A DNA stretch of 64,000 nucleotides. It comes from Candidatus Marinacidobacterales bacterium. GTDB taxonomy: Bacteria > Acidobacteriota > Vicinamibacteria > Marinacidobacterales > DATDRI01. Below, one piece after another: positions 1-64,000 of the stretch; positions within the stretch are counted from its first letter, which is position 1, and every line of letters starts with the position of its first letter. The notes under the pieces were generated by a model. That model saw nothing but the letters and a program-made list of their open reading frames with translations. It did no database searches and had not been told where the DNA came from. A program made the translations under genes and the position numbers. The DNA lies in assembly GCA_965226495.1 (NCBI GenBank), contig OZ245365.1:544001-608000 (forward strand). The letters are read 5' to 3'.

Positions 1-1
1 G

Positions 2-487
2 GTTCCCCTGGCGCCACTCATCCATGCGCACGAGTTGGACACGGGGGGCGTGGTGATGGAAGACGCTCGGGTCAAGGTAACGGCCGCTCTCGTGAATCAT
101 CCTCTGGTCGAGCCATCGTTCGCGTACCGTTTCGATACCGTCGACCGCTCGATCGTGATCTCGGGGAATACTGCCTGGTGTGACGATTTCGTGAGGTTGT
201 CGCGAGGTGCGGACGTGCTGGTCCACGAAGCACTTTACGCACCCGCCATCGAGCGCCTCTCGCAGAGGGTGGGGAATGCCACGCAGCTGGTCGAGGACGT
301 TCTGGCCAGCCACACCAAGGCGGAAGACGTCGGCCGGCTGGCATCCCAAGCGGGCGTTCGCACGCTGGTCTTGTCCCGCCTCGTGCCCGGAGACGACCCT
401 TCGATCACCGACGACCTGTGGCGTGAGCGGGCGAGCAAACACTTTCGCGGTGAAGTGATCGTCGGTAAAGACCTTTTGGAGATTTGA
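2..487 (+). CDS. MBL-fold metallo-hydrolase (RNase Z/AtsA-like), 5'-partial; two expected metal ligands substituted
   Basis: Frame open from the window edge (VPLAPLIHAHELDTGG...). Motifs AYRFDT, ISGNT (usually SGDT), ADVLVHEA, SHT, LVLSRLVP (usually LSHLVP). Confidence 0.75.
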   Translation, partial: VPLAPLIHAHELDTGGVVMEDARVKVTAALVNHPLVEPSFAYRFDTVDRSIVISGNTAWCDDFVRLSRGADVLVHEALYAPAIERLSQRVGNATQLVEDVLASHTKAEDVGRLASQAGVRTLVLSRLVPGDDPSITDDLWRERASKHFRGEVIVGKDLLEI

Positions 488-488
488 C

Positions 489-3392
489 CTGCGCTCAGTC
501 AGAGGTTGGATTGCGGTCGGTTGCCTGGTTTGCGCGTCGTGCTCGCCCAATGACCCCCCACCCGGCGGCGGTGTCCTGTGGGAGTACTGGTTGGGAATCG
601 AAGGAGTTTCCGTCCCCGCTCTCACCGACCATCCCGATTTTCCCGACCACCCCGCGGGTAGGCGACTGCTCGATGAATTGGAGTCTCCGGCGCAATTCGA
701 AGACTCCTACGGAGCGAGAATCCGCGGTTTCCTTCACCCACCCGTTTCAGGGGAGTACCGGCTTCTTTTGGAGAGTCGCGGCTCGTCGGAACTGTGGTTG
801 AGCACGGACGCGCGGCCCGAGCATAAGACCCGCCTCGCTTCGATCGCGCGTCCCTCGACGTCGCACTCGCGATCGGATGGCTTGTCCGAGCCGGTAACGC
901 TCGACGAGGGAGAGCGGTATTACTTCGAAATCCTACACAAGGAAGGCGAGAGTAAGGACTTCCTGGAAGTCGAGTGGTTGATCCCGGGCGACAGCTCACC
1001 GCGAGACATCGCCAGGCGATGGCTGTCTCCGTGGTCCATCGAACAAGTGGAGCGCATTCGCTTCGGGAAAGAGGAGCCCTTTCCCAACGAGCCGTTCGAG
1101 CTGAGTATCCAAACTCCGACGCAACAAGCCTCGATCCGCTACACCACGGATGGTAGTTGGCCCTCACTGACTCACGGAGAGCTTTACAAAGGCCCGATCG
1201 GGATCGAAAAAACAACCGTCCTCCGAGCCGTCGCCTTCAGACCCGATGCGGTGCCTTCGGAAATCGAGACCCGCACTTTCATCTTTATTGATGACGTTCG
1301 GAATCAACAGAACGTTGCCCCGAAGAATGCTCACTGGAGCACGACGATGGATCCCGGTGTGGCGGAAAGCCCCGTCTATCGGGATCGCATCGCCGGTGCG
1401 CTCCGAGCGATACCCAGTCTCTCCCTCGCTACCTCTCACGAGGACATGTTCGGCCCCGATGGAATCTATCGCCACACGACCGAAAAAGGTCGCGCCTGGG
1501 AAAAGCTGGCTTCGCTCGAGCTTCTTCGGCCTGGCGAGAGAGAGTTTCAAGTCAACTGTGGGGTGCGGATCTCAGGAGGGAGGTCTCGTGAACCTCGTGC
1601 CACGCCCAAGCACAGCTTCCGGATCGCCTTCCGGAGGAAGTTTGGCCCCGGTAAGTTGCGGCATCGACTGTTTCCGGATTCGCCGATGGATCGTTACGAC
1701 AGCCTCGTGCTCCGTGCTGGATTCAACCACAGTTGGACGACGGGTACCGCTGAGAAAGCCTACGCCCAGTATCTAAGGAACGCTTTCACGCGCGATGCTC
1801 AAAACTCGACGGGAAGCTTCAACGGTTCGGGACGCTTCGTTCATCTGTATGTGAACGGGCTGTATTGGGGGCTCTATTTCATGGAGGACCGCCAGGATGC
1901 TGACTTCGCGGCGGCGGTCTTCGGCGGTGACGAGGATGATTTCGATGTCATTCAGGATCGGCGGGTCGAGCGGGGGGATTTCGCAGCTTTCGGCGCAATG
2001 TTCGACATTGCGAACCGAGGCGTGTCGTCCGACGAGAACCTTCGCAAGCTTCTCGCCTATCTGGATCTGACCCACTTCATCGATTACCTCATCGTCAACA
2101 ACTTCTTCGCGAACTACGACTGGCCGATCCGTAATTGGAGGGCGATTCGAAAACGAGTCCCGGAAGCCCGGTTCCGCTTTCTCACTTGGGATGCCGAGTG
2201 GACGCTCCCGCACTACCGACCGGTATGGACCAACGCGGGGGACTACCAAAAGCGCTTGACTACCGGCGATGGGGACAAGACGCCGGGTCGGCTCTTTCAG
2301 AAGCTAAGAGACAACGCCGAGTTTCGGCTCCGGTTTGGTGATCGACTACACCGGCACTTCTATAACGACGGCACCTTCTACGTCGATCCCGATCGTCCCG
2401 ACTGGGAGCCGGGCCGCGCCGAACGCAACCGCCCCGCAGCCCGCTACTACAAATGGGCGTCTCGCATCGACCAAGCCATCATCGCAGAATCCGCCCGGTG
2501 GGGAGCGACGCGCCGAACGCCTGCATTCACCCGGGACGAGGAGTGGGTCAAAGAGCGCGACCGCATCTTGGAAGACTGGCTTCCTCGACGTGCTGCACAA
2601 TTCCTCGCTCAATGCCGCGATGAGGGGCTCTATCCGCGGCTCGAGGCGCCGCGGTTCAGCCAACACGGCGGTCTGGTCGAGCCGGGATTCGAAGTTACAC
2701 TCGAAGCACCGGCCGGCACGATCTACTACACCATCGATGGGAGCGATCCCCGCCGTCCTTTCGAGGGCACCGTATCCAGTGCCGCTCGCGAGTACCGTCG
2801 AGAGTCCTTTCGATTGGAGTCGGCGACCGCACTGAAGGCGCGTGTCTTCGCGGATGGGCACTGGAGTGCGTTGAACGAGGCGCAGTTCTATATGGAGCAG
2901 GATTGGTCGTCGCTCCTCATGACGGAGATCATGTATCACCCGAAAGACGATGAGCTCCTAGTGGACGAGTCGGTTCACGAATTCGTCGAGCTCAAGAACA
3001 CCGGGCCGGCGCCCCTCGACCTGGGCGGGTTGTCCTTCACCGCTGGCATCCGGTTTAACTTTCCCGCGGGAACGGTCCTGCCGGGCGGAGGTTTGATCGT
3101 TTTGGCCGCCAACGAAAGTGCCTTCATCCGTCGTTATGGGCTCGAGCCGCTAGGAGCTTACGAGGGCGCACTCAACAACGGCGGTGAACGGATCCAATTG
3201 ACCGCACCGAACGGCGATGTCGTTCTCGAGTTGTCGTACGATGATAGCGAGCGCTGGCCGGCGGGAACGGACGGGGGAGGCTCTTCACTCGTGCGTTACG
3301 ACGCCGATTCGGCGAAGGATCCCAACGATCCCTCCACCTGGAAGGAGAGCCGCGAGGTCGGTGGCTCGCCCGGCTCTGACGAGCCCCCCTGA
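489..3392 (+). CDS. Putative lipoprotein: PA14 + Fn3-associated + CotH kinase + Fn3-associated + lamin-tail domain
   Basis: PA14-like YGARIRGFLHPPVSGEYR...YYFEILHKE; IRYTTDGSWP and IYYTIDGSDP; CotH motifs PKHSFR, YVNGLYWGLY, NYDWP, WDAE; LTD TEIMYHP...EFVELKNTG. Frame is open upstream of TTG 591; start placed tentatively at CTG 489. Confidence 0.8.
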   Translation: MRSVRGWIAVGCLVCASCSPNDPPPGGGVLWEYWLGIEGVSVPALTDHPDFPDHPAGRRLLDELESPAQFEDSYGARIRGFLHPPVSGEYRLLLESRGSSELWLSTDARPEHKTRLASIARPSTSHSRSDGLSEPVTLDEGERYYFEILHKEGESKDFLEVEWLIPGDSSPRDIARRWLSPWSIEQVERIRFGKEEPFPNEPFELSIQTPTQQASIRYTTDGSWPSLTHGELYKGPIGIEKTTVLRAVAFRPDAVPSEIETRTFIFIDDVRNQQNVAPKNAHWSTTMDPGVAESPVYRDRIAGALRAIPSLSLATSHEDMFGPDGIYRHTTEKGRAWEKLASLELLRPGEREFQVNCGVRISGGRSREPRATPKHSFRIAFRRKFGPGKLRHRLFPDSPMDRYDSLVLRAGFNHSWTTGTAEKAYAQYLRNAFTRDAQNSTGSFNGSGRFVHLYVNGLYWGLYFMEDRQDADFAAAVFGGDEDDFDVIQDRRVERGDFAAFGAMFDIANRGVSSDENLRKLLAYLDLTHFIDYLIVNNFFANYDWPIRNWRAIRKRVPEARFRFLTWDAEWTLPHYRPVWTNAGDYQKRLTTGDGDKTPGRLFQKLRDNAEFRLRFGDRLHRHFYNDGTFYVDPDRPDWEPGRAERNRPAARYYKWASRIDQAIIAESARWGATRRTPAFTRDEEWVKERDRILEDWLPRRAAQFLAQCRDEGLYPRLEAPRFSQHGGLVEPGFEVTLEAPAGTIYYTIDGSDPRRPFEGTVSSAAREYRRESFRLESATALKARVFADGHWSALNEAQFYMEQDWSSLLMTEIMYHPKDDELLVDESVHEFVELKNTGPAPLDLGGLSFTAGIRFNFPAGTVLPGGGLIVLAANESAFIRRYGLEPLGAYEGALNNGGERIQLTAPNGDVVLELSYDDSERWPAGTDGGGSSLVRYDADSAKDPNDPSTWKESREVGGSPGSDEPP

Positions 3393-3496
3393 CAGATTGA
3401 CAAATCTGGGATTTCCGCAAAACAGGTTTCGCTGGTGAGCTTGGCCTGTGTTAATCTACCCGCCGCTCTAGCCGAAACCGTCAAGGAGACAGCGCG

Positions 3497-4390
3497 ATGT
3501 ACCCTGCAGCCTTCCGCTACCACCGGGCAAGCTCCCTCACGGAAGCGGCCTCGATGCTCAACGATTTGGGAGACGAGGCCAAGCTTCTGGCCGGAGGGCA
3601 GAGCCTGATTCCGCTCATGAAACTGCGTTTGGCGGCGCCTTCCGATCTGATCGACCTCAACTTCATTTCCGGCTTGGACGGGATCGAAGAGAGCGAAGGC
3701 CAGGTCCGCTTCGGCGCGCTGGCCCGACATGGGGCCATTGCCGAGTCTCCCGCCGCGGGTCGCGTCCCGATACTGGCCGATTGCGCCGGAGGTATCGCCG
3801 ACGTCCAAGTGCGGAACCGGGGAACACTCGGTGGCTCGGTGGCTGAGGCCGATCCCAGTGGCGACTGGACTCCGGTCTTGCTGACTCTGGGTGCCCAAGT
3901 CGTTTGCCAGGGACCCAAGGAGTCGCGCACCCTGCCGTTGGTAGACTTCATCCTAGACGCATACTCGAACGCCCTCAAGCCGGGCGAGCTCATCCGCGAG
4001 ATCCGCGCGGAGATTCCTCCTAAGGGCAGCGGCGGCGCCTACCTGGCTTTCAAAAGAAGCGCTCAGGTCTATGCCACCGCCAGTGCGGCGGTGCAACTCA
4101 CGATTAAGGGCGACACCTGCGAGGATGTGCAAATCGTCATGGGCTCCGTCGGGCTGACTGCGGTGCGCGCCAAAGAGGCCGAGGACTTTCTGAAGGGCAA
4201 GGCGGCGACCGCCGAGAACCTAGAGTCGGTGGCCGAGGCAGCTATGGCGGCAGCCGAACCGCTGTCCGACATTCGCGGTTCGTCCGACTACAAAAAGGTT
4301 TTGGTACGGGCCCTGGTGAAACGGGCCGCCCAACGAGCCGTTCGCAGGGCCGGCGGGGAAACGATCGAGGGGAGCCACGAATATGTCTGA
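3497..4390 (+). CDS. Xanthine dehydrogenase-family FAD-binding medium subunit (CoxM-like)
   Basis: LAGGQSLIPLMKLR, QVRNRGTLGGS, SDIRGSSDYK; RBS AAGGAG upstream. Confidence 0.92.
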   Translation: MYPAAFRYHRASSLTEAASMLNDLGDEAKLLAGGQSLIPLMKLRLAAPSDLIDLNFISGLDGIEESEGQVRFGALARHGAIAESPAAGRVPILADCAGGIADVQVRNRGTLGGSVAEADPSGDWTPVLLTLGAQVVCQGPKESRTLPLVDFILDAYSNALKPGELIREIRAEIPPKGSGGAYLAFKRSAQVYATASAAVQLTIKGDTCEDVQIVMGSVGLTAVRAKEAEDFLKGKAATAENLESVAEAAMAAAEPLSDIRGSSDYKKVLVRALVKRAAQRAVRRAGGETIEGSHEYV

Positions 4391-4862
4391 GCAAATTCCA
4401 AAAATCCCCGTGGAAGTCAAGGTGAACGGACGGTCTTACCGGCGCGAGGTCGAGCCTCGGATGCTGCTCGTTGAGTTCATCCGCGAGGAGCTGTCTCTGA
4501 CCGGAACCCACATCGGGTGCGAGACCACCTACTGTGGTGCCTGTACCGTGATTCTCGACGGGCTCGCCGTGAAGTCCTGCACGATGTTCGCCGTTCAAGC
4601 TGATGGGGGAGAGATCCTTACTGTGGAAGGACTCGAGAAGGACGGCAAGCTCGATCCGGTCCAGCAGGCCTTCTCCGATGAGCACGGTCTCCAGTGTGGC
4701 TACTGCACCCCGGGCTTCTTGATGTCGGTCACGCATCTGCTCGCCAGAAATTCCAAGCCCGACGAGAAACAAATCCGCAAGGGCATTGCGGGGAACATCT
4801 GCCGTTGCACCGGTTATCAGAACATCATGGCGGCCATCAAGTCGGCCGCCGGCACGCAGTGA
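4383..4862 (+). CDS. [2Fe-2S] small subunit (CoxS-like)
   Basis: GCETTYCGACTV...VKSC, LQCGYCTPG, GNICRCTGY; overlaps the medium-subunit stop. Confidence 0.95.
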   Translation: MSEQIPKIPVEVKVNGRSYRREVEPRMLLVEFIREELSLTGTHIGCETTYCGACTVILDGLAVKSCTMFAVQADGGEILTVEGLEKDGKLDPVQQAFSDEHGLQCGYCTPGFLMSVTHLLARNSKPDEKQIRKGIAGNICRCTGYQNIMAAIKSAAGTQ

Positions 4863-4871
4863 GGACACGTC

Positions 4872-5330
4872 ATGGCGATCAGCTTCGAAGGTGATTTTGA
4901 AGTCCAACGAGACAAGGACGAAGTCTACAAGTTCCTGTCGAATCCAGAAGAGTTCGGCCCGCTGCTGCCGGGTTTTCAAAGCATGGAGGTCGAGGGTGAC
5001 AAGACCTGCTCGGTGAAGCTCAAGGTCGGTGTCCCGCAGATTCCAGGATCGGCGACGGTGAAACTTAGGCTTGACGAAGACCGGCCTCCCGAGCACGCGC
5101 TCTACACCGGCAAGGGCAAGATGGCCGGCGGGTCGATGAATCTAACCGCGGGTTTCGACCTCACCGATGGCGACGCCGGAAAGACCAAGGTCACCTGGAA
5201 GGGCGAGGTGATCATTATGGGGAAGCTCGCGTCTTTGGCTGGCGGGCTCTTGAAGCCGATCGCCAAGAAAAACATCGAGACCCTCATCGGTGGATTGCGG
5301 GACAAGTTGTCGTCAGGAGGAGCGGTATGA
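4872..5330 (+). CDS. CoxG/SRPBCC-family accessory protein
   Basis: 152 aa, SRPBCC-like pattern (VYKFLSNPEEFGPLLPG...GKLASLAGGLL); lies inside the Mo-hydroxylase operon. Confidence 0.85.
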   Translation: MAISFEGDFEVQRDKDEVYKFLSNPEEFGPLLPGFQSMEVEGDKTCSVKLKVGVPQIPGSATVKLRLDEDRPPEHALYTGKGKMAGGSMNLTAGFDLTDGDAGKTKVTWKGEVIIMGKLASLAGGLLKPIAKKNIETLIGGLRDKLSSGGAV

Positions 5331-7744
5331 GTTGGGTAGGTAAGACCGTTCACCGTAAGGAAGACGATCGGTTGATTCGTGGCAAAGGCCTCTTCGTGGA
5401 CGATTACAAAATGGGTGGCATGCTACACGTGAAGTTCGTCACTTCGCCCTACGCTCACGCCAAAATAAACAGCATCGACGTTTCCGAGGCCGAGGCGATT
5501 CCGGGCGTGGTCTGCACCCTGACCGGAGCCGAAGTCGCGGAGCAGACTGACCCATTCATCGAGCTCGCGCCCGACCCCGGCGCCAAGATCCAGGACTACT
5601 GCATGGCAGTGGGGAAGGTGCGCTTCCAGGGTGAGCCCGTCGTCGCGGTCGCCGCGGAAACGGCCGCCATTGCCTCGGACGCCGCCGCTTTGATCGAAGT
5701 CGACTACGACATGCTCGAGACGGTGGTGGACACCGAGGTCGCACTCGAAGACAAAACCATCCTCCACGAGACGGCGGGGACTAACAAGGTTTGGCACGGC
5801 GTCTACGAGTGGGGTGAGGTCGACAAGGCGTTCGACGAGGCGGCCCACATCGTCAAGATCGACAAGATGCATTTCCATCGATTTACGAGTACGCCGCTCG
5901 AGACCAACGCCCATGTGGCGCAGTGGGCGCAGGAAGGAAGAATTCACTTCTGGACAAATTGTTCCTTCCCGGCGTTCGCGATTCAATTCCTGGCTCCGGC
6001 GCTTAGAGTTCCCATCGATCAGATCCGCGCCAAGACGCACGACATCGGAGGCAGTTTCGGGATCAAGATCACGAACTATCCAACGATGGCGATTTGCGCT
6101 TTGCTTTCGCGCAAAGCGGGTGGTGTTCCGGTGAAGTGGGCCGAGACCCGCAGCGAGCATCTGACGGGGAGCGCCCACGGAAACGAGCGAACTTACCGCA
6201 ATACCGAGGTCGCCCTCGACAAGGACGGCGTCATGACCGCTATCCGTTCCAAGCACATCGACGACGCCGGTGCCTTTCCTCGTTACGAGCCCCTCGGATG
6301 CGTGATCTGGTCACAGGTGGTTCCCGCGACATACAAGATCCGGAATCTCCGCATCGACTTCAATCAGGCCGTGACTAACAAATGTCCGGTGGGGCCCAAT
6401 CGGGGCTATTCCCGGCTTCAGCATCTGTGGTTCATGGAGCGGGTCATCGATATCTGTGCTCACAAGCTGGGCATCCCGGGGGACGAGATGCGCCTCCGGA
6501 ACTACATCCGAGATTTCCCGTACGAAACGCCCAACGGCTGCGTCTACGATTCGGGTGATTTCCCGAAGATGATGGAGATCGCCAAGAAGCTCGTCGGTTG
6601 GGACGACTGGAAGAAAAAACAAGAGGCAGCCCGCAAAGAAGGAAGGTGGTTCGGGATCGGCATCGGAACGACCTTGGACTCTGGGACCAACAACTTCGGG
6701 CAGGCGCGTATCATCAATCCCTATTTGCCCTTTTCGGGTAACTCCGAGGTTGCGAACATCAAGCTCGACATCGATGGCACGGTGGTCGTCACCCTCGGCA
6801 CGGTCCCTCAAGGGCAGTCGCACGAGACGACGACGTCGCAGGTGGTCGCCAGCGAGCTAGGCATCAGTCCGGAAATGGTGTCGGTGCGACCCGGTTTCGA
6901 CACCGAATGGAATACCTACACCGGGCACTCCGGAACCTACGCCAGCCAGTTCGCGGTCACCGGGCTTTCCGCTGTCCACGGGGCAGTGGAGAAGCTCAAG
7001 GCGGAGATGAAAAAGGTTGCCGCGTTCGCCCTGGAGGCAGACGAAGGTGATCTGGAGTTCGGGATCGGGGAGCAGGGTCCCGAAGTGCGGGTCAAGGGAA
7101 CCGATCGTTCAGTCGCCTATTGGAGGCTCTCCAATCTGGTCAACGCCAATAACCTCGAGCTCAGCGAAGAGCTTCGCGAGACCATTAGCCTTAATTGTCG
7201 TTACATCTACCACCCTCCATTCGAAATTCCCGATGTCGAGAAGAAGTTCGGAAACCTGACGCTGACCTACGCCGCCCAGCTTCACATCGCGGTCATGGAG
7301 GTCGACAAGGAGACTTTCCATCCAAAGATCCTCGCCTATGCCGCGGTCGACGATTGCGGGAAGAAGATCAATCCCACCATCGTGGAAGGACAAGTCCACG
7401 GCGCGACTGCGCACGGCATCGGTGCGGCACTCTTGGAGAACTGCGTTTACGACGCCGACGGCAACATGCTCACCAGCCAGTTCGCGGAGTACGTGCCGAT
7501 CACCGCGATGAACATGCCGCACATCGAGTGCGGGAGTCTCGAGAGCCCGTCGCCCTTTTCCTACAACGGGGCGAAGGGCATGGGTGAAGGCGGTGGCGCA
7601 CCACTCCATGCCGTTTCTGCGGCGCTCCAGGACGCTTTGCAGGCCGAGGGCGTGATTATCAGCGAGTCGTTCAACGGCCCGAGCGCGCTCTTTGACACCG
7701 TCCGCAGTGCGGGGAAGGACAAGAACGTCACCGTCGTGAAGTAG
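5327..7744 (+). CDS. Molybdenum hydroxylase large subunit (xanthine dehydrogenase family; not CO dehydrogenase)
   Basis: RKEDDRLIRGKG, IGGSFGIK, YDSGDF, QGQSHETT, VEGQVHG, GAKGMGEGG. Active-site loop is GPNRGYSR, not AYRCSFR or AYRGAGR. Confidence 0.9.
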   Translation: MSWVGKTVHRKEDDRLIRGKGLFVDDYKMGGMLHVKFVTSPYAHAKINSIDVSEAEAIPGVVCTLTGAEVAEQTDPFIELAPDPGAKIQDYCMAVGKVRFQGEPVVAVAAETAAIASDAAALIEVDYDMLETVVDTEVALEDKTILHETAGTNKVWHGVYEWGEVDKAFDEAAHIVKIDKMHFHRFTSTPLETNAHVAQWAQEGRIHFWTNCSFPAFAIQFLAPALRVPIDQIRAKTHDIGGSFGIKITNYPTMAICALLSRKAGGVPVKWAETRSEHLTGSAHGNERTYRNTEVALDKDGVMTAIRSKHIDDAGAFPRYEPLGCVIWSQVVPATYKIRNLRIDFNQAVTNKCPVGPNRGYSRLQHLWFMERVIDICAHKLGIPGDEMRLRNYIRDFPYETPNGCVYDSGDFPKMMEIAKKLVGWDDWKKKQEAARKEGRWFGIGIGTTLDSGTNNFGQARIINPYLPFSGNSEVANIKLDIDGTVVVTLGTVPQGQSHETTTSQVVASELGISPEMVSVRPGFDTEWNTYTGHSGTYASQFAVTGLSAVHGAVEKLKAEMKKVAAFALEADEGDLEFGIGEQGPEVRVKGTDRSVAYWRLSNLVNANNLELSEELRETISLNCRYIYHPPFEIPDVEKKFGNLTLTYAAQLHIAVMEVDKETFHPKILAYAAVDDCGKKINPTIVEGQVHGATAHGIGAALLENCVYDADGNMLTSQFAEYVPITAMNMPHIECGSLESPSPFSYNGAKGMGEGGGAPLHAVSAALQDALQAEGVIISESFNGPSALFDTVRSAGKDKNVTVVK

Positions 7745-7906
7745 CCGTGAACTGAGGGCGATCTACGACCTGGCGACTTGGATCGAGCGCCGACCTACCT
7801 GATGTTTCGCGACAGCCCGAGCCTCAGTGCCCGGATTCGCGCGAGTAGCTCCTCCGGTTTGTTCCGCCATCCGATAGGTGCAGATGACGCCATTCTCGCC
7901 TACATG

Positions 7907-7959
7907 TGTCCACTATATTTTCCTGTCCACGGCACGTGGACAGATCTAATAAGTGGACA
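7907..7959. repeat. Symmetric four-site palindrome (TGTCCAC x2 / GTGGACA x2)
   Basis: TGTCCAC at 7907 and 7924, GTGGACA at 7936 and 7953; 17-bp pitch on each side, 5-nt central loop. Confidence 0.8.
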
Positions 7960-8006
7960 GACCCGGGCTGAGGGATTCACCGTATCTCGGCGCGCGTATT
8001 TCCGAC

Positions 8007-9076
8007 TTATGCCGCGTGCTGTGGCCGGCGCCCTTCTTCGATCTGCTCCAGGTAGCGGCCGATGTAACGTACTCCGTCCACGATCAAAGGACAGTGCCTA
8101 CCTATGAAGGCATCCTCTTCTTCTGGCGTGCGAGGAGACTTCTCCCGCCAGTTCCGGAGCACCTGCTGGCCGTCGTAGTCGACGTAGCTGCATCGGAAGG
8201 AGAAGTCGTCCTCCGGTAGCAAAAGCGCATCTCCCGGGAGGAGCGCTACGTGCTCTAGCTGCAGTAGGTCCTTGGCGAGTCGCCCCGCCGTCTCGATGCC
8301 GACCCGATTGAGGCGCTCGCGAAAGGCATTGAAATCGACGTAGAGATAGAAACCTCCCTCGGGCTCAGTCGTTTCGACGCCCTGGATATTCGAGAAGAGA
8401 GATGCACTCTTCCTGCCAATGAGAGCGTTCACTGCTCTTGCGTCTCGGACATAGTCGTCCACGTCGTTCTCGGTGGAGTACGCGACCAAGGCGGCTTGCT
8501 GTATCGGATCGGCAACGCAGGAGTATGTCGACCCCGCGACCTTGAGGACGTTCTTGACGAGCTCCCGGGGTTCCCAAGGGAAAATACCTACTCCCAGGCG
8601 GTAGCCGCCGCAGGAGCGGTCCTTGGAAAGGCCGCCGGTCACGATGGTCGCTTCCGGTAGGATGCGGGCCATACTCGTGAAGGCTTGAGGCTCGAAGCTC
8701 GTCCGCGCGTAGATTTCATCCGCGATGACGACGATGCGATGGCGCCTACAGACGTCGGCTAGCGACCTTAACTCGTCCTCGCGGTAAAGCACTCCGGTTG
8801 GATTGTGCGGTTGGTTGAAGATGAGAATCTTCTGTTTCCCGTCCAAGCCCTCAACGGCTCGGTCGAGTAGTAGTCATGGTGGCCGGCGCACTTCGCGAGC
8901 GCTTCGACGACTGTCGGTGGCGGCGGAAAGGGTGATTGCCCGAAAGCGAAATGATGGTACGGCCGGTTGCATCCACCTCGCCGACAGGCTTCGCGGAAGG
9001 CTCGGATCTGATCGTTGATGCGCAGGTTGGCAGGCGACGATACCTCGAGGAGGTGACTTTCCAAAGCAATCGACAT
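8007..9076 (-). pseudogene. Class I/II PLP aminotransferase with internal deletion and frameshift
   Basis: N-terminus from ATG 9076 (MSIALESH...FAFGQSPFPPP...HHDY) joins out of frame at ~8870 to LLDRAVEGLDGKQKILIFNQPHNPTG...IADEIY...GGLSKDRSCGGYRLG. The usual intervening segment is missing. Confidence 0.8.
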
Positions 9077-9083
9077 GGGTGGG

Positions 9084-11084
9084 TTACCCTTTCCCGTACT
9101 GGGCGCGAAGCTCGCGTCGAATGATCTTGTTGGATGGCGTCCGCGGTAGGGCATCGATCACGACGAGATCGTGCAGCTTGAACAGAGGGTTGAGCTTTGA
9201 CGCGATGAGGGACCCAAGCTCTCGTCTAAGCTCGGCCTGCTCCACTGGATCGCGAAGCACGGCGTATACAACCAGCTTATCGGCGCCCTGCCCTTCCGGC
9301 TGAATGGCGATAGCGGCACTCTCGTAGACTGAGGGATGAAGATCGAGCACCTGCTCCAACTCCGCCGAGCTGACTTTGATACCGCCCAGGTTCATCGCGT
9401 CATCGGCGCGACCGGCTGCCTTGAAAAAACCCTTATGCAGTCGAGCGATGCGATCTCCGTGACGGCGGAGTACTTCGCCATTTGGCCCACTCGGAGAACC
9501 CACGTAGTAGACGTCGTCGTGGTTTTTGTTGAGTAGCGTTTGAGAAAGCCCGATGGCGGGAGGAATAAGATAGAGCTCGCCCTCACCACCTTCAGGAACT
9601 GGCGCACCCTGTTCGTCGAGGATGACGAAGTCCGTTCCTAATGTTGGAGTGGTGAAGGTAGAGGGAGAGGCGTGTTGGATCACCGTGCCGGTAATGTGCC
9701 CCCCGCCGATCTCGGTGCCACCGAGATACTCGATAACGGGAGCTCGATAACCGGTGCGACTCATCAGCCAAAGATAATCCTCTTGGTTCGATGGCTCTCC
9801 GGTCGAGCTGAAGACGCGGATGCCGTTCCAGTTGGCATCTTCCAGAGCGGACGAGCGTCGCCACGCGCGGACCAGCGAGGGTACGACCCCGAGGATCGAA
9901 ACCCCGCCTTCGTCGATGAAGCGGGCGAAGCCGTCTCCAGTGGGGGCTCCTTCGTAAAGGGCCATGGTCGCCTTGTTCATGAGGGTCGCGTAGATTAACC
10001 ATGGACCCATCATCCAGCCGATGTTTGTCGGCCACGCCACGGTGTCTTCGGAGCCGATGTCTTGATGAAAGTGACCGTCCATCGCGCACTTGATCGGCGT
10101 GAGATGAGTCCAGGGTATCGCCTTGGGAACCCCGGTCGTTCCCGAAGAGAAGAGGACGTTGATGACATCGTACGGGTCGGCCGGCGAGTTAGTGAACTCG
10201 TTGGCAGTGGCGAGCACCTCTTTCCACGGCGTGTCCTGATCCCGAAGTGGCGGTGAATCTCCGATACCTTCTCCTGAAGGAGGTATCACTATGGCGCTTG
10301 GAATCTCTGCCTTGCGGACCTTGTCGTAGGGCCGAATGATCTTGCCCGACCATTGATAGCCGGCGGACGTGACGACGAGACTCGCCTCCGCGATCTCCAT
10401 TCGTTTCTTTAATTCTTCGGGCGAAAAACTATCCGCGATCGACACCACCCGTCTGCCCGCACGCACGATCCCAAGGTAGGCGACAACGCACTCGAGGGTC
10501 ATCGGCATATAGAGGCCGATCGCGGCTTCCGGCGCAGTGCGATCCTGAACGAATCTCGCCATCCGACTAACGAGCTCCTCGAGGCCTTGGTAGGAAGTTC
10601 GTGCTAACTCTGCTGAACCTTCCCGCCCCGAGACGATCGCGGTACCTTCCGGGGGAGCACCGAAGCAGCTATCGGCGATGTTGAGGCGCGCACCCGGTAA
10701 CCATTGGGGAGAGCGTGGACCGGCCGATGAATCGATGGTTGCGTCGGGCCGACGCGCAAAGACGAGCGAAAGTCGCTCGATCACTTTCGCCCAGAAGTCC
10801 TCGCGGTTCGCTATCGACCAGGTGTGGAGCTCCCGGTAGTCTGAGTACCCGAGCCCAGCCATGACTTGTCCCAGGTTGGAGGCCTCGATCCGGGCGGGGT
10901 CCGGGCGCCAGGCAATGGGAGGCCCGTTTTCGAGCTTTCGGTCGCGAAATATCTCTTGGAACATGGCCCATTGCTCCTCGAACGGCGGAGACGGGTCTTT
11001 TTGGTATGCGGCCACCTGTCGGGCCCAGCGCTCATCTTGCTCGTTCGGTTGGAAAGAGCGTGTGGGCCGGGCGGTTTGGGACAT
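9084..11084 (-). CDS. AMP-binding acyl-CoA synthetase (resembles plant AAE17/AAE18 subgroup)
   Basis: LFSSGTTGVPKAIPWT, WPTNIGWMMGP, FSSTGE, GGTEIGG, RRHGD, GRADDAMNLGGIK, LPRTPSNK. ATG 11084 preferred as start. Confidence 0.88.
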   Translation of the reverse strand: MSQTARPTRSFQPNEQDERWARQVAAYQKDPSPPFEEQWAMFQEIFRDRKLENGPPIAWRPDPARIEASNLGQVMAGLGYSDYRELHTWSIANREDFWAKVIERLSLVFARRPDATIDSSAGPRSPQWLPGARLNIADSCFGAPPEGTAIVSGREGSAELARTSYQGLEELVSRMARFVQDRTAPEAAIGLYMPMTLECVVAYLGIVRAGRRVVSIADSFSPEELKKRMEIAEASLVVTSAGYQWSGKIIRPYDKVRKAEIPSAIVIPPSGEGIGDSPPLRDQDTPWKEVLATANEFTNSPADPYDVINVLFSSGTTGVPKAIPWTHLTPIKCAMDGHFHQDIGSEDTVAWPTNIGWMMGPWLIYATLMNKATMALYEGAPTGDGFARFIDEGGVSILGVVPSLVRAWRRSSALEDANWNGIRVFSSTGEPSNQEDYLWLMSRTGYRAPVIEYLGGTEIGGGHITGTVIQHASPSTFTTPTLGTDFVILDEQGAPVPEGGEGELYLIPPAIGLSQTLLNKNHDDVYYVGSPSGPNGEVLRRHGDRIARLHKGFFKAAGRADDAMNLGGIKVSSAELEQVLDLHPSVYESAAIAIQPEGQGADKLVVYAVLRDPVEQAELRRELGSLIASKLNPLFKLHDLVVIDALPRTPSNKIIRRELRAQYGKG

Positions 11085-11181
11085 TCCAGCCACAATCTTA
11101 GTCCGAAAGGGCCCGCCGGGGTGTGGTGTAACCAACTCTTCGACTGGTTAAACCGAGCCCGGTTTCCACGCAGGCTATGAC

Positions 11182-12903
11182 GTGTTAGTCTCCGACCCCG
11201 TGAGCAGATACCTCCTTCTCTTTGTGCTGTTTCTCGGTGCCTGCGGGCAGCCCAGGCCCGAACCTCCAGACTGGATCCTTCACAACGGCAAGATCGTGAC
11301 GGTGGATGGGGACTTCCGGATTGCCGAGGCGGTTTCGATCCGGGCCAACGAGTTCCTTCGCGTGGGCCACGATGCGGACGTTCTCGGTACTCGCGGACCG
11401 GCCACGAGAGTGGTCGATTTGGGCGGAAGGACGGTTATCCCAGGGCTCATCGACAACCATAACCACCTACAGGACAAAGCGGTCGACCAATATTTGGGCG
11501 TCGAAGTAGCTTTGGTCGAGTCGTTGGAGGAAATGCTGGACGCGATACGCGCCAAGGCGAAGGACACACCCCCGGGTGAGATGATCTACACGACGTCTGG
11601 ATGGTTGATGGATCAGCTCGCGGAAAAGACGCCGCCGGATCGGTATTCGCTCGACCAGGCCGCGCCCAACAACCCGGTCCTGGTTCAGGGAGGGCACACT
11701 TATTACCTGAACTCGGCGGCGCTCGAGCTAGTCGGGATCAACCGGGCCACGCCGTCCCCGAGCGGCGGATTGGTTCACAAGGATCCGGGCGGTGTCCCGA
11801 CGGGGCTGCTCGTGGACAACGCCATGGCGCTAGCGCGCCATCTCATTCCGAAGCCTACCCATGAAGACCGGATGGAGGCGTTGAGAGTAGCTCAACGTAA
11901 ACAAAACGCGGTCGGCGTCACCGGAATTCGCGAGCCAGGACTCACGCCGGAAAAAATGCGCGCCTACAACGAGCTGCGGGCTCGCGAGGGACTGACGCTA
12001 CGTGTGAGTATGAACCTTAGCCTCGACAACCGGCGTAGTGCAGAGGAACTGATCCAGCAATTGGAGGAGTGGGGAGTGGCAACCGGCTTCGGAGATCCCT
12101 GGCTGCGTCTCGACGGCATCGGCGAGTTCGGGATCGATGGCGGATTCGAGGCAGCGTTGATGAGCGAGCCCTATCACGAGTTGGCGGGAGCTCCTGCACC
12201 GGCCGACTACTATGGCCTCCAGCGGATCGAGACGGAGAAATTCGAAGAGGTGATGGAGGGCATGGCCCGTCTCAACTGGCGGGGAAGCATTCACGTGGTC
12301 GGTGACAAAGGGCTCGACGTCGTGCTGGCGGCCTATGAGAAGGCCAACGAGGCCAAAGACATCGGGCCTCTCCGATGGATCCTCGAGCACTGCCATTACA
12401 CGCGCCCCGATCAGTTCGAGAAGATCAAGGAGCTCGGGTTATCTATCTCCACCCAGTTCCACCCGTACATGTCGTCCAATACGATGATCCGACACTGGGG
12501 GCCGGAGCGCGCCGCTCAGACGATGCGCCTTCGCGATTGGCTGGATGCGGGTATCCGCGTGGGGGGAGGAAGTGATTGGTCTCTGGTGCCGGCCAATCCT
12601 TTTTGGATGATTTACTTTTGGGTCACAAGGGAAACGCGGTTATGGGACGCGATTGGCCCCGAGCAACGCATCAGCCGCGAGGAAGCTCTCCGCGTTATGA
12701 CCATCAACAACGCGTACCTCACGTTCGAAGAAGAAATTAAGGGATCGATCGAGTCCGGTAAGCTCGCCGATTTCGTGATTCTCTCCGAGGACATTCTGAC
12801 CGTCCCGGAGCAAAAGATAAGGGATATTCGAGCTCTGGCGACTTTCGTCGATGGCAAGCTGGTTCACGAAGCACCCGATGCTGAGTCGCTCGGCTTGAAC
12901 TAA
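11182..12903 (+). CDS. Amidohydrolase-3 (YtcJ-like) lipoprotein
   Basis: Lipobox LFLGAC; VIPGLIDNHNH, IHVVGD, LEHC, GGSDW, KGSIESGKLADFVIL. Confidence 0.9.
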   Translation: MLVSDPVSRYLLLFVLFLGACGQPRPEPPDWILHNGKIVTVDGDFRIAEAVSIRANEFLRVGHDADVLGTRGPATRVVDLGGRTVIPGLIDNHNHLQDKAVDQYLGVEVALVESLEEMLDAIRAKAKDTPPGEMIYTTSGWLMDQLAEKTPPDRYSLDQAAPNNPVLVQGGHTYYLNSAALELVGINRATPSPSGGLVHKDPGGVPTGLLVDNAMALARHLIPKPTHEDRMEALRVAQRKQNAVGVTGIREPGLTPEKMRAYNELRAREGLTLRVSMNLSLDNRRSAEELIQQLEEWGVATGFGDPWLRLDGIGEFGIDGGFEAALMSEPYHELAGAPAPADYYGLQRIETEKFEEVMEGMARLNWRGSIHVVGDKGLDVVLAAYEKANEAKDIGPLRWILEHCHYTRPDQFEKIKELGLSISTQFHPYMSSNTMIRHWGPERAAQTMRLRDWLDAGIRVGGGSDWSLVPANPFWMIYFWVTRETRLWDAIGPEQRISREEALRVMTINNAYLTFEEEIKGSIESGKLADFVILSEDILTVPEQKIRDIRALATFVDGKLVHEAPDAESLGLN

Positions 12904-12970
12904 ACCCGCCGGAGGTCGGCCCCGATCCCGAAAGCGCGTCCGAAGCCCTGGGTTGAGCGAACCACCTGAA

Positions 12971-13000
12971 CCCTCGGGCAACAAGGTTCGTGCCCGAGGG
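12971..13000. terminator. Perfect 10-bp hairpin between convergent genes
   Basis: CCCTCGGGCA-N10-TGCCCGAGGG between stops at 12903 (+) and 13032 (-); no U-tract. Confidence 0.5.
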
Positions 13001-13031
13001 CCGGAGGTCGTCGGCTTTGCGCGAAACGGGT

Positions 13032-13613
13032 CTAGTGTTCCGGCGCGATCTTCACCATGATGTGGGCGTACGGGGTGCCCTTCCACATGACGTAGACGGG
13101 GTCCTTGGGGTCGGTGGAAAGCCCCTCCAACGCAGCCGAATCCGGCACCAGGATCATCAGATGTGGTCCTTCCTTGATCCAGTCGTTGTCGCTAGTGGGT
13201 TTGCTCGCGTAGGGATCCTTGTTGCTGACTCCCAGGGCTTCTCCCTCGCCGGCCAGCATGTAGGAGATGCTGAACTCTTTTACGTCGACTGGCTTCTTGT
13301 TCATCATGGCACCGAGCACCTCGTCCCATTGGGAGTCGGTTGTCAGCATCGGTCTCCGGGTCAACGGATCGGGTCGGTTGCACATCGGCCCGATGGCCGA
13401 TGACCCAGGGTAGCAGGTCCAGCCGTTCGACCCTTCCCTCAGCACCTTACCGTCCGAGGACTTGATCGTAGCGTTCTTCGTGACGGCCGCAGGAGCGGCG
13501 CTTTCCGCGTCCGTGATGAGCTCGGCCTTGCTCTTCTCCGCGTGTACGAGGCCGACCACCACCAGGCATAGCACTACAGACATTCCAACTAACATGATTT
13601 TCTTCACGTTCAT
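13032..13613 (-). CDS. Secreted conserved hypothetical protein
   Basis: Signal peptide (MNVKKIMLVGMSVVLCLVVVGLVHA); REGSNGWTC, SYMLAGE, EGPHLMI, VMWKGTPYAHIMV; RBS AAGGAGG. Confidence 0.8.
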   Translation of the reverse strand: MNVKKIMLVGMSVVLCLVVVGLVHAEKSKAELITDAESAAPAAVTKNATIKSSDGKVLREGSNGWTCYPGSSAIGPMCNRPDPLTRRPMLTTDSQWDEVLGAMMNKKPVDVKEFSISYMLAGEGEALGVSNKDPYASKPTSDNDWIKEGPHLMILVPDSAALEGLSTDPKDPVYVMWKGTPYAHIMVKIAPEH

Positions 13614-13707
13614 GGACCCTCCTTGGGAACGGTGGAGATTCTACTGATTTTCCGGTTGAAATTGCAATCCTTTTGAGCCGGTCAAGCCACCGAGGACCTC
13701 CGAGTCG

Positions 13708-13737
13708 TTGACAGCTATAGAAACTGCGTGCTAGCAT
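13708..13737 (+). promoter_or_regulatory. Putative sigma70 promoter of the SSS operon
   Basis: TTGACA-N18-TAGCAT with TGn extended -10, ~40 nt before the GTG at 13779. Confidence 0.55.
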
Positions 13738-13778
13738 CCGCCGCTTGAAGCTGGCCGCCTTCAAGTGATGAGGATCTC

Positions 13779-15245
13779 GTGAGCCCTCCCTCCGTCGGCC
13801 TCGTCGTTTTCGGTCTCTACCTAGTAGCCGTCGTCGCTATCGGCCTCATTTCGGCTCGATACCAAAAGACTTCCGAAGATTTTTGGGTGGCAAGCCGCCG
13901 GTTTGGTGTCGTGGTGTTGGTCATTGCCAACATGGCGGCCATCATGCACGGCGGCTCTATCCTGAGCGGCATGGCTTTCGCCGGCCGGTTCGGCGGCGTG
14001 GCGATACTGCCGTATTTGTCCATGTCTCTGGGCTTCGCGGTTATCTTTTTCTTTTTCGCGAAGAAACTCCGGGAGTCCAAGGGGTTCACCCTTCCGGACT
14101 ATATGGGAGACCGGTTCGACAGCCGCTTCTTGCGCATCTGGAGCGCGATCATGGTCGCCGTCTCCAGCATCGTCTACGTGGTCGCCCAGATCCGAGGCAT
14201 GGGCTTCATCCTGGAAAAGCTCCTCGGAATACCGTTCTTCTGGGGATTGGTCCTCGGGACCGTCATCTTCGTCTTTTATGTCGCCCTCGGCGGTCTTCTC
14301 GCCGTCGTCTGGACCAACATCGCCCAGTTCGTTTTCATGTGGGTGGGCCTCATGTTTCTCGCTCCCTACGTCTACCAGATGGCGGGGGGATGGTTCGAGG
14401 TGCTGGAGAAAGTCGAACAGGTGGCACCGGGCTGGACCTCAGTCCGCGGAACGACATGGACGACCAGCTTCTTGATCTCCTGGTATGTAGTATGGTTCGT
14501 CGCGTATTGCACACGAATCGAGCTGATCACCAAGATGTTTGCGGCTCGCGATAGCAAGATCGCTCGTTTCTCGATACCCTTCACCGCGTTGCTGGTGGGA
14601 GGCTTTTTGCTCTACGGGAATTTTTACCTAGGCGCCGCGGCGCGCGTTCTAGTGTGGGATCAAATCTCGAGTCCCGATCAAGCCTTTCCGGCGTTGGTGG
14701 GAGCCACGCTAGGACCCTTCTTGTCCGCGATCGCATTGACCGGCATCGCCAGCGCCGCGATGTCTACAACGGACTCGTTACTTCTCATGTCGGGGGCAGC
14801 GATCTCTCACGACATACTGCGAAAGAGCATTCACGAGCCCCGCGGCGTGGTCAAAGACGAGGGCTATTACTTGCGTGTCTCTCGCATCACGATCGTCGCG
14901 GTTGGAGTCATTGCTTTTCTAGGCTCCTTGCCGGATGTCGCCTTGATACTCCAGATCGTCTCCTACGCGGTGGCCATCGTCGGTGCTACTTTTTTCTTCC
15001 CGCTCATCGTGGGGCTCACTTCGCGCCGGGTGAGCAAAGAGGCGGCGACCGCATCCTCCGTGGGCGGCGGCGTCACGACCGCCATCTGGACGTGGTGGAC
15101 CCTGGCCGGTGCGGACTGGGTGCAAGGAGTGCATCCGGGAATCGTCGGGCTGGCTGTCGGCGGCGGCCTGATGCTCGTCGTCAACTTTTTCACACAACCG
15201 GTTAGAGAAGAAGCGACCAACAAGTTCTTTCCGGAGAAAGCCTGA
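13779..15245 (+). CDS. Sodium:solute symporter (PutP/PanF-like)
   Basis: Many TM segments; FTLPDYMGDRF, YVALGGLLAVVWTN, SAAMSTTDSLL. Confidence 0.92.
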   Translation: MSPPSVGLVVFGLYLVAVVAIGLISARYQKTSEDFWVASRRFGVVVLVIANMAAIMHGGSILSGMAFAGRFGGVAILPYLSMSLGFAVIFFFFAKKLRESKGFTLPDYMGDRFDSRFLRIWSAIMVAVSSIVYVVAQIRGMGFILEKLLGIPFFWGLVLGTVIFVFYVALGGLLAVVWTNIAQFVFMWVGLMFLAPYVYQMAGGWFEVLEKVEQVAPGWTSVRGTTWTTSFLISWYVVWFVAYCTRIELITKMFAARDSKIARFSIPFTALLVGGFLLYGNFYLGAAARVLVWDQISSPDQAFPALVGATLGPFLSAIALTGIASAAMSTTDSLLLMSGAAISHDILRKSIHEPRGVVKDEGYYLRVSRITIVAVGVIAFLGSLPDVALILQIVSYAVAIVGATFFFPLIVGLTSRRVSKEAATASSVGGGVTTAIWTWWTLAGADWVQGVHPGIVGLAVGGGLMLVVNFFTQPVREEATNKFFPEKA

Positions 15246-15252
15246 AAGCCTG

Positions 15253-15363
15253 ATGCTAGGACTACCGCTCAGTAGTTTCATCCTGCTCTTTGTGTTGCCA
15301 ACCCTGGTCTTGATCCCGATGTTCTACTATTGTTGGCTAATCAAGAAGGGACGCCGAGATTGA
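15253..15363 (+). CDS. Small single-TM protein, 36 aa (not in ORF track)
   Basis: MLGLPLSSFILLFVLPTLVLIPMFYYCWLIKKGRRD; fills the gap between the SSS and cyclase genes; hydrophobic helix plus basic tail. Confidence 0.7.
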   Translation: MLGLPLSSFILLFVLPTLVLIPMFYYCWLIKKGRRD

Positions 15364-15389
15364 ACGACGGTCTCGGAGGAGGAAAAGAA

Positions 15390-16250
15390 ATGAGGGCCCC
15401 AATGTTTATCGTGTCTACGACGCTTGTCCTGGGAATCGCGTTGCTCGTCTCCTGCGCGCCGTCGCAGAGGGACGCACCTCCCCCGTCGGTCGTGGAAGCA
15501 CTGGCGGCGGGAAATTATTCGCTAGTCGATCTGTCCCACCCGTATTACGAAGGTGCACCTGAGTTTGTGGCTCCTCCGGGTTTGGGGCAGGGAGTTCTCT
15601 TCAAGAAGACCGAAATCGCCAGGTGGGACGAGCGGGGAGCGAACACTTGGTACTGGAACTGGTACCAGATGACGGAGCACGCTGGGACCCACACCGACGC
15701 TCCGAACCATTGGTTTTCCGGCAAAGACAAAGAGTCGATCGACGAGATTCCCATCGACCGCCTGGTTGCCCCCGCGGTCGTCGTAGATGTGAAGGCCAAG
15801 GCCGCAGCGGATCCGGACTATACGCTAGCGGTCGATGATCTCGAGGCGTGGGAGCAGGCGCACGGTGAGATCCCTGCGGGCGCCATCGTGATCATGAACA
15901 GCGGCTGGGGTGACAAGTATTCTGATCTCCAAGCGTTTCTCGGTCTCGACGAGGGGGGAGGACTACACTTCCCGGGATTCTCCCCGGACGCCGCTAGATG
16001 GCTCTTGGAGAACCGTGACATCAACGCGCTCGCGTCCGATTCCCTCGCCACCGACGCGCTCGGTGTATCGATGGGCACCGACCCGCCGCACCAGGTGCAT
16101 ATCGAAATGCACCGGGCAGGAAAGTATCAGATTGAGATGATCGCGAACCTGGATACGCTTCCCGCCGCCGGGGCGTGGTTGGTTGTGGCGCCCATGAAGT
16201 TTCAGGGGGGCGGTGGAGCCGGTAGCCGAATTTTCGGGATTCTGCCGTAG
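15390..16250 (+). CDS. Cyclase-family metallohydrolase (KynB/isatin hydrolase-like), lipoprotein
   Basis: HAGTHTDAPNH = HxGTHxDxPxH; LVDLSHP, LHFPGFS; lipobox LLVSC; RBS GGAGG before ATG 15390. Confidence 0.88.
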   Translation: MRAPMFIVSTTLVLGIALLVSCAPSQRDAPPPSVVEALAAGNYSLVDLSHPYYEGAPEFVAPPGLGQGVLFKKTEIARWDERGANTWYWNWYQMTEHAGTHTDAPNHWFSGKDKESIDEIPIDRLVAPAVVVDVKAKAAADPDYTLAVDDLEAWEQAHGEIPAGAIVIMNSGWGDKYSDLQAFLGLDEGGGLHFPGFSPDAARWLLENRDINALASDSLATDALGVSMGTDPPHQVHIEMHRAGKYQIEMIANLDTLPAAGAWLVVAPMKFQGGGGAGSRIFGILP

Positions 16251-16255
16251 GCACC

Positions 16256-16921
16256 ATGCCGTTCGGCTGGTTCAAGAGCGATCGGTCGGGAGAGGCCAGC
16301 TATCACTGCGAGTTAGGCGCTGAGGCTCTCCAAGCCGGGGATCTCGACACCGCCATTGATTCCTATCGCAAGGCCCTCGAGCGCGATCCGAATCACGCCG
16401 TCGCGTTTCACGGATTAGGAATTGCCCACCTCGCAAGCGACGAGCTAGGGGAAGCCGTGACGTCGTTTCGGAGGGCGGCTGAACTTACGTCCGACCCCGG
16501 GGACGTCCTCCTATTGCTCGGGTTCGCGCTCATACAAAAGTCCGATTTCGATGAGGCTCTATTGGTTTACCAGCGCGCCGCCGAGCTCAGACCGGACCGG
16601 CCGGACGCCCACTTCGGTCTCGGTGTTGGCTTGGCTCGACAAGATCGAGCCGCCGAATCCGCGGAAGCATTCGGTCGAGCCATAGCGCTCAAGCCAGAAG
16701 ACGCCGAGGCACATAACAACCTCGCGGTAGTGCTGGTCGCTCTCGATCGGGTTGATGAAGCGGTCTCTTCTTATCGGCGAGCCATCGATCTCCAACCCAA
16801 GCACGCCGAGGCGCACCACGGCTTGGGTGTGTGTCTCCAAAAGCAAGGCAAGGATGAGGAATCCGAGCGCGAGTTTCAGCTAGCGCATCGGCTCGATCCC
16901 AGCTTGAACGAGCCTTCCTAG
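16256..16921 (+). CDS. TPR-repeat protein
   Basis: About six 34-aa TPRs (AEAHNNLAVVL...EAVSSYRRAIDLQP). Confidence 0.9.
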   Translation: MPFGWFKSDRSGEASYHCELGAEALQAGDLDTAIDSYRKALERDPNHAVAFHGLGIAHLASDELGEAVTSFRRAAELTSDPGDVLLLLGFALIQKSDFDEALLVYQRAAELRPDRPDAHFGLGVGLARQDRAAESAEAFGRAIALKPEDAEAHNNLAVVLVALDRVDEAVSSYRRAIDLQPKHAEAHHGLGVCLQKQGKDEESEREFQLAHRLDPSLNEPS

Positions 16922-16954
16922 TGGAGTGTAACGGGCGAATCTTGGTCCTTTTTT

Positions 16955-16989
16955 CCCTCTCCCCTTTGGGGAGAGGGTAGGGTGAGGGG
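16955..16989. repeat. BoxC-like CCCTCTCCC...GGGAGAGGG palindromic element
   Basis: CCCTCTCCCC-TTT-GGGGAGAGGG followed by TAGGGTGAGGGG, between convergent genes. Confidence 0.7.
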
Positions 16990-17024
16990 TCAGACGAGCC
17001 AAGCTCACTCCTGGCGTTGCTAGG

Positions 17025-18329
17025 CTAGGCGCTTTTGGGCAGCCCCTTCTTCGCAACGTGCTCCATGACGTTACAGAAATAGTCCAGTTCCTCGAGCGTG
17101 GAGAAGAGATTGGGCGTGACCCGAAGCCCCTGGAAGTCCTCTCGTAATATCGGGGCGACGATGATGTAGTGCTTGTCCCAAAGATACTCGCCCAGGGCTT
17201 TGGTATCGACTCCGATGATCTCCACCGTAGCGATCGCGCAACTCATTTCCGGTTTCAATGACGTATGGAGGCGTACGTTAGAGAGTTGCTGTAACCTTTC
17301 CGCCCAGTAGTGCTGGAGATAGCGCAGCCGAGCCTCCTTCCGCTCCGAGCCGATCGTATTATGGAAGGTGAGCGCTTCGCCGGTAGCGACTTCGTTGGCG
17401 GCGGGGTGCGTGCCGATCTCTTCGAACTTCCGGATGTCGTCGGCCATTTTCTCCGGTGCGGCCATGAGCGGCCAGATTTTCTTGATCTTGTCCCGCCGCA
17501 CGTACAGCATCCCTGTCCCTTTGGGAGCGAGAAGCCACTTGTGAAGGCTGGTGCCGAAATAGTCGCAACCCAGATCGGATTGGGTGAAGGCGAACTGGGC
17601 GAAGGAGTGCGCTCCGTCGACGATGACCTCGATGCCGCGCGAGCTCGCGAGCTCGACGATCTGCTTCACGGGAAAGATTTGCCCGGTGATGTTTACTTGA
17701 TGACTCACCAGAATTAATTTGGTCCGGGGAGTGATGGCACGGGCGAACGCTTCCACCAGGACATCCGTATCTTCGGTTGGCGTCGCGACGGGAAACAGCT
17801 TGATGTCGATCCCTTCGCGCCGGCGCCTTTGCTCGAGGGTGGTCAGCATGCGAGGGTAGTCATGCTCCGAGGTCACGACCTCGTCCCCGGACTGCAAGTC
17901 GAATCCGTTCAGCAAGATTTCGAGTGCCTCTGAAGCGTTACGCACCAGCGCGATTTCCTCACGATCACACCCGAATAACTCGGCTAATCCGCTTCGAACG
18001 ACTTCCCGGCGGGGCTCTAGGATTTGCCACATCGTGTAGACGGGTGCTTCTTCTTGCTCCCAGATGTAGCGCACCAGAGCCTCGGTGACGATGCGTGGAG
18101 AGGGGCAAACGCCACCACTGTTAAGATTGATGAGACTCCGGGTCACGGTAAACGCTTGTTGGATATCCCGCCAGTAGGCTTCGTCTTTTGCCGCCTCGAC
18201 CGGGCTGATACCCGCCAAGCGGCGCGACGAGGCTTCGACGCGGCGCATCGCCTCAGGCCCGAAGAACGTACCTACCGTCGCCGCTCCGAATCCCTTGCCT
18301 AGCGTCCCTAGAAAGCTCCGTCTTTCCAT
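17025..18329 (-). CDS. Tat-exported class V PLP enzyme (isopenicillin-N epimerase-like)
   Basis: Start at ATG 18329 with Tat motif MERRSFLG; VDGAHSF, GTSLHKWLLAPKGTG, KFEEIGT. Confidence 0.88.
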   Translation of the reverse strand: MERRSFLGTLGKGFGAATVGTFFGPEAMRRVEASSRRLAGISPVEAAKDEAYWRDIQQAFTVTRSLINLNSGGVCPSPRIVTEALVRYIWEQEEAPVYTMWQILEPRREVVRSGLAELFGCDREEIALVRNASEALEILLNGFDLQSGDEVVTSEHDYPRMLTTLEQRRRREGIDIKLFPVATPTEDTDVLVEAFARAITPRTKLILVSHQVNITGQIFPVKQIVELASSRGIEVIVDGAHSFAQFAFTQSDLGCDYFGTSLHKWLLAPKGTGMLYVRRDKIKKIWPLMAAPEKMADDIRKFEEIGTHPAANEVATGEALTFHNTIGSERKEARLRYLQHYWAERLQQLSNVRLHTSLKPEMSCAIATVEIIGVDTKALGEYLWDKHYIIVAPILREDFQGLRVTPNLFSTLEELDYFCNVMEHVAKKGLPKSA

Positions 18330-18390
18330 TTTTGTCCCTCCCAAATATCCCGGGGAGGTTATATCATCATTGGCAGACAGAGAAGGAAGC

Positions 18391-19065
18391 ATGCGCAAGC
18401 TCGTTTTGGTCAAGCATTCGCTTCCCGAGATTCGGCCTGATCGCCGAGCGGCGGAATGGGTCTTGACCGAGGAGGGGCGCAAACGGGCCGCCGCCATCGC
18501 CCGACGAATTGCCCTCCACGAACCGGCTGTGATCGGGGCTAGCAACGAGCCCAAGGCCACCGAAACGGCGGAGATCATTGCGCGCGAGCTGGGCCGGCTG
18601 GGCCACCTGGGCCACCTGGGCCACCTGGGCCACCTGGGCCACCTGGGCCACCTGGGCCACCTGGGCCACCTGGGCCACCTGGGCCACCTGGGCCACCTGG
18701 GAATGTCCGTCGAAGTCTTCGAAGGCCTCCACGAGCAGGAGCGAGGGAGCGTGGAGCTTCTCCCTGGTGGGGAGTTCGAAAGCGCGGTGGCGGAGCTATT
18801 CGCCCGGCCCGAGGAGTTGGTCTTCGGCGACGAGACGGCGACACAGGCGCTCACTCGATTTCGCGAAGCGGTGGATCGCTTCCTGGAGACTCACCCCGAC
18901 GAAAACGTCGTCCTGATTTCCCATGGCCGTGTCATCACCCTTTTGGTGGCCGACTACGCTGGAGTCGATCCCTTCCCCTTTTGGCGACGGCTGGGCCTCC
19001 CGTCGTTTGTGGTGGTGTCTCTGCCGGAGAGGAAAATACTGGAAGTCGTCGAGTCCGTGTTATAG
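18391..19065 (+). CDS. Histidine phosphatase-family protein with in-frame (GHL)11 insert
   Basis: LVLVKHS (RHG-like), LTEEGRK, PKATETAEII, GLHEQ, VLISHG; ATG at 18391. Confidence 0.8.
   Translation: MRKLVLVKHSLPEIRPDRRAAEWVLTEEGRKRAAAIARRIALHEPAVIGASNEPKATETAEIIARELGRLGHLGHLGHLGHLGHLGHLGHLGHLGHLGHLGHLGMSVEVFEGLHEQERGSVELLPGGEFESAVAELFARPEELVFGDETATQALTRFREAVDRFLETHPDENVVLISHGRVITLLVADYAGVDPFPFWRRLGLPSFVVVSLPERKILEVVESVL
18592..18699 (+). repeat. 9-bp tandem repeat (GGCCACCTG)x11 plus one degenerate unit
   Basis: Eleven perfect units 18601-18699, preceded by GGCCGGCTG. Confidence 0.97.
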
Positions 19066-21591
19066 CCAGAACTCGGTGCGGATGAAGCGGATGATGTCTC
19101 GACTGAGGACGTGGGCGATGACCGTCCAGCCGCAGTAGATCTTCGCAATACCCGTCATGCCCGGCTTCAGTGTGCGATCTTCATTGTCCATGCTGGCACG
19201 AATGAGGATCGTCGAAGTCTTTTCGCCTTCCGCAGCGATGGGAGCGATCTCCGCGACTTCGGCGTGAAAGCTTCGATGCGGGTAACCCCTCACCTTAAAC
19301 TTGACCGGATAACCGATCTCAATGGCGTCGATCTCCTTTTCCGGCACCGGCATTTCGAGGATGACGTGCTCGTCGTTCACGATCTCGCAAACGACGTCGC
19401 CTTCCTCCAAGAATTCGCCCAGTTTTTCCTGGAAACGGTAGGTGGTCAGGGTGCCGGAAATGGGTGCGAAAACACGGCTGCGGCTCAAGAGATCTTCTAA
19501 CTGAGCTAACTCGGCTTCGAACCGTTGGATGACCGCCCGCTGAGCGTCTGCATCGCGCAGGTGCAAGACCTCGATCTGCTCGTTACGGCTCGCGCGACGG
19601 GTCTTCCGCGCCAACTGCAACTCGGCCTCTTGTTGGCGCTGTTCGCTCGAAGCCCGCTCAAGTTCGGCCTGGTCTTGGTCGAACTGTTCCCGCGCCACCA
19701 AGCCGTTGGCCCAGAGCTGCTGCGTCCTTTCGAAGTCCTGTTTGGCTTTCGCCGTCTCAGCCTCCGCCGTTTCTAGGGCACGTTCCTCGACGCGAATTTC
19801 TTCCTTCCAGGTGGGGTTGAGTTTTTCTAGAAGCCGGAGCTCTTCCTGCGCCCCGTTGAGCTCGGCTTGCTTGGTCTCTTTGTCGAGGGCGAGAGACCTC
19901 GAGTCGTACTCGAGCAGGAGGTCTCCTTTCTCTACCTGCTCTCCTTCCGAGAAGGCGATGCGGGCAATCCGCCCGTCGGCGGGGGCACGCACTGTGGCGC
20001 GACCTTCCGGCAAAACATGGAGCTCGCTAGCGATGCGAAGCTGCCAAGGGCAAAATGCGATGGCCAATAGCAGGACTCCCCAAAAGAGAACGAACCGGGA
20101 ACGTCGTCGCTTCTTGCCGAGGTCTTCCCACTTTTCCTTGCCGACCGAGTGTGCGCTCGATGCGGCTTCCGAGGCCGGCTTGTGCAGAAGGCCGACCATC
20201 GCGAGGGCGAAAAAGCCCAGACCGCTCGAGCCGAACTCTTCGAAGGCCCAGCTACCCGACCAAAACGCGATGTATCCTAAGAGAAGTGCGGTATAGGTGA
20301 GCGCCGCGGCGCCGAAGAGGGTCACGAACCGATCCCCGCGGAGCGAAAGAATGTTACGTCCCGCCAGTTCGGGTCGCGGTGGCTCGGTGGAGAGATTCAA
20401 AACGAAGCGTCGGAAGAACCGGCCGAGACCGGAGAGGGCCTCTTTGCGAAGGTTGGCGATGCCCAGGTAATCCGCCAGCAGGTAGTAGCCGTCCAGCTTG
20501 ATGAGCGGGTTGAAATTGAAGAGCGTCTTGACCGCTCCCACGCCCACGATGATGAAAAAGACTCGAGACAGGAAAGCCTCCGGGGCCGCGAGCCGCCACG
20601 CCAAAACCGCTAATGCCCAGATGAAGAGCTCGAAAAACCCGCCCGCGAAGATCACCCAGAGCCGTTGCCGTTTCTCCTTGAACAGGTAGGTGTCGCTCAC
20701 GTTGCAGTAAAAGCACGGCACGAAGTACATCAAGAGAAAGCCCATGTCTTGCACTCGGCCGCCGAAGTGGCGACAGGTGACGGCATGAGCGAGCTCGTGA
20801 AGCGCGGTGACGATGGAAACGCTGATGTAGATGAGCAGCAAGCTTTCGACGCTGAAGATCGTTTCGAGACTAAAGACCAAGCTTTCGCGATTCGTAAACG
20901 CGACCCCGACCGAAGCTGCGACGGTTCCAATCATCAAGGCAACGAAACCAGGGGTCAGGCACCACCTGACTTTCGGGTAGAGCCAATCCAAAAACTTCTC
21001 AGGGTGAACGAGGGGGAGCTTCAAGAAGAGAACCTTCGACCACCAGCTCCTTTCCTGGCCGGCAGCCGGGGGCGCGAAGTGCCCTCCGACCGCGGAGCGG
21101 TTTTGGTCGACGAGGAGTCCGAGGTCGACGAACTTCTGCGCGAAGCGGCCTAGAACCTCCGGTCCGACGAGGACCTTATGGGTGTCCGAAGCGCGGCGCC
21201 GTACGTCCTCGAAGGTCGTCTGACCGTCGAATTGTGTGATCAGAAAATGCTCTAGCGCTTTCACTCGGAAGAACCGTTGTTGCACCGGATCCTTGATGAC
21301 GAAGTACGTCGTTCCCTCTTCTTCGACCTCCTGCATCACGAGGTCCGACCTGAGGGCAAGCGCCTTGCCAGAAGGCTCTTGCGTGGCGTCGAGCACCGGC
21401 CGGGCGTCGCCAGGTTGATCTTGGTCCGACCCCTGGTGCGCGAGGCGGAAGGTGAGGCCGCACCCCGGGCAGTGGATCCCCGAGGGAAACCGCCCCGCAT
21501 CCAAATGGATTTCACGGGAGCAGCGTTTACAGCGGACCGTATCTTCTGTCGCCGACACCGAGTTCCCTTCCGTCAAGTCATGCTTCGGCAA
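19060..21591 (-). CDS. Zn-ribbon + PqqD/RRE-like + M50 site-2 protease + HlyD adaptor fusion
   Basis: CKRC..CPGC; YFVIKDPVQQRFFRV...FDGQTT...FVDLGLL; HELAH and NFNPLIKLDGYY; lipoyl-like VRAPADG/VFAPISG around a coiled coil; LKPGMTG. Start may be GTG 21558. Confidence 0.85.
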   Translation of the reverse strand: MPKHDLTEGNSVSATEDTVRCKRCSREIHLDAGRFPSGIHCPGCGLTFRLAHQGSDQDQPGDARPVLDATQEPSGKALALRSDLVMQEVEEEGTTYFVIKDPVQQRFFRVKALEHFLITQFDGQTTFEDVRRRASDTHKVLVGPEVLGRFAQKFVDLGLLVDQNRSAVGGHFAPPAAGQERSWWSKVLFLKLPLVHPEKFLDWLYPKVRWCLTPGFVALMIGTVAASVGVAFTNRESLVFSLETIFSVESLLLIYISVSIVTALHELAHAVTCRHFGGRVQDMGFLLMYFVPCFYCNVSDTYLFKEKRQRLWVIFAGGFFELFIWALAVLAWRLAAPEAFLSRVFFIIVGVGAVKTLFNFNPLIKLDGYYLLADYLGIANLRKEALSGLGRFFRRFVLNLSTEPPRPELAGRNILSLRGDRFVTLFGAAALTYTALLLGYIAFWSGSWAFEEFGSSGLGFFALAMVGLLHKPASEAASSAHSVGKEKWEDLGKKRRRSRFVLFWGVLLLAIAFCPWQLRIASELHVLPEGRATVRAPADGRIARIAFSEGEQVEKGDLLLEYDSRSLALDKETKQAELNGAQEELRLLEKLNPTWKEEIRVEERALETAEAETAKAKQDFERTQQLWANGLVAREQFDQDQAELERASSEQRQQEAELQLARKTRRASRNEQIEVLHLRDADAQRAVIQRFEAELAQLEDLLSRSRVFAPISGTLTTYRFQEKLGEFLEEGDVVCEIVNDEHVILEMPVPEKEIDAIEIGYPVKFKVRGYPHRSFHAEVAEIAPIAAEGEKTSTILIRASMDNEDRTLKPGMTGIAKIYCGWTVIAHVLSRDIIRFIRTEFWL

Positions 21592-21682
21592 TGGGATGTG
21601 TCTGAGGCGACCTATTTTAGGTGAAATCCGACCGGAGGGACAAGCGGAAAAGGCAAGCCTCCGGGGGGGCGTCTCTAAACTA

Positions 21683-21711
21683 TTGAAAAAAGGTGGTCTA
21701 TTCCGTATAGT
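21683..21711 (+). promoter_or_regulatory. Putative sigma70 promoter of the carbamoyltransferase operon
   Basis: TTGAAA-N17-TATAGT, 30 nt before ATG 21742. Confidence 0.6.
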
Positions 21712-21741
21712 TATCGGCTCGAGTCATTGAAAGTCGTTCAT

Positions 21742-21981
21742 ATGCCACAGAGTCGGTCTCGTCGCGCCTGGAAGCGATGGAAGGTCATCGCCAAGAAGAT
21801 TGGGGCCTTTCAGAGTCGCGTGATTTTGACGCTCTTCTATCTCTTGATAGTTCCGGTGTTCGCTCTCATCGTAAAGCTCTTCAAGGATCCTCTCCATCTG
21901 CGGTCGCGCGAGGGTGAGTCCTATTGGCTCGAGCGGAAGACCCCTCACCCGGACGAGTCCACGGCCGGGAGGCAGTTCTAG
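21742..21981 (+). CDS. SxtJ-like small membrane protein
   Basis: WKVIAKKIGAFQSRVILTLFYLLIVP...KDPL...SYW...RQF; sits directly before a carbamoyltransferase. Confidence 0.75.
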   Translation: MPQSRSRRAWKRWKVIAKKIGAFQSRVILTLFYLLIVPVFALIVKLFKDPLHLRSREGESYWLERKTPHPDESTAGRQF

Positions 21982-21986
21982 CTGGC

Positions 21987-23771
21987 ATGTACGTCCTGGG
22001 TCTCTCTTGCTTTTTCCATGATTCTGCCGCGGCACTCCTGAAAGACGGAGTCCTGGTTGCGGCCGCGGAGGAGGAACGGTTTACTCGAAAGAAGCACGAT
22101 TACGATTTCCCGGCCAACGCCATCCAGTTCGTTTTGGATTTTGAAGGCATCAGCCCGGGAGATCTGGACTACGTCGCGTTCTTCGAAAAGCCCTTCCAGA
22201 AGTTCGAGCGGATTCTCATGACGTCGCTGCAGATGTTTCCGTGGGCGCTCCCTGTCTTCCGCGAGGCGATGATCGCTTGGATGTTGGATAAGCTGTGGGT
22301 GAGCGCGCTCATCACCGAGAGGATCGGTGTGCCGCGGGAAAAGATTCTGTTCTCCGAACATCACCTGTCCCACGCTGCGAGCGCCTATCTTTGCTCTCCT
22401 TTCGATGAAGCGGCCATTCTCACCGTCGACGGGGTCGGCGAGTGGGCCACCGCGAGCTACGGAGTCGGTCGCGGAAACGACATCCAGCTCCATCGTCAGA
22501 TCGAGTTTCCGCACTCATTGGGATTGCTCTATAGCGTCTTCACTGCCTTCCTCGGGTTTCAGGTCAACGAAGGGGAATACAAGGTGATGGGGATGGCTCC
22601 CTACGGGGAGCCTCGATACGTCGACAAGGTCTACAAACTGATTCAGAAGAGCGGCGACGGGTCGTTTCGTCTCAACATGAAGTACTTCTCCTTCCATTAC
22701 TCCGACAAGAAGTCCTTCAATCATCGTTTCGTTGAGCTCTTTGGCGAGCCGCGTCCTTCCGATCTTCTCTTTTTTACCAAGGACTCGGGATTCCCGAGCT
22801 ACTTCGGAGAGCCGCCCGCAAACTACGACGAGCTCTGTCTTTCCAACCAACACTATGCAGACATCGCGGCTAGCATTCAGCGAGTGACGGAGGAAATTCT
22901 CCTCGACATGGCGAATCATCTGCATCGAGAGACGGGGCTTCGAAGACTCTGCATGGCGGGCGGAGTCGCGCTCAACAGCGTTGCCAACGGTCGCATCCTT
23001 CGAGAAACGCCCTTCGAGGAGCTCTTCATTCAGCCGTCCGCCGGGGACGGAGGGGGTGCTCTCGGCGCAGCGCTCTGGGCCTACAACACGCTTTTGGGCA
23101 AACCGCGCCAATTCGTTCTCGAACACGCGTTTTGGGGAAAGTCATACTCTGATTCCGAAGTAAAGACTTTCCTCGACGACGAGGGCATCCGGTACGAGCG
23201 GCTAGAGGAGGATCGCCTCATCGACCGCACCGTCGACGCGCTCCAGGCCGGTGAGGTCATCGGTTGGTACCAGGGTCGGTTCGAGTGGGGGCCGCGCGCC
23301 CTAGGGCATCGATCGATCATTGCGGATCCTCGTCGGGCGGACATGAAGGACACCGTCAATACCAAGATCAAGTTTCGGGAGCCCTATCGTCCGTTCGCAC
23401 CCGCCGTGTTGAGCGGGCATGTCGACGAATACTTCGACGCGCCGGGGGTCAAGAACCTAGAGCAGCAGTATCCGGGGCGGTTCATGTTGCTCGTTTTCGA
23501 CATCAAGCCATCGAAGCACGACGTCATCCCCGCCGTCACCCACGTGGATGGAACCGGTCGCCTACAAACTGTGGTTAGGGATGGCAATTCACGGTACCAT
23601 GACGTCATCGCACGCTTCGGAGATGCCACCGGCGTGCCGATTATCATGAACACCTCGTTCAATCTTCGCGGTGAGCCGATAGTGAATACGCCGCAACAGG
23701 CCTATTCGACGTTCAGCCGGAGCGGCATGGACCGGCTGGTGTTGGGCAACTACATGGTTGAAAAGGAGTGA
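21987..23771 (+). CDS. O-carbamoyltransferase (NodU/CmcH/SxtI family)
   Basis: FFHDSAAAL, EEERFTRKKH, EHHLSHAASA, GEYKVMGMAPYG, AGGVALN, IKFREPYRPFAP, THVDGTGR, NTSFN. Confidence 0.95.
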   Translation: MYVLGLSCFFHDSAAALLKDGVLVAAAEEERFTRKKHDYDFPANAIQFVLDFEGISPGDLDYVAFFEKPFQKFERILMTSLQMFPWALPVFREAMIAWMLDKLWVSALITERIGVPREKILFSEHHLSHAASAYLCSPFDEAAILTVDGVGEWATASYGVGRGNDIQLHRQIEFPHSLGLLYSVFTAFLGFQVNEGEYKVMGMAPYGEPRYVDKVYKLIQKSGDGSFRLNMKYFSFHYSDKKSFNHRFVELFGEPRPSDLLFFTKDSGFPSYFGEPPANYDELCLSNQHYADIAASIQRVTEEILLDMANHLHRETGLRRLCMAGGVALNSVANGRILRETPFEELFIQPSAGDGGGALGAALWAYNTLLGKPRQFVLEHAFWGKSYSDSEVKTFLDDEGIRYERLEEDRLIDRTVDALQAGEVIGWYQGRFEWGPRALGHRSIIADPRRADMKDTVNTKIKFREPYRPFAPAVLSGHVDEYFDAPGVKNLEQQYPGRFMLLVFDIKPSKHDVIPAVTHVDGTGRLQTVVRDGNSRYHDVIARFGDATGVPIIMNTSFNLRGEPIVNTPQQAYSTFSRSGMDRLVLGNYMVEKE

Positions 23772-23776
23772 GGTAG

Positions 23777-23959
23777 GTGGGAAAGGCCATAGAGTCAGCG
23801 GGACGCAAGGTGAGAATCATGCAGGAGCTGATGGCGTTCCTTTGGGAGCGGAAGCTCTGGTGGATGATGCCCATGGTGTTGACCTTGCTGCTCTTCGGGA
23901 TGTTGATTTTGTTTGCCGAGTCGTCTGCGGTCGCGCCGTTCATTTACACACTGTTCTAG
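23777..23959 (+). CDS. DUF5989/SxtK-like small membrane protein
   Basis: ELMAFLWERKLWWMMP...SAVAPFIYTLF; RBS GAGG. Confidence 0.85.
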   Translation: MGKAIESAGRKVRIMQELMAFLWERKLWWMMPMVLTLLLFGMLILFAESSAVAPFIYTLF

Positions 23960-23991
23960 GTTAGCTGCGAGACGCGAGCCCCCGGTCGATA

Positions 23992-24426
23992 ATGCCGATA
24001 ATGCTCGATAAGGACAAACTCCAAGGTGAGGTCGTCCCCGTACCTCAAGGCGCCCTGAGTGACGATCCGCGCGTCATTATTAGTAGTGACACGCTTCGGC
24101 AGAATCGGATCCCCCCAAATCAGGCCCGAACCAAGAAATGGCCGGTCCTGGACGCCTTTGGGGTTCCCAGCGACGATCGCGAGACCTGGCGTTTCGAGAT
24201 CAAGGGGCTCGTGCAAACCCCGGTCTCCTTGTATTGCCACGACGGACAACCTCTACCTTCGCACCACGGCGGACCGGTTCGGTTAGTCGTACCCCAGCTC
24301 TACGCTTGGAAGAGCGCCAAGTGGGTCAAGGGTTTCGAGCTCTTTGCGGAAGACCAAGCCGGCTACTGGGAGCGCGGTGGTTATCACATGCGCGGCGACC
24401 CGTGGAAGGAAGAGCGGTTTCGCTGA
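23992..24426 (+). pseudogene. Sulfite oxidase-like molybdopterin oxidoreductase with in-frame internal deletion
   Basis: [20 protein letters not shown] joined directly to [38 protein letters not shown]. The central DFHCVT-type segment with the Mo-ligating Cys is absent. Confidence 0.78.
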
Positions 24427-24481
24427 CGAATCCGTCTCGGCCCCGCCTGCCTGCGAGCCGCGAATCGCGTAGAAGAGCCCC

Positions 24482-25462
24482 GTGATCTCGATCGTCATTC
24501 CCGTCTACAACGAGTCCGACTGCTTACCCATTCTTCACCAGCGCCTCGTCGCCGCGTCGTCCTCCTGGAACGAGGAATTCGAATGCATCCTCATAGATGA
24601 TGGGAGCGCGGACCGTTCTCTCGAATTGATGCGCGACATCGCAAGCAAAGACAAGCGCTTCAAGGTCCTCTGCTTCACCCGAAACTTCGGACATCAATCC
24701 GCGGTCACCGCAGGCTTGTGCTACGCCTCGGGCGACGTCGTCGCGGTCATGGATGCCGATCTGCAGGACCCTCCCGAGGAGCTCAAGGCGTTCATCGACA
24801 AATGCCGGGAGGGCTACGACGTTGTTTATGCCGTCCGGACCCACCGCAAGGAAGGGCCGCTCAAGCGCATGAGCTACTGGTTTTACTATCGTTTGTTGAG
24901 GTCTCTCGCCTCCGTCGACATCCCCCTCGACTCGGGCGACTTCTGTGTGATGAGCCGTCGCGTCGTCGACACCATGAACGCGCTCCCGGAGCGTAACCGC
25001 TTCGTGAGGGGTCTGCGCACCTGGGTGGGTTATCACCAGGCGGGGCTCGAATACGAGCGGGGCGCGCGCGAAGCGGGCCAACCGAAATACACTGTTCGAA
25101 CGCTTCTCAACCTGGCCCTCGACGGCATCGTGAACTTTTCCTTCAAGCCGCTTCGGGTGGTGGCTATCGTCGGTGTTCTCATCGGCGCGGCTTCGTTTGC
25201 GGCCGCCTTCCTGTTTTTTCTGCAGTATGTGACCGATACGACCATCCTGGGGTACAACCCTCGGCAGGCTCCCGGGTGGACTTCCCTCGTTCTCGCCATC
25301 TTCTTTCTTTCCGGCACCCAGCTCGTGGGCATGGGCATTCTCGGTGAGTACATCGGTCGACTCTTCGAGGAGACCAAGGCTCGTCCGACGTATCTCGTCA
25401 AGGAACAGCTCAACTTCGATCATCAAAGAAGCCTATATCCTGGCAGCCCCAGCCAACGCTAG
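24482..25462 (+). CDS. GT2 polyprenyl-phosphate glycosyltransferase (GtrB/ArnC-like)
   Basis: SIVIPVYNE, IDDGSAD, RNFGHQ, MDADLQDPP, two C-terminal TMs, GEYIGR. Confidence 0.93.
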   Translation: MISIVIPVYNESDCLPILHQRLVAASSSWNEEFECILIDDGSADRSLELMRDIASKDKRFKVLCFTRNFGHQSAVTAGLCYASGDVVAVMDADLQDPPEELKAFIDKCREGYDVVYAVRTHRKEGPLKRMSYWFYYRLLRSLASVDIPLDSGDFCVMSRRVVDTMNALPERNRFVRGLRTWVGYHQAGLEYERGAREAGQPKYTVRTLLNLALDGIVNFSFKPLRVVAIVGVLIGAASFAAAFLFFLQYVTDTTILGYNPRQAPGWTSLVLAIFFLSGTQLVGMGILGEYIGRLFEETKARPTYLVKEQLNFDHQRSLYPGSPSQR

Positions 25463-25595
25463 AACTAGCGTTCCTCGGCTGGTAAGATATTCTCAAGCTC
25501 GAAATACCTCAAAATCGATAGAAGTTCGGCTTTTCCGGGGCGCCATGCCGTCCCGAGGAGGATGGACCCGCCCTGTCGAGAGGCGGGAAACAGCC

Positions 25596-27983
25596 ATGGC
25601 TTGGCTCAAGCACATACTCGGAGAGCAAGTGCCGGATCACATCCGGGAAGCGAATCGTGCCGAGGAGGAGGGCGATTGGCGTCGGGCCGGTACTTGCTAC
25701 GAGCGGGTCGGGGACCTGCAGGGTGCGCTCGACCGGTACAAGAGGGCTCGAGATTACCCATTGTGTGCCGATCTCGCGTTGCGGATGGACCGTAGCGACC
25801 TCGCAGTGAAGTATTTCTTGCTCGCAGGGGACAAACTACAGGCGGCGGATTTGCTGAAGCAGTTGAACGAGCACCAACGCGCTGCCGAGTTGTTTGCTGA
25901 GATCGGTGCCTTCGACAACGCGGCGGCGGCATTCTTGGAGGCCGGTGATCACGTTCGTGCAGCGGAGCTCTATGCGGAGGGCGGTCATTTCTTGGAAGGG
26001 GGGGATGTCCTGGAAACCGCCGGAAAACTCTCCGAGGCTGCCGAGGCCTATAGCAAAGGCCATCACTATTCTAAGGCGGCGGCCGCTTTCGAAAAGACGG
26101 GCGACTTCGTGCGCGCGGGAAAAATCTACGAGCAAAGTGGTCGCCACGTCCATGCTGGCGAGGCGTTCGAGAAGGCGGGGGAGTTCTTGCTCGCGGCCTT
26201 GGCCTACAAGTCGCGAATTACCGACGCCGGCGTCGAAGCGCGGTATCTCGCCGAAGGACCGAAAGACCGGAGGCGGAACCTTTCGAGCCGAGCCGCTCGA
26301 TGTTTCGAAAAGGTGGGAGAACTGCCGGAAGCCGCCAGATTGCTCGAGGAAGCCGGTGACTACCGGGCCGCCGCCGAAATTGCAGAAAAGCTAGAGGAGT
26401 ACCGGCGGGCTGCCGAGCTCTACAACGCGGCGGGGGAGGCCTCGCGAGCCATCGAGATGTTCAAGCGGGCCGGGGATGATCGATCGGCGGATTCTCTCCG
26501 CGGAGAGCTGGCGCTTGATGAGGGGGATCACCAGTCGGCGGCCGAGGCTTTTCTCCGCAGCGGGGATCATGTGCGGGCGGCAGAGACATTTCTCGGTGTC
26601 GGACAATTCGAACGGGCGGCAGATTGCTACGAAGCCGTCGAGGCGTACTCCGAAGCCGCGGATGCCGCCATGCGGGCAGGCGCCAAGGCGCGCGCCGCCG
26701 CCTTCCTCGAAAAGGCCCACGACTTGGAAAAGGCCGCCGAAATCTATCAGGACATTGGGGACTCTGATCGTGCGATGGGTCTCTTTGCTGAATCGGGGCG
26801 CTTTTTCGAGGCCGCCCAGCTCGGAGGAAAGTCCTCGGCAAATCAAAGACTGGAGCTTTTGCAGCGAGTCGAGCCGGGGCACGAGAACTATCGGATGGCG
26901 GTCGAGGAGCTCGCTCAGAGTTTCATCGCAAGAGGTTGGGGCTCTCTAGCCGTCGACAAGCTCGATTCGCTTCTCGCCGGCACGGAGATTCGGGTCGAGG
27001 ATTTGAACCTGTGGGATCTTCTCGCCCAGGCATACGAGTCGCAGGGCAATCTCAAAATGGCGGCCGACTTGCTTCACAAGGTACTCGCAGTGAAGCACAA
27101 CTATGGGGACGTCGGCACTCGCCATCACGCCCTCTTGGAGCAAATAAAGGAGCAAGAGCGACGAGAGAGTGCGTTTCGCGGCGCCGATGGCATACAAGAC
27201 GGCGAGAGGTATGAGATTCAGAACCTCTTGGGTAAGGGCGGGATGGGCTCGGTCTATCGGGCTTTCGACAACCTATTGAAACGCGCCGTGGCCTATAAAG
27301 TCCTGTCGGAGAGGTTAGCCGGGGAACCGGAAGCACGGCGTCAGCTCATCGATGAGGCGCGAGCCGCGGCGTCACTCAATCACCCGAACATCATTACCGT
27401 TCACGATATCGGATTTGCCAATGGGAACACCTTCATCTGCATGGAGCTCATCGAGGGTGAAAGCTACTCCGCACTGCTCAAGAAGAAGCAGCGACTGACC
27501 ATCTTCGAAACAATGCATCTTTTCGTTTCGGTTTGTCAGGGCCTCGACCATGCTCACCACCGAGGCATCGTGCATCGAGACTTGAAACCGTCCAACCTTC
27601 TTTTGACGAACGAGGACCGTGTCAAGATCGTGGATTTTGGCTTGTCCATGCCCATCGACCAGGGTTTAGCGGGTATCGTAGCCGGAACACCGAAATACAT
27701 TGCACCCGAGCAGGCTCGAGGCGAGCCGAGCGACGCACGCTCCGATATCTACTCGTTAGGAGCCGCGCTCTATGAGCTACTCCTCGGGGAAGCACCGTTC
27801 GTCGAAGGCAATCTCATCCAGCAACATCTCTTCGCGCCGGTTCCCTCGTTACGATCGCGCGGCCTCGATGTTCCTGCGGCGCTCGATGAGCTCGTCCTGC
27901 ATGCGATGGCCAAGGATCCGTCGGAGCGTTTCCAATCCGCCGGTGAGATGATTTCCTTCGCCTCTGCAGCGCACCTTCTGTAA
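25596..27983 (+). CDS. Hanks-type Ser/Thr kinase with N-terminal alpha-solenoid repeats
   Basis: ~13-aa AAExyExAGD repeats, then GKGGMG, VAYK, HRDLKPSN, DFG, GTPKYIAPE; start ATG 25596. Confidence 0.92.
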   Translation: MAWLKHILGEQVPDHIREANRAEEEGDWRRAGTCYERVGDLQGALDRYKRARDYPLCADLALRMDRSDLAVKYFLLAGDKLQAADLLKQLNEHQRAAELFAEIGAFDNAAAAFLEAGDHVRAAELYAEGGHFLEGGDVLETAGKLSEAAEAYSKGHHYSKAAAAFEKTGDFVRAGKIYEQSGRHVHAGEAFEKAGEFLLAALAYKSRITDAGVEARYLAEGPKDRRRNLSSRAARCFEKVGELPEAARLLEEAGDYRAAAEIAEKLEEYRRAAELYNAAGEASRAIEMFKRAGDDRSADSLRGELALDEGDHQSAAEAFLRSGDHVRAAETFLGVGQFERAADCYEAVEAYSEAADAAMRAGAKARAAAFLEKAHDLEKAAEIYQDIGDSDRAMGLFAESGRFFEAAQLGGKSSANQRLELLQRVEPGHENYRMAVEELAQSFIARGWGSLAVDKLDSLLAGTEIRVEDLNLWDLLAQAYESQGNLKMAADLLHKVLAVKHNYGDVGTRHHALLEQIKEQERRESAFRGADGIQDGERYEIQNLLGKGGMGSVYRAFDNLLKRAVAYKVLSERLAGEPEARRQLIDEARAAASLNHPNIITVHDIGFANGNTFICMELIEGESYSALLKKKQRLTIFETMHLFVSVCQGLDHAHHRGIVHRDLKPSNLLLTNEDRVKIVDFGLSMPIDQGLAGIVAGTPKYIAPEQARGEPSDARSDIYSLGAALYELLLGEAPFVEGNLIQQHLFAPVPSLRSRGLDVPAALDELVLHAMAKDPSERFQSAGEMISFASAAHLL

Positions 27984-28044
27984 TCCGCTTCCTGTTCGTA
28001 TCGTTCAGACAGAACTGCCCCTGTAATTCTTCGAACGCCCTGCG

Positions 28045-28944
28045 CTAGCACGGCCCGCACGTATCCCCGTGCCCGTGGTGGCCGGACCAGGCATTCGGCG
28101 AGACCGACTTGGTTTTACCCTTGTGGCAGATAAGGATATGGTTCGGCTTCGCTGGATCGCGGTCGTCGCAGGACGATCGAGGAGTGACTTCCTCTTCTTC
28201 CTCTTCCTCTTCCTGCAATTTGATCTCGAAGGCAAAGACGTCTTTACCTTCGAACACGCCTCGGACGTGAACCCGATCCCCTTTTTCGAGATGCTCGAGG
28301 GTCAGGGATCGATTGCCCTTTCGGATCGAGGTCTCGCCGGCGCGTGTGAGGACGTGGTACCCGTTCACATCGAGAGAGCCCGTCATCATATTGGGGGGCG
28401 AATCGATGACGATATTCTGGGCTGCCCCATCGATCTCGATGCCGCTCGCCCCCTCATGGTCGATGCCGGTGCGGCTCTCTTCGAGAAGGACAACCTTCCC
28501 GTCTACCATAGCCACGACGATATCGATCTCCTGGTTAGGCTTGACGCCGTCGAACTCCATGGGCTCTCCCACCGGGTCTCCGTTCGCGTCCACGAAAACC
28601 AAGGTGAAGTATTCGGGGAGCCCGCGGAGCGTGAAGGAACCGTCCGCGTCGATGTCGACGCTTCCGAGCTCGGAGCCGTTCGCGTCGTACACGATCACCG
28701 CGGTCGCGGTCAGCTCGGTATTTGACGCCGTAGCGAGCGTGCGCTGCGCGTTGTAGCCGGCCGCGACCGATTGCTGCGAGCCGACAGCGACACCGCTCTG
28801 CTGGAATTCACCGTGGAGGGTCGCCCCTTGCTGTTGCTCCTCTTCGAAGCCGGCGAAAGGCGACGAGGGGCTGAAATCGCACCCCGCCGAAGCGAGTGTC
28901 AACACCGCCAAAAGGCAGACTGCATATCTTGTTCTCCGGTTCAT
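28045..28944 (-). CDS. Lipoprotein with DUF5666-like domain and C-terminal Cys/His mini-domain
   Basis: RBS AGGAGG, MNRRTRYAVCLLAVLTLASAG|C; LEKGDRVHVRG...AFEIKLQ; poly-Glu; ICHKGKT...HHGHGDTCGPC. Confidence 0.8.
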   Translation of the reverse strand: MNRRTRYAVCLLAVLTLASAGCDFSPSSPFAGFEEEQQQGATLHGEFQQSGVAVGSQQSVAAGYNAQRTLATASNTELTATAVIVYDANGSELGSVDIDADGSFTLRGLPEYFTLVFVDANGDPVGEPMEFDGVKPNQEIDIVVAMVDGKVVLLEESRTGIDHEGASGIEIDGAAQNIVIDSPPNMMTGSLDVNGYHVLTRAGETSIRKGNRSLTLEHLEKGDRVHVRGVFEGKDVFAFEIKLQEEEEEEEEVTPRSSCDDRDPAKPNHILICHKGKTKSVSPNAWSGHHGHGDTCGPC

Positions 28945-29071
28945 CGCCAACCTCCTACCCTCGCTCCCGGGGGGGAGGAGAAGGGGACACAAGTTTTTCA
29001 ATCTATTGTTCAAGTATCGCAGGTCTGAAGAGCCTGCATATGTTCTAGATCACAGGAGGAAATTTCGATGG

Positions 29072-29089
29072 TGTGGGTCACTCCCCACA
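29072..29089. promoter_or_regulatory. TGT-N12-ACA palindrome similar to the motif upstream of the giant genes
   Basis: TGTGGGTCACTCCCCACA upstream of the lipoprotein gene; compare CGTGGCCGGTTCCCCACA at 59067. Confidence 0.45.
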
Positions 29090-29122
29090 TAATTTCTCCG
29101 CAGCGGTGCCAGGAACTAGAAA

Positions 29123-29617
29123 CTAAAAACTAAAGCCGAGGACCAACTTGAGCTCTGGGGTGTCGCCCATCCCGACGCGTGCCTCCAGCAGGTAGCGGCG
29201 AAACGCTCGCGAGCCGCGACGCGGAGCCCCCCATTCGGCCCCGGCCACCAGGTTCAAAACGGGCTCGATGTTCAGCCCTCCTCCGCGTCCAATGCCACTC
29301 GTGACATCGATAAAGTTGATACCCAAGCCGCCCCCCGCATAGGGCCGAACGCGACCCGCGTTGAAGAGGTAGTGAGCGTCGAAGTTAGTCGAGGCCAGGG
29401 TGACTCCGTTTCCCAGGCCGAGCTCGAAGCTCGGCTGGAAGCGAACGCGTGAAGCCAATCTCCCGGCGTCGATGTGGGCACCAAAATTGAACTGGTCCGG
29501 GTTCAAGTTGACGCCACCGCGCAACCCGTAGGAGCGAACCCCGAGCTCTTGGCCGAGCGCCGTGCTTGCGGCCACACTGGTCGTCAAAAGCACGAGGCAG
29601 AGAAGTCGAGTCCTCAT
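29123..29617 (-). CDS. Small outer-membrane beta-barrel protein
   Basis: Signal peptide, amphipathic strands, RPYAGGGLG, terminal GFSF. Confidence 0.8.
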   Translation of the reverse strand: MRTRLLCLVLLTTSVAASTALGQELGVRSYGLRGGVNLNPDQFNFGAHIDAGRLASRVRFQPSFELGLGNGVTLASTNFDAHYLFNAGRVRPYAGGGLGINFIDVTSGIGRGGGLNIEPVLNLVAGAEWGAPRRGSRAFRRYLLEARVGMGDTPELKLVLGFSF

Positions 29618-29798
29618 CGCGCTCTCCTTGTTTTCTGCAAACCGGGTCTCCGCCCGTTTGTGAACGAGGCGACGAGCCGCTCCGCGAAATTGTTTGGATG
29701 TAACTTCAGGCTAACAGGGCGTGTCGCCCACGTCAAATGGTAGAGAAGTAGGAGCACACGTCCAGACGCGACTGTAGTTGTGGAGGTACTAACCTTTA

Positions 29799-31220
29799 TT
29801 AGTGTGTCAGCTGGATTGTCCTCCCAAGAGCTCTCCTCCCTATCGAGTGGGTGATTTGCCATGGGCGAAAGCCGGAGAGAACTCCCTCGAGCACCGGCAA
29901 CATCCTGCCCAACTGGCGCGCCCGGATGACCCAGTCCCACATCGGTTCGAGCTTTTTCCATCCTCCAGCGTACCCAATGTGACGCAACTGCCTCATAAAC
30001 GTTTCCTTGTGGGAAGCGCCACGCAGGATGGATCCCCACCGGTAGAAATCTCGATAGGCGCCCCAGTATCCAGCCTCTAGTGCCTCGGCGCCGATACCGC
30101 GCGGGCGGAACACGACGTGGCGTGTGTCGTAGAGATCCCATCGTCGATGGACCATGCGACCTTGACTCTCCATCCGTTTGAAAAGAGCCGTGCCCGGATA
30201 AGGAGTCAAAATATGAAACGTCGCGGTCTCGATTCCGTGTTCGATGGCCCACTCCACGGTGCGCGAGATGGCGGAGCCGTCGTCGTCGTCCATTCCGAAG
30301 ACGAAGCTTGCGTTCACCATAACGCCGAGATCGTGCAGGCGCCGGACTGCGGCGCCGTAGTCTTGGTGCACGTTTTGGTGCTTCCTCTGCTCTCGGAGAC
30401 TCTTAGCGTTCAGAGTCTCGAAGCCCACAAATAGGCTGCGAAGGCCACAGCGCACGGCCTTCTCCAGAAGCTTCGGTTTTAGTACCGACTGGACGGTTCC
30501 CGCCGCTTGCCACAGACGACCCATACCGCGCATGCCGTCGAAGAGGGCGGCCGCGAACTTGACGTCTCCGAATAAATGGTCGTCGAGAAAATAAAGGTGA
30601 CGTCCCGGAAGGCGATCGATCTCCGCAAGAGCCGCGTCCACGCGCTGCGTATAGAAACCCTTCCCCCCCTGGAAGAAGGCGACCTTGTAACAGAAATCGC
30701 AGACGTGTGGGCAGCCGCGCGAGACCACGATCGAGTTCGGAACGAGGTAGAGATGTCTTTTAATCAGATCGCGCCGGACGACCGGGAGACCGTCCAGCGT
30801 TCGGACTCGAGATCGGTAGATTGGTTTCGGGCGTCGAGCACGAAAGTCTTTCAAGAATTGGGGCCAAGTGTCTTCACCCGGCCCTAGGAAGATCGTGTCC
30901 GCGTGCTGGGCGGCCTCTTCAGGGAGAGACGTGACGTGCAACCCTCCGAGGGCGACATGCGCCCCCTTGGCTCGATAATGATCGGCGAGCCGGTAGGCCC
31001 GGTTCGCGGAGGTAATGTAAACCTGGATCACAACCAGATCCGGCTCATCGGAAAGTGTCAACGTCTCGACATGTTCATCCTGCATCTCAACCTGATCGTC
31101 TGCGCTGAGGTAGCCGGCGAGCGTTGCTAGGCCGAGAGGTGGGAACAGAGAGTACTTGATGGGGCGAAAAAACGGACTCTTGGCTTCCGTGAGCGCGGGT
31201 AGGATCATTTTGACCTTCAT
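29799..31220 (-). CDS. B12-binding-domain radical SAM protein
   Basis: FPPLGLATLA, LGGLHVT, SRGCPHVCDFC, FLDDHLF, VGFET, TPYPGT. Confidence 0.92.
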   Translation of the reverse strand: MKVKMILPALTEAKSPFFRPIKYSLFPPLGLATLAGYLSADDQVEMQDEHVETLTLSDEPDLVVIQVYITSANRAYRLADHYRAKGAHVALGGLHVTSLPEEAAQHADTIFLGPGEDTWPQFLKDFRARRPKPIYRSRVRTLDGLPVVRRDLIKRHLYLVPNSIVVSRGCPHVCDFCYKVAFFQGGKGFYTQRVDAALAEIDRLPGRHLYFLDDHLFGDVKFAAALFDGMRGMGRLWQAAGTVQSVLKPKLLEKAVRCGLRSLFVGFETLNAKSLREQRKHQNVHQDYGAAVRRLHDLGVMVNASFVFGMDDDDGSAISRTVEWAIEHGIETATFHILTPYPGTALFKRMESQGRMVHRRWDLYDTRHVVFRPRGIGAEALEAGYWGAYRDFYRWGSILRGASHKETFMRQLRHIGYAGGWKKLEPMWDWVIRARQLGRMLPVLEGVLSGFRPWQITHSIGRRALGRTIQLTH

Positions 31221-31717
31221 GGCGATTCCTCCTCGCCCAGGCCGAGCACGAGAATCGATACGCTTCTCCGCCTCGCCCCATCGAGCTCGACGAGGAAGAT
31301 GTTCTGGAACTCGCCAAGGTGAATCTCTCCTTCAGTAATGTTGAGACTCACGGACATGCCGAGCAGCAGGGCGCGGGCATGCGAGTGGCCGTTGGGTCTC
31401 TCGCCCGGTGGTACCTCGAGTCGCGCCTGAAGGTCGTTGTGGCGGTACGTTCTACCTTGCGGAGCCCATCGCTCCACCAATTCCTGGAAGTCTTCGAGCA
31501 GTAGGGGCTCGTTCTCGTTGACGAGAATCGCCGTCGTGGTGTGCTTGGTGTGGACGTTCACGAGCCCGTGGGTCACTCCCGACCGTCTCACCCTCTCTTT
31601 TACGAGCTCGGTGAGATCGATGAACTGAAAACGTTCCGCCGTCTGTAAATGAACGAGGTCGTTACAGACCTTGAAAGTGGACCCGACAGTCTCGCTGACA
31701 AAAAGATCGATCGACAT
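31217..31717 (-). CDS. yjbQ: YjbQ/UPF0047 family protein
   Basis: HTTTAILVNENEP, YRHND, NGHSH, LGEFQNIFLVELDG; overlaps the radical SAM start. Confidence 0.88.
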   Translation of the reverse strand: MSIDLFVSETVGSTFKVCNDLVHLQTAERFQFIDLTELVKERVRRSGVTHGLVNVHTKHTTTAILVNENEPLLLEDFQELVERWAPQGRTYRHNDLQARLEVPPGERPNGHSHARALLLGMSVSLNITEGEIHLGEFQNIFLVELDGARRRSVSILVLGLGEEESP

Positions 31718-31772
31718 TTTTTCTCCTTCCCGACGCGCTTTCGGAAAGGTAGCAGAGCGAAGACGGTAAGAA

Positions 31773-31810
31773 ATGACGGGAATATGACAGATGAGTGAGG
31801 CTTAGGTGAG
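31773..31810 (-). promoter_or_regulatory. Pho-box-like 11-bp-period direct repeats upstream of yjbQ-radical SAM
   Basis: Minus strand CTCAC-N6-CTCAC-N6-GTCAT-N6-GTCAT, containing CTGTCAT-ATTC-CCGTCAT. Confidence 0.6.
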
Positions 31811-33214
31811 CGGGGGAGTGAACGCTTGCCGCGGGCGTGGGCGACGCGGGCGATAGGTCAGGCCCAGGGCGAGGCCGAAGCCGAACATCAGCCCCTCGCT
31901 GGCGCTGATCACGGTTCGAGTGAGCGGACCCGCAGTGTCCTCGCCGAGAAGCCGCGCCAATGGATCCAAGCTCACTTGAGAGCCGGGGAAAGAGTGAGCC
32001 ATGAAATCCAAGCTCATCGCGCCCAAGTAACTTCCTTTCCAGCCGAGCCACAGGGCACCGAGCGAGCAGCAGATTCCCGTGAGAAGCGCGGCGAAGAGCC
32101 GCATACTTCCCTGGGGAGTCGCCATACCGCCTTCCGCGCGCGGGGTGCCAAGCCCGTAACCGAGTCCGGCTGCGCCTCCAAGTACGATTCCTTCGAACCC
32201 CCCCGCGACGGGCGAGAGGTCTCGACCGAAAAGGCCTTCTAGCGTCAAGCGGCCGAGAAGATGTGCCGCGACCCCAATCGTTCCCCCGCCAAGCACACCC
32301 ATGACCACGAGGGCGGGACCACGAAACGATCGAAAGAGCGCTTCGGCCGCGGCTAGGCCCGCTCCCACGCCGGCCGCTCCGACGCCTCCGATCGCGAATC
32401 CCACTATCGCCAAGGCGATGAGAACGCCGTCGTTTGCGACGGAACCTGGACCGAACCGAAGCACGAGCCCACCCGCGAATCCCGCGACTAGGCCTGCCAA
32501 CGCACCACCCGCAGCGGCGGCAACCCAACGACTGCCCACAAGACGGAGCGCACGTCGGAGTCGCAATACGACGAGATGGAAAGCGGCGGTCAAACCGCCC
32601 GGCTCACCCAGCAGAGGCACCGACTCGGCGGCCGGCACATCCCAGCGGGTATCCCGGAGGAGTGCGCGCGCTCGCGCATGTCCTTTCCTTCGATCCAGCC
32701 GGCGAAGGGCCTCGGATGTACCAAGAAGATGAAGTGCTTCGGCCGCTTCCCGCCGATCGTCATCGTCGCTGGGCTCCGCCGCACCGGAGTCCGGGGCGAG
32801 CAGGCGCTCGAACGCGGATTCCCAGGCGGCTTTTGTGGCAGGCTCGGACCCGCTTGCCTCTTCTGTCACAGACGGACCGTTCGTTAGGGGAGTGTCGTCG
32901 GCCTCTTCCACGACGTCGGCAAAGACGAACCGATAACCGTGGCGCGATACGGTGCGGATAAAGACGGGGTCCTTTGAATCGTCGCCCAGCGCGCGCCTCA
33001 GGGTCCTGATGGCCTGGGTGAGGGCGCCATCCGAGACGATGACATCGTTCCAAACTGCATCCATTATCTCCTGGCGGTGGACGGCCTCGTTCCGCCTCGC
33101 AATGAGGAGCAACAACAGGTCGAAATAGCGAGGGATGAGGGGAGCTTCTGTGCCCTCGCGGAGAAGGGTCCGTCGCGAAGGAGAGACGATGAAGTCGGCG
33201 AAGCGGTAACGCAA
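31802..33214 (-). CDS. Membrane-anchored OmpR/CadC-type winged-helix regulator
   Basis: YRFADF...FDLLLLL...VSDGALTQAIRTLRRALGDD...FIRTVSRHGYRF, then a Gly/Ala-rich multi-TM C-terminus. Confidence 0.88.
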   Translation of the reverse strand: MRYRFADFIVSPSRRTLLREGTEAPLIPRYFDLLLLLIARRNEAVHRQEIMDAVWNDVIVSDGALTQAIRTLRRALGDDSKDPVFIRTVSRHGYRFVFADVVEEADDTPLTNGPSVTEEASGSEPATKAAWESAFERLLAPDSGAAEPSDDDDRREAAEALHLLGTSEALRRLDRRKGHARARALLRDTRWDVPAAESVPLLGEPGGLTAAFHLVVLRLRRALRLVGSRWVAAAAGGALAGLVAGFAGGLVLRFGPGSVANDGVLIALAIVGFAIGGVGAAGVGAGLAAAEALFRSFRGPALVVMGVLGGGTIGVAAHLLGRLTLEGLFGRDLSPVAGGFEGIVLGGAAGLGYGLGTPRAEGGMATPQGSMRLFAALLTGICCSLGALWLGWKGSYLGAMSLDFMAHSFPGSQVSLDPLARLLGEDTAGPLTRTVISASEGLMFGFGLALGLTYRPRRPRPRQAFTPPLT

Positions 33215-33319
33215 CGGGTCGTAGTTTAGTACCCTCTCGCAGCGATGACAACGTGAGTGGTTGTTCGGATCCCGGAGCCCGCATATACTCTCGCCGGGTC
33301 CTGCCCAGGAGACTTTTCA

Positions 33320-33415
33320 ATGAGCAAGTCGCAATCTGTTCTATTGTGTGAAGGTAAGCACGATTACGAAAAGTACCTCAAAATCCCGCAGCTTCTAGAC
33401 TGCCAAAAGCACTGA
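33320..33415 (+). pseudogene. kynA: N-terminal remnant of tryptophan 2,3-dioxygenase
   Basis: RBS AGGAGA; MSKSQSVLLCEGKHDYEKYLKIPQLLDCQKH* matches the TDO N-terminal YxxYLxxxxLLxxQ pattern; 6 nt before a kynureninase-like gene. Confidence 0.65.
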
Positions 33416-33421
33416 GCCTTC

Positions 33422-34621
33422 GTGATGGACGAGCTTCTCAGCTGGCGGCCCCAGTTTCCCATTCTCGAGAACACCGTCTACATGATTAGTAACTCGCTGG
33501 GTGCGATGCCCCGCGGGGTCTATGACCGCATGCGAGAGTATGCGGACACCTGGGCGACGCGCGGTGTCCGCGCCTGGGGCGACGGCTGGATGGATATGCC
33601 GGTTGCGGTCGGGAACCTCGTCGGCGAAATCATTGGCGCCGCGCCCGGCGAAATGACGATGCATCAAAACGTGACCATCGCGGAAGCCATCGTGACGTCG
33701 TGCTTCGACTTCGAGCCGCCCCGCAATCGGATCGTTTACACCGACATGAATTTTCCTTCGGTGATGTACCTCCACGAAGCGCAGAAGAGCCGTGGAGCGG
33801 AAGTCGTCATGGTGGAATCCGACGACGGCATCAGTGTCCCCACCGAGAAGGTTATCGCCGCCATCGACGAGCGAACGCTGCTGGTTCCGATCTCACACGT
33901 TCTATTCCAAAGCGCCTCCGTACAAGATGCTCGCGCCATCATCGAACATGCCCACCAGATGGGGGCTTACGTCATCCTAGACGTTTTCCAATCCGCCGGG
34001 ATTGTCCCGTTCGACATCAAGGAGCTCGACGCCGACTTTGCGGTGGGCGGCGTGCTCAAGTGGCTTTGCGGAGGACCGGGAGGAGCGTTTCTCTATGTGC
34101 GACCCGATCTGGTGCAGAAGTTGGAGCCGCGATTGACGGGGTGGATGGGGCATGCCCATCCGTTCGATTTCGAGATCGGCCCGATTCAGTACCGGGAGGA
34201 CGGTTACCGGTTCTTGAACGGAACTCCGGGCGTCCCCGCGCTTTATGCCGTCGAGCCCGGCTGCCGCATCGTATCCGAGATCGGTGTGGAGAAGATTCGG
34301 GAGAAGTCCAAGCGGCAGACTTCCCGGCTCATGGAGCTTGCTGGGGAGAAAGGCTACGAAACGCGAACGCCCGTCGACCCGGCGCGTCGCGGCGGCACGG
34401 TGTCGATAATGATGCCTCATGCGTACGAGGTCTCGCGCGAGCTCCTGAGACGGGAGTTCCTAGTGGACTATCGCCCGCAGGCGGGCATTCGAGTTTCACC
34501 GCATTTCTACACGAAAGACGAGGAGCTAGATCTAACGATTGAAGAGATCGGAAAGATTCTGGAGACCAAGGCCTATGAGCGCCATGAGCTGGCACCTGGA
34601 ACCAAGGCCAAGGTCACTTGA
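33422..34621 (+). CDS. Kynureninase-like class V PLP enzyme
   Basis: YMISNSLGAMP, NFPSVMY, LDVFQSAG, GGVLKWLCGGPG, TGWMGH, RRGG. Confidence 0.8.
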   Translation: MMDELLSWRPQFPILENTVYMISNSLGAMPRGVYDRMREYADTWATRGVRAWGDGWMDMPVAVGNLVGEIIGAAPGEMTMHQNVTIAEAIVTSCFDFEPPRNRIVYTDMNFPSVMYLHEAQKSRGAEVVMVESDDGISVPTEKVIAAIDERTLLVPISHVLFQSASVQDARAIIEHAHQMGAYVILDVFQSAGIVPFDIKELDADFAVGGVLKWLCGGPGGAFLYVRPDLVQKLEPRLTGWMGHAHPFDFEIGPIQYREDGYRFLNGTPGVPALYAVEPGCRIVSEIGVEKIREKSKRQTSRLMELAGEKGYETRTPVDPARRGGTVSIMMPHAYEVSRELLRREFLVDYRPQAGIRVSPHFYTKDEELDLTIEEIGKILETKAYERHELAPGTKAKVT

Positions 34622-34636
34622 GGTGGTGCACATACC

Positions 34637-34721
34637 GGGGGTCAGATCCCAAAATATCACAAGGGTCAGATCCAAAAATGTGCACGGCACGGGACCGATG
34701 CACAAAACTGGATTAGACCCC
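34637..34721. repeat. REP-like GGGTCAGATCC element: two direct copies and one inverted copy
   Basis: GGGTCAGATCCCAAAATATCAC (34639), GGGTCAGATCCAAAAATGTGCAC (34663), inverted TGCACAAAACTGGATTAGACCCC (34699-34721). Confidence 0.65.
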
Positions 34722-34766
34722 GGGTTAAGTACGTGCTAATTAATCGATTTAAAAGGAGGTAGAGCT

Positions 34767-36275
34767 ATGCAAGGAATGATGCAGCAGACCGCCGTTCTAC
34801 TAGCGGAGCTACTTGGCCCCCAAGTCGTTCGCATTGTTGGCGCGTTGGTCATATTGGTAGCGGGGTGGTTGATCGCCCTCTTGGCGGCGGCCATCACAAA
34901 GGGGGCGCTCAAGCGCACGACGTTAGATAATCGACTGGCGGAGTGGATTCTAGACGAGAAGACGGCCAAAGGTTTCGAAATCGAGAAATGGGTCGCCAAA
35001 GCCGTCTATTACCTGATTCTGGTCTTCGCGGTGGTGGGGTTTTTCAATGCCTTGCAGCTCACCGTGATTAGCCAGCCACTCACTGGTTTTTTAAACCAGC
35101 TCTTCGGGTACATAGACAACCTCATCGGGGCTGGGGTTCTCGTTCTAGCCGCCTGGCTTGTGGCGACGCTGCTAAGGAAAATTGTGGGTGGCGCGTTGGA
35201 CATGGCCAAACTCGATGAGCGCCTCGGCGGAGAGGCGGGGCTGAAGAAAGAGAAAGGCGCGCCGCTGAGCAAGACGTTGGCCGATGCCGTTTACTGGCTC
35301 GTCTTTCTGCTTTTTCTTCCCGCGATCCTGGAAGCACTCTCTTTGCAGGGGTTGTTGACCCCGGTACAGAACTTGGTGGATCGGATTCTCGGCTTCTTGC
35401 CGAACATTTTGGCGGCTGGCGTCATTCTAGCGGTCGGCTGGTTTATCGCCCGGATCGTTCAGCGAATCGTCACCAATCTACTCGCCGCGCTCGGTGCCGA
35501 TCGTTTGGGCGAGAAGGTCGGGATCAGCAAGGCACTGGGAACTCGTACGCTTTCTGGCCTCCTGGGGTTGATCGTCTACATTCTGATCCTGGTCCCAGTG
35601 TTGATCTCTTCTCTCAATGCTTTGGCGCTCGACGCCATCACCCGGCCGGCCAGCAACATGCTGGAGAGTGTCATGGGTGCGATTCCCTCGATCTTCGCCG
35701 CCGTGATCCTCTTGACGCTGGCGTACGTCGTGGGTCGGCTCGTCTCGGGTCTCGTCAGTAATCTCTTGGCGGGGGCCGGTTTCGACAACGTGCTGGAGCG
35801 GATCGGACTCGCCAAGGCGAAGTCTGCCAAGGCAGACCGTACTCCGTCCGCCATCGTCGGGTATCTCCTCCTAGTCGGCATCATGCTCTTCGCCTCCATT
35901 GAAGCGGCAGGATTGCTCGGATTCGCGAGTCTTGCGGCCTTGGTGTCCGGATTCGTGGTCTTCGCAGGTCAGGTGATTCTGGGGTTGGTCGTTTTCGGAG
36001 TCGGTCTCTATCTCGCGAACCTTGCTGCTAGTACCATCGAAGCGAGCTCGTCGGCTCAGGCCGGGTTGTTCGCCATCGTGGCGCGCATCTCCATCATCAT
36101 CTTGTCGGGCGCGATCGCCTTGCGACAGATGGGACTCGCCAACGAGATCATCGAGCTCGCGTTCGGCATCCTTCTGGGCTCCGTCGCGGTAGCCGCGGCC
36201 CTCGCCTTCGGGCTCGGCGGAAGAGATATCGCCGCCAAGCAGCTCTCCGGCTGGCTGGGTTCCATCAAGAAATAG
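34767..36275 (+). CDS. CmpX-like multi-TM protein (mechanosensitive-channel TM_helix repeats)
   Basis: Four repeats like LPNILAAGVILAVGWFIARIV; C-terminal AFGLGGRD; RBS AAGGAGG. Confidence 0.82.
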   Translation: MQGMMQQTAVLLAELLGPQVVRIVGALVILVAGWLIALLAAAITKGALKRTTLDNRLAEWILDEKTAKGFEIEKWVAKAVYYLILVFAVVGFFNALQLTVISQPLTGFLNQLFGYIDNLIGAGVLVLAAWLVATLLRKIVGGALDMAKLDERLGGEAGLKKEKGAPLSKTLADAVYWLVFLLFLPAILEALSLQGLLTPVQNLVDRILGFLPNILAAGVILAVGWFIARIVQRIVTNLLAALGADRLGEKVGISKALGTRTLSGLLGLIVYILILVPVLISSLNALALDAITRPASNMLESVMGAIPSIFAAVILLTLAYVVGRLVSGLVSNLLAGAGFDNVLERIGLAKAKSAKADRTPSAIVGYLLLVGIMLFASIEAAGLLGFASLAALVSGFVVFAGQVILGLVVFGVGLYLANLAASTIEASSSAQAGLFAIVARISIIILSGAIALRQMGLANEIIELAFGILLGSVAVAAALAFGLGGRDIAAKQLSGWLGSIKK

Positions 36276-36282
36276 GAGGAGC

Positions 36283-36711
36283 GTGGATCGGTTTAGCATC
36301 GAGCACCGCGTGCCATGGCCCGACGTCGATCTCGTTGGGGTCGTCTATTTCGCCCGCTTCTTGAGCTATTTCGAGTTGGCGGAAGTGGAGTGGATGAGGG
36401 CGCAAAAGATCGACTACGAGGGCCTTCTAAACAAAGAGAAGATTTGGTTACCGAGGGTGTCGGCTCACTGTGACTATCAGTCGCCGGCACGGTTCGGTGA
36501 TTTGCTTTCGATTGCGATGAAGCTCGGCCGCGTGGGTCGGTCGAGCTTCAAGTTGGTCTATGAGGTCCATCGTCTCCCTGAGCGCACACACCTCGCGGAT
36601 GGTTACATCGTGGCCGCGGCCGTCTCCCGCAGTACCTTCAAAGCGGTCCCGCTTCCGGATCAACTGCGAGAGGTTCTCCAAACGCTGGAAGTGGAACAGG
36701 ACAAGAACTAA
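36283..36711 (+). CDS. Acyl-CoA thioesterase (YbgC/4HBT hotdog fold)
   Basis: RVPWPDVDLVGVVYFARFLSYFE, DYQSPARFGD, GRSSF. Confidence 0.88.
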   Translation: MDRFSIEHRVPWPDVDLVGVVYFARFLSYFELAEVEWMRAQKIDYEGLLNKEKIWLPRVSAHCDYQSPARFGDLLSIAMKLGRVGRSSFKLVYEVHRLPERTHLADGYIVAAAVSRSTFKAVPLPDQLREVLQTLEVEQDKN

Positions 36712-36716
36712 AGCCC

Positions 36717-37901
36717 ATGGCGAAGGCAGTGAATCAGGAAGCGGCGAAACTCAGTCCGACCGAGTTCCGCAAACGTTTTCCCATCTTCGAGTCCAAGATA
36801 CTCGTCAATAGCTGCGCGAAGGGTGCCCTTTCCGGAGAGGTGGAGGAGGCCTACGACCGCTACCTCCATTCTTGGCGAACCGGCGGTTCCCCCTGGGACG
36901 AGTGGGTCGGCGTTCTGGAGAGCACCCGCTCCGCCTACTCGGAGTTTCTCGGCTGCGCCCCCGACCAGTTGGCGCTGACTTATTGCGCCTCCACCGCGAT
37001 GAACGTGATCGCAAGCGCCTTGGATTTCAGCGGCCAACGAAACAAGATCATCGTTGGCGATTTCGAGTTTCCTACTTCGGCACAGATCTGGTTTGCGCAG
37101 CAACGGCGCGGAGCCCAGATCACTCGAATTCGTGCCGACGGCGCGGGCAGCAAGCTACCGCTCGAAGCGTATGCTCGCGGCATCGACGAGGAGACGTTGC
37201 TCGTACCCACCACGCATGTGTGCTTCCGGAACGGTTTCCGGGTGGACATTCGCGGCGTGGCACGGGCGGCCCGAGAAGCCGGTGCCTATTCCCTGGTCGA
37301 CGACTACCAGTGTTGCGGGACCCGGCCCATTGACCTGAAGGATCTGGACTGTGATTTCCTGTTGAGCGGCTGCTACAAGTATCTCCTCGGTTCCTCGGGG
37401 CTCGCGTTTTTGTATGTGAGGGAGGAGCTCATCCAGAAGCTAGAACCGACGGTGACCGGGTGGTTCGCACAAGAGAATCCATTTGCCTTCGACATCGAGC
37501 GGCAGACGTACCACGCGACGGCTCGTCGATTCGAGACGGGGACACCACCCGTGCCCAGCCTCTACGCCGCGGAAGCCGGCATCCGGTTAGTGATGGAGGT
37601 CGGCCTCGAGCGTATCCGCGATCACGTCGAGAAGTTGGTTACCGAGGCCATCCGAAAGGCGCGTGAAAGGGGCATCGAGATCTTGACTTCAGACGATCCC
37701 GCCGAGCACGGTCCGTTAGTGGTATTGCGTTCAACGGACTCCAGCAAAGCGGTGGCTGTCCTGGAAAAAGAAGGAATCATCACGTCCAACCGGCACGACG
37801 GCCTGCGCCTGAGCTTTCACTATTACAACGTGCCGGAAGATGTCGATGCGATTTTCGATGTCCTGGATCGACACCCCAAGCTCATGGTACGAACAAAGTA
37901 G
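36717..37901 (+). CDS. Class V PLP enzyme (kynureninase/cysteine desulfurase-like)
   Basis: FRKRFP, FEFPT, VDDYQCCG, SGCYKYLLGSSG, TGWFAQ, RRFETGTPP. Confidence 0.85.
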   Translation: MAKAVNQEAAKLSPTEFRKRFPIFESKILVNSCAKGALSGEVEEAYDRYLHSWRTGGSPWDEWVGVLESTRSAYSEFLGCAPDQLALTYCASTAMNVIASALDFSGQRNKIIVGDFEFPTSAQIWFAQQRRGAQITRIRADGAGSKLPLEAYARGIDEETLLVPTTHVCFRNGFRVDIRGVARAAREAGAYSLVDDYQCCGTRPIDLKDLDCDFLLSGCYKYLLGSSGLAFLYVREELIQKLEPTVTGWFAQENPFAFDIERQTYHATARRFETGTPPVPSLYAAEAGIRLVMEVGLERIRDHVEKLVTEAIRKARERGIEILTSDDPAEHGPLVVLRSTDSSKAVAVLEKEGIITSNRHDGLRLSFHYYNVPEDVDAIFDVLDRHPKLMVRTK

Positions 37902-37902
37902 A

Positions 37903-39933
37903 GTGGCCTACGTCCTAGGAACGAGAAGCCTTTCCAAGGTCGGCATCGTCGGCTCTGGCCAGATCGGTCCCGACATCGCCCTTCACTTCACCAAGGTGCT
38001 TCATGAACACGACGTTCCTGTGGTGGTGGTGGATATCGCGCTCGATGCGCTTGCCGCCGGCCGTGCCAAGCTCGTCAAGAAAATAGACAAAGGCGTCGAG
38101 ACCAAGGCCTTCAAACCGGAGCAGGCTGAGGCCATGAAGGCCAACGTCACCTTCACCGGAGACTACCAGGAGCTGGCCGGCGCTAGCTTGGTTATTGAAG
38201 CGGCTTCGGAAGATGAGGGACTGAAGCAACGCATCTTCGCGCACGTCGAAGAGCTGGCCGCCCCCGATGCGATCCTCGCTTCCAACTCCTCCCACCTCGA
38301 GCCGGAGCGAGTCTTTGCCAAGTCCAAGGACCCATCTCGAGCCCTGGTCATTCATTACTTCTTTCCGGCGGAGCGCAATCCACTAGTGGAAGTCATTCCA
38401 GGCGCGAAGACCGACCAGAGTCTCGTCGATTGGCTGCTTCAATTCTACGAAGCCATCGGCAAGGTTCCGATTCGTGTGGGGAGTCGTTACGGGTACGCGG
38501 TGGATCCAGTGTTCGAGGGAATCTTCCAGGCGGCCGCGCTCTCAGTCGAGGAAGGACTCGGTACGGTCGAAGAGGTCGACTACGTTGCCGCGAAGGCCCT
38601 GGGGCTCGGAGTCGGGCCCTTCACCGCCATGAACCTGACGGGCGGTAATCCGCTCACCGCACACGGGCTCACCGAGATGCATGAGCGGGTGAATCCCTGG
38701 TTCAAGACCCCGGAGCTCATGCGGCAGGTCATAGAGGAGGGACGCCCTTGGGATGCTGCCACGCGGGGTCAGATCCCGGATGTAGCACCGGAGGCGGCAG
38801 CCAAGATCACTGCACGCTTGCAGGGGGCTTTCTTCGGCTTGGTGGGTGAAGTGCTCGACAGCGGTATCACCAACGTCGCCGATCTCGAGATGGCGATTCA
38901 AATAGGCTTGGTCATGCGGCCGCCGTTTCAGTTCATGAACGAGCTGGGCCCAGCGAATGCGCTGGAGTTGGTGCGCAGCTATAAAGAGGTCCACGAAGAT
39001 TTCCCGGTGGCGGAAACCCTTGTGCGCCAGGCGGAATCGGGAGAGCCTTGGGAAATCCCATTCGTGCTACGACGCGACGAGCAACGCGTCGCCATTCTCA
39101 CCATCCGGAGGCCGCAAGTCCTCAACGCCCTCAACCAAGACGTTTACACTCAACTCGACCGCCACTTGGCCGCCATTGCCGCGGATGATGAAGACGGCGG
39201 CATCGAGGGCGTCGTGATCACCGGGTTCGGACAGAAAGCCTTCGTCTCCGGCGCCGATATTTCCATGATCGCCGCCGTCCGTTCGCCCGAGGAAGGGGAG
39301 AAGCTTTCGCAAAGCTCCCATGCCACCATGAATCACATCGAGAACTTTGCGAAGCCCGTGATCTGTGCCTACAACGGGCTTGCCTTCGGCGGTGGCAACG
39401 AGCTGGCCATGGCGTGTCATGGGCGAATCGCTCGGAAAGGCTTGAAAATCCTCGCCGCGCAGCCAGAGCCTAACCTGGGAATCATCCCCGGTTCCGGAGC
39501 AACACAGCGCCTCCCCCGGCTCGTGGGTTTCGAGACCGCATGGCCGATGTTGCGCACCGGCCGCCCCATCTCGGGCGCAGAGGCCGTAGACATCGGCCTC
39601 ATTGATGAAGAGGTGGAAGGTGATTTGGTGGCAGCGGCAGTCGCCCTTACGAAGGGGGCCGCTTCCGGGCAGAAGGCACTGAAGCGCATCGCGCGCGAAC
39701 CCATCGAACTTCTGGTCCAACTACCGGATGTCGAGCTCGGTCACTTGTCCCGCGCCGTCGACGCGGTGCTTCAGAAGGCAGTCCTCGAGGGAGCGAAGAT
39801 GTCTTTGGAGGAAGGTTTGCGTTTCGAGTCCTGGTGCTTCGGGGAAGGGTGCGGGCTCGAGGACATGCGGATCGGCGTCGACAACTTCATCGAGAACGGA
39901 CCCCGTTCAAAGGCCTCGTTCGTTCACCGTTAG
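37903..39933 (+). CDS. 3-hydroxyacyl-CoA dehydrogenase / enoyl-CoA hydratase fusion, dehydrogenase first
   Basis: GIVGSGQIG, VIEAASE, LASNSS, HYFFP; then LNALN, AFVSGADI, AFGGGNELA, PEPNLGIIPG. Start GTG 37903. Confidence 0.88.
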   Translation: MAYVLGTRSLSKVGIVGSGQIGPDIALHFTKVLHEHDVPVVVVDIALDALAAGRAKLVKKIDKGVETKAFKPEQAEAMKANVTFTGDYQELAGASLVIEAASEDEGLKQRIFAHVEELAAPDAILASNSSHLEPERVFAKSKDPSRALVIHYFFPAERNPLVEVIPGAKTDQSLVDWLLQFYEAIGKVPIRVGSRYGYAVDPVFEGIFQAAALSVEEGLGTVEEVDYVAAKALGLGVGPFTAMNLTGGNPLTAHGLTEMHERVNPWFKTPELMRQVIEEGRPWDAATRGQIPDVAPEAAAKITARLQGAFFGLVGEVLDSGITNVADLEMAIQIGLVMRPPFQFMNELGPANALELVRSYKEVHEDFPVAETLVRQAESGEPWEIPFVLRRDEQRVAILTIRRPQVLNALNQDVYTQLDRHLAAIAADDEDGGIEGVVITGFGQKAFVSGADISMIAAVRSPEEGEKLSQSSHATMNHIENFAKPVICAYNGLAFGGGNELAMACHGRIARKGLKILAAQPEPNLGIIPGSGATQRLPRLVGFETAWPMLRTGRPISGAEAVDIGLIDEEVEGDLVAAAVALTKGAASGQKALKRIAREPIELLVQLPDVELGHLSRAVDAVLQKAVLEGAKMSLEEGLRFESWCFGEGCGLEDMRIGVDNFIENGPRSKASFVHR

Positions 39934-39935
39934 TG

Positions 39936-40889
39936 TTACTGCTTGCGAGTGTCCAACAGTTGTTCCCACGCGTCACGTAGGCCTAGCCCTCGAGCAACAC
40001 CCTCGAGGCGCGATGCGACCGGACCCGGTATCGGAATCCCGTTCGCCCTCCGTTCTTCCTCGGCTTCGTACTCTGGTTCGCCTGGATAGTAGATACGCGC
40101 TCCGCTCGAGCCGGATGATGCCTTCAGCTTCTTGAGCAACTCGCCGATCCGGTTGCGAAAGCGCAGCCAGGGACCAAAGGCTTCGATCTGGATCGCTGCG
40201 AAGAAATGGCCGATATGTGCGGCCTCCGAGCCGTCTCCTTTAGCACCGGAGAGCTCGGTGCCGAAGGAGCCTCCCGACAGGATGCCGCACAAGATCTCGA
40301 CGGCTAGACTCAACTCGTCCTGTTGCCGCCCCGAATCGACTTCACGAGTCGTGAAATCGAGAACGAAGGGACTGCCGTCTTCCAGCGCTGGAATAGCGAT
40401 GGCCGCTGGGTTTGCACCGTGGAACGGTGTGGAACCACCGGGTGGGGCTACGGGGACGTCGTTTGTCATCACTATCCCTACCATCTTCTCGGGAAACGCC
40501 ATCCGCGCGTAATAGCTCAACATGCCCAGCTGATTGCTCTTCCTGACGGCAACGGCAGCCACACCGTTCCTCGAGGCCTTCGTGACGGCGAGCTCCATGG
40601 CTTTTGCTCCCACGACGGGTCCGGGACCGTTGTCACCATCGATGGTTGCCGCAGCCGCGATTTCCTGGACGACTTTGATTTCGGGCGTCGGGTTCACCAA
40701 ACGCGCCGACAAACGATCGGCGTAGAAGGGAATTCGCGCCACGCCTTGGCTTTCTACGCCCGCAAGATCGGCCGCCACGATCGCTTCTGCGATCGTCGAG
40801 GCATCTTTTGGCGGCACCCGAAGTCGCTTAAAGATCTCGCGAACGAGGTAGTGGAGTTTTCCGGGATGAACAAAGAGAGTTTCCGCCAT
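39936..40889 (-). CDS. Ldh_2-family oxidoreductase homologue, degenerate
   Basis: ADLAGVESQG, IDGDNGPG, RKSNQLG, GANP, GHFFAAI, YYPGE; conserved His residues appear as Gln and an internal segment is missing. Confidence 0.75.
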   Translation of the reverse strand: MAETLFVHPGKLHYLVREIFKRLRVPPKDASTIAEAIVAADLAGVESQGVARIPFYADRLSARLVNPTPEIKVVQEIAAAATIDGDNGPGPVVGAKAMELAVTKASRNGVAAVAVRKSNQLGMLSYYARMAFPEKMVGIVMTNDVPVAPPGGSTPFHGANPAAIAIPALEDGSPFVLDFTTREVDSGRQQDELSLAVEILCGILSGGSFGTELSGAKGDGSEAAHIGHFFAAIQIEAFGPWLRFRNRIGELLKKLKASSGSSGARIYYPGEPEYEAEEERRANGIPIPGPVASRLEGVARGLGLRDAWEQLLDTRKQ

Positions 40890-40977
40890 GAGGGTGTCGA
40901 AATCCTAGCCGCGGATGCGGGAGAAGTCAAAGGGAGAGAGGGTCAAGTTTTGCACTCTTGGGGGTGCAAGTCACCAT

Positions 40978-41106
40978 ATATGGGGACGTTCCGAGGAACC
41001 GTGGCCAACTCCCTACACCTGTTCCCCGGGCAAGACTCGTTGATCACCTCTAAGTGATTAGTTCATAAGCGACTTCGCAAGTAGCTTCGTCGGCACTAGT
41101 CTTGCT
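40978..41106 (+). promoter_or_regulatory. Sigma54 promoter with upstream motif and IHF-like site (giant gene 1)
   Basis: CGGCACTAGTCTTGCT (GG-N10-GC) at 41091; TAAGTGATTAGTT at 41051; ATATGGGGA-N13-CGTGGCC-N3-TCCCTACA at 40978. Confidence 0.78.
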
Positions 41107-41146
41107 TTAACCACACACGATCGAGAGATCTCTGTCCGCCCGTTCT

Positions 41147-44100
41147 ATGTCTTGGCTCGGGGGTACTTTGACTAAGTCAGCGCATCCAAAACTTAGATCG
41201 CACGCATTGAAGGCTCTTGCCTTTTCTATTCTGGCCGTCTGTCTACCCACGTCCCTTTTCTCCGCCGAAGTGACCATCGAATCCTCTGCTCAGGTGAATC
41301 ACGAGGTGTGGGAAAGCCAGGGCGCGGCCGTCATCTTTACCTGCGACCAGATCGGCTACGTCTTTTACTTGGCAGCGTTCGATGCCACCTCGGGAACTCC
41401 AACCTACCGGCAGACGACCGATGGGGGAACCACCTGGGGACCGGCGGTCGCCATCACATCCCGGACGGACATCGAGGATCTCGGCGGCATTTGGTACGAC
41501 CGCTGGACGCCGGGCGATACGACAGGGACAAAGATCCACATCAGCTATTACTCCGGTGTGGCCGACGACACCACTTACTACCGAAGCCTGGACACCGCGG
41601 ATAACTCGCTGGGTAGCGAGGTCTTGGTCGCCGACATGACCAATATCAACCAAGATGACGGTCACACGTCGATCACCAAAGCTACCGACGGCGATCTCTT
41701 CATCTATGCCGCCAGCACGGGCGTTCAAGATGTCTGGCGGTCCATTGACAACGGCTCCAGCTGGGTATCCACTTCGGCTTCCTTTCTCGATGACGACCTC
41801 GATCAGGGAAACCTGATGCCGCTCTCCGGGGGAGACGTTCTGCTCACCTGGTATGATGCGACGGCTGCAACAACCTTTTCCCGCGTCTTAACCAACGGCT
41901 TGGTCTGGGATGTAGCGAGCACCACGGTTGCTACCAACATCAATTTCACCAGCCATACCTGGGCCAGCACTTGGGGCACTTCCATCGACAAAACCTCTGG
42001 CGATATCTTTCTTGCCGTCAATGATTGCCCCGCTGACCCGGTGGGTTGTCTTCCCACCCCTGACTCCAGCATCGAGACTTACTTTTACGATGAAAGTCTG
42101 CGTTCCTGGTCGCAAAGAACCAATGTTTTGAGCGCCGACACCTCCAATGTTCGAGACGTCAAGGTATCCATCGACGAGAACACCGGTGATATTTACGTCG
42201 TCTATCAACGCGGCGGAACCGGCAGTCACGTTTACTACAAGAGATCTGTCGACGGAATGACGAGCTGGGGAGTGGAAACGCAGGTGAGTACCACCGGCGA
42301 CGACCTGCGCGTGATTAGACCCAACCTGATGAGCGATGAGCGGCTCTATGCCGTGTGGTTCAATGATGATCTGTCGGATATCTTGGGCGACACCATCGTC
42401 GACCTCACCTCGTCTACCCCGTCTCTCACACTGACCGACCAAACCGCCACCCAGGTCGGCGACGCGCTCACCACCAGCTCGCCGGTCACGGACGTTGTTT
42501 TCTACCGCTTCAACCTCGCTCGGTCCGGCACCGTCACCGTGAACAATATCCGGGTCAACTTCACCACCGGGGGCGGGATCGTCAACGCTGACGTCACCAA
42601 CGGCCAGCTCTACCGGGACGAGAACAACGACGGAGCCTGGGACGTCGGCGATACGCTCCTGCTGGGCGGCGTGACACCCGCAGGAGGCGTGCTTGCCTTC
42701 AACGGCTTGGGCGAAGATCCGGCAGGGGGAACGAACTATCTGGTACGCGCCACGATCGATAACCTGGTCAACGGCGACACCACCACCTTCTCGGTCAACT
42801 TCGCGGATATCGACGTCGTGGAGGCCGGTGTCAACGAATGTGGCACCATCACCGACGCCGTCCATATCCAGGATTTGTTCCTCACACTGGCCAATCATGG
42901 CTCCGGCCAGGTCCCGGACCGGTTCACCGCCGTCACGCCGGTGACCGATGTGCTCTTCCGCTTCAACCTGACGGCGACGGGAACGATCACCGTGGACGTC
43001 TTGCGAGTCAACTTCACCACGGGTGGAGGCGTTGTCAATGGGGACGTCCCGGTGGGTCAACTTTGGGAGGACGTCAACAACGACGGTGCGATCGACGGCG
43101 GCGACAGTCAGATAGGTGGAAACGTCACCCCCACCGGTGGCGTCCTGACCTTCAACACTGATTTCTCGCCCGCCGTGAGCGGCACCAATTACCTGGTACG
43201 GGCCACGGTCGCAAACCTCCTGGGCGCGGACACCACGACCTTTTCGGTGGGCGCTGCCGACATCGACCCGCTCGAGCCAAGCGTCACCGAGTCCGGTTCT
43301 ATCACCAACGCCGTCCATACCCAGGACAACGTCGTCGACCTGACCCAGGGTCACTACCGCTGGCGCAACGATGACGGTGTTGAGTTAGGAGACACCAACG
43401 AGGTGAGCGAGACCGCCTCCACCACGACAACGAATGCGGCCTACGAGGCCTTGTCCGGTATGTCGATCACGCCGGGTGCGGGTGACTATCTGGTGTGGTT
43501 CAGCGGGACCCTGAGGAACAGCAGTACGGGCACCCAGCACGTGTCTCTTTACCTCGATGCGGGTCAGATTGCCGAGAGCGAGCGCGAGATTACAACTGAG
43601 ACTTCGATACCGAATACGCGTTACGTGACCGCCACGCATGCCTTCATTGCGGGAGTGACGGCGGGCCAAACAATCAACGTGCGTTGGAAGACGAGCGCCG
43701 GTACGGCGACGATGCTCGAGCGCACGCTGACCGTAACGAAGGTGAATGCCGCAGATGTTACGCAGGCCACGGCGACCACGCTTGCAACCGAAACAAGCGT
43801 CACCGACACACTCATCAACAGTATGACCCTCACCCCGGGGGCGGGTGACTATCTCATCTGGTTCAGCGGCTCGAACGCCAACACCGCGGCCCCTTCGAAG
43901 AACCACGTGTCGTTGTATGTGAACGGATCTCAGGTAACTCACACGGAGCGGGAGATCGATCAAGAGGAGTCCCTCGGGAATACCTTCTTCCCCGTGGCTT
44001 CACATGCACGAGTGCTTGCAGTGGGAGCGACCGACGCGATAGAAGCACGCTGGAGAGTTAGCGCCGGGACCGCCAACATGAACGCCCGGACGTTGACCGT

Positions 44101-47100
44101 CTACAAGATCAATCCCGCGGAAAACTTCCAAGCGAGTTCCGATATAGACGATGGACCCTTCTCCACCGCCAGCTATACCCAGGTGAACAGCATGACGCTC
44201 ACCCCGGGAGCGGGTGACTATCTCGTGTGGTTCAGCTCCTCCCTGGTAGCCGATAACTCTGGCGATACGGTGCACGTGTCCTTGTTCTCTGGGGGCAGCC
44301 AGGTGCCCCACAGCGAGCGTGAGATTTGGGTGGAAGGCTCGATCGATACGGCTCCCTTTCAATCGTTCCCGGTGGCCACGCACGCCTATATCACGGGAGT
44401 AGGTGGGAGCGATGCCATCGAGGTGCGATGGCAGCTCACGGGTGGTGGTACCGCCACGATGCACGAGCGCACTTTGGTGGTGCAAAAAGTACCGTCTCCG
44501 ATCCTGGCGACCTTTGCGGCCGCCGAGGACACGAAACTGACCGGCCTGGCCAAGAACACCATCAAACGGGTTCGCTTCGAGGTATCGAACGAGGGCAACG
44601 CAAGCTCAGGCGCCGTGACCTACCAGCTTCAGGTGGCGGAGACCGCCACTTGCAGTGCGGGCAGCTACAACAACGTTCCCACGGACACGAGCGGGCATTG
44701 GCAAGTTACGGACTCGTCATTCATCACTGATGGTGAGCCGACCGCGAACATCAGTCCCGGGCTTACCGACGACGCGACGACGTTTGTGTCGGGTGAGCTG
44801 AAGGACTTGGGTAACACCACCGGAACCATCACCCTAGGCGTAGACCAGTTCACCGAGGTCGAGTTTTCGGTCCAGGCACTGGCGGCGGCCACCGACGGCG
44901 GTGATTATTGCTTCCGCCTCCAAGTCCTCGATACCTATATCAACTACGCCGAGGTCCAGCTGGCCGCCCCGACCACCGATGTCACGGTGACTGTCTCCGG
45001 CACCCAGACAGCGACGATGGGAATCCCCAGCACGAACCAGTACGTGGGCGGGAAGTTCGTCATCGTCGACAACACCGGCTCGCGAAACATCACCGGTATC
45101 ACCATCACCGAGAGTGGGACCGTCGACGCTCTGAACAACCTGGATAACATCAAGCTCTTCTACGAGCTCGACACCACGGCTCCGTATGACGGAGCGAGCG
45201 AAAGCTACGCTGGGACAGAGTCTCAGTTCGGGGTAACGGACACGACCGGTTTCAGCGCTGCCAACGGAACATCGAGCTTCACGGGCACGGTGGCGATCAA
45301 CACGACATCGACGATGGTGGTGTACGTGGTGTTCGATGTAGGCGCGGGAGCCACCCCGGGCGAGACGGTCGAGATCAGCATCAATGACTCCTCGACGGAA
45401 GTCACGGCCAGTGCAGGAACCGTCGGTCCGGCCACACCGGTCGCGATCCCGGGGACCACGACACTTGCCGCGCCGCCTGCAGGTGTCATTTTCTACTCGG
45501 TGGGGACGGACAACACCGCGCTCTATTCGGATACGGCTTCGGCCGCGAGCGGAACGCTCACCCTGAATAGCGCAGCTGCCAACAACATTGGAGTGGGTGA
45601 CGAGATCCGGGAAGGAGCGAACCGTTACTACATCACCGGGCGCACCTCAGCGACCGTTTTTGCGATTCAGAATTCTGCCGCGAATGGTGGTACCCCGGGC
45701 GATACGAACATTACCTTCGCGCTCACCGCAATCACGATTTTTCGCGCCTTCAACGACTTGGACACCGCACCCACCGGCTCTGCGGACGCCAACCACCTCA
45801 ACACTACGGATCTCGTAACCGGTAACTTCCAGCTCAACTGGGCGTGTTACAACGACGGTCCCGATCCGTCGGTCGAAGTGGTGATTCAGGAGCCATGGGT
45901 CACTGGGCCTGCGAACTACATCCGGGTCTTCACTCCCACCGACTCAACCCAAGTCGGAATATCTCAGCGACACACCGGCGTTGCCGGCACCGGATACCGA
46001 ATTGCGCCTTCCACCGTCGCAGGCTCCGGCAATTTCAATCTGCTGCAGATCAGCACGGACTTCGGCCACGTCCGCATCGAGGGAATCGAGCTCGACGGCT
46101 CGAACGTGACCGGTGGCGACGGTGTATACGGTATCGACCTGGGTGACAGTGACGGCGCGAGCTCCGACGACATTCGGATCTCCCACTGCCTAATTCACGA
46201 CATCACCAACTCGAGCCTCGCGGATGCGAGCGGCCTTGATGTGGCAGGGATCAACGTCTTCGTTGGGCGCCCCTCGGACAACACGAAGATCTGGAACAAC
46301 ATCATCTACGACGTCTCCAACGTGAGCACCAACGGTGCCTCTGACGCGAAGGGCATCAGGATGAGCGCGCCCGGGGTTACCTACTACGTCTACAACAACA
46401 CCGTGTACGACATCAGGAAGACGGGCACGGGTGGTGACGCCAACGGTATCGAAGACAACGGTGTGACCGGCGTTCATGCGAAGAACAATTACGTGGGTCT
46501 CGTCCAGCACCTCATGGGTGGCCCGCAACTCTGCTTCAACGGCACGTTCCTTTCCGAGAACAACAACGTCTCTTCGGACGCCACGGCGGGGGGCGCCGGG
46601 AGTCAGATCAACCAGTCAGCTTATGCTTCCTACTTCGTGGACACCACGGGCGGTAGCGAAAACCTCCACCTACTCAATGACTCGAACACGCTTTGGGGCT
46701 CTTTCGGTACCGACCTGGATAGCGACGCCAATCTGCCAATTACGGACGACGTCGATGGCGAGGCGCGGGACGCGACCCAGCCGGACATCGGAGCGGATGA
46801 GGCCGCCCCTGCCGTCGTCGCCTTCTACTCGGTGGGGACGGACAACACCGCGCTTTATTCGGACACAGCCTCGGCGTCGGCCGGGACCCTCACGCTGAAC
46901 AGCCCTGCCGTCGACAAAATCGGAGTCGGTGACGAGATACGGGAGGGAGTGAATCGTTACTACATTACCGGACGCAACTCGGCGACCGAGTTTACGATCC
47001 AAAACTCTGCCGCCAATGGAGGTACACCGGGTGACGCGAACATTACCTTCGCGTCTACCGCCATCACGGTTTTCCGGGCGTTCAACACGCTCACGGCAGC

Positions 47101-50100
47101 CGAGGCAGGCTCCTCCAACGCGAGTCATCTCAACACGGCGAACCTCGTTACCGGCAACTTCCAGCTCAACTGGACCTGCTATGACGACGCTGCCCTGAAC
47201 GATACTGTCGTAATCAACGGGTACACGACGGGAGCCAGCAGCTACATCCACATCTATACACCGACCGCGACTAACGAAGTCGGAATCTCCCAACGTCACA
47301 CCGGAGTCGCAGGAACGGGATTCCGCCTAGTTCCGGTAACCAGTACCCCACCAAGTCTCATACGGGTTTTGCGTATCCAAGATGAGCACGTCCGCGTCAC
47401 CGGGATCGAGATCGATGGCTCCAGCATTACAAATGGCCAAGAGTTAGAGGGAGTTTCAACCTCTAACTCACTCACTGGGGCATCCGACATTCGACTCGAC
47501 AAACTCATTGTCCACGATATTCGCAGCGAGGACGGCGGCGGCGGAGATGCCGATCCGATTGGCGTTCATATCGGTGGCGGAAACGTCAAGCTCAGCAACT
47601 CGATCATCTATGACATCGCGCAAAGCACCGCCCAGGCTAACGCCGACGCTTACGGAAGTCGCACGTCCGGCGTCGCCAACAACGTCTTCTACCATAACAA
47701 TACGATCTTCAATATCAAGAACACCGGCAACACTCGCTCCGCTTGGGGAATCCAGCGCAGTGTCGGTACGGTCACTGCCAAGAACAATGCCGTATTGGAT
47801 GTGGAATCGACGAGCGGGGGAGAAGCGTGCTTCAACGGGGCGATGACGCAGAGCAATAATGTCTCCTCGGATGCCACCGCCGTCGGTCCCCAGAACCAAA
47901 CGTCGTACGCCACGTATTTCCAGAACATCACCAACGGCAGTGAGAATCTTCACCTGCGCAATGACTCGAACGCCCTTTGGGGCTCGTTCGGCGCCGATTT
48001 GGACACCGACCCCAATCTGCCGGTCACCGAAGATGTCGATGCAGAGGCCAGGGATGTTTCCACCCCTGACATTGGCGCCGATGAGTTCGCAGGCGCGGTG
48101 GGGGCGGGCGTCATTTACTACTCGGTGGGGACGGACAACACCGCACTTTATTCGGACACGGCGTCGGCGTCGGCCGGGACTCTCACGCTGACCAGTCCTG
48201 CCGTCGACAAAATCGGAGTGGGTGACGAGATACGGGAAGGGGCGAATCGCTACTACATCACCGGTCGAACCTCGGCAACCGAGTTTACGATCCAGAACTC
48301 CGCCGCGAACGGAGGCACACCGGGCGATACCAGCATTACCTTCGCCTCCACCGCGATCACTATTTTCCGGGCCTTCAACGGCCTCTCGGCGACCCAAGCT
48401 GGCTCGTCCGACGCCAACCATCTCGCTACGTCTAACCTCGTTACCGGCAACTTTCAGCTCAACTGGGCATGCTACAACGACGGGCCTATGAGCGACGTTC
48501 TCAGCGACTGGAACGGCGTTTCGATCACCGGTTGGACGACTGGGGTGAGCAACTACATTCGAATGTTCGCACCGGTCACGGCGACTGAAGTGGGAACCTC
48601 CCAACGGCATAGCGGAACAGCCGGCTCCGGATTCCGTTACGTCCCCAGTACGGCCACCCCTCAGGTCACCTTCAGTCTCGTGGACGTACAAGCGGATCAC
48701 TTTCGCATCGAAGGTATCGAGATCGATGGCTCTAGTGTTTCAAACGGACAGGGGGTCCAAGCAATTGGCACATTTGGCGTTACCACGGCCGGGAGCGATC
48801 TCTGGTTCGACAAACTGCTCATTCACAGCCTCACCAATACGACCGACGGTATCGTCAGAGCAATCTCCCTTCAAGATGGCAATCTCAAGCTGAGCAATTC
48901 CATTATCTATGGATTAACGAGTGTAGGAACAACGGCCACTAACTATGCGATAGGAGTTGAGCTAAACGAAGCGGCCGGAACTTTCTACATTCACAACAAT
49001 ACTATCTACAACATCAAACAAACTGCCGGCGCCGGTGGCGCAAACGCGTACGGGATAGTGCGATGGCCCGCCGCCGGTGCCACGACCGTCAAGAACACGT
49101 ACGTCGGAGACGTGAATTCTATATTGGGGTCAGAGTGGGATTTCAACGGTATCACGACCCAGAGCAACAACGTCTCCTCAGACGCCACCGCGGCGGGTGC
49201 TGGAAGCCAGGTAAACAAAGCGGCGTACGCGACCTACTTCCAGAACATCACTGCCGGCAGCGAGAATCTTCACCTTCGCAATGACTCCAACACCCTTTGG
49301 GGCTCGTTCGGCGCCGATCTAGACAGCGATCCCAACCTGCCGATCACCGATGATATAGATGGAGATGTTAGAGATGCCTCCACCCCTGACATTGGCGCCG
49401 ATGAGTTCACAGGCGCGGTGGGTGCGGGCGTCATTTACTACTCGGTGGGGACGGACAATACCGCGCTCTACTCGGGCAACGCCTCGGCGTCGAGCGGAAC
49501 GTTGACGCTGGCGAGCGCTGCGGTCGACAAGATCGGGGTGGGCGACGAGATACGGCTAGGAGCGAATCGGTACTACATCACCGGCCGGAACTCGTCGACC
49601 GAGTTTACGCTTCAAGACTCCGCGGCCAATGGAGGCACACCGGGCGATACGAATATCAACTTCGCGTCTACCGCGATCACGATCTTCCGAGCCTTCAACG
49701 ACTTGGACACCGCGACCACCGGCTCCGCGGACGCCAACCACCTCAACACCAGTAACCTCGTTGCCGGCGACTTCCAGCTCAACTGGGTCGGTTACAACGA
49801 CGGCCCTGACCCCTCGTGGAGGCCTGCCATCGAGGAGCCCTGGGTTACCGGAGCATCTAACTACATCCGATTATTCACGCCCACCGATCCAAGCCAAGTG
49901 GGAGTATCACAGAGGCACACCGGCACCGCTGGCACCGGATATCGAATCCGTCCCGTGGGATCAGCCATTGGTATAAGTCACTTCAACTTCGTGTTCATCA
50001 GCACCGACAACGGTTACGTACGATTGGAAGGTATTGAAATTGACGGCTCCGGGCTTACCAACGCCGAAAACATCCGGGGTATTTATATCAATGATCCTGC

Positions 50101-53100
50101 GCCAGGCACAGGGGAAGACGTTCGGATTTCCCATAGCCTTATCCATGATTTAGTCAATACCACGATCGATGATTCGGATCAGAGCAAAATCCTCGCTCTC
50201 TATGTAGACCAAACCAACAATACAAAGATCTCGAATAATGTCGTCTACCATCTCCTCAATGTCTCGACCAATGCGGCGAGCGAGACGACAGGACTAGACA
50301 GTGTGGTAGGCGGAACGACACATTATGTCTTTAACAATACGTTTTACGATATTCAGAGCACCGCAACTACCCAACAGGCACGCGGGATTTGGGATAGTGT
50401 TGGTTCGACGCTTGACGTCCAAAACAACTATGTAGGACTTGTAGACAGCGTCGGGGGATTGGAGGCCTGTTTCGTGGGGCCTTTTGCAAACGAGAACAAC
50501 AATGTGTCCTCCGACGCGACCGCCGCCGGCACCGACAGCCAGACCAACCAGTCGGCCTATGCCTCCTACTTCGTAGACACGACGGGTGGTAGCGAGAACC
50601 TCCATCTAATCAACGACTCCAACACGCTTTGGGGCTCGTTCGGCGCCGATCTAGACACCGATCCCAACCTGCCGGTCACCGATGACGTCGACGCCGATGC
50701 TCGGGATGCGTCGACCCCGGATATCGGCGCCGACGAGTTCAGTAATCCGGTCATTGTTACTTTCTATTCGGTGGGGACGGACAACACCGCCCTTTACTCG
50801 GACACCGGGTCCGCGTCGAGCGGTACGTTAACCCTGAACAGCGCTGCCGTGGACAAGATCGGAGTGGGCGACGAGATACGGGAAGGAGCGAACCGCTACT
50901 ACATCACCGGGCGCATCTCAGCCACCCAGTTTACGATTCAGAACTCCGCCGCGAATGGAGGCACACCGGGCGATACGAATATTACCTTCGGGTTAACCGC
51001 GATCACGATTTTTCGGGCCTTCAACACCCTCACCGCGGCCGAGGCGGGCTCCCTAGATGGCAGCCATCTCGGGACTGCGAACCTCGTCGTGAGCAATTTC
51101 CAACTCAACTGGACCTGCTATAACGATACTGCCCTCGACGATACCGTCTTCATCAACGGGTACACGACCGGGCCGAACAACTACATTCACATCTACACGC
51201 CCACGACGACGAGCGAAGTCGGGACCTCTCAGCGCCACGACGGAACGGCGGGAACTGGATTTCGCATGGTACCGGTAACCAGTACTCCGTCCAGTCTCGT
51301 GAACTTTGTCCGTATCGATGATGATCATGTCCGTATCACAGGCATCGAAATCGATGGCTCGAGCATTACCAACGCCCAAGAAATTACTGGAGTGTCAATC
51401 TCCAGTTCGGTTTCACCCTCGTCCGATATTCGATTGGATAAACTCATTATTCACGACATTCAAAGCCAGGACGGTACCGGCGGCGACGCTGATCCGATTG
51501 GCATCCATATTGGTGACGGAAATGTAAGGCTCAGTAACTCGATCATCTATGACATCGTGCAGACGACGGTGAACGTTGATGCCTGGCCACGAGGAGTGCG
51601 CATAAATTCCGGCAACCACTACCTTCACAACAATACGATCTTCAATATCAAGAACACCGGCAACGCCCTAGATGCCTATGGGATCGCAAGTGCTGGCACG
51701 GTGACCGTCAAGAGTACCGTCGTTTTAGATGTCGTGGCGTCCGGTGGACCACAAGCGTGCTTCAGCGGCGCGCTCACTCAAAGCAACAACGTCTCTTCAG
51801 GCGCCACTGCGGTCGGGCCCCAGAATCAATCGGGCCCGTACACCAACTATTTCGTAGACGTTAGCGACGGTACGGAGGACCTTCACCTGTTGAACGACTC
51901 GAACTCCCTCTGGGGTTCCTTCGGCGCCGACCTCGACAGCGATCCCAACCTTCCTATCACCGACGATATCGACGGCGGCGTGCGGGATGCGTCGACCCCA
52001 GATATCGGGGCTGATGAATTTGGTGCCGCCCCGGGGTCACTGACGCTGGCCGACCACGGCGCCACGCAAGTTGGGGACCAGTTCACTATCCAGGCTTCGG
52101 TCACCGACGTTTTGTTCCGTCTCAACCTCAGTCGCTCCGGTACGGTGACCGTCGACAACATTCGCGTCAATTTCACCGTCGCAGGAGGCGTGGCGAACGG
52201 CGATGTCAGCAACGGTGAGCTGTACCGCGACGTGAACAACAACGGCGTCTTCGACAGCGGGACCGACACACTCGTTCTGGGCAGCGTGACGCCGGTGGCC
52301 GGTGTCCTCGCCTTCAACAGTTTGAGCGAAGACCCGGGTGCCGGAACGAACTATATCGTCCGCGCCACCGTCAACAGTCTTAATGCCGGCGACACGACCA
52401 CGTTATCGGTCGGCACGGCGGACATCGATCTCGTGCAGGGGGGAGTCCTCGAATCGGGCTCGATCACGAACGCCGTGCACACCCGGGACGCTGGCGCCAT
52501 CATCTATTACTCGGTGGGGACGGACAACACCGCCCTTTACTCGGACACCGCTTCGGCATCGACAGGGGTCCTCACCCTGAATAGCGCTGCCGCCGACAAC
52601 ATCGGGGTGGGCGACGAGATACGAGAAGGTGCGAATCGCTACTACATCACTGGGCGCATTTCAGCGACCGAGTTCACGATCCAGGACTCGGCAGCGAATG
52701 GCGGCACGCCGGGCGATTCGAATATTAACTTCGCGCTGACTGGGATTACGATTTTCAGGGCGTTCAACACTCTCACGCTAGCCGAGGCGAACTCTCCAGA
52801 CGTTGACCATCTCAATACCTCCGACCTCGTCGCCGGCAACTTCCAGCTCAACTGGACTTGCTATGACGATCTTGCCCTGGATGACACGGCGATCATTGAC
52901 GGATATACCACGGGGGCCAGCAACTACATTCACATCTATACGCCGACGGCGACGAGTGAAGTCGGTGTCTCCCAACGTCACATCGGGGTCGCAGGAACGG
53001 GATTTCGCATAGCGCCCATCACCGCGGCTCCAGCCGATCCTCTAGAAATCATCGATATCCGCGATGATCATGTCCGCATCACCGGGATCGAGTTCGATGG

Positions 53101-56100
53101 TTCTGGTATTACGAATGGCAGGGCGATTAAGGGAATCGAGGTCGACGCTTCCGTTGCTGCTTCCGGTGACCTTCGATTTAACAAGCTCATCATTCACGAT
53201 CTTCAGAGTCAGGACGGAACTGGCTCAGACGCTGATATATATGGCTTCAGACTCGTTAACGGAAATGTGAGGATCAGCAATTCGATTATCTATGACCTCG
53301 AGCAGACCACAGCGCTTAACAATGCCTCCGCTCTTGGAGTGAGGACATCCGGTGGATCGAGCCACTATCTCCATAACAATACCATCTTCAACATAAAGAA
53401 CACCGGGACTGGCACGGTACTACTTTCGGAGTCAGTGCATCCGGCGGTACGGTCACTGCCAAGAACACCGTTGTTCTAGATGTTGCCGGACTTGGTACCG
53501 TAGCGTGCTTTGACGGCGCGATCACCCAAAGCAACAACGTCTCCTCGGATGCCACCGCCACGGGGGCGGGTAGCCAGATCAACCAGCTCTCCTACGCTAC
53601 TTACTTTGTAAGCACGATTGCCGGCAGTGAAAATCTTCACCTGCTAAACGACTCGAACACCCTTTGGGGCTCGTTCGGGGCGGATCTGGATAGCGATCCC
53701 GACCTTCCGGTCACGGATGACATCGACGGGGCGGCGCGTGACGCTTCGACTCCGGACATCGGTGCAGACGAGTTTGGCGCCGGCGGACCCTGCATTCCCA
53801 CCATTAACTTCCGGTCGATCGGTATCGATACCAACCCGCTCGCCAACACGGGCACGGCCTCGGTGGCGCTAGGCGGCACGGTGGTCACCCTCAGCGTGGC
53901 TTTGCCATCGAATATCGGCAGGGGGGATCGGATCTGGCTCGATACCAGCGGTGTCAACGAGGAGCGGTTCATCCTGGTTCGCAACTCTGATACGCAGGTG
54001 ACGTTGCAGCAGCCGGCACAGAATGACCACAGCGGTGGCGTGTCCTACAGCATAGAGCGTGCTTACTCGGGCGCAGACCCCATTCAGGCCTGGGAAACGG
54101 CGCGCCAAGGAGATCTCGTTGCTCAGAACCGAAGGGAAATCGGTGTCGCCTATAACGATGGTGTTCTCACCAATGGCGTGGATATTGTGGGCTCGACCAC
54201 CGACGCGTGCCACTTCATGTGGCTTACCGTGGCCGAGGGGGACCGCCATAGCGGTGTCGCGGGTACTGGGGCTCTTATCGACTCGAGCAGTGAGGGCGAT
54301 CCGCTCGTCGGTGAGATCGAGATTTTTGACCCCTACACGGTCGTCGACTGGTTCGAGGTTACGGGAGTCAACGGAAATAGCACCAATGCCGGCGTCAGGG
54401 TCAGCGCCAGCGCTACCAACATAAGCCTCTCCAATCTCATCGTTCACGGAAATCAGAACGGAGTGCGCGGCTCCGGCACCGGTACTAAAAGCTTCACCAT
54501 CCGAAACTCCATCATCTATGACAATGTGGAGGCTGGTATCGAAGGCGATGAGGCCGGCGACACCGTTCTCGTCGAGAACTGTACTGTTTACAAGAATCCG
54601 TCGCGCGGTGTGGCTGCGACAGATGCGGACATGACGGTCACCAACACGATCTCGGTGAACAACGCTCCCGGGCCCGACTTTAGTGTCGGGGTTGGAACTC
54701 TAACGCAAACCAACAACATTTCGTCCGACGGCACCGCGGCGGGCACGGGCCCGCTGACGGGCCGCACCGCGACCGACAATCCCACCCCCGGTGCGGGTAA
54801 CTGGGTCATCTTCCGAAGCCTCACCGCGGGCGTTGAAAACCTCCACCTCCAAACCGGTGCTGAAAATGATGCCATCGATGCCGGTACCGACTTGTCTTCC
54901 TTCTTTGCGAATGACATCGACAACGAGCTGCGCCCCGGCGGAGCTTGGGACATTGGAGCGGATGAGCTGGCGGCCACGTTGATGGTTACCGGCAAGTACA
55001 CGGGCGACGGTGGTGCCGGTCGGCAGATCACGGGACTCGGCTTCCAACCGGACGTGGTCCTCATCAAGGTTGACTACCTGGCAGCGGCCGCGGACGATTC
55101 GGCCGCGATCATGAAGACGGCGACCATGAGCGGCGCCAACTCGAAGCCCCTCCATGCGGCACAAACCTTTCGAACCGACTTGATCACGTCGCTCGATGCC
55201 GATGGATTCACAGTTGACAACACACTCAATGTCAACGCTCTGAACAGCTGCGGTGCCGGAAGCGACCCATGCGAATATCACTGGATTGCCTGGAAAGCCG
55301 GCGCGGACATGAAGCTCGGGACCTACACCGGAAATGGCACGACACAGTCGATTACCGGGGCCGGCTTTTCACCCGATTACCTAGTCGTCATGGCGGAGAC
55401 GAATCTCCGGCCCGTCCATCGTAACAGCTTGACAGGTGCCTGGAGTTCAAGGTTCGGGCCGGGAGGTTTTTCTGCAGACGCCATTACTTCACTCGACGCA
55501 GACGGCTTCAGTCTAGGGAACAGCGTCACTGAACCGGCAAACCACCCGAACGAATCGGGCGTGACTTACCACTACGCGGTCTGGAACGAGGTGGCCGGGC
55601 AAATGGATGTCGGCATCTACCCGGGAGATGACAGCGACGACAAAGATATCAACGGCGTTGGCTTTCAGCCCGAGTTCGTGATGGTGCAGGCGTACGACGA
55701 CAGTAAGGACGGCCGGATGAAGAGCGATACCATGACCATTGGTGCCTCTGACGACGCTTCGATGAGCTTCCGGGGAGGCCTCGTAAACAATGTCATCCAG
55801 GACCTCACCACCGACGGCTTCCAAATCGGCTCTGACACTACCATCAACGACTCTTCAATCAATTACTTTTATGCCGCCTTCAACGCGATACCGAACCTCG
55901 CAACGGCGGTCGAGCTCGTTTCCTTCACGGCGACCGGTCTCGACGGCGAGGTTTCGCTGGAGTGGGAGACGGGTTCGGAGCTGGATAACCTGGGATTCCA
56001 TCTGTACCGGTCGCTTTCCGTGGAGGGTCCGTACGAGCAGATCACGGCCAGCGTGATTCCTGGGCTCGGTTCTTCTCCTGAGGGAGCGAAGTACGCGTAC

Positions 56101-58950
56101 CGCGATTCGGGCCTCACCAACGGCGTGGCCTACTACTACAAGTTGGAAGACATCGAGACGACGGGAGTGACAGAGCTCCATGGCCCGATCTCGGCAACCC
56201 CGAGCTCGGAAGTTGTGGTCGAAGGCGGCTCCGAAGGCGAGGAAGGTTCGACCGGAGAAGACCTCGGTGACCTGACGTCTCGCATCACCTACGGGGATCC
56301 GTTGGCGAATGAGCTGAAGGTACGCCGCCGCGGCAAGAAGTGGATGGAGCTCGAGCTTATCACCGAAGGCTTCTATGCCATCCCGCAAGACGATGGCTCG
56401 GTGTTGCTGGAGGTTCCTGGCTTCGAAGACTTCGGTGGTCCGGACCTACCGGATGTACCGGTCTACCGCACGTGGCAGGATGTCCTGGCGGGACGCAACG
56501 TGAAGGTGGCGTCGGTGAAGGTCGGCGGAGTGGCGGAGTTTGCGAGCCTGCGCCCGAGCTCCTCGGAGCTCGTCGTCGTGGCTTCGGGAGACGGCACGGT
56601 TTCGACCGGGCGCCGGCGTAGGAAGCGCCGCCAGCCACCTCATGTTTACTACCCCGAGTCGTGGGCCAAGCTGATGAGCGTGGGCTTCCAAGGTCCTGCG
56701 AAAAAGGCGTTGGTCGAGATGGCCCCGCTTCGGTGGGATGCTACGGCCGAGCGATTGGTGCTGGCCCGCCGTGTGGTGGTGCGTATCTCGTTCAAGGGCA
56801 AAGACAAGGCAGAGCTGAAGCTCGGCAAGAGTCACCGAGAAGTCGGAAGCCATGCGAACCGGAGCGTCTATGCCCGCATCGCGGTGACCGAGCCCGGACT
56901 CTATGGGGTGAGCTACGAGTCGGTATTCGGAAAGAGGCGAAAGGCCATCAAGACCAGCTCCTTGAGACTGAGCCGTCAGGGTGAGCCGGTGGCGTTTTTC
57001 GTGAGTCCGAACGCGAAGAAGTTCAAGAAGAACTCGAAGCTGTACTTCTTGAGTGATGGGGCGGCTTTGAATCCGTATGGTCACGAAGCGGTCTATGAGC
57101 TCGAAGCCAGCCAACAAGGCCTCCAGATGGAGTCCTTGAATGGAAGCCCAGTGGGAGCCCCCACCAGTTTCTACTGGAAGACGTTGAAGCGGGAAGAGAA
57201 CCTGCTCTACCAAGCTGCTTTCGAGGGAGAAGAAGACATCTGGCAGTGGGATTGGCTATTCGGTCCGATGACGAACGGCTATCCGTTCGAAGTGACAAAT
57301 CTGTCGCCCGTGGCCGAAAACTCGAAACTGAGAGTGTGGCTCCACGGAGCGAGTGACTTCCCGGAGGATCCGGATCATCACGTGCGTCTCTACGTGAACG
57401 GAACGCTCCTGACCGAGACGTGGTGGGACGGCGAGACGCCGCACTTCGTGGAAACCGAACTAGGTCCTGGTCTACTCCAAGAAGGCGAGAACACGCTCGA
57501 GATAGAAGAGGTCGGGGACACGGAAGCTCAGTACTCGATGGTGATGCTGGACCGTTTCGAGGTGAGCTACCCGGCCCAGCTGGTAGCGGAAGCGGGCGAG
57601 CTCAAGGGCAGTTTCAGCGAATCGGGAGTGGCGACTATCACGAGTCCGCCCGGGAACCTTTTCGACGTGACGGATCCAGAACCGAAACGGGTCACCGGAT
57701 TCCAAGCGGTCCAAGAAGGATTGAGCTATCAAGCCGAATCGGGTCATCGCTATCTATTGACGAGCTCGGTGAAGACTCCCGAAGTGAGGCGCGCACAGCC
57801 TGCAGGTCTGAAAAAGGCGTGGAGCCGAGCGGAGTATCTAGTCATCGGTCCGCGAGAGTTTCTGGCTGCCGCGGAGCCTCTGCTGTTCCATCGTCGAGAC
57901 GAGGGCCTGATATCGGGAGCGATTGCAACGGAAGACATCTATGACGAGTTCGGATACGGTGAGGCGACGCCGGAGTCGATCAAGGACTTCCTGAGCTACG
58001 TCTACCACCACTGGAGCGAGCCGACATTAAGGTACGTCCTCTTACTCGGAGACGGGACCTACGATACCAAGGACTATTTGGCCACAGGTGTGAAGAGCCA
58101 GGTCCCAGTAAAGATTCTCAAGACGCAGTTCGTGTGGACCGCATCGGATCCGTGGTACGGAGCCATCAATGGCGAGGACATACTTCCGGATGTGGCGGTG
58201 GGGAGGCTTCCGGCGGCGTCGTTCGAAGAGGCGCAGCGACTGGTCGCGAAGATCCTTGAGTACGAGAGAGAGCCCTCAGCTCCCGCGCAGTCGCCTGACG
58301 ACGGAGCGGGGGGCGCTGGGGGTGGGGCCCCGGCGCCATTGAGTAACGCAAGCAGACTCACTGGTCCGATCGTCCTGATTGCCGACAACCCGGATGCAGC
58401 CGGGAACTTCGTGTCGGATGCCGAATCGCTGTCCTCGACGGTGCTTTCTGGAGAGGATGTCCGGAAGATCTACTTGACCGATCTCGGATCGGCGGGAGCC
58501 CGAAGTGCCGTGCTTCAGGCCTTCGACGACGGAGCATCCCTCATTAGTTATATGGGGCACGGGGCGATTCATCTCTGGGCGAACGAGAACTTGCTCAACA
58601 TCTGGGATGTGGATTCACTATCACCACAATCTCAGCAACCGTTCCTTCTAACGATGAACTGCCTGAACGGGTACTTCCACTTCCCGTACTTCAACTCCTT
58701 GTCGGAAGAGCTTCTGAAGGCGGAGGGGAAGGGCATCATCGCGGCCTTCTCGCCGACCGGCTTGAGTCTCAACGGGCCGGCGCATCGATTCCACAAGGCT
58801 CTACTCGACCATGTCGTCAATCAGCAGCACGAGCGATTGGGAGATGCAGTACTGGCGGGCCAGGCCGCTTATGCCGAGACGGGAGCCTTCCCGGAGCTTC
58901 TGAGCATCTACCATCTGCTGGGGGATCCGGCCCTTCGAATGCGACAGTAA
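41147..58950 (+). CDS. Giant modular secreted protein (~5,930 aa) with C-terminal C25 peptidase; 1-nt frameshift at ~53415
   Basis: Sec signal, Asp-box propeller, repeat modules, TAVELVSFTA domain, C25 core (YVLLLGDG, DVAVGRLP, SYMGHG, TMNCLNGYF, LLGDPAL). The repeat continues in the frame of ORF 53863..58950 from 53416 with no stop. Confidence 0.88.
42425..43327 (+). repeat. Module A, two tandem ~150-aa copies (others at ~52040, ~60929, ~63065)
   Basis: LTL.DH...QV.D.FT....VTDVLFRF.L.RSGTVTVDNIRVNFT...GELYRDVNN.G...TNY.VRATV..L...DTTT.S...HTQD. Confidence 0.9.
45491..53775 (+). repeat. Module D, six ~435-445-aa repeats with predicted beta-helix cores
   Basis: Units start with (F/Y)YSVGTDNTALYS at ~45491, 46823, 48116, 49436, 50762, 52505 and end with PDIGADE; NNIIY/NNTIF-type stacks in the centre. 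Confidence 0.92.
58279..58360. repeat. In-frame palindromic insertion in the C25 domain
   Basis: Hairpin GGCGCTGGGG-GTGGGG-CCCCGGCGCC (58312-58337) plus GCTCC...GGAGC and TGAGT...ACTCA; encodes APAQSPDDGAGGAGGGAPAPLSNASRL. Confidence 0.55.
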
Positions 58951-59044
58951 GCAACCCCGCTTCACTCTGCGGGTGTTTCCCCACGTTCGTCCCGTAAACT
59001 CGACCTACGTAAGGTTTTGTCGGTGCGAGGGAGCATCCCACCAC

Positions 59045-59173
59045 ATATGGGGAAATCGGACAAAATCGTGGCCGGTTCCCCACAGAACGGTCACGCGCGC
59101 CAGAGTAGAAACGCACCTAACCGATTGATTTTAAAGGGTCCACGGTGCGCCCCCAGGAGGCACGCCTCTTGCT
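59045..59173 (+). promoter_or_regulatory. Sigma54 promoter with upstream motif and IHF site (giant gene 2)
   Basis: AGGCACGCCTCTTGCT at 59158; TAACCGATTGATT at 59118 (exact reverse complement of WATCAANNNNTTR); ATATGGGGA-N13-CGTGGCC-N3-TCCCCACA at 59045. Confidence 0.82.
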
Positions 59174-59200
59174 TTATTAGGCTCGACTGGAGGTACGCGT

Positions 59201-62200
59201 TTGTCGATCGAGTTCCGTCTATCCGCCCGAAAAATCCTTTCGCTCTTCTATTCCCTCTGGGTCTTCGGGGTTTTGCTCGGATCCGCTTCGCCCGCTCAGG
59301 CTCAAGATGTCACGGTGAGCGCCTCGGGAGCTCAGACGGCCACCATCGTCATCCCGAGCACCAATCAGTATGTGGGCGGCAAATTCGTCATCATCGACAA
59401 CACCGGCTCCCGAAACATCACGGGCATCACCATCACCGAGAGCGGTGCAGTGGATGCTCTGAATAACCTGGACAACATCAAGCTCTTCTACGAACTGGAT
59501 ACGACGGCACCTTATGACGGGGCGAGCGAAAGTTTCGCCGGGTCGGAACTCCAGTTCGGAGCGACCGATACGGACGGGTTCAGTGCCGCCAACGGGACGT
59601 CCAGTTTCACCGACTCCGTCGCCATCGACACGACGTCGACGCTGGTGGTGTACGTGGTGTTCGATGTGGGGGCCGGAGCGTCAGCCGGTGAGACCGTTCA
59701 GATCACCATCGAAGACGCATCCAGCGAAGTCGTTGCGAGCGTGGGAACGGTGGGACCAGGCACCGCGGTCTCGATTTCTGGGACGTCGATTCTCTCCGCG
59801 GCCGGGTGCGGGCCCGTCGTCAACTACCGGTCGATCGGCGCGCAGGCGACCCCTCTTGCCAACACCGGCACTGCGTCGGTCGCTCTGAACGGAACGGTCG
59901 TCAACTTCAGCGGCGTCTCGTTACCGGCCAACCTGGGCCAGGGCGATCGGATTTTTCTGAACACGGGTGGCGTCAATGAGGAACGATTCATCCTTTCACG
60001 GGATTCCGCTACTCGAGTCACACTTCAGACTCCAGCACAAAATAGCCATGGCGGTGTCCCCTATCTCATCGAACGCGTCTACAACGGAGCTACCCCGATT
60101 AGGGATTGGGAGGTGGCAACGCAAGTAAACCTCGTCGGCCTGAATCGTCGGGAGACCGGAGTCGCCTACAACGACGCCGTGTTTAACGACCCCGGTGTGA
60201 TTAGCATCAATGGAGCGACTACCGACGCCTGCCACTTCAGGACACTCACCGTGGCGGCTGGCCAGCGACACACCGGTATCGAGGGAACGGGCGTCGCCAT
60301 AGACGGCGGCGGCGGGCTCGCCTTTGATGATGACTACACCGTCCTCGAGTGGTTCGAAATTGCCAATGTCGGAGACGCGCTAGAAATCATCGGCGCCAAC
60401 CTTCTTTTCGCAAATCTCATCATTCGCGATTTTGGCCCGAGTGGCTTTGACACCAGCGGCTCCAGTTGGAGCTATACCGCACGCAACTGTTTCGTCTACG
60501 GCGGTGGCAGTCACGGGTTTAGCGGTGGCACCGGAGCGGGCCCGACCGCGACCGTTGAGAACTGCACTATCTACGGAAATAGCGGTGCGGGGATTAACGA
60601 GGGCACCGGGCCTGTCTTTACCGTCCGGAACACGCTCTCGATGGGAAACAGCGGTCTCGACTTCAACATCGTTGCCGGAACGCAGACCAACAACATGTCC
60701 TCCGACACGAGCGCTCTGCCCATCGCGAACCGCAGCAAGCTGCCGGCTGACCAATTCATCGACCACCTTGGAACGCCTCCCAACTTCCACCTGAAGTCCA
60801 CCGCGGATGCCAAGGACATTGGCTCGGATTTGTCCGCCTTCTTCACAAACGATATCGATAACGATCCGAGGCCCATCGGTGCTGGGTGGGAGATCGGTGC
60901 GGACGAACAAGGGGTGGCCGGGCCGACTCTGATACTGGCCGACCACGACGCCGGCCAGGTCGCCGACAAGTTCACGTCAACTCCCTCCGTCACGGATGTC
61001 TTGTTCGCCTTCAAACTAACCCGCTCGGGTACCGTCACCGTCGATAACATTAGAGTCAACTTCACCACCGGCGACGTTGCAAATGGCGATGTCAGCAATG
61101 GCGAGCTCTATCGGGACGTTAACAACAACGGTATTTTCGATAGCGGCACGGACACGCTCGTACTGGGCGGCGTCACGCCTGTGGCCGGCGTTCTGGCCTT
61201 TAACTCCTTGAGCGAAGATCCGGGGGCGGGAACCAACTACATCGTCCGTGCCACGGTCATTAACCTGATTCCCAACGACACTACGACGTTCTCGATGGGC
61301 ACCGCGGATATCGATGAAGTACAGGGGGGCATCACCGAGTCCGGATCCATTACCGGCGCCGTTCATACTCAGGACGGTATCCCGAATCTTACCGAGGGGC
61401 ACTACCGTTGGCGTAATGATGATGGTGGTGAGTCCGGCGGCAGCGATACGACGGAGGTGAGTTCGACGGGACCGGCGACGACGACGGGCACGGGTTCTTA
61501 CGAGGCGCTGACAGGAATGTCGATCACTCCGGGAGCGGGTGACTATCTGGTGTGGTTCAGCGGGACCTTGAGGAATGACACAACCGGTACGCAGCATGTT
61601 TCCTTGTTCCTCGACGGCGGCCAGATAACCCACACCGAGCGCGAGATCACGACGGAGAGCTCGATCCCCGACGCTCGATTCGTAACCGCCACGCACACCT
61701 ATATTGCTGGGGTGACGGCAGGTCAGGCGATCAACGTGCAGTGGCAGACGAGCGCGGGTGTTGCGACGATGCTCGAGCACACGTTGACGGTCACGAAGGT
61801 TAATGCGGCCGATGTCACGCAGGTCATCCGGACCAACGCCCTATCTACCGGGCCCGTTACCGACACTCTGATCGATGGCATGACACTGACGCCGGGAGCG
61901 GGAGACTACCTGATTTGGTTCAGCGGTTCGAACGCCAATACACTGGATCCTACCAAGAATCACGTGTCGTTGTACGTGAACGGGACCCAAGTGGTTGGCA
62001 CGGAGCGAGAGATCGACCAAGAGGAATCGCTCGGCAATACGTTCTTCCCTGTGGCCAGCCATGCCCGGGTGCTCAGCGTGGGAGCGGGGCAAGCGATTGA
62101 GGCGCGCTGGAGAGTGGACGCCGGCATGGCGACGATGAACGCGCGTACGCTGACCGTTTACAAGATCAATCCAGCCGATAACTTTCAAGCGCAGTCCGAC

Positions 62201-64000
62201 ACGGATGATGGCCCGTTCTCCGGCGGTACTTATACCCAGGTGAACAGCATGACGCTCACGCCGGGGGTGGGTGATTATCTCGTTTGGTTCAGCTCGTCGG
62301 TAGTTACCAGCGGTCAATCAGGCGACACCTTCCACGTGTCGTTGTTCTCTGGTGGCAGTCAGGTACTGGAGAGCGCACGTGAGATATGGAATGAAGGCTC
62401 GATTGACATCAGCCCTTTCCAATCGTACCCGGTAGCCACGCACGCGTACATCACGGGAGTGGGAGCAACGGACGACATCGAGGTCCGCTGGGTGAGGACG
62501 AGCGGCACGGGTAACGCCACGATGCACGAGCGTACGTTGGCGGTGCAGAAGATCGTGAGTGGAAGCGGCGCCACGTTTTCTATCGCACAAGATACAAAAC
62601 TGACGGGTCTTGCCAAGAGCACCATCCAACGGGTTCGTTTTGGGGTTTCGAACGAAGGGACGGGGACCTCGGGCCCGGTAACCTACGAGCTCCAGGTGGC
62701 AGAGACGGCGACGTGTAGCGCGGGGACGTATTCCACCGTGCCCACCGCGGCCGGTGGTCACTGGCAGGTCTTCGGCTCGACCTTCATCACCGACGGTGAA
62801 GCGACCTCGGACATCAGTCCAGGGTTGACCAATGACGCGACCACGTTTGTCACAGGTGAGCTGAAAGACACGGGGAACACCACCGGAAGTATCACGCTCG
62901 CCACCGACGAGTTCACGGAGATCGAGTTTTCCGTCCAGGCGCTGGCCGCGGCCACGGACGGGGGGGATTACTGCTTCCGTCTCTACGATGCCGCCAACAC
63001 CCAGGTTCTAGATACCTATACCGTCTATGCCGAGGTCCAACTTGCTGGTGCGGGCGGCGCATCGCTGACCTTAGCGAATCACGACTCCGGTCAGGTTGCC
63101 GACAAGTTCACTACGACGTCGCCGGTCACCGATGTTCTGTTCCGTTTCAAGTTGACTCGCTCCGGTACGGTAACGGTCGACAACCTACGTGTCCAATACA
63201 CCACGGGCACTGTCATCGACGCGGACATCACCAGTGGAGAGCTGTGGCGAGACGTAAACAACGACGGCGTGGTCGATGGCGGTGATTTCTCCGTCCAGAC
63301 GGGAATCGCCGGTTCGGCGGGCGCGCTCGCCTTCAACTCGCTCGGTGAGGATCCGGGAATAGCCGGGACCCATTACTTGGTACGAGCCACAGTGGCCAAT
63401 CTCGTCGCCGCCGATACCACAACTTTCTCTCTTGGCGCCGCAGACATCGACGAGGTGGAGGGAGGGGTCGCCGAGTCCGGCTCGATAGCCAATGCTACCC
63501 ACACTCAGGATGTAGGTAGCGGATCGGATATCGCCGGTACCATTTCGGAAGATGTTAACGGAGATGGCAGCCTTGCCGATGCCGCGGTGCGAGACAACGC
63601 CACCGTGTCACTCTACCAGGATGGCGGGGATGTTCAGCCTGATGGCGGCGATGACATCTTTCTTACCGTCACCTCTACCGATGTTAGCGGCAACTACACT
63701 TTTGCAAGTTTGAGCGCCGGGACCTACTGGGTCGTCGTCGATTCTAAAACTGTCACACCTAGTGCAGGTCTCAACGGCAGCTTTGTTCAGGGGGACGTGT
63801 GGCCTGAACAGACTTACGGCGCTATCGGAGCGTGGTGCGATGACGGTACCGGCGTGGCTACGGAGCTCGGTGCCACTGGTGCTTGCTTCGGCGGTCAGGT
63901 GAGCACGGTCTCTGACGATGCTTCGACACTCGCCGCGTCAGAGCATGTGACCCGGGTTGTTGTAGTGGCTAGCAATGTCTCAGGCGTGGACTTTGGTTTC
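59201..64000 (+). CDS. Second giant modular secreted protein, 3'-partial (not in ORF track)
   Basis: RBS GGAGG 7 nt before TTG 59201; signal peptide ending ASPAQA|QD; modules C-E-A-B-A then an SdrD-B-like domain (IAGTISEDVNGDG...GTYWVVVDS); same frame at 61382 and at the window end. Confidence 0.88.
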   Translation, partial: MSIEFRLSARKILSLFYSLWVFGVLLGSASPAQAQDVTVSASGAQTATIVIPSTNQYVGGKFVIIDNTGSRNITGITITESGAVDALNNLDNIKLFYELDTTAPYDGASESFAGSELQFGATDTDGFSAANGTSSFTDSVAIDTTSTLVVYVVFDVGAGASAGETVQITIEDASSEVVASVGTVGPGTAVSISGTSILSAAGCGPVVNYRSIGAQATPLANTGTASVALNGTVVNFSGVSLPANLGQGDRIFLNTGGVNEERFILSRDSATRVTLQTPAQNSHGGVPYLIERVYNGATPIRDWEVATQVNLVGLNRRETGVAYNDAVFNDPGVISINGATTDACHFRTLTVAAGQRHTGIEGTGVAIDGGGGLAFDDDYTVLEWFEIANVGDALEIIGANLLFANLIIRDFGPSGFDTSGSSWSYTARNCFVYGGGSHGFSGGTGAGPTATVENCTIYGNSGAGINEGTGPVFTVRNTLSMGNSGLDFNIVAGTQTNNMSSDTSALPIANRSKLPADQFIDHLGTPPNFHLKSTADAKDIGSDLSAFFTNDIDNDPRPIGAGWEIGADEQGVAGPTLILADHDAGQVADKFTSTPSVTDVLFAFKLTRSGTVTVDNIRVNFTTGDVANGDVSNGELYRDVNNNGIFDSGTDTLVLGGVTPVAGVLAFNSLSEDPGAGTNYIVRATVINLIPNDTTTFSMGTADIDEVQGGITESGSITGAVHTQDGIPNLTEGHYRWRNDDGGESGGSDTTEVSSTGPATTTGTGSYEALTGMSITPGAGDYLVWFSGTLRNDTTGTQHVSLFLDGGQITHTEREITTESSIPDARFVTATHTYIAGVTAGQAINVQWQTSAGVATMLEHTLTVTKVNAADVTQVIRTNALSTGPVTDTLIDGMTLTPGAGDYLIWFSGSNANTLDPTKNHVSLYVNGTQVVGTEREIDQEESLGNTFFPVASHARVLSVGAGQAIEARWRVDAGMATMNARTLTVYKINPADNFQAQSDTDDGPFSGGTYTQVNSMTLTPGVGDYLVWFSSSVVTSGQSGDTFHVSLFSGGSQVLESAREIWNEGSIDISPFQSYPVATHAYITGVGATDDIEVRWVRTSGTGNATMHERTLAVQKIVSGSGATFSIAQDTKLTGLAKSTIQRVRFGVSNEGTGTSGPVTYELQVAETATCSAGTYSTVPTAAGGHWQVFGSTFITDGEATSDISPGLTNDATTFVTGELKDTGNTTGSITLATDEFTEIEFSVQALAAATDGGDYCFRLYDAANTQVLDTYTVYAEVQLAGAGGASLTLANHDSGQVADKFTTTSPVTDVLFRFKLTRSGTVTVDNLRVQYTTGTVIDADITSGELWRDVNNDGVVDGGDFSVQTGIAGSAGALAFNSLGEDPGIAGTHYLVRATVANLVAADTTTFSLGAADIDEVEGGVAESGSIANATHTQDVGSGSDIAGTISEDVNGDGSLADAAVRDNATVSLYQDGGDVQPDGGDDIFLTVTSTDVSGNYTFASLSAGTYWVVVDSKTVTPSAGLNGSFVQGDVWPEQTYGAIGAWCDDGTGVATELGATGACFGGQVSTVSDDASTLAASEHVTRVVVVASNVSGVDFGF

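Follow-up and report, generated by a model that had tools for sequence, protein, structure and literature searches.

Can a surface protein carry, in one chain, both a cargo and the enzyme that processes it? This question is raised by a gene in a 64,000-nt stretch (the window) of contig OZ245365.1 from a 'Candidatus Marinacidobacterales' bacterium (Acidobacteriota, class Vicinamibacteria), which encodes a long repeat-bearing passenger, a domain opening with Thr-Ala-Val (here, the TAV domain), and a peptidase of family C25. A first-pass annotation had proposed that the peptidase cleaves its own chain near this motif and may attach the passenger to the envelope. In the sections of the two articles cited here, PorU-type anchoring is described only within the T9SS (type IX secretion system) of Bacteroidota (PMC10202324, PMC5445135).

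The gene and its reading frame

The gene is real, and the copy in the window carries a 1-nt frameshift near 53415. The ~5,930-aa protein that had been annotated thus stands in size (5,934 aa, with an extra G present in three of four runs) but not as a single frame of the window, where an ORF from 41147 to 53479 (4,110 aa) is followed by a second frame open from 53377 to 58950, the overlap lying inside a repeat. The G behind 53415 is found in contigs from three of four public runs, belonging to three studies, and restores one frame; the comparison is between contigs, one for each G-bearing run, at a depth of 5.8-9. The fourth run matches the window. Since other lone G insertions occur at 53920 and 54390, in two of the four runs, and three more C25 genes of the same assembly are also split, the break is probably a long-read homopolymer error. 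Alternatively, this copy could be a pseudogene that makes a truncated passenger only, as might be argued from the base missing in the window and in one run, and from several paralogues in this and related assemblies that are likewise split. This is very improbable, given three runs from three studies with the base, lone G indels elsewhere that are each confined to single runs, and full similarity to intact paralogues on both sides of the break. Intact homologues of 2,987-4,969 aa are present in other assemblies.

The remaining outline of the protein (Table 1) agrees with that first drawn: a start at 41147, a Sec-type signal recognized by eye, ~4,900 aa of repeats, the NLATAVELVSF motif with its Thr at 55903, a prodomain, and a stop at 58950. 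The true start may instead be a TTG at 41168. Two features had been missed: a PorU-type region of ~310 aa between prodomain and catalytic domain, and the identity of the next gene, a paralogue with the same TAV-C25 end.

Table 1. Features of the fusion gene and its surroundings (window coordinates)
Feature	Position	Strand	Basis or remark
Sigma-54-like -24/-12 promoter motif	41092..41106	+	motif search
Giant passenger-TAV-C25 fusion gene	41147..58950	+	5,934 aa across the 1-nt break
Sec-type signal peptide	41147..41266	+	read by eye from the translation
N-terminal passenger	41267..45490	+	propeller-like region with Asp-box-like motifs (by eye), then Ig-like repeats
Seven beta-helix-type modules of ~430 aa	45491..54960	+	motif map
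Frameshift site	53415..53416	+	one G inserted in 3/4 runs
DUF7483 repeats	54961..55899	+	PF24299, E 2.3e-22; PHROG 24898 'tail fiber', E 2.3e-19
TAV domain	55903..56205	+	FN3 fold; opens Thr-Ala-Val, candidate cut after 55905
Acidic flexible linker, alternative cut region	56206..56277	+	pLDDT <50 at model residues 123-139
Gingipain-type prodomain	56278..56802	+	Kgp prodomain 5mun, Z 15.6, rmsd 3.4, 171 aligned
PorU-type N-terminal region, including CBM-like jelly roll	56866..57792	+	PorU 6za2
C25 catalytic domain	57835..58944	+	PF01364; His 58558-58560, Cys 58660-58662
Sigma-54-like motif of the next paralogue	59159..59173	+	motif search
Second of six tandem paralogues	59201..64000	+	4,009 aa, running past the window end; TAV-C25 end

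The N-terminal passenger has no convincing Pfam match; its Ig-like repeats consist of blocks that are common to the paralogues and shuffled among them (BLASTP). The beta-helix-type modules start at 45491, 46823, 48116, 49436, 50762, 52505, and 53809. They are 33-73% identical to one module, and the last is matched by Pfam Beta_helix (E 3.7e-8). For the module at 46823-48115, the best Atlas look-alikes are stand-alone phage proteins of 465-484 aa (score 0.98). This likeness is taken as a lead only, since PHROGs, tblastn against phages, a PDB profile search, and two viral scans found no phage kinship. Elsewhere in the window (591-3392) lies a gene for a secreted-type protein with PA14, Fn3, CotH kinase, and lamin tail domains.

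A peptidase related to PorU and to the gingipains

The C25 core that had been annotated is confirmed by PF01364 (E 8.6e-75; 252.7 bits against a gathering score of 23), with the His of the GHG motif at 58558 and the Cys of NCLNG at 58660. Both motifs align with those of RgpB and PorU, and both residues are invariant (108/108 and 80/80 aligned sequences). In an AlphaFold2 model covering the C-terminal 1,031 aa and built with 80 sequences (pLDDT 89.3, pTM 0.85), the catalytic domain superposes on RgpB (4ief_B) at 2.2 Å (Z 37.0, 321 aligned). By sequence and predicted fold, then, the catalytic center is intact, and peptidase activity is predicted.

The profile and structure comparison with RgpB and PorU that had been suggested gives a composite picture: a PorU-like module, an RgpB-like catalytic domain, and a gingipain-type prodomain. 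PorU ranks first in a Foldseek search with the model (E 6.7e-26 over 829 columns) and is also the best PDB match by sequence; PorU 6za2 (residues 25-789) superposes on model residues 321-1031 with 561 aligned (Z 19.8, rmsd 5.8), and a CBM36/BcsB-like jelly roll occupies residues 440-573 (Z about 10). The catalytic domain is closer to the gingipains (Z 33-37) than to the latent crystal form of PorU (Z 19.8). For the prodomain, 4ief_G is a further structural match (TM-score 0.60 by target), and Pfam Propeptide_C25 stays below its cut-off (E 0.006). RgpB Asp163, the Arg-pocket residue, aligns with an Ala beside a gap; a conserved Asp lies two residues earlier in 77/80 sequences. PorU has a conserved Arg722 (PMC4560394). 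At its position, ~32 residues after the Cys, the aligned relatives have Gly (68/80) or Ser (12/80), and six true PorU rows (711-902 bits) carry an Arg in this segment.

The PorU profile NF033707 matches at 188 bits against a cut-off of 420, over profile positions 105-524. The six PorU rows form a separate clade (SH-aLRT 99) in a quick tree of 57 hand-picked rows (56 of 115 C25 domains plus that of the window), in which PorU2-like rows occupy a long branch of their own. Because of the sub-cut-off score, the separate clade, the missing Arg, and the lack of a T9SS C-terminal domain (CTD), the peptidase is classed, from its sequence, as a sister of PorU rather than PorU itself.

The fusion protein shares with PorU the C25 His-Cys dyad, the superposable N-terminal region and catalytic domain, and a candidate site that fits the PorU cut motif and stands before a beta-sandwich domain. 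It differs in having a prodomain, no Arg722 equivalent, and no CTD, and in joining the peptidase behind its own cargo, in many copies, in a genome without SprA or CTD matches. With the gingipains RgpB, RgpA, and Kgp (1CVR, 4IEF, 5MUN) it shares the catalytic fold and an N-terminal prodomain, and RgpA and Kgp are themselves self-processing protease-adhesin fusions of family C25 (PMC5445135). However, the passenger here is N-terminal and ~4,900 aa long, there is no CTD, prodomain and catalytic domain are separated by a PorU-type region, and Asp163 is unmatched in the sequence alignment. To the 'putative T9SS sortase PorU2' (NF052324) there is a weak match (E 6.8e-35) that spans N-terminal region and catalytic domain; its 120 bits lie under the cut-off of 450.

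The TAV domain and its candidate cut site

No Pfam or NCBIfam family matches the TAV domain. Modeled alone, it folds as an FN3 domain and finds FN3 domains as its best structural matches; its best Atlas matches are unnamed clusters. Its first strand begins at the Val in the AlphaFold2 model, and the Thr precedes the strand. Among the 103 of 108 aligned rows that have residues at the site, Thr is found in 101, followed by Ala in 83, Glu in 12, or Ser in 4 (Ala or Ser after Thr in 87/103) and then by Val in all 103. Median identity is 8% ahead of the Thr and rises sharply to 67% beyond it. The PorU cut motif is given as T/E/D/N↓G/A/S, the arrow marking the cut (PMC10202324), or as X/(GSA)(VLI) (PMC4560394) in the parts of these articles that bear on it. 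Judged by sequence, T↓AV fits this motif.

The same arrangement is found in C25 giants of 2,987-4,969 aa, in which the TAV domain stands before the peptidase in 39/39 and the Thr is kept in 37, although the query of this search, as of one other homologue search, included the TAV domain. The 39 range down to 25% identity, and two are apparently paralogues from this organism itself. Within the 22 most distant giants, the residue after the Thr is small in 9, Arg in 5, and Pro in 3. This frequency of non-small residues, together with the Glu of the 12 close relatives, counts against a T↓A cut; the fixed Thr could alternatively be a structural residue or a glycosylation site. When a profile was run against 1.84 billion representatives, FN3-repeat proteins dominated, so that the totals are no measure of the TAV family; a strong single TAV match was present in 35 of the 150 matches listed.

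The TAV domain resembles the T9SS type A CTD (TIGR04183) as a beta-sandwich of ~100 aa directly after a T↓A-V-type site. Unlike that domain, it goes unmatched by TIGR04183, is FN3-like in structure, and is internal in the fusion; the two coexist in T9SS genomes.

Nine fusions in one genome

The genome (one contig, 6.34 Mb, 94.8% complete) contains nine C25 genes: six in tandem, beginning with the gene at 41147, two at 223-247 kb, and one at 5.49 Mb. A TAV domain precedes the peptidase in all nine. The genome search for further TAVEL-type proteins, with or without C25, that the first-pass annotation had called for yields these nine and no further strong match. The six tandem copies form one clade (quick tree) and are 77-92% identical in the TAV-peptidase module, with shuffled passengers; as a portable cassette, the block of TAV domain and peptidase has been duplicated and fitted with different passengers.

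The motif upstream of the gene is sigma-54-like, of the -24/-12 type. It recurs upstream of 9 of 10 estimated family gene starts in the genome, against a chance expectation of 0.015 per 450 nt, and before 10 of 22 related ORFs, some of them fragments. Three of the tandem genes share another motif, GGGGA...CGTGGC...TCCC.AC (40978-41030 and 59045-59095 in the window), which lies ~100 nt upstream of their sigma-54-like sites and is a possible activator site. Behind the array (contig 667855-670287) is a seventh gene, which has a signal and passenger modules and a sigma-54-like motif before it. It ends after ~800 aa, lacks both TAV domain and C25, and overlaps with a gene unrelated to it; either a truncation or a misjoin would account for this. 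The gap between the third and fourth tandem genes (contig 633958-636457) holds small genes, by eye HEPN/nucleotidyltransferase-like and YoeB-type toxin-antitoxin-like pairs, together with what is left of a C25 C-terminus.

The ninth copy has a degenerate cut site and lies beside a peptide-modifying cassette (~5.498-5.501 Mb; locus L008:13316-16196), and the TAV-C25 module may therefore have more than one purpose. Following this gene are a 59-aa ORF and genes for an S24/S26-type peptidase, an HprK-related kinase, PqqD, and a radical SAM protein; upstream are genes for a nucleotidyltransferase and a kinase of Wzc-like type. Such kinases stand beside two of the three loci in this genome but do not recur in neighbor clustering of 65 loci, which likewise revealed no recurring partner or acceptor gene beside the fusions.

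Secretion context

The statement that no T9SS CTD follows the peptidase holds: TIGR04183 finds no match there, and the chain ends directly at the catalytic domain. The lack of T9SS genes, first noted for the window, extends to the genome for the two components searched with positive controls. SprA has no match in this genome (two of three control genomes positive) or in any of 151 genomes of the class, and the CTD has none in this genome, compared with 97-150 matches in control genomes; one relative has a single weak CTD match. GldM also gave no match in the genome, in a search without a positive control. A PorV-like gene was rejected as evidence of a T9SS, as it scores 58 bits against a cut-off of 90 and lies beside pilB/pilT/pilC. 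C25 itself is found in 66 of the 151 genomes of the class; the highest count in a single genome is 13 matches. Present in the genome are a type II-like operon (secretin, GspE-type, and GspF-type genes), type IV pilus genes, and Tad genes; the type II secretion-like operon (locus L126:9237-18157) and the second C25 locus are about 20 kb apart.

Fused and split forms in other phyla

Closest to the fusion, among 78 loci in named genomes drawn from the best 80 of 569 stretches, are loci of Acidobacteriota (Vicinamibacteria, 'Ca. Marinacidobacterales'), then of Chloroflexota, Nitrospirae, Holophaga, and others. Passenger, TAV domain, and prodomain are fused in the same way in a Nitrospirae record, where the fusion seems to extend over two contigs (L091, L081); in a Holophaga record (L078:3266-6661) two proteins end in a TAV domain and a dockerin-like tail (by eye), with C25 nearby.

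In Chloroflexota the TAV domain is also found in C25-free proteins. Within 151 genomes of this phylum, the TAV domain (E <= 1e-12) is found in 20 and C25 in 22, all 20 lying within the 22, and 129 have neither; the seed genome is counted in, and related genomes are not independent samples. The two are separate genes within 6 kb of each other in 11 of the 20. In 20 regions chosen from TAV or C25 matches, a TAV domain and a YLPxxxR-type tail form the C-terminal end of cargo proteins that reach ~3,000 aa, and the cargo genes directly precede a separate C25 gene, often with the same type of tail. The TAV domain and C25 go together, in cis in the fusions and in trans in Chloroflexota. The Y/F-L-P-x-x-x-R tail, common to the cargo and many of the C25 enzymes (L103-L122, L093, L096, L098, L100, L101), has no NCBIfam match in the proteins scanned and is likely to be an export or anchor tag. 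In Anaerolineae, a membrane-anchored Pro/Thr stalk protein that begins with a TAV domain precedes a C25 gene, and its mature chain apparently starts at the residue after the Thr position (signal cut placed by eye). Such stalk proteins stand beside a C25 gene at L076:9923-11023, L079:8442-9431, and L110:2746-3672, and are possible transpeptidation acceptors.

That LPVEL-like domains precede T9SS CTDs, as first stated, is borne out in three T9SS genomes, where a TAV domain stands before a CTD-length tail in 26/29. There the domain mostly opens with an aliphatic residue and Pro (Pro second in 19/28), and with Thr in only 7; at Vicinamibacteria loci Thr opens it in 50/51. The residue anchoring behind such counts failed for 1/29, 5/31, and 3/54 domains and was wrong for three Chloroflexota rows (L110, L115, L116). 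The three T9SS genomes also encode small secreted proteins that consist of a TAV domain and a TWGSIKALFR tail only (L168, L180, L181).

A proposed mechanism and its alternatives

Since a PorU-related peptidase stands behind a PorU-like conserved site, the giant proteins probably cut, and perhaps anchor, themselves. After Sec export, assumed from the signal read by eye, the protein would cross the outer membrane without a T9SS, for which the type II-like operon is a candidate route. The prodomain, gingipain-type in its predicted fold, would by analogy keep the C-terminal PorU-sister peptidase latent. The peptidase would then recognize the FN3-fold TAV domain, in its own or a sibling chain, and cut after the Thr, much as PorU cuts at its motif before the CTD. 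The resulting acyl-enzyme could be resolved by an envelope amine, leaving the passenger anchored, or by water, so that it is shed; the data fit either. Self-processing at T↓A by the protein's own C25 domain is, on this analysis, slightly favored. Covalent anchoring of the passenger to the envelope is a more tentative proposal. Equally tentative is a one-gene sortase system that works without a T9SS, in which a PorU-sister transpeptidase cuts Thr↓Ala and links the passenger covalently to an envelope acceptor and in which, as part of the same guarded estimate, a separate Chloroflexota enzyme reads the TAV domain in trans as a sorting signal. The stalk proteins, with a mature N-terminus that mimics the leaving group, could then be the Chloroflexota acceptor.

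Several observations count against self-processing: the missing PorU Arg, a catalytic domain closer to the gingipains, a prodomain like that of the degradative gingipains, and the degenerate site of the ninth copy beside a peptide-modifying cassette. The first three would suit a degradative, gingipain-like exoprotease carried on a long binding stalk. It would use the TAV domain as a mere FN3 spacer, lose its prodomain on activation, and be targeted to particles or cells by the passenger that stays attached. There is precedent in RgpA and Kgp, C25 proteases with fused adhesin domains (PMC5445135), and the TAV domain does fold like common FN3 domains. Such an enzyme is nonetheless unlikely, in view of the PorU-type N-terminal region, of a Thr that is nearly invariant though it precedes the first strand, and of TAV domains that also end peptidase-free proteins, in the Chloroflexota sample only together with a separate C25 gene; the alignment of RgpB Asp163 with Ala may also speak against it, but for the conserved Asp two residues earlier.

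The TAV domain could instead be a docking module, with the chemistry elsewhere: a cut behind it, in the acidic linker or before the YLPxxxR-type tail of Chloroflexota, or a partner ligated or trimmed in trans, such as a small modified peptide beside the ninth copy. The flexible linker behind the domain would offer such a site, and in T9SS genomes, where the domain precedes the CTD, a PorU cut would indeed fall after it. The variable residue after the Thr in distant giants and the cassette of PqqD, radical SAM, kinase, and S24/S26 genes with a 59-aa ORF beside one copy point the same way. However, it is the Thr that is fixed, the linker differing in both length and sequence; of the nine copies in the genome, only one lies next to the cassette; and a PqqD-like neighbor was seen (by eye) in only 3 of 65 related loci. 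Together these observations make docking without a cut at the Thr improbable.

Significance

A literature search, with most subscription papers outside its scope and motif terms swamped by unrelated words, found neither the fusion nor the TAV domain described. New here are the shared TAV domain, the PorU-like site, the comparison of fused and split forms, and the tandem expansion. The way in which a folded signal is read by a PorU-like peptidase is described as still unsettled (PMC11285876), and an enzyme fused to its own substrate offers a single-chain test of such reading. If the self-processing reading is true, surface proteins of Acidobacteriota and Chloroflexota would have a sorting signal in the TAV domain, and many 'C25/gingipain' matches in environmental genomes would be protein-sorting enzymes rather than feeding proteases.
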